The position numbers were made by a program, and so were the translations under genes. The notes beneath the pieces are model-generated. The model was not told where the DNA came from, made no database searches, and saw nothing but the letters and a program-made list of their open reading frames with translations. Below are positions 1-64,000 of a stretch of 64,000 bases of DNA, piece by piece. This DNA is from Tubulanus polymorphus (Eukaryota > Animalia > Nemertea): positions 5,382,275-5,446,274 of the forward strand of contig NC_134032.1 of the NCBI RefSeq assembly GCF_964204645.1. Reading direction: 5' to 3'. Each line of letters opens with the position of its first letter. The first letter of the stretch is position 1.

Positions 1-443
1 TTAGAGTAATTTTAGAGAGACATTGAATTTTCACATTTTATTATTTAGTCCGTATTGAAAATCCCGATAGTGGCAATCAAATCAAATCAATAAATTCTCT
101 GATTCGCCATTTAAATCATCAAATATTTTATTATAAAACACGTTTTCAAAGTCAACAAGTAACTAATTAATTTATTTTAGTACAAAGGTTTGATTTGACA
201 CTAAAATCAGTTGTTACATTGCAACTAACAGGAGTTAACCTCTATATGATACTTTAGCGTCAGACGTTGTACGGAACCGAAACAATGACTGGTATTCAGA
301 CTAGGCTGGCCTATAAATAAATTGATTTCGTCAAGCCTTCAGTTGTCCTCTCTGTGGGTAGAGCACTGGACTATGATTAGATATTTTTCCCACATGGTCT
401 CGAATGCCTATATCATGAGTCAGAATTGTATTGCGTTGCGCAT

Positions 444-530
444 GTACTAACCAGACTCCCGTACCCACAGCAGTACTAACCAGACTCCCGTACCCGCAGC
501 AGTACTAACCAGACTCCCGTACCCACAGCA
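444..530 (+). repeat. Minisatellite, 3 x 29 bp (GTACTAACCAGACTCCCGTACCCRCAGCA)
   Basis: Three near-identical direct copies read from the sequence. Confidence 0.85.
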
Positions 531-613
531 CTTCCGTAACCGTAGACATATGCGTTTTTATATTGGCAGATCCTCAATGATACTGATTGTAACCTTTTCT
601 CTCTTGTTTTCAG

Positions 614-3600
614 ATGAAAGCAGTTTCAATTATAAAACTTCGCAGGGCAGTTCACAGAATAAATTTGGTGTCTTGACCAGAATTGTCAAATTCATGAAGG
701 TACTAAGCCTATATTGGGCTATAATGAGGTTGCTAGATATTGAATAATATATTATTTGTCTACCTATGCATATTTTGTAACTAAAATCAATTGCAAACTT
801 GTTACTTGTGGCATGTTCTGTGATTGTGGTGAGTTTCAAGGTCATTGGTTTCTGTATATCAGTGTTGTCAAAACGTGTTGATAACTAGTAACTTTTACCA
901 CCCAGACAATGCTCAGTTACCAGCCGGCAAAAAAAATACAGATACCCCTGATATACCGCGCACATCGGTGCAGAACGATTTTGGCGGTATATAGATTATG
1001 GGGGTATTTCGGGGTTGTTGTACTATGTATTTGTATTGTGGTCTACATTGAGAAAATCTGGCTGAAGACAGGGGTGGCGGGATATCTGGGGTTGACTGTA
1101 TTTAAAGAGGCTCCCAGGTTATTGAAGTTTTTTCTTTATTCCTTGATTGAAACTAGTGCTTTTCTTTTTTGTCGTCACCTGGAAACCTATTTAGACAATT
1201 TTTAGAAGTAATTTAGTAAGTTACAATATTCAATATTTCAATATTCAAATGTTTTATCTTAAAAACCAAAGTTTTTCATGAATTTTGATAGTTTTATAAT
1301 GTTCCAAAAGCAGGGTAATTGTTTCATCTTCAATGAATAAAAGAGGTAAGGGTCCTCAACACACGCATACCTGTGAATTGGATAAATACTTTTCAAGTTA
1401 TCTTCCAAGTACTCGCATTCTATATCCCATGAAATAGGTCAAGAGGAAACCTGATATGTTGGCGTCTCTAATGCATGAGACTGACCGTGAGAAACCTATC
1501 TCTAAAAATTAGCTTGTTGTGTTCTAGTTATTCTAGAGTGCGAAATAAAGTGAGCTCTCCATTTATGAGGCTGTCCATGGGATCACCATTTTTCATTTCA
1601 AATATCAATTTCAAGTTGTTAATGTTGTTAGATCAATAAACTAGGGGTCCATGGACACCTTGCCCACTTGGTAAGTGCTTTGAAATGCTAGAAAATCTAA
1701 CAGTTTCAATATTCAACACCCCTGGTGAATATATACCGCAACCAAAGGCATTGAAACCTACCACAGTCATAGAACATGTCATGAGCTACAGTTTGGCAAA
1801 CTGATTGTAGTAGCAAAATATGCCTAGGTGCCAATGGGTACATAATAAGCAAACACTAAGTTATTCTGCTATTCAATTGCCCCCTGGTACATATACAAAA
1901 ACCATAACCCTGAAACTCACCACACTTATAGACAGGTCATCAGCTACAATTTTGCAATTGATTGTGGTAACAAAATATGCCTAGGTACCAACATAATATG
2001 GAAATACTAATTTATTCCACTATTCAACACCCCCTGGTGACTATATACATATACCAATGACATTGATACTTACCACTCACTATCATAGAACATGTCATGA
2101 GCTACAACTTAGCAAACGATTGTGGTAACAAAATTTTGTTGAATACTTTTTCAATGCTGTTGTATTGCATCCAGTGTCCAAAATTAATAGATTCGTTCAG
2201 AATAATATTCATTAAAAAAATCTTCCAATTTTAGACCCTTTACCCCTTGTTTGTAATTGCGAACTACAAAACCAGGACTGTGGCGATAGAGACCGAATGG
2301 CTTGATAAATATTTAATATTCACCAAAAAATCTAAATTAACAGGTGCAGCTCTGTATGATAATAATTATTATACAGAGCTGCACCTGTTTTTTTAAATTC
2401 ATTTGTATTTAACCGAGGCTATTTTACGTATAAACAGTACACAGAGCTGCCAACCATTCTGAATTTTCCATAACTTTACTGTAATATCGTGTGAAAATAT
2501 GGCGTTCAGTTTTACAGGGCTGCCAATGTCTCCGATTTCGGCGGAGTTTGCTACGGTAAAACCAGTAGAACTCCGGTGCTACGGGAGTGGTGAAAAAACT
2601 ACGCTCGAGCGTCCGTCTCATTCCGGTACTCCGCCGAAGAGTCAATCGAATACGCCCATAATCAATTTCACTCCGGTGTTCCGTTAGAATGCCAATCGAA
2701 TACGCTCAAATTTATTTCACTCCGGTGTTCCGTTAGAATGCCAATCGAATACGCTCACATCAATTTTGTCATTGTTAAATCCTATCCACAGAACGGTAGT
2801 CTTTGGTTTGTGCGCATGCGCAGTTATCAATAAGCGATCATGTAATGTGATAGTCGGAGGTTGGATTAATGTTTTACCTGTAAACATGGCGGCATCGTTG
2901 TCTGATTCGGCAAACGAATCAAATTCCGATGATGATGATGAAAGAGAATCGGAAGAAGGTGAAGTAACTGCGAGGAAGAGAAAATCCAAACAAGGGACTA
3001 GAAACGAACAACTGAATAAAAAAACCCGTGTCGCCAATCAAAAATTCAGAGCAGAATATACGTCCAAATATCCGTGCATTGTTCCATCTCAAATATCAAA
3101 TAGTTATGCACTGTGTACTGTCTGCAACCTTGATTTTCTTGTTACACACGGTGGGTTGACAGATGTCAGGAAACATTGTGAAGAAAGCAAAAGTCACGAA
3201 GCTAAGGCAAAAGGTTTAAAATCACTCACTATTTCACATCAAATACTCCAACAGCAGACGAATTGGTAACCCTAAGGGCGGAGGTGATGTTTATTAATTT
3301 TTTGGTCGAACACAACATAGCTTTTGCAGTATCAGATCATGCTACACGACTCTTTAAAAAGATGTTCAAAAAAGATTGTGCAAACTTCTCATGCGGGAGA
3401 ACAAGGTCTACCGCAATCATGCGAGTCTTGGCTAACGAGGTGAAAGCACAAAACGTGGAGCAAATGGGACAGAGCCCATTTATTATTGGGACGGAGGGAT
3501 CCACATTTAACAATGATACTTTCTACCCGATAGTGGTTAGATACATAGATGCAAATGGCAATATCCGCACGGAACTTTTACACAACCAATGCAAAATGAA

Positions 3601-6600
3601 TCGCATACCGGAGTTAGTATATTTGAAGTGATCCGAGATGAATTTTCAAAGCACGATATAGATTGGTCAAAATGTCTGGCCCTAGCTGCGGACAATACGA
3701 ATACAATCGTCGGTAGACACCGAGGAGTGATTAGATTCATTAGAGACAAACATAAAGACTGCTTTTTAGCCGGATGTGTGTGTCATCTATTGGCTTTGGC
3801 TACTAGAAAGGCAATTACAGCCTTCCAAGCGGATATTGATTTTGACAACATCTTAAAACTCACAAATTGGTACCTGGAAAAGTCAAGTAAACGAAAAGCA
3901 AAACTATCCAAAATTCAAAGAGATAATAACATTCCTGAAGCAGGCTATAATTAAACATGTACCAACTAGATGGCTTTCTATGCGGCCTGCTTTGATCAGA
4001 CTTCTAGATCAGTGGAGGGCATTAGAAATATTCTTCAACGAAGAATGTGCTGTGAACGAGCCAGGTGACGAGGGGCAAGGTGATGATGATTTAGTCAACC
4101 CAGAAACAGTAAAAGCAACATTAAAAAAGTTTTTCAATAGGAGGAAAACAAGATTATATGCTGCCTTCTTGGTGAAAGCACTCGAGGTAATTTGTGTTAA
4201 CAGTATCAGTAATCAATAGAATATTTAATCAGTCAACAACAGGCCTAAGGTTTTGAAATTTTAGGCTAAACAAAAATGATACCTTGTTTTTCTGCTTGTT
4301 TTTAAACTGCAATAAACTTTTATCTTTTAGAGTCTTGAGTTCACAAACGAAAGTCTGCAGATGAATCATGGCACCATACACATCGTGAAGAGGAGTTTGG
4401 AGAGATTATTCCAAAATTTGCTGGTCTGTTTCACAAAGCCTGCTGCACTGAAAAGTACTGTCTGTGTGTCTTGTCCACTGATTTCACCAGCAGATATAAC
4501 ATAAAGGTTAGTAATATATTCCTCATTTAGAGGGGGTTCCAGCAACCAGGAATCAATTTTGTTGATTCATGGATTTTTAGACTAATACTACCATACTAGT
4601 CCCTAGCCCTCTACTAGTTATGGGAGTTGCTTGGTATTTTACAATCGTTCAGATCAAATCCAGGCCATCATTTTTGGCCAACTAATCAAGAAAGCATAGC
4701 CATAATTTTTTTTAATGTGGTAGGCCCCTATTAAATGTTCCTTTTCTAAATCATCATCTGGGCAGAGTCGTCTTTCGTCGATGTTTGTATACTCTGTTAG
4801 ATAGCTGGTGAAGATGAGGCATTTTCTGCACTTCCCATGGGAGGGCGGGAGGAGCAGTATTTTCAGAATGGTTCATCATTGATCTTCAACACATGACAAT
4901 TTGAAATAAAAGATAAATTGATTGATTGATGTTGACTTTATTTTTTACTCAGTGCACAGATATAAACTTAGAAAGTGCTACATTTTCAATCTCCTCAATC
5001 AAAGGGCTTAGGCCAATTCTCGCTTTATTTTGTCAGTATTGATTACCTCAAATAGCCTTTCTAATCGGGGACGGGTAAGTGTAGTACTTACAAATTTGTA
5101 AAAAGATTCATACAAATTTGTAGTTGGTATAGTCTGTTTTATTTAACCCTATCGTGCCTAGGGTAAGATGAATCACAACTGCCTGGATACTGATAATCTG
5201 TCCCAGCTTTAGTTTTGTCTAGCAAGCTGGTGCTGCCACCTGGTTTTCAACCTTACTAATTCTAAACCAGCTGTGTAAATAGCGATTTTATAATGTTTTG
5301 GCCTGGTTTGAACATTGTATGATTTAAATTGTAGGACAAGAAAGATATAGTAATTGGAACCAAGGCCATGGAATGCCTCGCATTGGTGAATAATGACACG
5401 GCATCAGCATTCTACAAAGCAGTTGTCTTATTTTACCAAGCAGCATGTTCTTATATAAAGGATAAGATCAACCCTGAAAAAGAACCATTGTGGTATCATG
5501 CTCAGGTAAATATCTTCACTGAAATTGATAAGCCACGATGATCAAAGGATTGCTTAAGTTGGGTGCCCTACAACAAGAAAGGTTACTATCGAATGTTTAA
5601 TTATGACGACAGTCAGATTTGCCTTTGATGCAAATTATTTAAATCTATGAATGTAATATACATACTTTCTTTTGTCCCAGGTATAAATGTCATTTGCTCC
5701 ATGTATTTTGAAAAGAAATGTATCTTCTTTGAAATTTCTTTCGCTTCAGGTGGCTGATATCACAAGAAGGCAGAACTCGTCATTTGCTAGTATTAAATAT
5801 TTCCTCGAGAGATTTGGTTGCCTGTCAGATGTTATTGACCAAGATGAGTTACATATGGAGTTCCTGAACTTCCAGTCATTACAAGATTCCGAATTACCTC
5901 AAGAGTTGTTTACCATTCCATCATCAAAAGACATCAACGAACCACGTCCTATTGAAGATCAGTGGAACATGTTGGGGAAATTAACAGATTTCAACCATGC
6001 TCCAAGGTATTATTATTGCCTATTCACATTTTCATTAAAGTTTATTTGCACTGGTTCATTTTCTTTTACCCCTATAGTCAACCATTAGTATTATGAATCA
6101 CGCCCGTCCCATCCAATGTTAAATGTCTCCTAAACCTTTGCTGATTTAATAAGCTACCATCGACTCTGCAGGAAGAGTACCTGGAGTGGTATAAAGTATT
6201 ATGTGTATTTAAAATTGAGTTCAACGCAATGGACATTGCCACAATGTCAGTGTTAATTATCTAATGCAGAATTAGTATTGTTGTTATAGTATGTGTGCAC
6301 ATTTATTCCTTTGAAAAATTTGATACTGACTAATTGTTCCAATGCATATTTCTCCACATATGTTCATGCCACTTCACAAATCTTTTTAGGTTCAAGCAGC
6401 TAGAGAAATTTATGATGTGTATACTTCTTATTCCGGTATCGAATGCCCCTTGTGAGGGTGTTTTCCACTGTTAAAAAAAACAAAACGATCTTCAGGAGTA
6501 CATTGAAACCAGAAACCTTGGAGTCGATGATGATCCTAAAAGCAGGCTGGGGCAACTGTTACGACTTTAACCCATCAGAAGAACTTCTAAGAAAAGCTAA

Positions 6601-9600
6601 GGCTGCAACATTTCGGTACTTACAGGAAAAACATTAATTAGTAAATAATTAAACTGTTTCTAGACATTGAATTCTCAGAAGAACCAAGGAAAGTAGTTAT
6701 CTACATGAGTTTATTATTAGCCCACTTGGGACTTTAGTCCCAGCGGGCTATTGCGTTCACTTTTCGTTCGTTCGTCCGTCCGTCCGTCTGTCCGTCCGTA
6801 GACGGAATCCAGTTATTTTGGAAAGTTTTGAAGACTCTTCTATGGATTGTCTTGATATATAATTGGCAGCCATCTTAGTATCATCAGTTCTCATTCGCAG
6901 GTGGAAAAAGGTTTTTTGAGGAAAATATCTTCAGGTTTTAACTTATAGTCTTGATACTTAATTATTATTAGCACTGTCATAGGATACATCTCCTCACTTT
7001 GAATTGGGATCACCCAATTCTTTTTTCTTGCCACCAGGGGGAGTTAGATATTGAATAATATACAATTTGTCTATTTATATTGGTAACTATGCATATTTTC
7101 TGACCACAATCGATTACAAAGTTGTAGCTCATGACATGTTCTATGATAGTGGTGAGTTTCAAGGTCATTGGATTTTGTATATGGTCACCAGGGGGCGTTG
7201 AATATTGAAATTGCTTGAGCATTTCAAACCACTTCCCAAGTGGGCATGATGTCCCTGGACCCCTAGTTACTATAGTGTTTATTTTTCTGCAGTTGTGTTT
7301 GTAGATAAGTTAATGGAGTTGTACTGTTTTATGTGCATTTATCAGAGTTTATTAGTTGGTTAGTTTGTGGTATATGTAGTATTAATCAAATATGGACCTT
7401 GTGCATTACAGCCTTTGTGATGAAAAAAAAGGTATTTTTTGAGAGCAATGATATCAATAATGTGTAAATCTAATGTGTGTATATTTCTTTGTGAAGGAGA
7501 GTTTAACAATCAATTTTTTAATAAATACAAACAGAATTTTATCATTATTTTGTGTTTTTCTTGGTATTATCTGGTCGTTTCAGCTGCTACTGAGAATCAA
7601 TGATTTGTTACTATCACTAGAATGTTTGTTTTGCCCTGCTACTGACTGAAATAAGAAAACTACTATCAAAATTGTATTGTGTTACTGCAAAATAAATTGT
7701 GAAGTTGGCAGGTCTGGTTTTAGCCCACTTGGGCAGGGATGAAAGTCTTCGGATCCGCAGATTTCCGCAGTTAGAGGTCCATTTTTATCATTCTTGAGGT
7801 CGATGTAGATCCGTTGAGAAAATGATAGGGGGGGTAGGGTCTTGGGGGAAAAGTTGATGTTAGATTGTAGCATACTTAAAGAACAGACTGTAAAAGCGTC
7901 TCAAAAAAGCGGTGCTACGATCTCTGAAATGTTTTTTTTTTTTCAAGATCATTACGAAACACCACTTGTCTAGAACCACTGTGCGAGCAATAATATATAT
8001 ATATATTCATGCAATAGTGCTGCACAGGAAATCTATATTTAGAATCTGTGGTTGCGCGCTTCAATTCATCGAACAAAGCATAGCCTGCATGCTCAATTAA
8101 ACTAGTCATTGTTTTAATTCAGGCGCAATAAGCTTGGCTTGAGTGATAGATTGGAAAGTTATAGATAGTGGCTTCTCTTGCAACTCAACTATTTATTGAC
8201 AAGTTCATTTAAGTATGAACATGTTCTAGTGATTTGGATATCGTCGGAGCCATCCTTTTCGTGTACTGAAGACATGAACAACCGACGATCAACCGCGTGG
8301 CAGCAGTCTTATTTTTTCATTGGAAAATGGGCCTCAAATGCGCCAAAAACTCATCAAAATTTCTAAATTTTCTTGGGGGAGGGTCTGCCAAACCCCCCTT
8401 TAAAGGCTTCGGTGCTCGCGGCTGCTAGTTAGCCTCTAAACTTTAATTTCAAATTTTTCCGCATTTTTTAAACGCCTCTGTTTTCATCCCTGCTTTGGGA
8501 GGTTGGTCCCAATGGGCTATTGCATTCACTTTCGTCTGTCTGTAGACGGAATCCAGTTATTTTGGGAAGTTTTAAAGATGCTTCAATGTAATGTCCTGAT
8601 ATTTGGGTTACACATGTATCTTTCCTGAACACATCTTAGGCCCAAAACTGACCCGGTCAGATTCAAGATGGCCGACTGCCAGCCATCTTTATTCGCCAAA
8701 ATCAATACTCTACACATTTTCATGGGCTTGCATGCCTGCAAGCCCATATTGCTATCACACGGATTGATAACTTGCTTGGGGAGTCGATAACTTTCGTTAG
8801 AAACTTTCTTGGGCTCTGATATTTACACACATTTAATGCAGTGAAAAAATCTAGCTTCCTTTCGTATATTTGCTATATCGGTTGTCATTTTCATTGTTTT
8901 ATGATTTTGTTTACTCGTTTTTGTTATTTCAGCAGCGTATACTGAGAAATTGGTATCTTGAAATTGGTATTCATGCGCGGCATAGTGCTGCCGACAATTC
9001 AATTCATTCTTTATTGACAATTAAAATTTCACAAAACATTTAGTTTCACGTTTTTAAAAATTTCTAAAAATTTTCTTTTACTTTCATTGGGTGCTTGCGT
9101 TAGTGGCCATTTGAAAAATCTCTGTATGAACATTTAAATTTTTCAGTTTAAATATCTAAAACTTAAAAACCGCTTTTCTGTAAAATAAATTCTGAATTGA
9201 ATTGAAGACTGGTTCCCTGGGGGCGGTAGTCTATGATGGCAATAAACTTTATCGGATGATCGTAGTGGATTGTCATTTGAAGGAAATGCAACTTATTCTT
9301 GCTTAATGTCTTTATTATTTTAAAAAGAAAAATCGTGGCTCCTATCTATTTTCGTGTTCGCTTCTCTTCACTTGAAGTTACTCGAGTTGGTCACGTTTTG
9401 TCTTTCAGTTGTAAATGTTTCTATGCAAAATCATTTCAACACAATCCGATAAGTAATCTAGCAATTATCAACATGATGATAGATTCCGTTACCGTTAAGA
9501 CACTACAATATTCAAATAACAACTATCCAAAAGCTTGCACTAACTTGGTCCACGTCTACAATACAACCATTCCGATCCCTATTCCCCGTGTGTAACATTT

Positions 9601-12600
9601 CATGTAGTGATGTAAGACAACACCGATCTCTTAGCTCTTTAAAAAGTAATCAGTTCCAAGTTCGATTAATTCTACCACACAAATACAAAACCACCAAGCC
9701 AACTTTCAGCACAACCATGTCAGCAAGCCCATTTTTAGAATTCCTTTCTTGTTCAAGTTTTCGAGGCGAATAGAAGACGCTTTAATCAATTATCTTGATC
9801 TTTCTGATGTATTTGTATCCCCCAGAGCCCATCAGCATAAGAAAAGTTGGGTCAATTGGACCTTTTTAGTGCCCAAAAATGTCAATTTTGGCCCAAATTT
9901 CGAGTCCTTTAGCTTCCTACTGTTTTGCCATTTTTCATTGAAATTTGTGATAGCTATTCTACGGAAAGGAATCTTTATACCTTTTTACCTGAGACATGTA
10001 TTTTTGATGAGCCAATCATCACGCAATTGTGGAATGGTCATGCAAAGACATTTAAAAATGTTTTAACACGTTTGCTGCCGCTGACGAGATAAATCGTCAT
10101 GGTGGGTGCACCGCAGTTTGCCATGACGAGTTTTATCATCATAGATTCAATGTCATTTTATAGTGTTATGAATGACCTGGCAGAGGCGAGAAGTCTGGCA
10201 GTATGGAGGGACTAAGATATTGTTTATGGGGGTAACTCAAGTCTGGTGCACACTTGAAATTTTTTCAAAAAAATCTTCAGAAAGCAATGAATTTTAGCTT
10301 CTTTTCTGGCCAATATTTTGAGAGAATATAATGACTAAAATGATTCTATATCATTTTTACAATAAAACTTCTATTCTTTTAGATTTTTTTGGTTTACCTT
10401 TGTCGGCGATATGAAGTTGGCATTGAGCCAATTCATGTAAAATCGCGGTACGTTTTTTAATGTGAGCATTTGTTTCATTGGTTCTCAGCTTAATCGACGT
10501 ATAATCAATGCGATTGAAGACATGGGGAACCTTCGTCGATGACATGGTCAACATTGTTAAATTCTACAAAAAACTTGTTTTGGCGGGAAAATTCTTAGCT
10601 CTCGCGTTTAAAATTGCAATGACCTCGATTGGGGGCGTTTTCTCTACGAGCAAATGTGATTGGCTGATATACGGGGAATTCGGGCGCTACTAAAATAATT
10701 ATGGGAAAGCTATAGAATGGCGTACGTTTCATGGACTAGGTGCCGTATACGTGCGAAACTCAAATGCTCATTACTGGTGAGAATGTAATTATCATCTGCC
10801 ATAGGTAATGTTTCATTTTAATACCCGGTGATTGATTTGATTGACATTGAAGTGTAAGCGAACATTCAATTACACAAGGTTTCCACGTGCGCGCGGAAAT
10901 CATTAGATTAGACTGTTAAACACACGCGCGTGCAGTATACACTACTATAGTGATACTGTAATGCTGCTTCCTGGCGCGTTTGCACCGGTATTTCAGCTTC
11001 CACGGCCATACATTCAGCCACCCTCTGATATGTGACATCATATGAATTTTATTTGAATATTTTTTCATATTATGAAAAATATTTCTTTGAAAATATAAAA
11101 AAGTTACCATGCCGCGCCTACCTGTACCCTACGAAATTTTGGATGTGGACCGTAAACAAATGTATATGTGCGGTCTTATTTGACTACAAAGTAATCCTTT
11201 ATGAAAGATAAAATACAATATTTAAACTTGAAGAACTTTGAAGTCACGAATTAAAAAGATTTTTCAAGCAATGCCCTTACCCCAAACAACCTCTAGCTTT
11301 CAAGGTAAACCACACTTTGTCCATGGGCAATTTATTTTTCTATTCCTCTTGTTCAATCATAAGACTAGCTATAGGCCCTAAGGGTACAGCTAGCAGTTGG
11401 CCATAAGGTTCAGTCATTGAACAGCTTAAATACACTCGTGTTGAATCATGGATGTGAAGCTTGTACCCCATTGACTGCATGATCATTAACCTATGCCATG
11501 GGTTCTTGGCGATTGCGCCGAGAGCAGACTATTCAGTGGCCATGGAAAGTATACTTTCTGAAGTTTTACCCTGATAGTATGGATTAAACATGCATTGCAT
11601 AAACACAGTTATTTCCATTCACTTTTCAAATTGAAGCTGTATTACCAGTCAATACTGAAACCCATTATGGAAAGTTTCTTTCTGGTGTTTTCATTATTCA
11701 ATAAGGCAAACCACAGTTAGTCGTGATTACCCTTACAGTTGTACATCGTTGATATGAATCTTGTGTAGGCGAAATGGCCGGAATTGTTGTATTTAATGGG
11801 TTCTTGTGTCCAAATCTTGATTGATAAAGATATCTTAGCTGGTACATGATGGAAAACACCAGAATAAACTAGTTTTTCAGCATTAGTAAAATCGTACTAA
11901 CACAAATTGACTTAAAGTCTGTGGTCCTCCCAATCAGTAATAGGAAAAGTAGGCTTTCATACCAGAGTACGAGAGTACGAGACACCACTCATCACCACAA
12001 GTAATTTTTTTATCTGATAAATGGAGAATGAACAACAGCCAGAAAACAATAATGTTAATAAAAATCAATATTATTGTCCATATTGTAAAAAATACATAGA
12101 TAAATCTAATAAATCTAAACATGAAAAATCTTCAAATCATATAAAAAATGTTATAGATTTTGAAACTCCAGAAAATTCCAATGAAAGAAAAGAACGATTA
12201 GATGATATGAATGTGGATGAAATAAAATGTGAAGTTTGTAATGAATTTATAGTAAAAAGGAATTATAATAGACATCTCGAATCACAAAAACACCACCAAA
12301 ATTTGAGTAATAATGTTTTAGGAAAAGATTATTTTGATGATAAACCTCAAAAAGTAAAAAAACCAACTTCAAAAACTAAATCCATTTCAAATAAACTTAC
12401 ATTGAAAATGTTAGAAATGATATTGATTCACTAGAAATAAAAGATACAATTGAAATTTTAGAAACATTACATAGTAAAATTGGTCCTGCAGCTATTATAT
12501 TTAGATTTTTTAAAGGTACAACAATAGAAGATTATAGTTAATCTAATGAAATAATAGAAAAAATACTTGATGTTGAATATCCAAAAATTAGTATCGCTGG

Positions 12601-15600
12601 GATAGTAAGTTTTATAAAGTCAGAAGAAAAAATGGATTATAATATTCAAACACTCTGAAGAAATAATTTCAAAAACGCAAATAAAAGAGAAGTTAGAAAA
12701 AATATTTAATGAATTTAAACGTCATATTGAAGAAAGATATTTTGAGGGTTCTGGCTTAACATTGAATGAAATTGTATATTTAGATTTAAATGTTTATAAT
12801 ACAAAAAGAAATAAAACATCAAAAAGTAATAAAATGTTTAAAAATGATTCAAACTTTACAACAGAAAAGGATATTAAAGCATCATCTTATATTAAATTAC
12901 CATTTACAACAAAAGCAGTAATAAATATTCAAAATGAAGATAATAAATGTTTTCTATGGTCAATTTTTAGTTGCTTACACCCAACAGAAGATATTACGCA
13001 TAGTTTTAGAATAACAAATTACCGGAAATATGAAACATTATATAAAATTGATCAATATCCAGAAACTATAAAAATGATACCCAAAAAAGAAAAAATTAAT
13101 AATTTAAAAATAAATGTATTTGAATTAATGCAATTACCAAAGACAAAAGGTGAAAATATTAAAGATTATACATTGGAAGCTTTATATTTAACAGAATATT
13201 ATGATGATGAAAATGCTATAGATTTGTTATATTACTAAAAGATGAAAATGAACATTATATGTGGTTAAAACAAATTGATTTATTCTTTAGAACAGAAAGT
13301 GATCCCATAATAAAATGTATCTATGTAGAAAATGTTGATCTAAATTTATGACTGAGAATACATTATCAAAACATAAAGAATTATGTGATAATAAAGATTT
13401 TTGTAAATTAATAATGCCAACAGAAAAATATTATCAATTGAAATTTACTAATCATAAATTTAAGAATATTGTTCCATTTGTAATTTATGGGGATTTTGAA
13501 TCGTTGAATAAAGAATTAACTGATCAAGATAGAAAAGAAATATACAATAAAAAGCAATTATTAAAATCAATGGATAAAGGAAATGAATTAAATGAAGACA
13601 CAATACAAGATCCACCAACTATAAACACAATTAAAAAAGTTCATCAAAGAGCTGCTGCTTATGGAATTTATATAAAATCAAATTATCCTGAATTATATGA
13701 AAGTCAATATATTTCTTTTAGAGGTGAAGATGTAGTTAATAATTTTTGTAACAAAATAATTGAATTAGAAAGTGATTTTGCAGAATTATTAAACAAAAAT
13801 AAAAGAATAGTTATGACAAAAGAAGATGAAGTTGATTTTAATTATGCAACCCATTGTTATTATTGTGAAAAACGTTTTTATTCATTTGATAAAAAAGTTA
13901 GAGATCATGATCATTTAAATTCAAAATATCGTGGAGCTGCTCATAAAGATCGTAATTTACAAGCTAAAAAAGTAAATTTCGTTTCAATATTATTTCATAA
14001 TTTATCAGGCTATGATACCCATCTATTTATAAAACAATTATCGGGAAAATTGGGCGCAATTAATCAAGAAATAGAAGAATATAATGCTATGAATGGTGTA
14101 AATGTAAGAAAATATGATTTTAAACTATTAGCTAAAACATCTGAAAATTATATTTCATTTCAATTTGGTTGCATTAGATTTTTAGATTCTTATAGATTTC
14201 TAGCAAGTTCATTAGATAATTTAGCAAAAAATTTAGTTGATAATGATTTTGTCATAACTCGATATTATTATCCAAATGAACAAGATTTTAAATTATTGAG
14301 ATATAAAGGCGCAATACCTTACTGATTTTATAAAACGCATGATGATTTCAAAGAAATAAAATTAATTAAAGAACAATTTTATGATCAATTAAAAAATGAG
14401 TACGTGAAAGATGAAGTTTTTGAAAGAACGATTAATATATGGAATCATTTTAGAATAAAAAACCATGGTAAATTAGTAGATTTGTATCTAAAATCTGATG
14501 TTATGATATTAGCCGATATATTTGAAAAATTTAGAGAAGTCAATTTGAATCATTTTAATGTTGATCCCTGCTATTGCTACTCTAGTCCAGGTTTAACCTG
14601 GCAATGTGGATTAAAATTTACAGATATAAAATGGATTTGTTAACAAATATAGATATGGTTTTATTATTTGAAAAATCAATTAGAGGTGTAATTAGTGGTG
14701 TTATGGGAGATAGATATTTTAAAGCAAATGATGAATATAAATTATTGTATATTGACGCCAATAATTTATATGGCTGGGCAATGATGCAACCTCAACCATA
14801 TAAAAATTTTGTATTAACAGAAGTTGAAAATGGTGATAAAACTGATTGGGAAAGCGCAATTGCGAGTTTAAAAGATGAAGCACCAATTGGTTATTTCTTT
14901 GTAGTTGATTTAGAATATCCTGAAAATATGAAGTTTAAAACAAGAAACTTACCTTATTGCCCAGAACATTTAACTGTAGATGATAGTTATTTAAGTGAAT
15001 ACCAGAAGAAAATAAAACCGAAAGATCATGTTTTTACAGAAAAATTAATACTTACTCAAAATAATAAATACAATTATATCGTTCATTATAGAATGTTAAA
15101 ATGTTATCTAAAACAAGGAATGAAATTAAAGAAAGTACATAGATATATTGAATTTAATCAATCGAAGTGGTTAGAAAAATATATAGATTTTAATACTCAA
15201 CAGAGAACCATATCTAAAACAGATTTTGAAAAAGATTTCTTCAAATTAATGAAAAACAGTTTTTATGGTAAAACATGTGAAAATATTAGAAATAGAAATG
15301 ATATTGAATTAGTAAATAATTCTGAACGATTACGACATTTACAATCAAGTCCTAGACATTTAGGAAATAAAAGATTTGAAGATTATTTAACAGCAGTTAA
15401 ATTAAAAAGAACGTCAATGAAATTTAATAAACCTATATTCATTGGTTCAACTGTTTTAGAAGTATCAAAATTATTAATGTATGATTTGTATTATAATGTT
15501 TTACAACCACTTTTTGGGGAAAAGCATATTGAAATATTATATTTTGATTCTGTAACATCTGACACCCCAATATTATTAAATGTAATGATAAAATATTGAT

Positions 15601-18600
15601 TAAGAAGAATTTCAGAAATAATTCCAAAACAAAATGAACTTTTTATTTCATATGGTGAAAAAGAATTAATACAAATAAATGGCTTAATGGATGTTTGGAC
15701 AAGAAATGGATGGAAAAAATTAAAGAATATTATTAGACATAAAACAAATAAGAAAATCTATAGAGTTAGAACTAAATTAGGGTTTGTAGATGTTACAAAA
15801 GATCATAGTTTAATTAAACGAAATGGCGATGAAATAAAACCAACTGATATAAAAATTGGAGATGAATTATTACATAAAAGATTTTTCCAAAGAATGAATC
15901 ATATGTCATTCGATGAAATTATTGATAATATTTATAATATAGAACCCGAAACATTAGAAGAAAAAGAATATTTTATCAAAGGATTTTTCATGGGTGATGG
16001 TTCAGCAGGTGTGTATAATTATGTTTGGGGTAATAAATATTGTTGGTATTTATGCAATCAAGACTTGAAATTATTAGAAAGAATTAAGAAATTCTGTGAA
16101 GAAGTTTATTCACATAAAACATTTAAAATCATAGATGTTATGAAATCATCAGCAGTTTATAGAATACTTGTAAATAATCCTAAAGATTTTGCTATAAAAT
16201 ATAATGATGAATTCTATATTCATGCAACAGTGAAAAGTAATACTTCAACAAAAGAAAAGATAGTTCCAGATTATGTATTAAATGCAAAAAATAATTTAAG
16301 AAAGTGGTTCTTCATTGGATTCTATGCCGCAGATAGCACTAAAAAATTTACAAAGGATAAAAAGATAACCTTTGCACAGAAAGGAAAAGTTGCTATATCA
16401 GGATTTAATATATTATGCAGTTCATTAGGATTTAATATGAATATAGAATTAATTAAATCTAAACCAAATTGTTTTAATTTAAGGCATGTAGAAAAAGAAT
16501 TAACAGAAGAAGTTAAAGATTTATTTGAAATATATAACCCATCAGATTATGTTTATGATTTATCAACTGAAGATGGTAAGTTACATACTAAAAATCAAGA
16601 CAAATGACATAACAAAAGACTTAAAAACATTAAAACATCATTTTGATTTTAGCAATTATCCCAAAGATCATGAACTATTTTGCAATGATAATAAAAAGAT
16701 TCCTGGTAAATTTAAAGATGAATTAGGGGGTGATGAAATGATTGAATCTGTTGGGATAAGAAGTAAAATGTATAGTTACAGAACAAAAGATCATGAAGCT
16801 AAAAAGTTAAAAGGAATAACAAAACATGTGGTTGATAAACATATAGAATTTCAAGATTATATAAAGTGTTTATATAACTCAATTGTAATGAAACACAAAA
16901 TGATTTGTTTAAGATCAGAAGATCACGAGATGTACATTAATAAAGTTGAAAAAACTAGTTTGAATCCATTTGATGATAAAAGGCATATTTTAGATGATGG
17001 TATAAAAACATTACCTTATGGTTATTAAATTATAAAATCAATATCATCAAACTCGAAATCACTATTGGTTTCTTCTTTTTCATTTAATTGTTATTTTTTC
17101 TAATAAACTATTTTTTCTTTCATTGAATTCTGCTTCAAATTTATTAGAAATTTTATCTATATGTACTTTACGAAATTGATGATTCTCCCAGTCTTCTATA
17201 TTTCGACAAGGCTCGCAGAAATGATCTTTTATCCTTGTCATAGAATAAGAACGGTCTTTTCCAATTAATTTCAGGTTCAACTTCAACAGAATTACTATTA
17301 CTTTCGTTACTATCAACATTAGCCGTTGCGCCATTAATTTTGCACTTCTCTGAATGTTTTTTAACATTATTTCTTGCGAATAATTTATTACATTTTGGGC
17401 AGTTTAGTTTAGGGGGTTTATAATTTTCATCATGTTTTTTTCATATGTCGAGCCATATTACTTTTTCTTAGAAGTTCACCACAATTTTCGCATGGTATCT
17501 TCTCATCCATTTATTAAGGAAACATTTTATTAAAATTAATTTTTAGTGATGAGCGGTAATTTTTTTATGTTATAAATAATGGTAGAATTAAAAGAATACA
17601 GAATATTTGTTCATTCTAGAAAACTTACAAATTATAAATCACATAATTTACTAATACAATTAGATAGAGAATTTAAGAATTGTGTTGATTTAAAATTAGT
17701 TAATATAAGTTTATGTAATTCTTTTTACAATATATCGGATAAAAGTTTTGATCATAGATTGTTTATGATTCATTATAGAAATATGGATAAATGGTATCAT
17801 CTATTTCTAAGACCAGGATTATATAATTAAGAAACATTATCTCAAGAAATTAATAAAAGAGCTCGGTTAAAAGTGTGTGAATCGGTTGGGTTTAACATTA
17901 AATTTAATAAAATTGATAGTACTAATAAAATAAAAATAAAGTTAACTAATGAACAATATAAATTCATAGTAAGAAAACCATTAGCTAAAATGCTAGGATT
18001 TAATCCAAATAAAGTTTATTCAAATGTTGATACTACACCAAATATAATACCTTTTACGCACTCTATATTTATTGTAATTTAATTGATCCTACAAAAACAT
18101 TCGAAGCAACTAAAGATACAATTTGTAATTCTGGTTTATTAGATATTTTACCATTAAAAAATGTCAAACAATTTGGAACTCAAATAAGTTATAATTTAAC
18201 GGAATGTGATTTTAAACCTTGCATTCCACATTTCAATAATTTCAAATCAGAAATAAGAAATCATAATGGTTAATTAATTGATTTGAATAACTTTCCTGTG
18301 ATATATGAATTAGTTATAAGATGTAAAGAGTAATTTTTTCACTATATAAATGAATATAACTGTTTAACCGAGTATATGTTTTGGATTTGATTTTAAACGT
18401 GAGAAAGAAATGAAATTTAACATTAATGATGTAATAACACATATTAAAAATATTGAATTTTCTAATGAAACAACATTTGAGTATGAAACAACAATAAATA
18501 AAGAAACTTTAAATGTAGAAAAGATTACTAATTTAATTATCTTTAAGATTTTATGAATTAGATGAAGATTTTATTATAGATGATATTAAAAAAATAATAA

Positions 18601-21600
18601 TTGAAATATATACAAATGAAACTAGTAATGAAATAAATGTTGAAATAATCATAAATAAGATAACTAAATATTTTGATGATAGTAATTTTTTTGATTAATA
18701 AATGAGTGATAATAACTGGATAATAACTGGATTATATAATGGCGCCTTACTATCAGTTGGCGCCTTACTATCAGTATTCAAAATGGGAAGTGTTAATGTT
18801 GATAGATTTGATATCAATGATATTTTAAAATTAACATTAGCAGTTACTTTATCTAATTTAACTATTGATTATTTGGAAAAACGAAAATATATTCCTCTTT
18901 TATAAATACATAATTATTTTGCTAAATAAATGGCTTCTGCAGTTATAACTATTATAGGATCGGCAATTGTTAACGCTTTAGCATTTACAGGTGGTGGTTA
19001 TTTATTTAAGCATATTGATAAAAATGGATCATTAACAGAACAAAAAAGGCATAACTTAGCATTAGAGAAATACAATAAAGCTGCAGAAGAATATAGAGAA
19101 AGAGGCAAAACTATATGGATTATATTAACAAGGAATTATATGATCAGAAGATTTCAATCAGTTGATGATGCAATGAGTTTATATAACGCAGTAACCAATA
19201 AAGGAAAATTAAATCTACATAAACCTACAATATCAGATTATTATACCCCGAGTAAAGAACAACAGAAATATGAAATAATATGGATTTTAGGTGGAACAGT
19301 TATTGTTATATTTGTAGCATATAAATTTACTAATTAGTAATTTTTTTTCTAAATAAATGGATGATAAAGTTGATAATATTGATATTATTCCTCATGATAT
19401 GAATAAAACTAAATTAAAAATATATTTAGAAAAACAAATATTAGAATTTGAAAATGATTTAAAAGTTAAAAAGAAAAAATATTTAAAATCTAAAATTATA
19501 TATTATTTGATTATAAGTGGTTCGGTTACAATTAGTTCTGTAATAACATTTCTAGCAATATTCAGTCCATTAACACCTTTAGCTATATCAATTGGCGTAT
19601 TAGGATTATCATCAAGTGTTTTAACTGGTATAAGTTCAAAATTAAATATAAAAAGTAATAAAGAAAAAATTAAAACTAATATAAAAGAAATTAATAAATT
19701 CAAAAATACACTAGATAATATAATAAGTTTAAATGGCCATATAACAGTTGAAGAACAAGATAAATTATTAAAAGAATTAATAAATTATTAATTTTTTTAT
19801 TATATAAATGGTAGATAGTTTTCCAAAAGCTTTCCAATTTAATAAATCAATTAAATATAATATTCCAGCAATAGATTTTAATAAAGATATTTCGTATAGA
19901 AATGAAGTTTTAAATTCATTAATTGATTTATATATTTATGTTACTGAAAGTAATAATTTTCAGGTAAAGATGGAAAATATATTTCATGTTTATACAATTA
20001 ATTTTAAAAATTTAAATGAGGCAAGACAATGGTTATTAAAATCTCATATGAAGTATTGGCAGAACCAATTAAATTTTGCTGTTTTTTGTGCAACAACAGG
20101 ATGTGGAATAAGTTGGAATGATCATTTAAACAAACCAAGTTTACCATTGATGTTATCACTCTTTAGATTTCATACTTATTTCCAAATAAAATTAATATTA
20201 GATGAATTAGAATGTCCTTTACCAGGTTCAAAATATTTTAAAGAATTGAATAATAATATTAATTTTTCTAAGTTTTATAAAATATGTAATGAATTTAATA
20301 TTAATTCAAATAAAGATTTTAGAGCAAAAATTGGAACAATGGGCGGATTAGGAATATTATATACTAAAGAATTTGGAAAAATAATGACAAATTCAGATAT
20401 AAGAACACTAAATTGGAATGAATTACCAAAATATTATAATAATATACAACAACAAAACACTAATGGTTGGGTTAATTTCATTTTAGAAAATAGTGAAGGT
20501 TTTACTAAAGCTGGAATACAAAGAATAAATCAATCTATTAGAACTTATTTGATATGTATTTTAGGTGCGCAAGTTGAAACAAGATCCCCAATAATTGGAA
20601 ATGATAACACTTCATTCGATGCGCAGAAACAATTTAAAGTATTATTTGAAGATTGAATTCATAATGATTAAAATAGATCTATTCCAGAAAACATTGTAAG
20701 ATATCAAAATTATCTAGATAAATCACATATTAGATTAAATTATTGTATAGGCCCTAATCTATTAATTATTTCTAATGATTTAGTATTAAAGATGGGAAAT
20801 ATGATTGGTTATAATAATCTAATTAAAACTGCAACAATAAATAATTCATTTGGATTAAATGATATAAATAAAAAGATTATTACTGCTCCAAAATTAATGG
20901 AAGGTGAAAAAAATAAAAAACATATTCAATCAACAGAAACTAAAACTAAGAATATTTAATTAAATAATGATTCTAAACCGGATTATAATACATCAGAAAA
21001 TATTAAAACTGATAATATTCAACATGAAATAATTAAAACTGATAATGATAATAAATTCCATGAAAATACTAAATTAGCTTTAACTTGTATAGGAATTGTT
21101 ATAGGAGGAATATTATATTTTAAATTTTAATTTTTTTATTATATAAATGGATGTAGAAGGTGGAGAAGATATTGGAATGGATAATTTGATGAACCTGGCA
21201 TAACTGATGAACAACAACCTGATTTTAGTGAAACAAGTTTTACTGACGGTAATGAGCCAGGACATAAAAATAATTTAAATATACCTGATTATATTAAAAA
21301 CGCAGAATCAAAATTAAATCCTGAAAATTTAGACCCATATTTAGTAAAACAAGATTTACATAATTTAAACAAAATACCTAAATTAGAACATTTAATTGAA
21401 AATTCTAAACTTACTATAAATGATGAAGACGTTGGACCTTTAGCAGATCAATTAAAAATTTTAGATAATGGTAAATGGTATTATCATTTGAAAGGTGATT
21501 ATTATATTGATATCACTTATCAACTTTGAGTAATTTAGATCCAGATAGAATTAAAAGAATTATTGATAATAATGTAGTAACTGATGTTATAAAACAAGAA

Positions 21601-24600
21601 TTAACTGATAATGACTTGATCGTCAAGTAATTGATGAAATGGAATATAGGCAAAAAGAATTACGTTTAGAAAAAGAAATTAATAATTTAAAAGATAATTT
21701 AGAATTACAAAAAGAAGAAATTAAATTATTATTAAAATCATATGATTATAATATTAATAGATTAAAAGTTATTTTTAAAGATTTGTTGATAAAACCAAAT
21801 TCTGAAATATCATAGAATAAAATTATTATTTAAATTAGAAGGAATAACAATTCTTTCAATTCTAACAGCTAACTATGTTATTTACAACAATTGGTTTAGC
21901 AATATCAAATTCTTTGAAATCTTCTCCTACTCCCAATAAACCGGATAAACCCCCGAATGATAATAATTCTATACAAGATAAAGTTAAAGATGGTTTAAAG
22001 AAATTAGCAAAATATTTATGGGAACTATCTAAAAAATCTGCCGCAGCTTCTTTACCAGGAATTATTGCATCAATTGTTGGTTTTATATTGAAATCTGCAG
22101 GAAACATTATTAACTTTGCTGCTGAACATGTTATTTTATTTTTAATTACAGTTGTAAGTGCTATTATTTTTTTAATCCTGAAATAACAAAAGTAGAAATA
22201 ACTATCGAAGGAATAGCAAATAAAATATTTTGTCGAGGAATGAGAATGATTGATCAATGGCCAGAAATTAGAAAACATTTTATGAATGAAAAAGTAAAAT
22301 CATCTGAAAATTGTAATACTAATCAAATTGATTATTATACCGGTAATAAATATGCATTTTGGTTAGATTTTAGAACAACAGAGGATAATTCATTACATGG
22401 TTCTGGAAAAAAATTACAAAACACTTAAGATGGAATACAATTATTCATGAAAAAGAAAAAAGGAAGCTAAAATTATTATATCTGACGCACAATTAAATAT
22501 TGTAAATTCACAATTAGATAGTATTCAATATTAGAAATATAAAGTTAAAATTAAGGATATATAAATGGGTGGTAAAAAAACTCCTAATACTAAAGAACAA
22601 TATTTAAGAAATTTATATTACAACCCTGAGAGTTCGGTTGCTTATTCTTCTAACAAAAATATATGGCGTCAAGTAAAACAAGATAAATTAGATAAGATAA
22701 TCCCACAAAATTTAGTTGAATATAAAGATATAAATGAATTTATGTTAGAACAACCAACATACACAACACATAAAAAATTGTTAGAAAATATAAAACTCGT
22801 AAAACTATGGTAAGTTATGTAGATCAACTGTGGCAAGGAGATTTAATTGATATGAAAAATGTTAAGAAAGATAATGATGATTATTGGTGGATATTGAATA
22901 TAATTGATATTTTTAGTCGTTATGTATGGAGTTTCCCACTTTATAGATAGGATGCTGTACAAACATGAAATGTTTTAAGAAAATTTCTTTTGGATGATAA
23001 ACTAAAACCAGAAAAAAATACAATTTGATGATGGCAAAGAATTTGATAATTCACTTGTTCATGAACTCTTAGACAATCATAATATTAAATATTTTTCAAC
23101 AAAATCGGATAAAAAGCAGCAGTTGTTGAACGAGTTAATAGAACATTAAGAACAAGAATGTGGAAATATTTTACAGCAAATAATGCTTTTAAATGGATTG
23201 ATGTTTTACCAAATTTGATAGAAGGATATAATAATTCTTATCATTCTTCTATGGGAATGAAACCTACTGATGCTAGAAAACCTGAAAATGCTGAAATTGT
23301 TTGGAATAATTTATATGGAGCATTTCTTGTAGAGGATTTTGGTGAACCTAAATTTAAAGTTGGTCAAAATGTTAGAATTTCTAAGTATAAAAAGATATTT
23401 GACAAGGGATACGATCGAAATTTTACTAGAGAAATATATAAAATAAAAAAGGTAATAACAACAAAACCATATGTCTATAAATTAGAAGATTTAGATGATG
23501 AAGTTGATGGCTACTTTTACGAAGAAGAATTAAGTTTAACTACTGAAAATCTAGAACAAGAATATAAAATTGAAAAAGTATTAAAAACAAAAACTATTAA
23601 AAGAAAAAATATTCTTTAGTAAAATGGGTTGGATGGCCAGATAAATTCAATGAATGGATATTATCAAGTAAAATTAAAAATATATAAATGAATAAGGAAT
23701 TATTTATATTTGAGCCTCATAATATGTTAATTTCTGGCGTAACAAATTGTGGAAAAACTTATTTTATATTAAATTTATTAGAAACTGTTTATAAAAACTA
23801 TTTTGATAATATAGTATTATTTTGTCCAACATATGAATTTAATCAAACTTATGACAGAAATATTACTAGAAATAATAAATTTATTATATTAGATCCTCAA
23901 ACAGTAAAAGAAAATTTAGATAATTGTATTAAAATAGCAATAGATATTTATAAAGGATCAAATACATTATTTATTATAGATGATTGCGCAAATTTACATG
24001 ATTCAAAAATTGGAGAGAGTGAGTTATGTTATTTAGCTTTTTCTGGTAGACATTTTGGGATAACAACATGGGTTTTAAATCAAAAATATAATTCAATTGT
24101 TAAAGACTTTAGAGAAAATATTAGATTTCTAGTTTAAATAAATGGATTGGATATTTATCATTTCAATTAGGTGGATTTATGACATTATTTATCAACTGGA
24201 GTTATAACATTTTCAAATATTGAAAGTAAAAATATTTCTATAATAAATGAACAAGGTGGAAGAAGTGAAGAAAAAACCGAGATCACAGAAACAAATTGAA
24301 TGGTCTCGGCAATTAGGAATTAAATCACAAGAATATAAAAAAGCTGTAAAAGAAAAAATAAGTAATAAAAATGTTAATAAAAATAGTGAAAATATTGTTA
24401 TTTCTACTCCTTCTAATGATAGAATATTTGATAAATGTCTATATTTTACGGTTGGATTTGTAATTGTATTCATTTTGATTGGGTGTAATTGGTATAAGAA
24501 ATAGAAAAAAATTCATGATATTTATAATTCTGAAACAACTGCTATCAAAAATGAAAATACTTCTGAAATTCCAAAATTGACAATAAAAAAATGGATTAAT

Positions 24601-27600
24601 ATTTTAGAAAAAAAGCAAAAAAATAATAATTTTTTTTTAGTTAATTGAATATCTCACTACTTTTGTCTATCTATGCGGAGCAATTAAATTGTCCGGATAA
24701 GTCATTTCGGATTCTAGATATTAATTACTTTTATTAATTTATTTTGTTTTTTGATTTGAAGTTTTTACTTGAATATTGTATTACATTCGTTTCTTATTAT
24801 TAGTTTTTTCTTAAATTGAAAGATGGCAGCACTGGGTGTGATGCTAAAATAAATATTTGAATTTGAATTTGTTAATCAATTAACATGGATAATTGATTAC
24901 TAATTTGATTAAAAATTATATCATAATTAAGTTAAAAATCCATAATTCATTTACCAGTTTTCATTCCTATATTCTTTTCATTCATAATAATTTATAATTT
25001 CAAATTTCACATATTTCTTTAGTAAACACCAACAACATTTTTTAGCTAAGTATATAAGGCAATTCATTCGACCACTGGAGTGCCGCCGGGCTTGGCTTGC
25101 AGGGGCATTTCAAAAATGCCCCTTTGTCCACCCTCCGTGGTTCTCCTTCAGTTTCGACTTTCGATCCTCCTTTCGGGGGTAAGGGGTTGATAGGAAATGC
25201 ATAAGGCGCCTTTAATATAATGTGTTCCCTGTCAAATATTGAAGGAGAATTGGTTAGGTGTGGGTCACAGGGGTGTAATTAGAAATGCTTGGGGATAGGT
25301 ATCTCGTGGAGCCTCTCAATAACGGGATGCTTATCCCCTAAAAACTCTGCGAGTCAAGTCGGGTGGTTTTGCTAAAATTTACCTTGAAAACTGAATTCCT
25401 TTTAATCACGAGAGAGAATGTATCCTGTGTGTGTTGTATGTATTGCGTGCTTATTATATAACTGCTAGCTATCCAATATAACAACAACGTTAAATTGCAA
25501 CACCTGTTTGATCAAACATTCAAATGAAGCACTCTCTTATAATAACATGTAACAGATGTTTGGCTGGCATGATTATAGTTGTTCGTAAAACGATTAAGGT
25601 CATTTTGGTTTCTAGATATTCATTATTTTTTTTATTTAATCAACAATTTCTAAATTATGATGACCGTCTTCATTTTTCCCATGATAGATTATGTTAAATC
25701 CTTCTAAATCTTTTAATTCCTCTGTACTCAATGAAACCCATTTATCAGGTAAAAATACTTTAAATTCTCGCGATGTACTAACATTACAGTAGCTTAAATT
25801 CGCTGATACTTTCTCTGCATATTTAGTTTTTATCTTTTCTAATTTCAATATTTTATGTTCAATTTCTTTTGTAACATCAACTAACTTTTTTATTTCAAAT
25901 TGTTTTTTTGCTGGTTTTATTCTGTTATTTATTGTTGCTAAGAATGCTTTTCTATCTCCCATTTTAAGGAAAAAAAATGTGGTGATGAGTGGTGTCTCGT
26001 ACTGCTGTACTCTGGTATCAAAGCCTACTTTTCCAATTACTCCAATCAACATCGTCATAGAACATTCGCTGGCAGATGTACTACATTAACCACTTAATAC
26101 CTTACCACAGTATAATCTACCAATGGTTCAAGGCCCATGGGCCTCTTGTATTTTCTGTTGTATTATAATCTTTTAATTCTGAATTATTATTTAATTCAAT
26201 ATTTTTAGTTTAGTTTCAGTTAATTGTATATGTTTTTAATTTTTTTCACCTTGCTTTAATTTTGGAGTAGTAATGATTTTTTTATTTATATCATTAAAAC
26301 CAAACAAATTATTTATTCATTGTTGCAATTTTAATTAGATTATAATTTTTTGATTTTAATACTAAATCATTGGATATGAAAAATGAATTAGGGCCAATAA
26401 TTTAATCTTATATGAGAATTATCTAAATACTTTTCATATCTTATAATATTTTCTGGAATTTATCTATTTTTATCATTATGAATTGAATCTTCACATAATG
26501 CTTTAAATTGTTTTTGTGCATCAAATGATGTATTTAAATTTCCAATTATCGGTGATCTCCAATTATCGGTACAAATCAAATAAATTCCAATAGATTGATT
26601 TATTTGCTGTATACCTGATTTTGTAAAACTCACTATTTTTTTAAATAAAATAAACCCAACCATTATTATTATCAATTTTTAATGATAAGCTCCAACTCTA
26701 TGCATATAATCAATTCTCTTTATTTTAAACTGTTCACCAACCATATGCTTTAAATAATAATATGATACCAATTAACCATATGCTTTAAAATCAGAATTAT
26801 TTGGATTTATATTAAATTCATGTCATATTTTATGAAACTTTGATGAATCTAAAAAAATTGACCAATGCTATGTAACTAAAATACTAGAACCTTGCATCAT
26901 ATGAAAGGTCATAATATTGATTGATAGTTTTTGAACTATCTGGCTTCAAATATGTGTTTTCAAAAAGCACAAAAGTGGCTGAAAATTATTGAATTTCTAG
27001 GGTAGTCGCAGTGTAAATAACTTGTACTTAAAAGGGTTCAATCTCTGAGATGACTCAAATTATACTTTCAATATGACACTAGTGCACCATCTGCACTAAG
27101 ATGAAGGTAGCACACTTGTTCAATGTCAGAAGTCGGGAAACAAAGATTTTGTTCGACGTAGATTACTCGTATACAGATTTTTAAGACATCATTACTGATT
27201 TTTAAAACGTCTTCTGGTTTGAAAATTGAGAACTACTGGAAAATTTTTGTAAAGATAAAATCTAGGTTGGCAACTCAGAACTAATGGTGTGGCAAATTAG
27301 TAACGATTAAAACAAAATGACGATTTATGAATGTTGAATTAACCACAGAAACTAAACAGGAAATAGAGAAGCGTTTCTTCTCGGAAGAATTATGACGAAT
27401 TACATGCCGCCTGTTAAAGCTAGGTCGACTGTACAACCAAATGGTTTGATTTGATCTGTTATTTTAGATTCGTCACCAGCGAGCTGAAACACACCCTCTC
27501 ACTTTAGAGGAAATACTTGATGAAACAAAACAGTTAGATGTCGGAATGAGGATGAGACATTGGCTCTCAACTGAGGTACCTTTCTGATCAGAACAAGGGG

Positions 27601-30600
27601 TTTCAAAACTTCAGGGAAGAGATCGATATCGTACTAGAAATTTCAAATTTCTTTATCCCACAGGCTTTAGGCAACAATCCGAAGATCACAGTCGTTGATG
27701 GCAACAAGTATTTATTCAAGCCAAAATTCACGATACGGGATCGACGCAGTTTACTGAAACTTCTCGATAAATATGACCAGCGCGGACTGGGCGGAATTCT
27801 GATGGACGATATTTCTGAATCGTTACCACGATGTGACCGTATTCTGAAGGTATATACCCTGCAGTGCAACTTGTATTTTTGAAATATCCATAGTCAGTTT
27901 TCTGAAATTTTTATGGTCAACCTTGGTTAATCCATATCACTGGGAATCAAGCTCTTTAGAGTGTCAGTGTCAATGTGCTCTTTCAGATAAGATTTCCGCA
28001 AATAGTGCCCTTTCTTTTCCCTTCTCTGCGTGTTTAGTGCCCTTTTCCAAACCACGGGTGCCCCTTCAAAAGGCAAAATTTGCTAACCAGGCCTGTGCCT
28101 TTGCATATAGAAATCGAATTAAACGTCAGTGGACATGGTAATAAGTGGATGGTCAAATAAATAATAATTTTGAAGGGCACTTTCAATTTTAGACATATTG
28201 GGTAATACAGCTAGTACGGTTGGATACACCACTGGATATGATGTTTGAAATTGATATATGTAGTGATCTGGATAGAAACATTGCGTGTATGTATTGATAA
28301 ATGATGATATGTAAGGCCATCCCAAAATAATTGTCTGTTTGCCGTAACACCGACTCAAGTTTTTCAGGATGAGTTGGTAGGTAGGTAGGATTTTTTTGCT
28401 AAATTTTTTTGGGCAAAAAAAAACAAATTTATCACCTTTTGAGCCCACTTGGGACTTAAGTCCCACAGGGCTATTGCGTTCACTTTTCGTTCGTCCATAG
28501 AAAGAATCCAGTTATTTTGGGAAGTTTTGAAGACGCAGCTATGGATGGTCTTCATGTTTGGTTTATACATGTATCCACCCTAGACACTTCTGCAGCTTTA
28601 AAGACTGGCCCTGTCACAATCAAGATGACCGACTGGGAGCCATTGTTGTTCGCCGAAATCAACACTTTTTACGCATTTTTGAAGTTTTCGAGGAAAAATA
28701 AGAAGACGCTTCCATTATCTTGATCTTTCGTATGTATATGTATCCGGCAAAGGCCCATTAGCAGAAGAAAAGTTGGGTCGATTGGACTCAAAATGGCTGC
28801 ACTCTGGCCTTTGTTGTGCCCAAAAATGTTGATTTTGGCCCAAATTCTATGTCCAGTAGCTTCCTACTGGTTTACCAGTTTTCATTGAAATTAGTGATGG
28901 GTATTCTATGGAAAGAGACCTTCAATGCATGTGACAGGTATTTTTGATCAGCCAATTATCATGCAATTGGCTGCCATCTTAGTGTCATCAGTACCACGGC
29001 TGCCAATTTCACTCCAGTATTCCGGTAGAATGCCAATCGAATACCCTCATAATCAATTTCGAATCGAATTCTGATGATGATGATGACGATGACGATGACA
29101 ATCGATGGATGACGATGATGATGATTGATGATGATGATGGTGAACTGGAAGAAGGTGAAGTAACTGCAACGAAGAGAAAATCCAAATAAAGGACTAGTTA
29201 CAAACAACAGAAGAAAAAAACCTGTGTCGCTAATCATAAACGCAAAGCAGAATATATCTCCAAGTATCCGTGCATTGTTCCACCTCAAATATCAAATAGT
29301 TATGCACTGTGTACTGTCTGTAACCTTGATTTTCTTGGTACACACGGTGGGCTGACAGATGTCAGGAAACGTTGTAAAGAAAGCAAAAGTCACAAAGCTA
29401 AGTCAATAGCGTCTAAAATCACTTGCTATTTCACATCAAATACTCCAACAGCAGACAAATTGGTCACCCTAAGGGCGGAGGTGATGTTTATTGATTTTTT
29501 GGTCGAACACAGCATAGCTTTTGCAGTATCAGATCATGCTACACTGTCAGCATGATACACGCGATCGTGGTCGACACAGTATCCGGACAAGATCAAGAAT
29601 AATACGAACAAGACTGTGCAGAAAACTGATTATCGCTGCTTCGCAGCAATATTTCTTTATTGATTCTCGACACAAAAAAATGGCACGTTGTACGTCCATG
29701 CATATATGATATTCACATACATTTTTACGCACATTGTACGTCCATAGATATATGATATTTACATACATGTTTACTCAACATATAATGTTTTAAAAAAATA
29801 ATTTGTGTTTACTGTCACGCTCTCGTGAACCCGACTGTCTTGCCCAGCCTCTAATGGCCCTGCGGGTCCAATTAATCTTCTAATCATGTTTGACCAGGGA
29901 GTCCACGTAAAATTCGTAGAAGTCACTGCTTTTCTTCATTTTATCCGCTTTAATTTTGTGCAGTGTCTGTACATGTTGACCAGAAAGAACGGCCATTTAA
30001 GAAAGAGTTCACATAGTTAGCCCAAAATCAACGAAGCCATTAATCTTTAGATAAAGGATATTCTGTAAATAAAAAACGATTTGTTAGAAAATATTGGAAC
30101 TAAGATTAATTATGCATATGCTCGGGATTATCTTGACAAAAAAAACGTTTGTATCAATATGCAGATGAATTTTAAACAATTCTAATTCGCATTAAATACA
30201 CCATACATTATTTGTCTTGTTTTTACTACTGCTTGACGCTAAGGTTATGATGAGACGGTTTTGTACGCCATCTCATTTACGGCGATAGAATGATACTACG
30301 AGGGAATGTCGACTGTCGCTTCTGCGAATAGATACGGCATATTGTTCATGTCGAGCTGGTGCACTGTAGGACAAAATTCATTAAAATTAGACTATTCATT
30401 AAAAAGCCGAATTTAATAAACCCGACCAGACAGAAAGAAACTGTTTAGTTTAAAATGTTATAAACTCTATCAGTTCATTTCTAAACTGCCGGGTCTGATA
30501 TAGTAAAATATCATTGATCATGGTTTAATAAAAGTAATGTACAAGGTAGATATGTGGCCGGCTGTGTCAACTATTAAGCTCAGCAATGAGTGTAGAGACA

Positions 30601-31797
30601 ATGTATCAATTTTTTAGCCTTAGGTCTTGGCTTTGAATCCTGAAAATCCGGACAGAGTTTGTATGGAACTTTCGAATACTTTCTCATCTCCCGATACAGC
30701 TAGATTTGATTTCAGCTTCAGCAACAAAAATATGAATATGACATCTGAAATGCTTTTGATTTAAGGAAACCTTATAATTTGTTAGGAGGCTTATAATTTA
30801 TAATGATTATATGTATTTCATGTCAAAATCTATTCAGCCGACTTAAAATGGGTTACGTATTTACCTTCTCTTCTTTGTATAAACAACTGTTTGTCATTTA
30901 AAAACTCCTTCAATGCACTAACTTCTGCGCTGAATCTAACAGTGCCCATGGGCACCTTGTTGAATTTTTTCAATTCAACGTTGAAAAACATTTTCATTAA
31001 AATCATTTCATTAGACGCCTACCGCTGTTGGTAAAGACATCTGTAATCACTAATTACATCAAATACCATGATGTGGCTCCATCATTGCAGTGCAGTGTAG
31101 CTAGTTTTGATCACTTTTGACCGATGAAATAAATCCTAATTAAACATATTTTATTTTATCTCATGCTGCCATTTTTTCAGATTCTTGGTGACCAGGTTCT
31201 GCAAGTACCGCGCGGCGCCGATAAGAAGGTTGTGCTGTTTTATAACGATAAGTCGTTCCAGTTCGAAGCCGATGAGGAGCTGCAGAAATTGTGGCGAAGC
31301 GTCCCTGTGGATGGCATCGATGAACAGAAAATAGAAGAGTATCTAGAGAAACAGGGCATCAATTCGATGCAGGATATAAGCAGCAAAAAATCGGTAAGAG
31401 AGGGAGCAAAGAGAGTACGGTCCAAGAAATGTTTTTGAATCAATTACCTGTCCGTGCCCGCCGCAAACTGATGACTGTGCCTGTTGTGGGCTGCTATGGG
31501 CTTACAGAACCCATTGCTGGCTAATGACTGCTCATGGGCCGATAGTGCCCACAGCTGGGTGATCATTGTGCTGACCGTCTGTCAAGGGCTGATGACTGCC
31601 TCTGGGGAAATAGAACTCACTGCTGGCTGTCTGTAGACAATATATCTACCCCAGAGATGTGTTATGTTTTACAGGTACCGATCCAGAAGCGCAAACGCTT
31701 GAACACAAGGAAGAAATCACGACCGACTAAAACTCATAATGATCATCTCGGAGATTTATTGAAAGACTATTCTGAATTAACAGATAAAAAATCGTAA
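614..31797 (+). CDS. GTF2E2: General transcription factor IIE subunit beta, last five coding exons: 614-699, 27468-27575, 27664-27849, 31181-31393, 31675-31797 (5' exons lie upstream of the window)
   Basis: All exons have AG/GT boundaries and splice in frame to (D)[28 protein letters not shown]|[36 protein letters not shown]|[62 protein letters not shown]|ILGDQV...[12 protein letters not shown]...[29 protein letters not shown]...|VPIQKRKR...[15 protein letters not shown]...*. These are recognisable TFIIE-beta motifs. AATAAA at ~31866. Confidence 0.95.
1640..2135 (-). repeat. Partial Helentron-associated (HINE/DINE-1-like) element, family A, with internal ~150-bp tandem units
   Basis: Reverse-complement match to the 3' part of 6719-7268 (CTAGGGGTCC...GCCCACTTGG end), with repeated CATAGAACATGTCATGAGCTACA units. 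A related fragment lies at ~735-860. Confidence 0.65.
2339..2389. repeat. Short hairpin with ~19-bp arms (AACAGGTGCAGCTCTGTAT / ATACAGAGCTGCACCTGTT)
   Basis: Perfect inverted repeat around an AT-rich loop. Confidence 0.8.
2886..6637 (+). pseudogene. hAT transposase with four spliceosomal introns (exons ~2886-4186, 4331-4506, 5335-5505, 5750-6006, 6390-6637), frameshifted
   Basis: Zn-finger CTVC...[54 protein letters not shown] and the C-terminal dimerisation motif [12 protein letters not shown]...[13 protein letters not shown] boundaries link the pieces. Several frameshifts (~3230, ~3590, ~3945, ~6460). Confidence 0.88.
6719..7268 (+). mobile_element. Non-autonomous Helentron-associated element (HINE/DINE-1-like), family A
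   Basis: Subterminal inverted repeat GCCCACTTGGG ... CCCAAGTGGGC, (GTCC/GTCT)n microsatellite after the 5' end, short 3' stem-loop, T-rich flanks. Confidence 0.7.
7734..8492. mobile_element. Non-autonomous TIR element (hAT-like MITE) inserted into another family A HINE
   Basis: TIR CAGGGATGAAA / TTTCATCCCTG. It interrupts the AGCCCACTTGGG...GTCCCAATGGGCTATTGC start of the host repeat, with an imperfect CTTGGG/CTTTGGG duplication. Confidence 0.7.
12021..17028 (+). pseudogene. Protein-primed family B DNA polymerase (pPolB) with N-terminal zinc fingers, a vOTU-like protease segment, an endonuclease VII-like insert and an intein; several stops and frameshifts
   Basis: ORF pieces 12021, 12762, 13348, 14404, 14604, 15687, 16525. 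Motifs: [13 protein letters not shown], Exo[13 protein letters not shown]...[15 protein letters not shown], Exo[12 protein letters not shown], Exo[12 protein letters not shown], motif [13 protein letters not shown], motif [11 protein letters not shown], split motif C, then SKMYS and KLKGI. Confidence 0.93.
15549..16578 (+). mobile_element. Intein with LAGLIDADG homing endonuclease inserted in pPolB motif C; C-terminal splice junction deleted
   Basis: The extein ILYFD is followed directly by [10 protein letters not shown] (block A), VWTRNGWKK...[17 protein letters not shown] (block B, TxxH), [11 protein letters not shown] and [10 protein letters not shown] (two LAGLIDADG helices) and [10 protein letters not shown] (block F). 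The sequence then jumps out of frame to SYILKIKT (C-extein). In-frame stop at 15597. Confidence 0.92.
17080..17510 (-). pseudogene. Polinton small zinc-finger protein, frameshifted
   Basis: Minus-strand TAAATG start gives [22 protein letters not shown]. It continues, with shifts, towards ORF 17080-17367 (FCEPC...H...H). Confidence 0.5.
17579..18333 (+). pseudogene. Putative minor capsid (penton-like, single jelly-roll) protein
   Basis: Pattern IFVHSR...[13 protein letters not shown]...PGLYN...LAKMLGF...IYCNLID...LLDILP...[15 protein letters not shown] resembles Polinton/virophage pentons. One stop and one frameshift or more. Confidence 0.65.
18702..18905 (+). CDS. Polinton small hydrophobic protein
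   Basis: 67-aa ORF with a TAAATG start, in the viral gene array. Confidence 0.6.
   Translation: MSDNNWIITGLYNGALLSVGALLSVFKMGSVNVDRFDINDILKLTLAVTLSNLTIDYLEKRKYIPLL
18930..19337 (+). CDS. Polinton conserved protein with N- and C-terminal hydrophobic helices (possible virion or membrane protein)
   Basis: [26 protein letters not shown]...[18 protein letters not shown] start. Confidence 0.6.
   Translation: MASAVITIIGSAIVNALAFTGGGYLFKHIDKNGSLTEQKRHNLALEKYNKAAEEYRERGKTIWIILTRNYMIRRFQSVDDAMSLYNAVTNKGKLNLHKPTISDYYTPSKEQQKYEIIWILGGTVIVIFVAYKFTN
19357..19791 (+). CDS. Polinton two-transmembrane, coiled-coil protein
   Basis: Intact 144-aa ORF with two hydrophobic helices and a TAAATG start. Confidence 0.65.
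   Translation: MDDKVDNIDIIPHDMNKTKLKIYLEKQILEFENDLKVKKKKYLKSKIIYYLIISGSVTISSVITFLAIFSPLTPLAISIGVLGLSSSVLTGISSKLNIKSNKEKIKTNIKEINKFKNTLDNIISLNGHITVEEQDKLLKELINY
19808..21130 (+). pseudogene. Polinton conserved protein of unknown function with a C-terminal TM helix; internal stops
   Basis: [20 protein letters not shown] motif. The frame continues past stops at ~20654 and ~20670. A diverged homolog lies at 26150-26850. Confidence 0.7.
21147..22186 (+). pseudogene. Polinton coiled-coil / membrane protein, disrupted
   Basis: TAAATG start at 21147. C-terminal piece 21875-22186 ([11 protein letters not shown]...[16 protein letters not shown]). Confidence 0.55.
22171..22534 (+). pseudogene. C-terminal remnant of putative major capsid protein
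   Basis: [20 protein letters not shown]...GMRMIDQW...[19 protein letters not shown]...DGIQL...IISDAQLNI...IQY*. It has no start of its own and is fused to the end of the previous gene. Confidence 0.6.
22565..23687 (+). pseudogene. Retroviral-like DDE integrase with C-terminal chromodomain
   Basis: [52 protein letters not shown], chromodomain YKIEKVL...[15 protein letters not shown]. Stops and frameshifts present. Confidence 0.92.
23688..24137 (+). pseudogene. A32/FtsK-like genome-packaging ATPase, 3'-truncated
   Basis: Walker A GVTNCGKT, Walker B LFIIDD, SGRHFGI, and Q...I..DFRENI. Confidence 0.88.
24247..24504 (+). CDS. Polinton small basic protein with C-terminal TM helix
   Basis: [17 protein letters not shown] is homologous to KKKARSEKQIKWARELG in ORF 60577-60840. 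Confidence 0.7.
   Translation: MNKVEEVKKKPRSQKQIEWSRQLGIKSQEYKKAVKEKISNKNVNKNSENIVISTPSNDRIFDKCLYFTVGFVIVFILIGCNWYKK
25636..25962 (-). CDS. Polinton terminal small protein (possibly an OB-fold ssDNA-binding protein)
   Basis: Open frame starting MGDRKAF just inside the right TIR, with a KKL...KTKY...KVFLP pattern. The function is inference only. Confidence 0.5.
   Translation of the reverse strand: MGDRKAFLATINNRIKPAKKQFEIKKLVDVTKEIEHKILKLEKIKTKYAEKVSANLSYCNVSTSREFKVFLPDKWVSLSTEELKDLEGFNIIYHGKNEDGHHNLEIVD
26150..26850 (-). pseudogene. Degraded fragment of a related Polinton gene outside the right TIR
   Basis: [13 protein letters not shown]...[19 protein letters not shown] matches the 19808 gene in inverted orientation. 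Confidence 0.8.
28441..28980 (+). repeat. HINE family A copy (related pieces at 8500-8710 and 9735-10040)
   Basis: Same AGCCCACTTGGGAC...GGGCTATTGCGTTCACTTTTCG start as 6719 and a shared body. Confidence 0.65.
28995..29545 (+). mobile_element. Truncated 5' copy of the 2515 hAT element
   Basis: GGCTGCCAA terminus followed by sequence collinear with ~2664-3345, with internal deletions and an expanded (GAT)n tract. Confidence 0.85.
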
Positions 31798-32069
31798 TAC
31801 AATCGTCCAACCCTTACTGGCCGCATATTCTCATTGCTGTAAACATACGATTAATTGTGTTTGTTAATAAATAAGGAAATGTTTGTTAATTCAGGTTTTA
31901 CTTATGATTTCCGTGGATTTGGCTGCAGCATTGAAGCTATCGTCACCAAGCTGAGGATTAGAGTCGAGGGTATGGGAGCTTATGGATGAAGAAATATACC
32001 TTAAATTATATTTCTTGAATATCAAGAAATTTGGTACTGCCTTGTGGATCTGGAAACTTAATCAGGGAT

Positions 32070-33797
32070 GAGAATTCCCCGCCGTTTCCCGTGGATTTCG
32101 GTATTGGAAAATATCAATTTTCCAAATAGTCCAAAATTGATGTAAAAGTATGAGGGGGTGATGATCTCGAAAAAACTGATGCTAGAATGAGTTTTCAACA
32201 TTAACGCCCCCTAGTGGTTAGAATAGGAACTAATTATGTTAGGGATTCGTTGTATCTTATATCCGGGTACATGTCTATCAATTTTCATAGAGATCCCTTT
32301 ATCCGCTTAGTAGCTATCAATGAAAATGCATTTCCAGCAAAATGTAGGTGGCGCTCCTGGAGAACCATATAAGTTACCTACTTAAACCATACATACATCC
32401 AAGTATCTTGAAAAGGGCTACTAACCACACATTGCAACCTCGATTCTATCGCCAACGGTTAAGGACCTAGGAGCAAAAATTGTTGTTTTCACAGTCCCCT
32501 GGTGGCAGTTGTATGAACTAATCATGCAGGATGGCATATTACACACATGTCTTTGTTCTTATACCAAGTTTTGTGATTTTCATAATAAACAGACCGCATT
32601 AAATGCGAAAAATGGATGCTGAAATCGATTTTTCAAAATTTACGCCCCCTAGTGGGAACTAATCATATAAGGGGTTCGTTTCGTTTTGTAACCAGGTACA
32701 TGTGTATCAATTTTTATAGAAATCCATCGATACCCTTAGTCGATATAGATGAAAATGCGTATTCCAGCGTCTTATAGGTGGCGCTACTGGAGAACCATAT
32801 GAGTTACATAGTTATACCATACATCAATAAAAGCGTCTTCGCAAGGGCTACTGGTCACTCGTTGCAACCACAATTCTATCTCCAACGGTTGAGGAGCTAG
32901 GAGCTAAAATCTCATTAAAAAATTTGGGGGCCCATTTTCGAGCCCGTAGAGCCCAAACGGTTAATCGCAGATAGGGCGTGCCACTCACTTTTTTAACCTC
33001 CGGGCTGTTATGAACAACTTTTGTGCTCGCCCGAAGCTGAAAAGTCAAAGACAAAAAATTTTCTCACACAGTAACTTTTCGATGTCAGAATTTTCAAATG
33101 TAAAACACCCCCTGGTGGGTGATCGGGGTCCCCGATCTAAGATCCTCTCGACTTACCTCAAGGTACCTGTGTTCCGTACATCTCAGGAAAGTTTCAAGTA
33201 AATCCGTCAAGGAATATTGTAATGCTAGCAGAATATAATCATCCAGGCTCTCGCGTATAGCTGCATTAATTAGCTCTATACAGGGAAGATACTGCCAGGA
33301 TTGCTATTGCTTGTATAGGCGACACAAACAAGGCTAAATTCCTCAGTTGCGTTCACTCGAGACTGACCTCATTCAGTGCGCCACAATAGAAGAAGAGATA
33401 AAAATACTAAAAAACTACAGATCTAGTACACCAGCTCTATCAATGCTTATATGGACACTGACACAAACAGACGCACTGATGCGCTGTGGGAATGACACAC
33501 AGGCAATACATATACGTAGATGGATACTGTTTGAATCGGGCTTAAATTTCGATGTTTAGAGGCTCACAGTGAGTAAACAGTGCAATTCTGATTAATATTA
33601 TACGCAGTATTTGTCAACGCAGTGTAGTACTTGTGATACAGAATGGATTCACCGACAGTGAAAGTAAGTTGCAGTAGTTTATATGCTTTCAGTAAGATCC
33701 AGTGTGAAAAAGAATATAATAATAATAATAATAATAATAATGATAATAATCAGCAGGAATACAATAGGGTTTCTGCGAAGGCAGCAGAAACCCTAAA
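32070..33797 (+). mobile_element. Non-autonomous Helentron-like element, family B, with ~430-bp internal tandem units
   Basis: Repeated ACGCCCCCTAG...GGAACTAAT...TAGGTGGCGCT units. It ends in (AAT)n-CAGCAGGAATACAATAGGGTTTCTGC...GCAGAAACCCTA, a stem-loop. Confidence 0.65.
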
Positions 33798-35321
33798 TAT
33801 AGCTGCAAAGCAGCGATAACGGGTTTCTGCCTTGCCGGGTTAAATACCGTACTAGGAAGGTTGCAAAGGATTTCACTGAAATCAGTTCATAACGTACCAC
33901 TATCTGTGAAGAAGCGCCACCTAGCGGTTAGCCTGTGTCACGGGTCAGCCCATATCATGGATATGTTGACCTATGACTCTTAAGTGCAAAGTAATGATGT
34001 ACCAAGTTAAGGGAAAATAGGTGATACAGTGTTCTACCATTCCCTCGTAGCAGTTGTATCAACAGATTTAGCTGGTTAGCCTAGTATACCCATGTACATG
34101 TACTCACACCAGGTTTTGTGATATCTATAATAAAATGGCAGAATTACACGCGAAAAACGGATGCTAGAGTGTCTTTTCAAGATAAACGCCCCCTAGGGAT
34201 TAGAATAGGAACTAATTATGTGAGGGGTTCGTTGAATCTTGTATCAAAGTACATGTGTGTCAATTTTCATAGAAATCCCTCCGTCCCATTAGTAGATATC
34301 ATTGAAAACGCATTTCTAACAACTTGTAGGTGGCGCTACTGGAGCACCATATGAGTTACCTACTTAAAGCATACATCAATACAAGTGTCTTGTAAAGGGC
34401 TGCTAGCCACATATTGCAACCTCGATTCTATTACCAACGGTTAAGGACCTTGGAGCAAAAATCGTTGTTTTCACAGTCCCCTGGTGGCAGTTGTATGAAC
34501 TAATAATGCAGGATGGCATATTACACACATGTCTTTGTACTTATACCAAGTTTTGTGATTTTCACAATAGACCGCATTAAATGCGAAAAATGGATGCTGA
34601 AATCGATTTTTCAAAATTTACGCCCCCTAGTGGTTAAAATGGGAACTAATCATATAAGGGGTTCGTTTCGTTTAGTAACCAGGTACGTGTGTATCAATTT
34701 TTATAGAAATCCATTGATACCCTTAGTCGATATAGATGAAAATGCGTATTCCAGCGTCTTATAGGTGGCGCTACTGGCGAACCATATGAGCTACATAGTT
34801 ATACCATACATCAATACAAGCGTCTTCGCAAGGGCTACTGGTCACTCGTTGCAACCACAATTCTATCTCCACCGGTTAAGGAGCTAGGAGCAAAAATCTC
34901 TTAGAAAAATTTGGGGGCCCATTTTCGAGCCCGTAGAGCCCAAACGGTTAATCGCAGATAGGGCGTGCCATTCACTTTTTTAACCTCCGGGCTGTTATGA
35001 ACAACTTTCGTGCTCGGCCGAAGCTGAAAACTCAAAGACAAAAATTTTTCTCACACAGTAACTTTTCGATGTCAGAATTTTCAAAAGCAAAACGCCCCCT
35101 GGTGGGTGAACGGGGTCCCCAATCAAAGATCCCTTCAACTTACCTCAAGGTGCCTGTGATCCGTACATCTCACGAAAGTTTCAAGTAAATCCGTCAAGGA
35201 ATATTGTAATGCTAACAGAATATAGCCATCCAGGCTCTCGCGTATAGATACCGTAGCTGCATTCATTAGCTCTATCCAGGGAAGTTACTGCAAGGATGCT
35301 ATTGCTTTTGCTTGTATATGT
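33798..35321 (+). mobile_element. Second family B Helentron-like copy, 5' part (3' part resumes at 51529)
   Basis: Starts AGCTGCAAAGCAGCGAT. 34150-35310 parallels 32170-33315, and 51545-51985 parallels 33335-33797. Confidence 0.7.
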
Positions 35322-36565
35322 CGGTTCCTGAACTTCGCTGAAAAAGCTGAAACATTGAAAAGCTGAAACGCTGAAATAAAAACGCTGAAATGTCAGGGAA
35401 TTCCCGAAAAACGCTGAAATCGTGCTAGGTACCGACAATACACGTTTTGAAATGTTTTCCGGGCCGGTGTCCGCTGATGAGTCCTGAACCGTGTTTTATG
35501 CTCTAGCTTCGGTTACAGAGACATGCCTTTAGGTCGTCGTCATGATCGACTTGATCGATTGCGGATTGCGTGGATTGTTAGATGTGTTTTTTGCCATAGT
35601 TTTATGTGCATATACCGGTACGATCTAACTATGAAGTTATCACTTCATTTGAATAAATTCTTAATTACAGTAATATTAATTCACAATATTTTTTCTTATG
35701 TTTGGTGATTTCTTGCAACTTATCATTGCCAAGTCTCATACAAGTAGTAGCTGAATGAAAGTACAGTTATAGGCTGAACCTGATAACCCAAATTAAGTGC
35801 TAGCATGGAACTAATGATTATTTTGATTCTATTTTCGGTGTCATTGAAATTCGTTAATAAAGGTTCAACCGTCATAGTATACTGTACTTAGCACTGCGAC
35901 GATTGGGTGCCATATTTCTACAATTTCTACAAGGAGGAAGGAGTCTTTAAGTATCTTTGTTCCCGGGTAGGGTACGGGGTAAAACCTGGTTTACTTTCTC
36001 TTTCGACTTGCCGGAGACTACTATCTGCAATGTATTGCATGCTTTGATTTGTCTAGCCTATAGGAGTCGAACGATATTTTCCCATACACAGGCTTGGCTT
36101 TAGTGTAGATGAAGGCTAGGCACTGCACATTGTGGATTGACTGGAACTCTTAACTCACAAAATTAAACGAGTCAACAAGAAAGATCCAATAATTGGACGT
36201 TTGTCTAACTATATTATTTAACAGCTTAAAATAATACATGACACATTCTGCAAGAGTACACAAAGGAAATCAGTTCTTACATTATATCAGAATCAATAGT
36301 TCGTTTAACTCTGGCTAGAATTCTGGTTCCATCGCTTCATATTCTAATGACATCCACTAGCATACCTAAGAATATCGCTTAGCTTAAGACTAAAAATTTG
36401 GTACCAGGAAACAGGGAAGAAAAGTGGGTGTACTGTACATCCGCAATTGACTTATTTCTCTCTGGTTGAATCAAGTTATTATTGAAATAGCATTCGAATA
36501 GCCATTTTATTTTTAAAAATTGTGTCGTTCAGCTATCCTGCTGCAAATTTCGCAGTTGAAGTTTA

Positions 36566-37461
36566 TGCAGCTATCAATGTGAACCCTGACCCCACCTAGT
36601 TCATCCATCGCCAGGATTTCGACGTGAAAATTGGTGGATCCTGAACGAAGACTTTTTTAGTAATTAACGAATCTCTGGCGAACCCAAAAGAAATGGGTGT
36701 CGTATCTCTATCGAATGCGTGACGATTATGTATTCATTGAGCATCGAATGTCTGGCGGATTCCAATCTAAACCTACTTCGAAAGTCTGACGAAAAGCGGT
36801 TTGATATGCGGTTTGAACATACGGGACATATAGTCAGTTTACCTTCCGTTGTTACGCTCCCGATCGGATATGTCGCTTCACTAAAACGTCAGGTCGCCAG
36901 AGCCTCTATATCGAGGGAAATTCTCACAGAAGTTGTCACATTTAATTGTTAGCTTAGCATTATTTATCACTTCAATCTTCATTAAAATAAACAGCATAAG
37001 TTCTATTTCAACTCTTTGGAGCTATTATATTACATGGTTCCCCTAAAGCCCAAACCAGCCACTTGACTGTTATTTCTTTTACAATGAAGTTTGATCTTGG
37101 AAGAAACATGACGTTGCTTCATCTATCATGTCTGCAGCATGTCACTGCTGTTTCAAAAGGCTTATAAAATGAGTTAAGTTTTGTTAAGATTTTATAGTTT
37201 TAATAAAAGAAATGAAATTAATAAACATGCTACATTGTGTCGAATACCTGGCGTATTGTATTTCTTAAGGAAATCTGTCTAGTGGAAAGCTGTCGAAGCC
37301 CTGACGAGGTTATTCTATAAAAGTGACGAAAACCTGACTAATGTCATCTATGGTAATAGTGATAATCTGTCGAAACCTGAGCGGAAAGATTTATGGTATG
37401 TGTCGAATTGGAGTCGAATGTCTGAACTAGTGGGGGGTCAGGGTTCACATTGATAGCTGCA
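36566..37461. mobile_element. PIF/Harbinger-type MITE
   Basis: ~38-bp TIR TGCAGCTATCAATGTGAACCCTGACCCC...CTAGTTCA and TTA on both flanks. Confidence 0.8.
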
Positions 37462-38499
37462 TTACTGGTGTCATCTGATTTCTCAGTGTCTCAAAAAAAT
37501 TGCACATTCTAAGCCTGAATCTAAAAACAGAAAAAGGTACATTTTAGTAGGATATAAAAGAATAGTGGCTTATACACCCTGGACTATATAGCCTATGGGG
37601 TGGGCCTAGTTTGAAAGCACTGAGGTCCGAGGGAACAGCAGTTAGTAAATAAATACTGAAATTAAACCTACAAAACACCCAGTACTTGAGATGATGTACT
37701 TGACAAGAAGTGTCTCCAGCTAAGCAAATCAACTTTGTCTATGACTCCTCCTTTTATAGAATGTAGTAGTCTAAAAATAAGAATCGGTACATTTTTCTAA
37801 CAGTTGGTATGTCATTTCTTCAAAAAAACTAATTATTACCACGCCACAGCAAATGAATTATTCACAGTTGTTGAATGGTTTGCCCGATTTAGATTAATTG
37901 GTTGACGCTAATCAGTATGACCCATACGCAGGGGCCTACTGCACGCATTATGAGTTTTCCGGTTTGCTCGGCTACCCGTACTGGCGGGGTAGTCTAGATA
38001 GGCAAATGAAAGCTCCGGTTTGCTGAACTACCCCTCTTTGCGGGGATGCGGTATGATGTTTGATCTGACAGTTTCAAGTGGTTAATGGGTGTTTCAAGTG
38101 CTTACAACAATGCTTATTACTTAATGTGGTACATGGTGGTTTAAAAAAAGATTTCATAATGATACGCTCAAAGTATAGGCCTACCGCGTAGGCTTCGTAG
38201 AAAGACCACTGCCTGTGGCCTTCCCAAATTTTAATTGTTCTGTCCGATTTGGTTTCGTCCAATTGAAAGACTGCCTTTTCCAGTTAGGGCATTTTTGGAT
38301 CACATCACTCAGGAAATGACTTACGCTTTTGGGCCCTTTCGTCGGTCCCACGTGTTTTATTTGAGCTATAGACCACATGGTGACACCATGATGGTCAGAA
38401 ACTGACCAATTGAGATATTCCCGAGTCTGAACACCTGGCTGCGAATTTCGGAAATTTATCAAGTCATGTTTGTTTTCAAACTACCGAAGTATCATCATT

Positions 38500-38890
38500 G
38501 CAAATTCATAAATTGACCATCACTGACCACCACTGACCAATTCAAACTTCTCGAATATGAGTTCGATATACCGCGTTATGGTGTCAAACTAGAAAGGATT
38601 CGCCATAGATATTGAGAATTCATAAATTGACCATCACTGACCACCACTGACCAATTCAAACTTCTCGAATATGAGAACGATATACCGCGTTATGGTGTCA
38701 AACTAGAAAGGATTCGCCATAAATATTGAGAATTCATAAATTGACCATCACTGACCACCACTGACCAATTCAAACTTCTCGAATATGAGAACGATATACC
38801 GCATTTGGTGTGAAACTAGAAAGCATTCCCCATTAGAATTCACAAATTGACCATCACTGACCACCACTGCCCAAGTGAAACTTCTCGAAT
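38500..38890 (+). repeat. Tandem repeat, ~118-bp unit, ~3.3 copies
   Basis: AATTCATAAATTGACCATCACTGACCACCACTGACCAATTCAAACTTCTCGAATATGAG repeated. Confidence 0.9.
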
Positions 38891-40439
38891 ATCTTCGAAT
38901 TCGAAAGTGGTTGTCGTCGTATTGTTATTTCTAGAGACCAGCAGTATGTTTTGCTACTGTTTCTGAATGGGGTTGACATGATGGAAATATATTACTCCTA
39001 AATAGGTTACACATCTGGATCACAGCACCTCACTTGCCGCAGTGCGTAATTTTGACTGCATAGTAATGCTAATACATAAACTTTTTTACTACTTGACTCA
39101 AAGCTTGACGCGAATCATCTGAACAGTACTGCGTTTGAAAACGAATAGAAAATGTTTGCGAGAAGCACCTGCAAATAAGTTATGATAAGATTAAATCTAT
39201 GGTTAATCGATGCTTAAAAAAACAATTAAATCACAGGCAAGATGACTAACAACCGTCTTTCAACCAATCAGCGCGATGCCAATTAATTAAATCATTAAAC
39301 GCATTAGGCTCCTAATATTTGTAATCATTTGTCGTTCTTTAAACTTGGCCACTTTTGTTTCAGAAAACCGCGTACTAGACCAGTGGTCACCAAGGCATTA
39401 AAAAAGTTTTGAAAATTCGATGGTAACGATTTGTCCGTCAAAAAACTGTTTCGTTAATATTTCAAGTTTTTTTTAACTCTTGTACAGAATTCACTATATG
39501 AAAAGTGTTCATAGGAATTGAAATTCGGTGTGATATCAGTCACCTGTTACCCCTTTTTCATTGTCAGTTCTTTATTGCACTATCATGCGCTCTTCTAAAA
39601 TAGAAAAGAGCATGTGTGTTTCGTTATAAACAAGGTTAAATTCCAAACGCACATGAAATATCACACAATATACACATCTAGCATTTTCTCTAACTAGGCC
39701 CTTTCCAAATGGCAATTGTTTAGTTTTTTAACGGCCGATATTCAGAAGCACCTAAAAACCAGTGGTAGCGCTTGAGATTTTCAGTGTAGGTCACATCTCA
39801 CATCGACTCGCAGTCGGTTCGTTTAATGGGAACACATCTGGTTGACACTAGTTTCACAGTTGACGAAATCAGAAAACTTTTTTCAAATGCCTTTGATAAC
39901 ATCTCAAACATAGTATTCTTCTTAATTACATTTCGTTGATTCCATAGATATGTTTTTATGAAAATTGCTCCAGTTATAACGGATTCAAACATACATGTGA
40001 AATCATTATTTTCATAACATTCAATTTTCTTCGCTTTTGAAGAAATTCTGACACAATATCATCTCCACTCGACACATGATTTTACTTCGGCGCCTTTAAG
40101 GGAGTGTCCCTTAAAGTTGAGTTCTTACTTAGTCAAACAAGGAGATATGCCTGATTCCTTTTTAAAATTTAGATTTCGACAGATATCATCAAATTACTAG
40201 AAAGGGACAGCAGCGTTCGGTCATCCACGAAAAATACCTAAAATGCAGTCCTAGGGTTATGGAAAAACAGGACACGAAACATACAGAAAAATCCTTTGTT
40301 TGGTTGACTGAAATTATTATTGAACTCTTAAATAGCGACATTCAGAGAAACAAAAACATAAGAATATAATCTCGCCCACCCGTTAAAAAACATAACGTAA
40401 TGATATGAGGCCATGTGTCATCTTTAATTGAAATCACAT

Positions 40440-43400
40440 TGTTACAATATGTATATCTAACTGATTTTGTACCGCCAGATGGCGCTTGAGAATTACTTTA
40501 TAAATGGTGGTTGCTCAGAATAAACGTGTTAATCTCTCTCGTTTTGACTGATTTAATTGATATAGAGGACGACACGAAACATGGTGGCAGCGGTGGCCCA
40601 CAATTAAGTGATCTAACGAGGGCACAGTGAATGTTTTGTGGACGTTTGATCCGAGTTTTGTTGCTTTACTGAGGATTATCAGAGAACAGACAGCATGTCT
40701 AACGAAAACGTGTTGCCGCCCGCACCGAGACCCGTTGCCGGGATAAATCCACCAAAACCGCTTGAAATGGGAGATAATGTGGCGGAAAATTGGAAGCTAT
40801 GGAAACAGCAATGGGACATTTACAACATCGTAAGCAATTTACGCGCGCAAAGTGGTGAGTACCGTACCGCTTTATTTCTGCATTCGGTCGGGACGGAGGC
40901 TCTCAAGATTTATAACGGAATGAATTTCGAAAATGCAGGTGACGAGAATGATGTGGATAAGATAATTCAAAAGTTTGATGACTTTACGGTTGGCGAGATA
41001 AACGTTACGTACGAACGCTACATATTTAATTCGAGGAATAAAAAGGCGGATGAGTCAGTGGATAAGGGATAAGTACGTCCCAGATTTGAGAACGCTGGCC
41101 CGAACGTGCGATTTTAGTGATTTAGCTGACTCGTTGATAAAAGATAGAATTGTTCTTGGTATAGATGATAGTGACGTGCGGAAGAAGTTGCTCGAAACGA
41201 AAGAGTTAAACTTGTCTACGTGTATCAATATTTGCCGCGCTGCAGAATCATCCAGCAGGCAATTGAAATCTATGTCAGCAGACGCTAGTTGTACTGTTAA
41301 CAAGGTCAATGGGAGCGACCAGACGAAGAAGAATTTTAGTGGCGCCAAAACAACCGCTTCTAGGAATTATCGGTCTCGTAATTCCGGCGGGAGAGGAGAA
41401 CCAATGAACTGTCGTTATTGTGGCGCTCAACACCCACGTGATCGCGCATTTTGCTCAGCGTGGGGAAAGACCTGCAACAACTGCGGATTGAGCAATCATT
41501 TCGCGTCTGTGTGTAAACAACCTAAGGGGCGAAAGGTCAACAGAATCGAGCAATCAGACGACGACTCGGAGTACGTATCGATACAAAACGTATATTCCGA
41601 TAAGAACTGTGTAAAAAATGACATTTATGCTGAAATGTCAATCGGAGGGCGATCGATCCGTTTTCAAATTCACTCGGGGGCTTCGGCAAATTTGATTCCG
41701 ATTAAGTACGTAAAGAACATCAAGGAAATTCGGCCTACAACGAAGAAGCTCAAGATGTGGAACAATAGTGTTCTGAACCCCGTTGGTAAAATTAGACTAG
41801 CTGTGGTCAACATGCATAACAAGAGACGATATTCATTAGAATTTATTGTAGTCAATGAACGATTAACACCCATAATCGGGTCTCAATCTGCACAGTTGAT
41901 GCAGTTGATAACGGTTAATAATAATAATTTTTTGAGAGTTAATCAAATCGAAGGTCAGTCCCCTGAGGTAAATTCTATTTTATCAGAGTATGAAGATGTT
42001 TTTCGGAAAGAAGTGGGTACACTTCCAGGGGTTGTTCATTTGAACGTAGATCGAAATGCAGTTCCGGCAGTTATGCCTATTAGACGTATACCTCATGCCC
42101 TGAAGAATAGGGTAAAATTGAAGATTGACAGTTTAGTAAACAATGGTGTATTAGCCAGTGTAGACGAACCTACACCGTGGGTAAATTGCCCTGTTATTGC
42201 CGAGAAGAAGTCGGGAGATGTAAGACTGTGTCTAGACCCACAGCAATTAAATAAATATTTAATGAGAGAAAGATACCATAAAGTACATACCTGTACTGGA
42301 AGATATTTTACCTGACATGAAAGATGCGAAAGTTTTCAGTAAATTCGATCTTAAGTCGGGGTATTGGCATCTGCGCCTCGACGAAGAATCGAGCTTACTT
42401 ACTACTTTCAACACTCCATATGGGAGGTATAGATGGCGCAGGTTGCCATTTGGGCTCAGTGTATCTGGTGAAATATATCAGAAACATTTAAACCAAGCAC
42501 TCGAAGGCTTGGAGGGCACCTACTGTATCCATGACGATATTATACTTGTAGGAGTAGGGACAACTATTGAACAAGCCATAGCTGATCATAGCAAAAAGTT
42601 AAGGGCTTTTTTGCAAAGATGTAGAGAAAAACAAATTGCTTTGAACTTGGAAAAATTAGAATTGTTTAAGAAAGGAGTGCCATTTATTGGTCATAAACTA
42701 ACAGATAACGGCCTAGAGGCGGACCAAAGTAAGATTGAAGCTATTTTGAAAATGCCGGCGCCCACTGACGTGGCGGGCATACAGCGTATCAACGGCATGG
42801 TAAATTATCTCGCGAAGTTTTTACCTAATTTATCAGATGCTTTAGGTCCGCTTAGGAAGTTAACGCGTAAAGATACTGAGTGGTCTTGGGGTCCCGATCA
42901 AGAGTCGGCCTTTGCCAAGGTCAAAGAATTGGTTACGAAAACTCCGGTTTTGGCGTATTATGATCCCAATAAAGAGCTAACATTGCAGTGTGACAGCAGT
43001 CAATCTGATCTGGGCGCGTCCCTGATGCAGGAAGGACGTCCAATCGCCTATAGTAGCAGAGCATTAACTGACGCTGAAACGCGTTACGCGCAGATCGAAA
43101 AAGAAACTCTTGCTATTGTTTACGGCTTAGAAAAATTTAATACGTACACATATGGCCGCAAGGTTACAGTTGAAAGTGACCATAAACCTATCGAGGCTAT
43201 AGTTAAAAAACCTTTGTCGCGCGCGCCTAAACGTTTGCAGGCTATGTTACTTCGTGTCTATAAATATGATGTCGAGATAAAGTTCACTCCGGGGTCGAAG
43301 ATGTTCATCGCGGACACCTTGTCTCGCGCATACCTAGATTCTGGATCGGAGACAGCGGAGTTTGACAGTATCAATATGGTTCGGTATTTGCCAATTAGCG

Positions 43401-45000
43401 CTGCGCGTTTATCGGAGATTAGAGATGAAACCGATAAAGATGATACCATGCAGATATTGAAAGAAATTATTTTGAGAGGGTGGCCAGATGAGAGAAGTTC
43501 AGTGCCTACTGAAGTTACTCCATATTTCTCATTTAGAGATGAGTTGTCAATTCAGAACGGTATCATTTTCGCGGGGAACGCGCTGTGATTCCCAAGTCGA
43601 TGTATAACATTTAAAAGACAAAATTCACAGTTCACATCTTGGCATCGAATCCTGTTTACGTCGTGCCAGAGAATCGGTCTACTGGCCAGGTATGAACGCC
43701 CAGATGCGCGAATATATGTTGTCGTGTAGTTTATGTCGTGAGCATGACCAGGCCCAGTCCAAAGAGCCTATGCTGATCGAGACTCCCCCAGCTAATCGAC
43801 CGTGGGAGAAGATCGGTGTCGACTTATTCAATTTGAAAGGGGAAGATTATCTAATAACAGCAGATTATTTCAGCAATTTTTGGGAGGTAGATCGGTTGGT
43901 CAAGTCCACTAAATCGACTCCTGTCATAGCAAAACTTAAAGCTCATTTCGCGCGATATGGCATTCCGGACATTATCATTTCCGATAATGGACCTCAGTTT
44001 GCCTCGAAAGAATTCCGTAAGTTTATGATTGATTGGGACATTCGGCATCGTCCTATAAACCCGTATGACAGTAAGTCTAATGGACAGGCTGCGTCGGCGG
44101 TCAAAACCGCGAAAAGACTTCTTAAAAAAGCATATGAGGCGAAACGAGACCCCTATCTTGCGATACTCGATTTTAGAAACACGCCCACTCAGGGCTTAAA
44201 TGTCAGTCCGGTCCAAAGGTTTATGAACAGAAGAACCAAGACTATGATGCCAACGACGGCTAATCTATTACGGCCGAAAATTAGTTTATCAGACGGGTCC
44301 GAGAAAAAACGTAAGCAGGCCGAATATTTCAACCAATCGGCCAAGAACCTTAAACCGTTAGACGAAGGTGATATTGTTCGCATGAAACCATTTCCGGGGC
44401 ATGGAACAAACTTAAAGGCGACGGTCACCGAACGCGTCGGAAATCGCTCTTATCTTGTCGAAACTGGCGGCAATAAAACGTACAGGCGCGCAAGACATCA
44501 TCTCAGAAAGACCAACGAAACGACCGTTGAACCGGCTGTAGATTCTGATAATACAGTTGAAAACCGGCCTATATCGGAACCGGTAGCTAACGAGACATCC
44601 GTTTCAGATAGTCAAAATTTAAGTCGACCTGAAAGGCAACGTAGACCCCCTACCTATTTAACTGATTACGTGTGTAATTAACTCTGAAGAGAAACAGATA
44701 TTAATCGCAATCTTGTAATGTTGTACTGAATCACATATAATATTATGTATCATTTTAATTAGTTTTAGTAATTAGTTAGCTATATACATGTATGCATCTT
44801 TTGAAAGTAGTTTTAGGAAAACAAGTTTTTTTCTTTTTATAGGAAAAGGGATGTTACAATATGTATATCTAATTGTATTTTGTACCGCCAGATGGCGCTT
44901 GAGAATTACTTTATAAATGGTGGTTGCTTAGAATAAACGTGTTCGAATTAATCTCTCTCGTTTTGACTGATTTAATTGATATAGAGGACGACACGAAACA
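40440..45000 (+). mobile_element. Ty3/Gypsy LTR retrotransposon, Mag-like, full length but inactivated
   Basis: TG...CA LTRs at 40440-40581 and 44852-45000, TSD CACAT, PBS TGGTGGCAGCGGT (complementary to a tRNA-Leu 3' end), PPT AGGAAAAGGGA at 44841-44851. Confidence 0.96.
40695..44681 (+). pseudogene. Gypsy gag-pol (Gag with two Zn knuckles, protease, RT, RNase H, integrase), frameshifted
   Basis: CNNCGLSNHFASVC, protease IHSGA (expected DSGA), DLKSGYWH, IHDDI, CDSS...YAQIEKE...DHKP, PWEKIGVDLF, SDNGPQF, SNGQAASAVK. Frame breaks near 41065, 42290 and 43580. Confidence 0.93.
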
Positions 45001-45215
45001 CACATTATATTCATTCTCATGCGAGGATGGGTCTCCAAATTCATAGGATAAGGAGAATAATGGTTTGAATGATGAATACAACTGATAAAGCGCCAATTTC
45101 ACTGATTCTTGCATATGCTTGCAAATGCTCAAGCGCTTTACAGTAATCGAGTAAACTGGTGCGTTTTCAGGAGTCTTTTGAATTTGAATTCAAATCGGGT
45201 GTTCATGACGACTAT

Positions 45216-45622
45216 AGGCGCTTTTACGAAACTGAATCTTTGTAAATCGATTTAAGTTTCACGTTTACGGCACGCGGTTTAGTGAATCCGATTTGGTAAA
45301 TCAACTCGTTTATGGACGCGGTTTCGTAAATTGATTTATCAAATCGACTAACTTGCTCGGCGAGCAAGTTAGTGGCGATTTAGTCAGTGAAATCCAACAT
45401 GGCGTCCTCTTCGACCGCAGGCTAAAGACATCTATTGCAGACCATCATCTATCAATAATTCGGTCACCATTGACGCCCATTTCCTTTCGAATCGCGACCT
45501 TTAGATTGATAAATTGATTCGACTCATTTACGAAAAACGATTCGATTTACTAATCCTTACGTTTTCCAACATCGAATCGGATTTAGCTAAACCGAATCAG
45601 ATTCAATTTCGTAAAAGCGCCT
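45216..45622. mobile_element. MITE (Harbinger-like)
   Basis: TIR AGGCGCTTTTACGAAAYTGAATCT and a 3-bp TAT duplication. Confidence 0.7.
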
Positions 45623-47514
45623 TATAATTGAGCATTCTAGGGCTGGAGCAAGAAACGTGTGGGATCGTCCGCCAAGGTATCGCTAAGGAGTCAGTCCGTG
45701 GTGGCTTTTGAAAGCGACGACCGCATATGAATGCATTGATTGAATCACATCTCAAAAGTCAGATTATATAAAATTAAACATGATATACGGATAGGTTCTT
45801 CCAATTAGGCCTATACTGGTAAAAATGAAATGACCCAATATGTGATATAAATGTTCAATCAAAAAGTAGAAAGTGAATCCGTAATTCAGTATGGTAGGCC
45901 TATTGTTACAACATCAAACACTCAAATTCAATCCTTTGTTAAATTGGAAGCCAGTGTAGATGAGCAAGTATCGTGGTCCCTGATTTTAGTTATCGTAATA
46001 ATTCAAGCCACGCGATTTTGAACTGTTCAACAAGTTGGAGTTTGTGTAAAGATGAATGAGTTTGAAATGGAGTGGACTTCAGATATTACTGTTTGCATGC
46101 CTATGTCTATTACTTAATCTTTTTACTAATCATAGAAAATTGTGGTAAAATATTTGACTCGACGGTTGGTTTTAGATTGTATCTCTCCAAGCCAGAGGTA
46201 ATCACGGATATCGGACTACAAAAAAATTCCTTGTGTAAAGCTCAACTTTGTAAATTCCTGGAAAAGCTCGCCTCGGATATTTCAATAATGATTAAACATT
46301 AATTTTCCCAACGAAAAACCTAAACAACCAATGTACGCTTGCTTTAAGTTTACCAATGCACTATCGTTGCTTTTTCTAGCTATTTGTACTGTTTGCCGCA
46401 AAAAGATTGCATCCTCTATTACAGGATTTAAGGATACAACTCTAAAACCAGTTAGTTTAAATTAACCATTATTCAATATGATACATGACCAAATACACTG
46501 TTAATATGAAAAAAATCCAATATGTACACATTTCAAATCTCAAACCAAGTTTTATCATTAGAAAATAACGACACAACGTTCGATCGTTCACGAGAGATCA
46601 TCTTTTTGAATTTGTACACAGTGAATTTTCGTATCGTATTATGGTATTATCAATTCTCCGCATTTGAGTGTGACTATTCTACGAATACAAAGTTATTTTT
46701 AGCAATGAAGTTTTAATTGTCATTTTAAATGTTAACTATCCACTGGTATGTAAACTTACTAACTTTTGGCAACTGACCTCAAATCGTGGAATGGGCTCAA
46801 GTAGCCTGCTGATCCACTCTTTATTAATACTACTAAAGAAATATTCAGTATAAGAAGTAAAAAGTATATTAAAGTACTATTTATCTTTATATCGCAATAA
46901 TTTGTGTACGTATGATTAAAAAACGATATTCTATGGAGTCTCGTGTTACGTACTTATTGTGTATAAGATCAATAATTAGCAACCTTCCACGGATACGAAG
47001 CGGCCTAAGTTTACATCCTACCATAATTTTCTCTAAACTCTCAGCATTATATCGAGATCGGTCTTAGAAAATATATGAAGGACGTGTTCACTGGTTAACG
47101 AGGCCAAAAATCTTCCTCAAAATTTCAAATTTTTTCGAGCAAAGATAATATACTTCATGCTTTTGGTGCAGAAATAATGGATGTCCACAAATTGCAAATT
47201 GTGTTTTCAAAGTAAACGATCCGAGTGTTGAATTGTTTCGAATTCAGGGTTCTCCCATTTACTCTCCGGTATTTTACAATGTTTCAATAAGATACGTAAG
47301 TCGCACTTTTGTTGTGATACAGCTTTCTCTATTGGTCAGCGTTGTGATCACTTAAAATTACCCATAAGTTTGAATTCTCACTGAACTACTACATCCCTTA
47401 TAACGAATATATATTTCATATGAGGCGATTAACTTTTAACATCTGCGGTCAGTGGACAGCAGTTACGAAACATTCAAAACTACTACATTATCTTCCATCT
47501 ATTCATTATTCATA

Positions 47515-47695
47515 TATATGATATGATATGATATGATATGATATGATATGATATGATATGATATGATATGATATGATATGATATGATATATGATATGATA
47601 TATGATATATGATATGATATATGATATATGATATGATATATGATATGATATATGATATGATATATGATATTATATGATATGATATGATATGATAT
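47515..47695. repeat. (ATATG)n / (ATATATG)n microsatellite
   Basis: Directly visible. Confidence 0.95.
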
Positions 47696-48804
47696 CTCCT
47701 TTAGTGTTCAGTTTAAACGTCTTGAACGCAAAAGTTTGACAAGTTTCGCATAATGGTACCGATACCCACGTTCACACTAGTGAAATGTGCACGTTACAGG
47801 CTAAAATGCGCACGTTACAATTACAAATCGAAACGTTGTTCGTTCAAAACCCGATGTGAAAATCTTTTGCATTTAGTGGGAAATTTCAAAGTTAGCTCGC
47901 TTCCTACAATAAAAATTGGACAAGACTTTTAAAAAGCTTGTACAGGTAAAAGAGTTGTTATATTTACGTTCAGACCGAATGAAATTATTTGATACGAGAC
48001 ACGACTAAGTTGTGTCCGAAACAGATAAATATAGCTATGTGGTCAGTATTGGTCAAGATTTGGTCACTTGAATAGTTGTTAGATGAAAGCCCCTACCATT
48101 TCTAATTATTTGACACCAAACACGACTGTGTTGCTTCTAGAATAAACAAATTACTTTAAGGTCAGTATTGGTAAAATATTGGTCAGTTAAATAGTTGTTA
48201 GATCATAGCCCGCACCCTAGTAGCTCGACGCCCAAACACGATTTTATTGCTTTACTAAACATATAAATTACATATGGTGGGTTCTAGTTAGTGGTAACTG
48301 GTCAGTACTGGTCAAGCATTGGTCAGTTAAACAATTTTTAGTTTAATGTCCACATTATATCTAGTTATTTGACACCAAATAACTTAATTGTTTGCAAAAC
48401 AGATAATTTACTATATAGCCAGTACTGGTCATGCATTGGTCAGTTGATAGACCAAGGTCCACGCCACGAGTTATTTGATACTAAACATTATTGTGTCGTT
48501 TCAGAAAATTTATCTGTTGGGCAATTTGTGGTCAGCCCTGGTTCGTTAGTTCTTATTTTGCGGGCATTTTATCTCGAACCACCGAAAGACTGAATTACTA
48601 ATTAATTCAACAGATCATTAATTAATGGAAATGAAGATCAGTGTTAACTAAGTCCTTAGTCTGAATAAAATGTATGTGGTATTATATGGGTGCTATGGTG
48701 CTGTACACCGAACTGTAACTTTTTATTTTCACTACTACCGTAATTGACTATGATGTTTTCAAGTGGTCTTAAGTACCGCTAATAGCCGAAAGTCGTTGAT
48801 TTAT

Positions 48805-51085
48805 GTTTAGGTTTAGGTTTAGGTTTATTTATTTCGCTCTAACCAAACATTGGTACATAGAGGTTACAAGAATTTGTACAATAAAATTTATAATTTACAA
48901 AACTTAAAAACAAGAAAACAGAGATACACATAGAATAGAATAATAATAGAGATAACAGATATGTATACATGAATTTTACTTAAGTAGCTTGAGACCAGCA
49001 TTTACAAATCTAGCGAGTTTAATTAATATATTGTTATTTACAGCATTAAATAATTGTGACATTTTAAAAGTGTTTAGTCTATTTACATAAAAAGGTGTTA
49101 AGAAAACTCTTCGTATATTGTTTAGTTTGGAACATTCAAAAAGAAAATGAAATTCATCGCCGATTTTGTTAAGACTACAATATGTACAAATACGTTCGTT
49201 TCTATCAATATTTACATTGCTAAGTTTGTTTGCATCTAATTTACGGCTACCGATCCGAAATTCAGCGAGACTATACATGAGGTGGTTCGGTACAACGGAT
49301 AAATAGTTTTCATAATCATATTTAAGTTTAAAGATTCTATAATTTACGCATATGTCACTATTTTGCAATTTTTCCCTCCATGTCTGAATGTATCTATCTT
49401 TTAGATATTGTTTTATGATATTTATCGACCGTAGATCGATTACCTGGTCTTGCCACACAAAGTTCAGCCCACAGTTTTGTATAATTTCCTTAATTTGGCA
49501 AATCCAATCAGATACATATAAATCTTTTCTGTATAAGTCGTACAAAATATTATACATTACTAGATTCAGCTTTGACTTGTTAGCATTCAAAGTTTTGTTC
49601 CAATAATTAATCATTCTAAGTTTAATAGTAGTCGATAAAGGTAATCTCGCCATATATCATAGTATTATGGCAGAATTTTGGTACTTTTAGAACTAATGTA
49701 CAAAACCTTGTGTGGACTTTTTCTAGTATATCGATATTTTCATGGCCCCATATTTCACACCCGTACAATAGAATTGGTGCCACACAACAATCAAATAATT
49801 TAAAAAGTAAGTCTGGAGGAAGATTACATCTTCTGCCTTTTTGAATAATAGCAAACATTGCTCGAACAGCTTTGTCGTGGATTGCTTTTTTCGCTTTTGT
49901 AAATTTTCCATCCCAATTAAACAAAATTCCAAGATAATTGTACTCATCTACTCTTTCCAATGTCTCATCACCGAATAGAAAATCGGGAAGGTTTTTTAAT
50001 CTTTGCTTCGATCTTGCGAAAATCATTATTTTCGTTTTATCAATGTTAACAAATAACTTGTTTACTTGGCAATAATCATATAGTATATTTAAATTGTTTT
50101 GTAATTCAGATTCTGATTCTGCAAATAAAATTGTGTCGTCTGCATATAATAATACAAATAATTTCTGTAATACCTCAATTTCTTCTTCAAAACTTTTTTT
50201 GTATAGGTTGCTAATAAAGGTGAGTGAGTTACTATTGTTATCGTTGAAGAATTTATCAATATCGTTAAGGAAAATGGCGAATAACAGGGGAGAAAGACTT
50301 TCACCCTGTCTTACTCCGATGTTTGAAAGGAAAAAATTTGAAGTATCACCTTTAAACGATACACAAGATTTGGAATTCAAATAGAGGTTGTGAACGGTGT
50401 TAAAAAAGAGACCTTTTATACCTAAAGCCATCATCTTTTTCCATAAAGCAATTCTCCATACGGAGTCAAAGGCCTTGCGGAAGTCTACGAAGCAACAGAA
50501 AAGACGTCTACCTTGATTAAGGTATAGCTCAACAACAGATTTAGATGTGAATAGATGATCGGTAGTAGAATACCCCGCTCTAAAACCTGCTTGATTTTCA
50601 CTTAAAAGTTGATTTACCTTCATAAAACATGTTAATCGATTATTAAGGATATTTGTAAAAAGTTTGCCTAAACAACTAACTAGCGTTATACCTCTATAAT
50701 CCGTACAATTAATATTGCCTTTATTCTTAAATATCGGTTTAATAGAGCCTATAGTCCAGCTTTCTGGGATAATGCCACTCATCAATACAATATAAAAGAG
50801 TTGAAGAAAGGATGAGCGTAAGTTATCATCGGAATTTTTTATCATTTCATTACAAATTAGATCGATACCGGTAGCTTTGTTGTTTTTTAAGGAAGAAATG
50901 GCTTTATTTAATTCTAGCATAGTTATTTCAGCATTAAGCATAGAGTCATCTATATCGTCTAAAAGTAGATCTGTTTCCGTATCCAAAACTTCAGTCTCAT
51001 CGTGAGCGTTTAGGTTAGCGAAGTGATCAAAAAAGTCATTGGATGTAAGGGTGACAGTGTCAGTTGGAATGTTAGAATTGCTGTA
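48805..51085 (-). mobile_element. 5'-truncated non-LTR retrotransposon (RTEX-like LINE)
   Basis: RT ORF 49622-51109 (YRGITL, QAGFR, FVDFRKAFDSV, GVRQGESLSP, LYADD, YLG) frameshifts into 48976-49653 with the C-terminal RICTYC...DEFHFLFEC knuckle. AATAAA and an (AAACCT)n tail follow. No endonuclease domain left. Confidence 0.88.
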
Positions 51086-51917
51086 TGTGAAATTTACACA
51101 CAGCGCCACCCGTTGGTAGTAGAAGTCACCCGAGCAATACGGGTGTTAAATAGATACGCTAGCAAACCGGCATTCTCATAATGGCCGTTGGCGTCATTTC
51201 CATTCCATTCCACAGTGAATTAAAAAGAAATTTAGTTAGATCCGTTTTGTCAAAAAGCTGCATCATTTATATAACTAGCTGTCAAATTTAATTTACCTCC
51301 TTCAGAGAATACCATAGTGACATAGTGACGTCGCCCAACGTGTTGACAAAAGCAGCGGACACCGGCCCGGAAAATATTTCAAAACGTGTATTGTTGGTAC
51401 CTAGCACGATTTCAGCGTTTTTCGGGAATTCCCTGAAATTTCGGCGTTTTGCGGAAATTCCCTGAAATTTCAGCGTTTTTATTTCAGCGTTTCAGTGATT
51501 CAGCTTTCTCAGCGAAGTTCAGGAACCGTGTATATGTGGCATAAAAATTCCTCAGTTGCGTTCACTCGAGACTGACCCCATTCAGTGCGCCACATATATA
51601 TAAAGATACTAAAAAACTACAGATCTAGTACACCAGCTCTATCACTGCTTATAGGGACACTGACACAAACAGACGCACTGACGCGCTGTGGGAATGACAC
51701 GTAGGCAATACACATACGTAGATGGATACTGTTTGAATCGGGCTTAAATTTCGATGTTTAGAGGCTCACAGTGTGTAAGCAGTGCAATTCTGATTAATAT
51801 CACGTACAGTATTTGTCAATGCAGCATAGTACTTGTGATACAGAATGGTTTCACCGACAGTGAAAGTAAGTTGCAGTTGTTTATATCCTTTCAGTAAGAT
51901 CCAGTGTGAAAAAGAAT

Positions 51918-52330
51918 ATAATAATAATAATAATAATAATCAGCAGGAATACAATAGGGTTTCTGCGAAGGCTGCAGAAACCCTAATGATAATAATAATC
52001 AGCAGGAATACAATAGGGTTTCTGCGAAGGCAGCAGAAACCCTAATAATAATCAGCAAGAATACAATAGGGTTTCTGCGAAGGCAGCAGAAACCCTAATA
52101 ATAATAATAATCAGCAGGAATACAATAGGGTTTCTGCGAAGGCAGCAGAAACCCTAATAATAATCAGCAGGAATACAATAAGGTTTCTGCGAAGGCAGCA
52201 GAAACCCTAATAATAATCAGCAGGAATACAATAGGGTTTCTGCGAAGGCAGCAGAAACCCTAATAATAATAATAATAATAATCAGCAGGAATACAATAGG
52301 GTTTCTGCGAAGGCAGCAGAAACCCTAATA
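51918..52330 (+). repeat. Tandem array of seven Helentron 3'-end hairpin units separated by (AAT)n
   Basis: CAGCAGGAATACAATAGGGTTTCTGCGAAGGCAGCAGAAACCCT x7. A single copy ends the element at 33751-33797. Confidence 0.9.
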
Positions 52331-52923
52331 AGAAGAAACACGCGAATCTCAATAGGACGTTTCGATCTCACCCTAGAGATCATCGTCAGGTGTGACAATC
52401 TGTAAATAATACATAACATTCTCTGAAAGGTAAATAACGTACTCAGTGCGATAGTACGGCCTGTCGGTGGGTCAAACTCGAGCGAGATGCAGATGGTGAA
52501 CAGCGCACCACACAGCTTAAAATATAATCGTTGAACTGATACAGATAAAAATAGACTGTCGAGGAAAGTCTCAGTCTTATCACCTCACTTCCCACAGGTC
52601 CTTATTTTCACAGTTAATGAGGGTATCGGCTTACATAGTAAGTGCTTATACACACACATATTTTACTACTGTTTGACTGAGTAGAATCAGGGAAGTAATG
52701 AGATTACACTTCCTGGTAGGATCACGAGAACAGACCATCGAAACACATCAACGCAATACTAGCGACAAAATCAAGATATCTTTCATTTTAATCGTTACAA
52801 TGAATAAGACATTGAATCAACAAATTAATGATGACAATTTAATAGTTTTGATTTGATTTATCAAATTCATCTATTATCAAATGATTCATTTATCATTAGA
52901 ATTATATAAACGATTTTATTCTG

Positions 52924-53075
52924 AGTATATAGGAATAGGTTCTTTCAAGCCAAAGGTCGAAAGGTCGAGCCCGTAAAAAATAAAAATAAAATCTCGAATT
53001 TATTTTTATTTTTTACTCACTTGCCCTTTCAACCTTTGACTTGAAAGAACCTATTCCTATAACCTCCCTATTACT
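52924..53075. repeat. Long hairpin related to Polinton TIR-like hairpins
   Basis: TATAGGAATAGGTTCTTTCAAG-CAAAGGT-GAAAGG and its inverse, followed by CCCTATTACT. Confidence 0.7.
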
Positions 53076-54677
53076 CTATCCAATCACAAGTCTTATAATT
53101 TACAAGTCTCAACGCGCTGAGTATTGCGTAATATATGTTGATTCTAGATGGTTCTAGAAAACTACACTAACCAATAACAAACCTCATAATTTACAAGTCT
53201 CAACACGCTGGAGATTCACCATTCTAGATGGTTCTAGAAAACTACACTAGCCAACCACAGTTGAGTATTACACTAGCCAATCACAGTTGAGTATTCCCAT
53301 CCAATTGATATCAATCCTACCGAGTATAACTTAATGTTGGTTAAACAATTTTAAGTTTTATGAATGAAAAACTAACCCGATTCTGTTTATTAATATGATA
53401 TTCAAGTCTTTTGGCTTGACTTACCGTGTGATCGCGTCTTGATAAAAAACAAGTGACCTGTGATGAAATTTGCAGAATCGACGAAGCTTCTTCGGAAAAG
53501 TTTCTAGCTATCGTATCAACTGTGGCCACGAGGACTATGACCCCTAGCAACTTGAGGTGGTGTTCGAATCCGCAATAAATGCAAAACATAAATTTGCTAT
53601 TGAGATGGAAGAACGATCCAACTAATAAAACTAAATACGACGTAATTATTGACGGTTTTACTCGTAGTTATGTTGCTCCGCTCGAATTTTCGCCAAAGTA
53701 AGTGACCATTGTGCCAGTTCGATAAAATATTAGACAAACAGGTAACAAAATAACATTCTAATCCGCGAACGACGAATTCACCAACGTGCTTTAAAACGAT
53801 AAATAATTTCACTATAGCGGTAAAAATGCCCCGTCATTAAATTTTATTCATCAGCATATTCAACTGCCGTGATTTGGTAATTCAGCGAAAGTTCAAAGGC
53901 CACACCAGTTTCACACAGTACCATAATGACGATTCAAAAAAACTTTTTTCATATATCTTTGAAATCATTTTGATCATATTATTTTTCTTAGTTATATTTA
54001 ACTGATTCCATGGATGTATTTTCATAAAAATTCCTTCAGTAATGACGGATTTGAACATAAAATCTGTATTTTCAATATATTCAATTTTTGTTCAATTTCG
54101 ATGAAATTTTGACACAACATTGCTGATAAGGAGCTTAGGTGGTATTGAAATATTCAGTTTTATACAATTTTGAGATAAAAAGTTTTCTGACCCCCGAAGT
54201 ATGCACTAGAGAGCTGCACTTGTTTGGTTTATGGTTTTATGACTCTAGGTAACTGTGTGAAGTTTGTTGCATCGCTTGTGTCCCGGTACTAGTAGAGTAT
54301 TTCCAGGCAGTTCGCGCGAGCTACCGTATGTAGGCCAGCTCTCGGTGACCTTTCTCTCCCTGCAACCAGTAAATTTCACGTCATTGATAAGGATATAGCT
54401 GAGTCGAAAAGGCGATGAAATCACCAATAAGATTTCAACTCTTCTATTTCTTCAAGATTTCCATCTTAATGTAGCAAAAACCGGGAATTCATTCATCTGT
54501 TAAGTTATGGTTCTGTCAGTGCAAAAATAGCCCATTTCGAGTACTGAAAGTACTGAATTAATCATTCCAACTTACATATTTTTCCAGGATCTTTTAGAAT
54601 AGTGTAGGTTGGAGCATTGGAAACATAAATCAACTCGTGAGCTTTAATAGGAAAATCCCGCTGATTTTTTTTCTGAG

Positions 54678-55503
54678 CGAGGGAAGTTTTCGGGATAGAT
54701 TTTTGTAGTGCAAATGATAATCTATCTGAAAACAAATTACATACACAGATAGCCCAAAATCTTCTTATTTGAATAAAGCAAGAATTAAGAGAATCGGATG
54801 AAGACGCGCTCTGCAGCGCACTATACATTGACCCGCGCCGTACTATCACTGAGTAGGTGTATAAATAATGTTTTATCTGAATTTTCATTATTAAAAAGTG
54901 ATTGTATTTCATCTGTAATCATTAAATATTTATCTATTTCATCAAATGTTGTGAATTTTGGAATTATTGCATTGAATAAGATTTTATCTTTTTCATTCGA
55001 TAACTCTATCATTAGATAATAATTTTTAAACTTTAATTCAGTTATATTATTCACTTGAAAACGAAAACGAGCAGTTTTAATCAAATCTTGAATAGGAATA
55101 AAATGTTTAATTGTAAAATATTTTTCTAATTGATGTAAATCAATATCTTTAAAATGTAGAATCTGCTCATTCATTTATTAGTAATTTCTTTATTAAATTT
55201 TTATTTTCTTCAACTCGTTAATTACTCGTTACTTTTTATATTCTTTTAATTCTACCATTTATTTTACATATTCTTTTATTCGAAATCTATATAATTGATT
55301 TTCATATATATGATATTCATTTATATAATATTCATTCATATGAAATTATTAGAGTAATAGGGTAAGTCTTGTTTCAGATTAAAGGTTGAAAGGTTGAGTG
55401 AGCTCGACCTTTCGACCTTTGATCCGAAACAAGACTTACCCTATTACTATTGCGTAAGCAGTAGAGAGAAAATAAAGAAAAGCTTGATCATACCAGATAG
55501 AAG
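54678..55503 (+). repeat. 826-bp direct duplication, copy 1 (copy 2 at 59819-60644)
   Basis: Identical by eye. Identical ORF translations 54821-55174 and 59962-60315. Confidence 0.92.
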
Positions 55504-56779
55504 TGTTAGTAGTTAATATCTACAAAAGGACGTGGCAGCGAAAGGAACCAGTTACATTGAAGATCCAGGAAGAAAGACACTCTAAATATTTGGATGGATA
55601 TATGAAAGCTGTGGGTACTGGAGTTTGTAATGGGTAGTGTAGTGTGATCTGTGTGCATTTGTGGCCAGCACACAGATCACATTGTTCAATGGGGTTTGGT
55701 CCAGGACTCGCGAGATTTTCAACAACACGGAAGTAACGTGTAATAAATGATGACTTGAATTGCATGATTACCTACCACCCCTCATTATTGTTGGAAAACT
55801 AAACGTTCCGCACTGACTAAAAATTGGTATAACATTTTAGAAATGGCCAGAATTTTAACTTAGGTTCTATCTCATTTTTATTTTACAATTGCGATTGGTA
55901 TAATTTTTTTTTAAACGGCCGTTAAGGCTTCATGTTTCGTCTGCAATTCACTGCAAATAGTTACGCAACTACGCACATTTCAGTGTTTTTGGCAGCTGTA
56001 CACTCAATCGGCACCGTTCGTGACTAGCTTCACTGCGGAATTATCATTATTTAACATCGCCATATCACATCATCAACTTATATTGTGCCTTAAAACCCTA
56101 ACAGTCGAAATAATTGAAATGCACACACGATTTCTATCATTGAAAATTGAGAGAGTGGCCATGTTTGTGTTTGCTGCTTCGCGTAAATCCCGCACGGTGG
56201 CGGAACCGCGCGGAGTGGGGCCGATACGTCCAGCGGCACGGCATTTAGTGAGAAGAACGAGGTAACATAACAGTGGTGGTGTTAGTCCCATTACAAGTGG
56301 TGGAAATCGTAGGACCTAGGAGCACAGGTCCCTGGTAAGACTCGTGGAGGTGCGGGGTTTTAGTAATTTGGAATATCTCCCTCTGCGATATATTGTTTTA
56401 TTTTGCCTACATGTAGACGTTTTATTTCACACACCGTTTTTAGAACTTTCTGGGAGCAGACGTGTTTGGGAAGTCTCTTCCCCTTCCATTTTCCCTAGGA
56501 GTTTTTATATCAATCGCTTACTGGTGAATTAAAACTTAAATACTAGGGTACTAAGTATTTGTATTTAACGGTGCAGCCAGTCAATAACATTTCGGGTTTT
56601 TGGAACGTTGCCTCCACTGGTTTACCAGCGGTGCGGTAATTGTATTTCTTATTATATTTCTCTTTCCCCGTTATTCTTTTCTTCTCCCGTTATAGCTTTT
56701 CGATGGTTTGTCGTTCATTTAGTTACGAAACTCTCAGTGTGTGCGACTTGAAACCGGAGCTACTAGTGTTTTCGTTTTG

Positions 56780-58170
56780 TTATTTCGGGCATCCAGTGAA
56801 CCGCTCAGCTACTGTCACAATACCTTGCAAGTGTATTAAATGCTCTTCAAACGTTTGTGAGTATACTATAAGATCATCGAGAAATGCAAGTGCATGTCGT
56901 AGATTTGCATTGCTAAGACACTTTTCTATCAGCCCCTGGAAAGTTGCTGTGCATTCGTGAGTCCTTGCGAATGTATCGGTATGAAGCGAACGGGCACACA
57001 AAACTGGTTTTATCTCGATCTTCCTCTCTAAAAGGCCGATTTGGTAAAACCCACTCTACAAATCCATCGTAGAATATCACTGATAGCCAGAGAGACGGGG
57101 GAATGCTTCCTCTATACGAGGCAACTGATACTAATCTCTAATAGTTAATTTGTTAAGTTTTCGAAGATCTCCCAGTAAGTCGTAACTCGCCGTTCTTTTT
57201 CCTTATCAGAAGATTGCGCTAGCATAAGGGCTGCAAGATTTTCCAATTATTTTAGCGTCAATTAATTGTTGCAGGTGTTGGCGTCAGTCTTCTAAATCAG
57301 AATAGGGTACCGGCCGGCTACTGTCACGAAAGGGTCCGTCAGGTTTTTATTCGATCTTGTGTCCTAATGCATCTGTCAATGCAAAATCAAGGTCGTATTG
57401 AGAGAAAATGTCTTTATTCCTCATCAATAGGGTCTAGCATCTCGCTTTCTGGGCTCCCGTGAGCGAAGTATCGAATTCAAAACCTGAAAACAGAGGTTCA
57501 TCCTCAGATGTCTCACTTTCGTCATTTGCGTGGTCACTGATTGAACAGGTGTCGAGTCCATGCTACGACCATCGCGACCGATCGGCCGTATCCACTGGTA
57601 AAAATAGGTCCGCGATATGCGCGTTTGATTATACGAAGACTGATTTATCAGAATAGTTTGCAACCGGAACCTTCATCCTACATTTACCATGACCAGAGGC
57701 CGTTACTAATTTACTATGAACCTGTACCCCACCAGGAAGACCACAGTCTTCATATACCGTATCTATCAGTGCAGGGTTACTAGATCTGACTGGGAATGAG
57801 CTTGCCATGCAGTCAATTTCTACTACTTTACCAGGCTTAACCTCTAATGGCCGGTTGTTGATAGTAAACAGTTTTCCCACCATTGCATTACATGGGGTAC
57901 GAACCTCGAATCGATGTCAGAAACTGACGGAACATTCTATTTACTTTATGTACTTTACTTTCGATGCTTGAACCCTTAGAAAACCTTTTTTTGTTTATCT
58001 GATGTAACGCAGTACTCTTCTCTTCGGAGAACACCCGTCTTATGGTATTCGTACCAATTAAAATTGGAAGCTGCCGCTCATTGTGTGTCTGGGTACACTA
58101 GGAAAGAAGCGTTTATCTCATTTCCTGGACCGCTCAAACAGTGAATCTGAATCTAAGCTTCTATATACCC
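56780..58170 (-). pseudogene. Highly degraded Gypsy pol fragment (protease to RT)
   Basis: ATFQGLIEKCL...LAFLDDLIVYSQTFEEHL, plus out-of-track fragments resembling DLRKLNKLT..D.YQLPRIEE and LPILIGTN. Many stops. Confidence 0.8.
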
Positions 58171-59961
58171 CAAATAAGGAACCGAAGTACTTAAATAATA
58201 GAAAGTTTGGATACATGTATTTCTCAGTAATTTTTGGTAGTTCTAAATAAGACAACTACAAACCCAAGATCCTGTAATTTGACGAAGAGACGATTAAAAT
58301 ATACACAGATTTATTCATTAAAACGAGGTTCATCATAAGGTGCCATTAATAGTTATGTGATGATATATGAGTATAAACCATATAGATTAAATATATATAA
58401 AACGCGTTTATCTTAATGATTAGTATACTGTCGACTTATTTCATAATACTTAAATGCGAAACTAATATTCTCTGATATCGAGCATATTCTGGCCGTAATT
58501 CTCATTGATAACTTGCCAAAAATGGCGGCCATGTTAACTTTAATTAAAATAGAACATAACTGCTCAAGAACATCAAATCTATTTAAACACATACTATTAC
58601 TCTAGTATAATTGATTAATATAAGTATTATTACCAAATAAAGTACATCTTAGGCCTAGTCAATATTTCCATAATATATGACTTAATAAAATATTATAAAA
58701 TTTATTACACATACCTGTAATTTGACGAAGAGCAGACGATTAAAATATACACAGATTTATTCATTAAAGCGAGGTTCATCATAAAGTGACCTCAGCTGCC
58801 CTTCGTCCTCTATTTATACCTCAAAAATACCATAAAAATACCAGCTGATTGGTCTGTTCCGTGACTTTGCGACCCGCCCTCTTAGATGGCCGGTCAGTCG
58901 CCCACGGTAACCAAGGTTTGTATCACCCTTGTTGGTGGCAGGCAATGCCAAACCTGCTAATTATTGGTACGAACTTGTTACATGTAATTACCCATTGTTA
59001 TAAATCATAAATAATTACTCAGAACGACAGATTGTTGATCTCACGAAATGACAAATTCGCTTGTTTGCGATACCCTTGACTGGTCATACCTGCCAGGATG
59101 GTAACAGCTTGCATGAAAATGTTAATACTCAAATAGATTCTGACAATATTTTAGTTAATAAAAAAACACTGAAAATATTGTTTTATAAAACTTATAATAC
59201 TTGAATATAAATACAAAAATTCAGAATCGCAAGATTATGTCGATTATTTTGATACCCATTTCTCAATATCTATTTTAGAGCTTAGCTGTCAAATTAGTAT
59301 TGCTAAAGTACCACCAGCGGTTTCTAACTTCAACACCGTTTCTAATTTTCTAATGGGGTGGCTCGCACGCAAATGACGATTATAAAATGTTTCACTAATC
59401 AACTCACTTGCGACCCGGTATCTATAAGACAACCTGTGTAAACTTCCTCTAAAATACAAAATAAGTCACAAACTTCCCCCAATAGCTGGGACGCAGTACC
59501 CCTGCGATGATCTAGGGCTTTGTTGGAACAGGCCTGTAGTCGCCCAAGTGTACAGACACTCGTTAGTTTCCCGAGTTCTTATTTTCCTAGTTCATAGAAT
59601 TAGGGCGGTTAAAACGAGTGTGCATTGTATTTCCCTGATTCTATTTGTGATTGTATTTCCCTCTGAGAAGCTGGGTCTGGCGTAACAGACTTTATACTAT
59701 CCACTATATAAGGCGTCAGTTTGTCTTTTGAAGGTTTTAGTCTGCGCCTTGAAGGCCGCGACTAAATGAGATGGGCATTCGTCATTTGTAGTACTAGTGA
59801 CATTCCTAATCACTCATTCGAGGGAAGTTTTCGGGATAGATTTTTGTAGTGCAAATGATAATCTATCTGAAAACAAATTACATACACAGATAGCCCAAAA
59901 TCTTCTTATTTGAATAAAGCAAGAATTAAGAGAATCGGATGAAGACGCGCTCTGCAGCGCA

Positions 59962-60315
59962 CTATACATTGACCCGCGCCGTACTATCACTGAGTAGGTG
60001 TATAAATAATGTTTTATCTGAATTTTCATTATTAAAAAGTGATTGTATTTCATCTGTAATCATTAAATATTTATCTATTTCATCAAATGTTGTGAATTTT
60101 GGAATTATTGCATTGAATAAGATTTTATCTTTTTCATTCGATAACTCTATCATTAGATAATAATTTTTAAACTTTAATTCAGTTATATTATTCACTTGAA
60201 AACGAAAACGAGCAGTTTTAATCAAATCTTGAATAGGAATAAAATGTTTAATTGTAAAATATTTTTCTAATTGATGTAAATCAATATCTTTAAAATGTAG
60301 AATCTGCTCATTCAT
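59962..60315 (-). CDS. Polinton-like hypothetical protein, 3' end probably truncated (duplicate at 54821-55174)
   Basis: TAAATG start and AT-rich codon usage. It runs into unrelated, GC-richer sequence. Confidence 0.5.
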   Translation of the reverse strand: MNEQILHFKDIDLHQLEKYFTIKHFIPIQDLIKTARFRFQVNNITELKFKNYYLMIELSNEKDKILFNAIIPKFTTFDEIDKYLMITDEIQSLFNNENSDKTLFIHLLSDSTARVNV

Positions 60316-60576
60316 TTATTAGTAATTTCTTTATTAAATTTTTATTTTCTTCAACTCGTTAATTACTCGTTACTTTTTATATTCTTTTAATTCTACCATT
60401 TATTTTACATATTCTTTTATTCGAAATCTATATAATTGATTTTCATATATATGATATTCATTTATATAATATTCATTCATATGAAATTATTAGAGTAATA
60501 GGGTAAGTCTTGTTTCAGATTAAAGGTTGAAAGGTTGAGTGAGCTCGACCTTTCGACCTTTGATCCGAAACAAGAC

Positions 60577-60840
60577 TTACCCTATTACTATTGCGTAAGC
60601 AGTAGAGAGAAAATAAAGAAAAGCTTGATCATACCAGATAGAAGAATTAGATGGATTATTATTTGAATCAATACCACCGTGTGGGTGCTGTACGGCACCA
60701 TCAGATAAAGTCTGTGATTCATTTATATCAGTTAATTTCTTTTTCTTAGCTTTTTTTAATTCTGATGATCTTTTACCTAATTCTCTTGCCCATTTAATTT
60801 GTTTCTCGGATCTAGCCTTTTTCTTAACTCCATCACTCAT
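60577..60840 (-). CDS. Small basic TM protein, homolog of 24247-24504
   Basis: RSEKQIKWARELG vs [13 protein letters not shown]. Confidence 0.75.
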   Translation of the reverse strand: MSDGVKKKARSEKQIKWARELGKRSSELKKAKKKKLTDINESQTLSDGAVQHPHGGIDSNNNPSNSSIWYDQAFLYFLSTAYAIVIG

Positions 60841-61435
60841 TTATTTTAGTTAATTTTTGTTCTGATTCATTTTCTGTTTCGACGTTTGGTTGTAGTACAT
60901 CTGTTTCGTTCTTACCTGATTTATATTCCATAGGTTTGATATTCGAAAATGTTATAACTCCAGTAGAAATCAATGTCATAACCGATCCTAATTGAAATGA
61001 AGCATATCCAACCCATTTTTGTAATTCAGTCATAACTAAATAGTCATTTTTCAAATCATTATATAATTTATTTTCATCATCAATTGGTATTAACTGGTTA
61101 CATAATTTTGAATAACATTTGACAATACCATCTGAAATAGAATCATTTATTCTAGCTAATCTTGACTCTTCATAAATCTTAAAATATTTTATTACTTTTT
61201 CTTTATTCATATTATCTAATCCTTGAAAAGTTATTGTTTTACCAATAAACTCTTTAGTTTTTCCACTCGCAATCAATAGTTCTAGATGATGCTTACAATA
61301 TAAATAGTATTCATAATCTATATTGTTATTAACTTGAATAGAATTAGAAACAACTGTATCTTTATTATCACTAATACCCAAATCATCTAATGTTTTTTCA
61401 ATATCAATACTATTCTTATTAGATTTCTTTGACAT
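60833..61435 (-). CDS. Polinton hypothetical protein (200 aa)
   Basis: Intact [30 protein letters not shown] matches the orphan fragment at ~24140-24222 ([27 protein letters not shown]). Confidence 0.75.
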   Translation of the reverse strand: MSKKSNKNSIDIEKTLDDLGISDNKDTVVSNSIQVNNNIDYEYYLYCKHHLELLIASGKTKEFIGKTITFQGLDNMNKEKVIKYFKIYEESRLARINDSISDGIVKCYSKLCNQLIPIDDENKLYNDLKNDYLVMTELQKWVGYASFQLGSVMTLISTGVITFSNIKPMEYKSGKNETDVLQPNVETENESEQKLTKINE

Positions 61436-61684
61436 TTATATTAGAGAAATTTAATAAGAATAGTATTATAAGTATTCTTCAAATGATACTAGATAGTTAA
61501 AGCTAAAGAATTCTAGTATTGACTACTGATACTAGCTATTTGAATTTAAAGAATTTCTATTCGGATCTATTCAAAATATAAAGTATTCTCTTTTTGAAAA
61601 GAAAATATTAAAAATATAATAGAATTCGCTAGCTAGTTGAAGTTATTGTTTTTTAAATACTTTTTATTTAAAATCTATTATTCT

Positions 61685-62347
61685 TTAACCACTCATTAAA
61701 GACTCAACGTATTGTTCATTATGTGTTGAATTCCAAAATTCAATAAATTTTTTTACTTTTTCCAGTTGATTCAAATATAACTGTAAATCTATTTTATTAG
61801 ATTTGATTTGATTTTCTTTCTTTTCTGAAGGTCTTAAATTTTTCCAACCCCAAATAAGTTTTTTATTGTATTCATCGTTCATGTTAAATTTAGATATTGG
61901 TAATACGTGATCAATATGGTAATAATCCCCATAATTATCTATATTCATTTTATCATCGAATTGAAATATAATCCATGATTTGAGAAATTCATCTGAACAA
62001 CCCAATAAATTAGATAATGTTTCTGAATGTGTTTCTTTGTTGAATAATTGTGTTAATCTAGACCGTAAACATTGTTTCAATCTAAAATTAAGATCTGTTT
62101 GATATCTTTCTCTCATATATTCTGTCATATAATCATTATAAGATTCTCTATTATCTTCTCGATATTGTTTGGTATATAGTTTAATGCAAGTTTTACAGTA
62201 ATATTGAAAACCATCTTTGCTAGTCTTACGCTTACTAAATTCTGTTAATGATTTATCTAATTCACATTTAGAACATTTCTTGTAATATATGTTTATAACG
62301 CCAGTGTTATTTGTAATATTGATAGTTTGTGGTTGTTCTGGTTCCAT
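61685..62347 (-). CDS. Zinc-finger plus HNH endonuclease of the DNA-virus type
   Basis: CSKC...F...DG...YCKTC finger, basic helix, HIDHVLPIS...WKNLRP...EN..KSNK. Confidence 0.85.
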   Translation of the reverse strand: MEPEQPQTINITNNTGVINIYYKKCSKCELDKSLTEFSKRKTSKDGFQYYCKTCIKLYTKQYREDNRESYNDYMTEYMRERYQTDLNFRLKQCLRSRLTQLFNKETHSETLSNLLGCSDEFLKSWIIFQFDDKMNIDNYGDYYHIDHVLPISKFNMNDEYNKKLIWGWKNLRPSEKKENQIKSNKIDLQLYLNQLEKVKKFIEFWNSTHNEQYVESLMSG

Positions 62348-62482
62348 TTATTATACATATTTTTTTACTAAATTGGTTAATAATTTTAGAATCCTCTTCC
62401 ATTTCTTCGACCAACGTCATCCTTTTTCATTCCTCGCTGCTTTTGATAAGTTTTTTCGATTCCTTGATATCTAAATAATACA

Positions 62483-62800
62483 AGCGGCCGGCCATTTATG
62501 GCCGGTTTTGCTTAATGCGCATGCGTTAATCATAATTATAAATTCATTCTATAAATTCTGTAAAATAGAAACAACACATGCGTTACATGCGTCACATGCG
62601 GCCATTTGTGGCCGGTTTTGATCAATACGCATGCGCTAATCATAATTATATATTCATTATGCAAATTCTGTAAAATAGAAACAACTGAACATAGAAAATT
62701 CAAACGCATTCACGTCCCTCGTCACATGCGTTACATGTGTCACATGCGGCCATTTATGGCCGGTTTTGCTTAATGCGCATGCGTTAAACATAATAGAAAC
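62483..62800. repeat. Three GC-rich palindromic repeat units in Polinton 2
   Basis: GCGGCCATTTRTGGCCGGTTTTG...AATRCGCATGCGYTAA at ~62485, ~62598 and ~62746. Confidence 0.8.
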
Positions 62801-63512
62801 GACTGAACATAAAAATTCACAAATCAGATTTACACAATACATTATACAAGTTGTTCAGTCATTTCTTCTAATACATCATTTGATTTCTATAAATACAATT
62901 TATAATTACAAACATTTTTTCAATTGCTGGTAAATATTTAACTACATTAACAAATGTTAAACTTAATCATTGGAGTCTTAATGTTTTTGAAATTCTTATA
63001 TTTCTTCTTCGATCTTTTGGTGATTCTATTGGTTCGATATCCATTGCTGTTGATTCCTCAGTCAGAAAGAGTATCTTGAGTTTCTCTATCGCTTCTTGAT
63101 GCGTATGGCGTTTTATTAATCTAAAAGATATTAGCGGTAACTCTAGCTATCTAAAAGATATACTAAATACGCTTAAATATATCTAAAGGTTTCATATTTA
63201 ATAACCCTAATAACTACAACAAACGGTACTTACATTTAGATTTATAATTGTAAACTATAAACTCCTAATTTCGTTTCGAAAGATAGAATATCCTGAGCAC
63301 AATATTACAGCGTATGTCCATTTCCGGGGTGATTTCTAGAATGAACACGTCGTTGATTATGCCACGTCATCTAGTTCCGGCGCGCCTTTCTAGAATATTC
63401 TACACGTTTCTGATTATGACGTGTCATAATGTCTCGTCGTTATAGTAACAACTGAAACAGCTGTGAATTTATAGATTTATTCTATAGCTCTGTATATTGA
63501 ATGTATATAGGC

Positions 63513-63737
63513 TCAAATAGAATCATGTTCTAGTATAAACATCGTATCCTCAACGTATTGTTCATTATTTGGATCAGTGTTCCATAATTCAATAAATTTC
63601 TTTCCTTTTGTTAACTGTTCTGAATACTCTAGTTTCAATTTATTCTCTAAATGTGTTCTAGTTTTATTGTGTCTTGCTTTTTGGGATTTATCTATATCGA
63701 TATTACATGTTGGGCAGTAGTACTTATTTGCTTCCAT
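63513..63737 (-). CDS. Small C2H2 zinc-finger protein (Polinton-type)
   Basis: YYCPTCNIDIDKSQKARHNKTRTH resembles [24 protein letters not shown] at 12021. Its C-terminus resembles the end of the HNH ORF. Confidence 0.6.
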   Translation of the reverse strand: MEANKYYCPTCNIDIDKSQKARHNKTRTHLENKLKLEYSEQLTKGKKFIELWNTDPNNEQYVEDTMFILEHDSI

Positions 63738-64000
63738 TTTAATACTGAATTTTTTATTAAAATTGATTTTAGAAGTTCAATGATTTATATTTTATTCATA
63801 TATATATGAATATTTTAAGAGTAATAGGGGTAATAGGCTTTCATATCAAAGGTTTAATGATCGAGTTCATTAATAACATATATTAAAAGTAATTAAAAAA
63901 CTATAATATATTTTCATAACCGCGTGCATTTCAGTTGAATAATAGAATAATTATTATCATTTGAATATATTTGATTATTTGAATTTGTGTATTGTAATTA

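Follow-up and report, generated by a model that had tools for sequence, protein, structure and literature searches.

A dead LAGLIDADG intein in motif C of a Polinton polymerase and its intact, probably mobile relatives

The analysed stretch of 64,000 nucleotides, referred to as the window, carries a Polinton/Maverick whose protein-primed family B polymerase (pPolB) is interrupted within catalytic motif C. The locus raises three questions: what the inserted sequence is, where it came from, and whether it moves. In the reading that we regard as probable, the insert is a dead LAGLIDADG intein, whose intact copies elsewhere are predicted to splice and likely spread by cutting intein-free polymerase genes.

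The Polinton and its host locus

The element, 14.1 kb in size (11936..26041), has a GC content of 24%, against 37-38% in the flanks, and ends in terminal inverted repeats of about 64-77 nt bordered by identical 6-bp target-site duplications (left, 11930..11935; right, 26042..26047; both on the + strand). These ends, together with genes for pPolB, a packaging ATPase and an rve integrase, are those of a Polinton/Maverick. The pPolB gene (12021..17028, + strand) is of the endonuclease-VII-containing type, as judged by Pfam on intact relatives, and is broken by stops and frameshifts. A frameshifted rve-type integrase (22565..23620, +; Pfam rve E 3.4e-4, under the cut-off) and a truncated A32-type packaging ATPase (23688..24137, +; Pfam Pox_A32 E 5.4e-12) have also been identified. 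Neither Pfam nor PHROG gave a match to major or minor capsid proteins or to a protease in the window; the segment 21147-22240 was dropped as a candidate major capsid gene, having no match, and ORF 19808 gave no usable Atlas match. Sequences near 17579 and at 22200-22428 are presumably capsid-like remnants, judged by their motifs.

Upstream of the Polinton, the segment 614..699 (+), which has no Pfam match and which we take from its motif to be an exon of GTF2E2 (TFIIE-beta), is followed by a GT donor at 700. The next GTF2E2 exons past the Polinton (27468..27849, +) match Pfam TFIIE_beta and TFA2_Winged_2 as well as TFIIE-beta in the PDB (E 4e-21; 37 of 63 residues identical), and are preceded by an AG acceptor at 27466-27467 in the same phase as the upstream donor. 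By the target duplication and the exons, in order and in phase on both sides, the Polinton sits inside a GTF2E2 intron; element and GTF2E2 flanks are as given in an earlier note on this DNA. We hold it to be most improbable that a contig of a symbiont or virus has been falsely joined to the host sequence, which would place the intein outside an animal nuclear genome. Such a misjoin would accord with the fact that no read or contig among those shown spans a junction between flank and Polinton, and that the animal assignment is drawn from GTF2E2 similarity alone; it is opposed by the identical duplications around the inverted ends, by the ordered and in-phase exons, by the decayed state of the element, unlike that of a replicating virus, and by runs from two studies under one species label which contain both flanks and the element.

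The insert in motif C and its intact relatives

The polymerase reads ...EILYFD directly before the intein Ser at 15549. Its N-extein matches that of the intein-free pPolB P0165 at 72% over 313 aa, the alignment running to the Asp of motif C, and the C-extein matches at 78% over 148 aa, resuming two residues past the site; the insert therefore lies between the D and the T of the motif D-T-D-S. The intein (15549..16578, +) is a pseudogenised copy that joins a Hint splicing domain to a two-motif LAGLIDADG homing endonuclease. All of the elements named in the earlier note have been located in it: (i) block A with the Ser1 nucleophile (15549..15578, +); (ii) block B, T-x-x-H, here T-K-D-H (15795..15806, +); (iii) two LAGLIDADG helices (15969..16001 and 16305..16337, both +), each with its catalytic Asp kept, the second being altered beside the Asp in the window copy; (iv) block F (16548..16574, +; to 16578 with the adjoining break).

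The Pfam comparison suggested in the same note gave a match to both domains within ORF 15600-16604, Intein_splicing (E 2e-7; 31.4 bits) under its cut-off of 35.8 bits and LAGLIDADG_3 (E 1.3e-4; 22.6 bits) just above its cut-off of 22.5, and the NCBIfam model intein_Nterm matched at E 2e-4, under its cut-off. A profile built from 66 well-delimited inteins scored 347 bits on residues 322-669 of the window read-through, covering profile positions 1-329 of 339, and a PDB sequence search with this read-through returned a single weak match (E 0.02). The in-frame position at a conserved site, the empty alleles in relatives, the initial Ser and block B are those of a class 1 intein, and the two helices with acidic catalytic residues those of a LAGLIDADG homing endonuclease. 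By these comparisons the insert is a true Hint and LAGLIDADG intein, at a site equivalent to the YGD/TDS site of other polymerases (the slash marks the insertion point).

The window copy itself is dead. A stop lies inside the intein at 15597-15599, within a broken patch (15577..15602, +) in which the majority of reads from other copies do not agree with the window. A short deletion with a frame change near 16578 has taken away block G as well as the T-D of motif C, and with them the terminal Asn, the +1 residue and the C-terminal splice junction; it is here that the profile match stops. The extein is likewise broken.

Intact open reading frames combining pPolB and intein have been identified in P0011-P0015 (5 of 118 matches, the other 113 carrying PF00136 of RNA-primed PolB), and further in P0170 and P0229. 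The pPolB family PF03175 was matched on P0011, P0170, P0015 and P0135, and in the intact relatives Pfam finds the endonuclease VII domain in the same pPolBs as the intein. In P0011-P0015, P0130, P0135, P0170 and P0229 the terminal Asn of a class 1 intein stands before T-D-S. The P0011 intein is 63% identical to the window intein, and its AlphaFold model (of P0011, not of the window copy; pLDDT 93.4) has a predicted Hint fold. The best PDB matches to this model are LAGLIDADG inteins, TliVMA (E 3.5e-18), PI-PfuI and PI-SceI; PhoVMA is matched as well, and I-DmoI by the endonuclease fold. Among viral matches that carry a name, the PolB of a phycodnavirus, a pandoravirus, a marseillevirus and a megavirus rank best. 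For P0170, Atlas matches are all below 0.9 and serve as leads only. With Ser1, T-x-x-H, a terminal Asn and a +1 Thr, the intact inteins would be expected to splice by the class 1 pathway; since the insert splits the catalytic motif, a replicating Polinton would need such splicing.

Origin and spread of the intein

The inteins of pPolB form one clade in each of the trees: 12 of 221 rows with FastTree (starred support 99; three near-duplicate inteins dropped beforehand), 12 of 64 rows in a quick IQ-TREE tree (starred, 100), and 8 of 30 rows in the careful tree (starred, 100/99). In the 30-row tree this clade nests inside the inteins of RNA-primed PolB, again at a starred 100/99, and the 209 other rows of the 221-row tree come nearly all from RNA-primed PolB. 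All 165 locus inteins obtained with the alignment query lie in RNA-primed PolB; a GFPL-type ending is common to the Polinton inteins and 15 of these 165, of which 7 are on GVMAG contigs. This GFPL-type group is the sister of the pPolB clade in the 64-row quick tree (starred, 96); in the careful tree the pairing stands at an open fork with just 86/80. FastTree gives as sister four divergent rows (P0104, P0124, P0125 and P0128), a placement set aside as a likely long-branch join; IQ-TREE puts these rows elsewhere.

No intein-bearing pPolB locus was found in the searched viral, metagenome or prokaryote contigs: relatives of P0011 occurred in 0 of 57 stretches of viral contigs, those of P0170 in 0 of 40 of metagenome contigs, and the window intein used as a query for related loci returned one weak locus. 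Archaeal inteins are absent from the nearest identifiable relatives. The comparison with the mimivirus PolB intein (P0028) gives 39% identity over 91%, with the same boundaries recovered. In insertion site and in nesting, the Polinton inteins agree with the giant-virus PolB YGD/TDS group, from which they differ in host gene, this being pPolB (PF03175) and not RNA-primed PolB.

By tree placement, the pPolB inteins nest among giant-virus-type inteins of RNA-primed PolB from the same site. The earlier note had proposed that an NCLDV-type intein moved into this polymerase; the viral type is upheld by the nesting. The event does not look special to this element: the intein appears to have jumped from giant virus to Polinton once, long ago, and then to have spread from one Polinton lineage to others. 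It would have passed from the YGD/TDS site in the RNA-primed PolB of a giant virus to the matching D/TDS site in the pPolB of a Polinton, the simplest setting being a cell infected by both. A source other than a giant virus, such as a protist polymerase or another virus, or a transfer in the direction from Polinton to giant virus, seems to us very unlikely: the sister group does shift with the method and the tree is rooted on two inteins only, from another PolB site, but the Polinton clade is a single branch among those 209 rows, and the relatives which bear a name or label are mimivirus PolB and GVMAG contigs.

Within one host, the intein appears to occur in many copies. Judging by reads that bear the same species label, some 50-60 polymerase copies are present, of which about 20 would carry the intein, and an intein-free motif C is found in 88 reads of run X6, which skip the intein exactly, and in two contigs of run X1. 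The coexistence of intein-plus and intein-free alleles, which the earlier note had suggested looking for, is seen in the reads as well as in two database clusters. Only a small share was found in the marine-metagenome run X5, which is no evidence of habitat. No RNA run was among those listed, and runs X7 and X8 contributed no placed reads; neither point has a bearing on expression.

How the copies arose can be considered on two accounts. The intein may have entered one ancestral Polinton lineage and descended vertically with many precise losses, homing having ended and copies having arisen by Polinton expansion only; or it has kept moving between Polintons. Vertical descent is compatible with the single clade, with the neighbouring position of the window and P0011 in the intein and extein trees alike, and with the many intein-free copies that persist beside the intein-bearing ones. 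Close copies (at least 92%) are nearly all intein-bearing as far as appears, and at 92% likeness in X6 the intein depth is about the extein depth, so that one intein-bearing subfamily has expanded; such an expansion would equally give close copies that nearly all bear the intein. On the extein tree, intein presence changes 10 times, 8 of these changes being forced by starred branches, in a count that takes gains and losses alike and part of which precise loss could explain. Intein presence is not clustered relative to shuffles in the first extein tree (148 of 500), from which 37 of 136 proteins had been dropped because no site was recognised in them, most of these being intein-free or truncated, along with 2 that have a short N-extein; it is clustered (7 of 500) in the second, for which 113 proteins were kept and 112 rows entered, and which holds seven near-copies.

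Three observations speak against vertical descent alone, which we consider unlikely. The first concerns P0015: by BLASTP its extein does not match those of P0011 or P0160 significantly (best E 0.02), and its intein nonetheless nests in the clade as sister to window plus P0011 (starred, 98/91). A constraint grouping the other seven pPolB inteins was rejected (p-AU 0.029), a modest result, the group having been named after the quick tree was seen. By these comparisons one intein sits in a second pPolB family. The second is found in cluster P0170. Its 7 intein-plus alleles are set apart from the 3 intein-free ones by 12 fixed differences, every one of which falls between -7 and +44 of the site, while the remainder of the range from -900 to +150 has none. 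At 10 of the 12, a pair of outgroup alleles matches the intein-free state, which places the derived state on the intein-bearing side. This confinement to a tract of 51 residues, measured on proteins, is as expected from homing. A donor of the tract was not found, the best match outside the cluster reaching 70-72%, and the pair P0135 (intein-plus) and P0138 (intein-free) shows no tract, with 2 differences in 572 residues upstream and 0 in 169 downstream. The third is that the clade retains both catalytic Asp throughout, even at path lengths of up to about 1.6 changes per column.

Continued movement is the account we prefer: the intein likely spreads among Polintons by homing, and homing between replicating elements is favoured over homing between chromosomal copies. 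Homing would have co-converted flanking codons and taken the intein into a second pPolB family at least once, and the intein would have entered a likely animal germline as passenger of an integrating Polinton before expanding to about 20 copies. A wider reading appears doubtful to us at present. It would have Polintons bring a giant-virus intein into animal germlines. There the endonuclease would home among chromosomal copies, acting as a natural drive element, and would favour alleles of the polymerase active site that escape cutting, for which the motif variants D-C-D-S and D-T-D-A, present in the invaded lineage, would be candidates. On this reading, mobile elements would travel between giant viruses and animal nuclei with Polintons as their shuttle, and the TAAATG gene starts would point to the helper-virus factory as the place of exchange.

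Comparison with known systems

Among the papers listed by literature searches, none turned up that describes an intein of the Hint type in a Polinton or in the nuclear genome of an animal, though figures, bioRxiv supplements, RepBase and subscription journals may hold such an annotation; the supplement text of PMC8502044, PMC11131425, PMC10710043 and PMC11161782 holds no mention of such intein terms. The nuclear inteins of eukaryotes, such as Prp8 and VMA1, have been described from fungi, amoebozoa, a choanoflagellate lineage and algae, next to four giant-virus families, and the section on nuclear inteins names no animal and no Polinton (Green et al. 2018, PMC5784728). They share with the present family the LAGLIDADG intein in nuclear DNA, PI-SceI being a fold match, and differ in that the window intein lies in a viral gene and not in a host gene. 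Relative to the sections of the surveys cited here, the family supplies both an intein in what is likely an animal nuclear genome and one in a protein-primed polymerase.

Nuclease domains of the HNH and VSR type have been reported within Polinton pPolB (Jeong et al. 2023, PMC10748475; Krupovic et al. 2024, PMC11071308), and one sentence of the latter suggests that they stem from intein invasions; the words LAGLIDADG, Hint and homing have 0 occurrences in the main text of Jeong et al. As far as these accounts go, such inserts resemble the present case as nucleases inside pPolB, whereas here a complete intein occupies the catalytic motif, on top of the endonuclease VII domain. Inteins in endogenous giant-virus polymerases are described on nuclear scaffolds of Klebsormidium, Tetrabaena and a labyrinthulomycete (Gallot-Lavallee et al. 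2023, PMC10710043). According to that description they too were carried into a nuclear genome by an endogenous virus, in viral-like polymerases of algae and a protist, in contrast to a multi-copy Polinton of a likely animal in which plus and minus alleles occur together. The present family has intact reading frames and pairs of near-identical alleles with and without the intein; with these pairs, homing, co-conversion and target-site escape can be tested in genomes already at hand.

The closest known system is that of the giant-virus PolB inteins at YGD/TDS, represented by mimivirus R322 (residues 1053-1403; Ogata et al. 2005, PMC549080). In the features given there, they agree with the Polinton inteins in the motif C site, the initial Ser, the terminal Asn followed by Thr, a length of about 340-350 aa and two LAGLIDADG motifs. 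The family is direct molecular evidence for the exchange of a site-specific element between Polintons and giant viruses. Such an exchange requires both DNAs in one cell; a cell shared with a giant virus is a long-standing open point in the replication of animal Polintons. Unlike the giant-virus inteins, those of Polintons form a clade of their own and reside in a protein-primed, not an RNA-primed, PolB. The family also shows a homing endonuclease moving between polymerase families with little in common beyond the catalytic motif.

Motif C interruption and its Polinton setting

The serine-initiated LAGLIDADG intein (15549..16578, + strand) interrupts the protein-primed family B polymerase (pPolB) of the Polinton at 11936-26041. 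The translation of 15540-15578 gives Y-F-D followed by ten residues (letters not shown); the intein frame continues past a single stop (15597-15599) and extends to roughly 16578; from there the polymerase continues in a different frame. When the exteins (the flanking polymerase parts) are aligned to the intein-free pPolB P0165, the N-extein reaches the motif C Asp (72% over 313 aa), and the C-extein restarts after a gap of two residues (78% over 148 aa). This places the insertion point between the D and the T of D-T-D-S, in the catalytic motif to which the earlier note had assigned it. The anatomy described there is likewise present: blocks A, B and F and two LAGLIDADG helices, with the Asp retained in both. 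The Hint and LAGLIDADG profiles expected of such an insert were matched in Pfam: Intein_splicing falls below its cut-off (E 2e-7) and LAGLIDADG_3 lies at its own (E 1.3e-4). A profile built from 66 related inteins aligns from position 1 to 329 of its 339 positions and scores 347 bits. That the insert is a true intein is virtually certain. This copy lacks block G and the T-D of motif C and so can neither splice nor encode a polymerase.

The pPolB gene belongs to an AT-rich block (24% GC versus 37-38% outside). The Polinton's inverted repeats, at 11936 and 26041, are flanked by an identical 6-bp duplication, and its other genes include one for an A32 ATPase (Pfam E 5e-12) and a broken one for an rve integrase (Pfam E 3e-4); no capsid genes were confirmed in it, and ORFs 19808-20656, 18930-19337 and 19357-19791 gave no convincing family match in Pfam, NCBIfam, PHROG or Atlas. 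The element lies in an intron of GTF2E2 (GT at 700, AG at 27466-27467, splice sites in phase). One GTF2E2 exon is identical at 37/63 residues to solved TFIIE-beta, the only protein among three sequences matched in the PDB. These entries are human, and on this similarity the host is likely an animal. No read spanning the flank-Polinton junction occurs among the run reads shown.

Just beyond the right inverted repeat, 26209-26848 is a partial inverted copy (~85% identical) of the Polinton gene 19808-20944. A second AT-rich Polinton-like piece at 60833-62347 (- strand) has an endonuclease VII match (PHROG E 2.7e-19) and a short match to 24134-24186. Further along the window are an LTR-retrotransposon pol with RT, RNase H and integrase (40650-44681, + strand) and, separately, a reverse transcriptase (48976-51145, - strand).

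TAAATG after a T-rich stretch was found at 11 Polinton gene starts (12021, 18350, 18702, 18930, 19357, 19808, 21147, 22565, 23688, 24142 and 24247), against 43/559 ATGs overall, in a post hoc count with starts chosen by eye. This motif is the poxvirus late-promoter core and fits a helper-dependent life; it may indicate a helper of giant-virus or poxvirus type. Polinton-like viruses have been reported together with entomopoxviruses (PMC11296320).

Relatives and origin of the intein

Among 118 longer proteins matched by the window intein, 113 carry PF00136, the RNA-primed PolB domain, and five are pPolBs. At E 0.001 a representative search returned 1860 proteins; RNA-primed PolBs make up most of the top 150. 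P0011 is an intact pPolB of 1693 aa, and its intein is 63% identical to that of the window. Of the 3591 relatives of the P0011 polymerase region, the 120 top-ranked include four with the intein: P0011, P0170, P0229 and P0183, the last truncated. The structure predicted by AlphaFold for the P0011 intein (pLDDT 93.4, 48 sequences) matches the PDB structures TliVMA, PhoVMA, PI-PfuI, PI-SceI and I-DmoI, and its named viral matches are led by giant-virus PolB entries.

The pPolB inteins are monophyletic in all three trees (12/221, 12/64 and 8/30 rows; support 99, 100 and 100/99, all starred); two of the twelve (P0003, P0148) are intein-only ORFs placed as pPolB by flanking residues. This clade is nested within the inteins that occupy the YGD|TDS site of RNA-primed PolBs, which bears out the earlier proposal of an NCLDV-type intein in the equivalent pPolB site. 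The sister group is likely the inteins ending in G-x-P-L-I-V-K-N, an ending also present in Polinton inteins; support is 96 (starred) in the 64-row tree, but only 86/80, an open fork, in the 30-row tree. This ending occurs in 15/165 intein-bearing ORFs of the fetched loci, all 165 in RNA-primed PolB, and seven of the 15 are on giant-virus MAG contigs. From the nesting and the common ending, a giant-virus source is well supported, and derivation from giant-virus-type PolB inteins is very probable. The first transfer would require giant-virus and Polinton DNA within one cell.

Among RNA-primed PolBs (P0016, P0017, P0279-P0284 including P0281, P0286, P0288, P0290, P0329, P0354, P0396), many have, at a second site, a related intein; several contain two inteins, and in some the motif C insert is shifted three residues downstream. 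A non-polymerase host protein, P0348, contains two related inteins. Related PolB inteins (L162-L166) and a pPolB (P0166) in prokaryote-labelled MAGs are likely viral or eukaryotic bin contamination.

Intein-free alleles and mobility

Intein-free pPolB alleles, for which the earlier note proposed a search, were found in the database and under the same species label, establishing a plus/minus dimorphism. In run X6 (raw reads, 12% sampled, unique flank depth ~10), depth at 80% likeness is ~216 over the intein (mean of 17 bins, range 130-267), ~489 upstream (6 bins) and ~585 downstream (4 bins). These depths suggest ~20 intein-bearing among 50-60 polymerase copies, a rough figure given AT bias and likeness thresholds. 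The intein is skipped by 88 X6 reads, which join 15545-15552 to 16579-16581 with few letters between and read as uninterrupted motif C, in four junction forms (42, 33, 10 and 3), and by two contigs of X1, from a separate study. Other reads have additional letters where the intein's C-terminal junction lies and do not match at the early stop; most copies therefore do not share the lesions of the window copy. Depths over intein and extein in X6 are similar at 92% likeness, and no skipping joint is among those listed there; close copies thus appear mostly intein-bearing and empty ones more distant.

On trees of the polymerase part that precedes the site, the distribution of the intein requires 10 changes, eight of these forced by starred branches (97-row and 112-row trees). 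Against shuffles, the intein label is unclustered in the 97-row tree (148/500) and clustered in the 112-row tree (7/500), which includes seven near-copies. P0015, a pPolB of a second family (PF03175, E 9e-32, Pfam), has an extein without significant match to those of P0011 and P0160, and its intein is sister to window plus P0011 (98/91, starred); a tree holding the other seven pPolB inteins together was rejected (p-AU 0.029).

Homing with co-conversion leaves foreign flank at the insertion site. In cluster P0170 (136 members, 15 of these listed; contigs up to 1.02 Mb), seven intact intein-plus and three close intein-free ORFs share 97.4-98.7% identity once the intein is left aside, and their 12 fixed differences all lie within -7 to +44 of the site; two outgroup alleles match the intein-free state at 10/12. 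The P0170 intein therefore came with a patch of foreign flank, as such homing leaves. The pair P0135 and P0138 differ, apart from the intein, at 2 of 741 compared residues, with no tract.

Class 1 splicing would restore the catalytic motif C, so that the intein would be nearly costless, enough to persist, and its inactivation would kill replication; the endonuclease would cut empty pPolB alleles, and repair would copy the intein in. Spread among Polintons by homing, a process described for inteins (PMC10710043), is probable on these sequence comparisons. Homing between chromosomal Polinton copies is doubtful; the abundance of empty copies argues that in this host it would be inefficient at best.

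Motif C reads D-C-D-S in 16 intein-free pPolBs (P0172, P0173, P0175 and 13 others; one C-G-S), all in one well-supported lineage also holding most intein-bearing alleles; it is a candidate target-site escape allele, or merely a lineage trait. D-T-D-A occurs in the intein-free P0433, P0434, P0436, P0437, P0171, P0222 and P0163.

Comparison with known inteins

Nuclear inteins are known in fungi and protists and viral ones in four giant-virus families, and the section of that survey on them names no animal or Polinton (Green et al. 2018, PMC5784728). Inteins have also been reported from endogenous viral polymerases, in two algae and one protist (Gallot-Lavallee et al. 2023, PMC10710043). Nuclease inserts of pPolB have been proposed to stem from intein invasions (Krupovic et al. 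2024, PMC11071308) and described as HNH and VSR domains (Jeong et al. 2023, PMC10748475). The word "intein" is absent from the text and supplement of Starrett et al. 2021, and passages in PMC12220804, PMC13768754, PMC5718144 and PMC3671162 refer to inteins in general terms only. No description of such a Polinton intein was found in the literature searched, some supplements, RepBase and subscription journals lying outside its scope; the Polinton intein is real, well supported and apparently undescribed. In all intact pPolB inteins the first residue is a Ser that follows the motif C Asp and the last an Asn that precedes T-D-S, the same boundaries as in the mimivirus PolB intein (PMC549080). The intein group is a known one; the polymerase family and the host setting are new.
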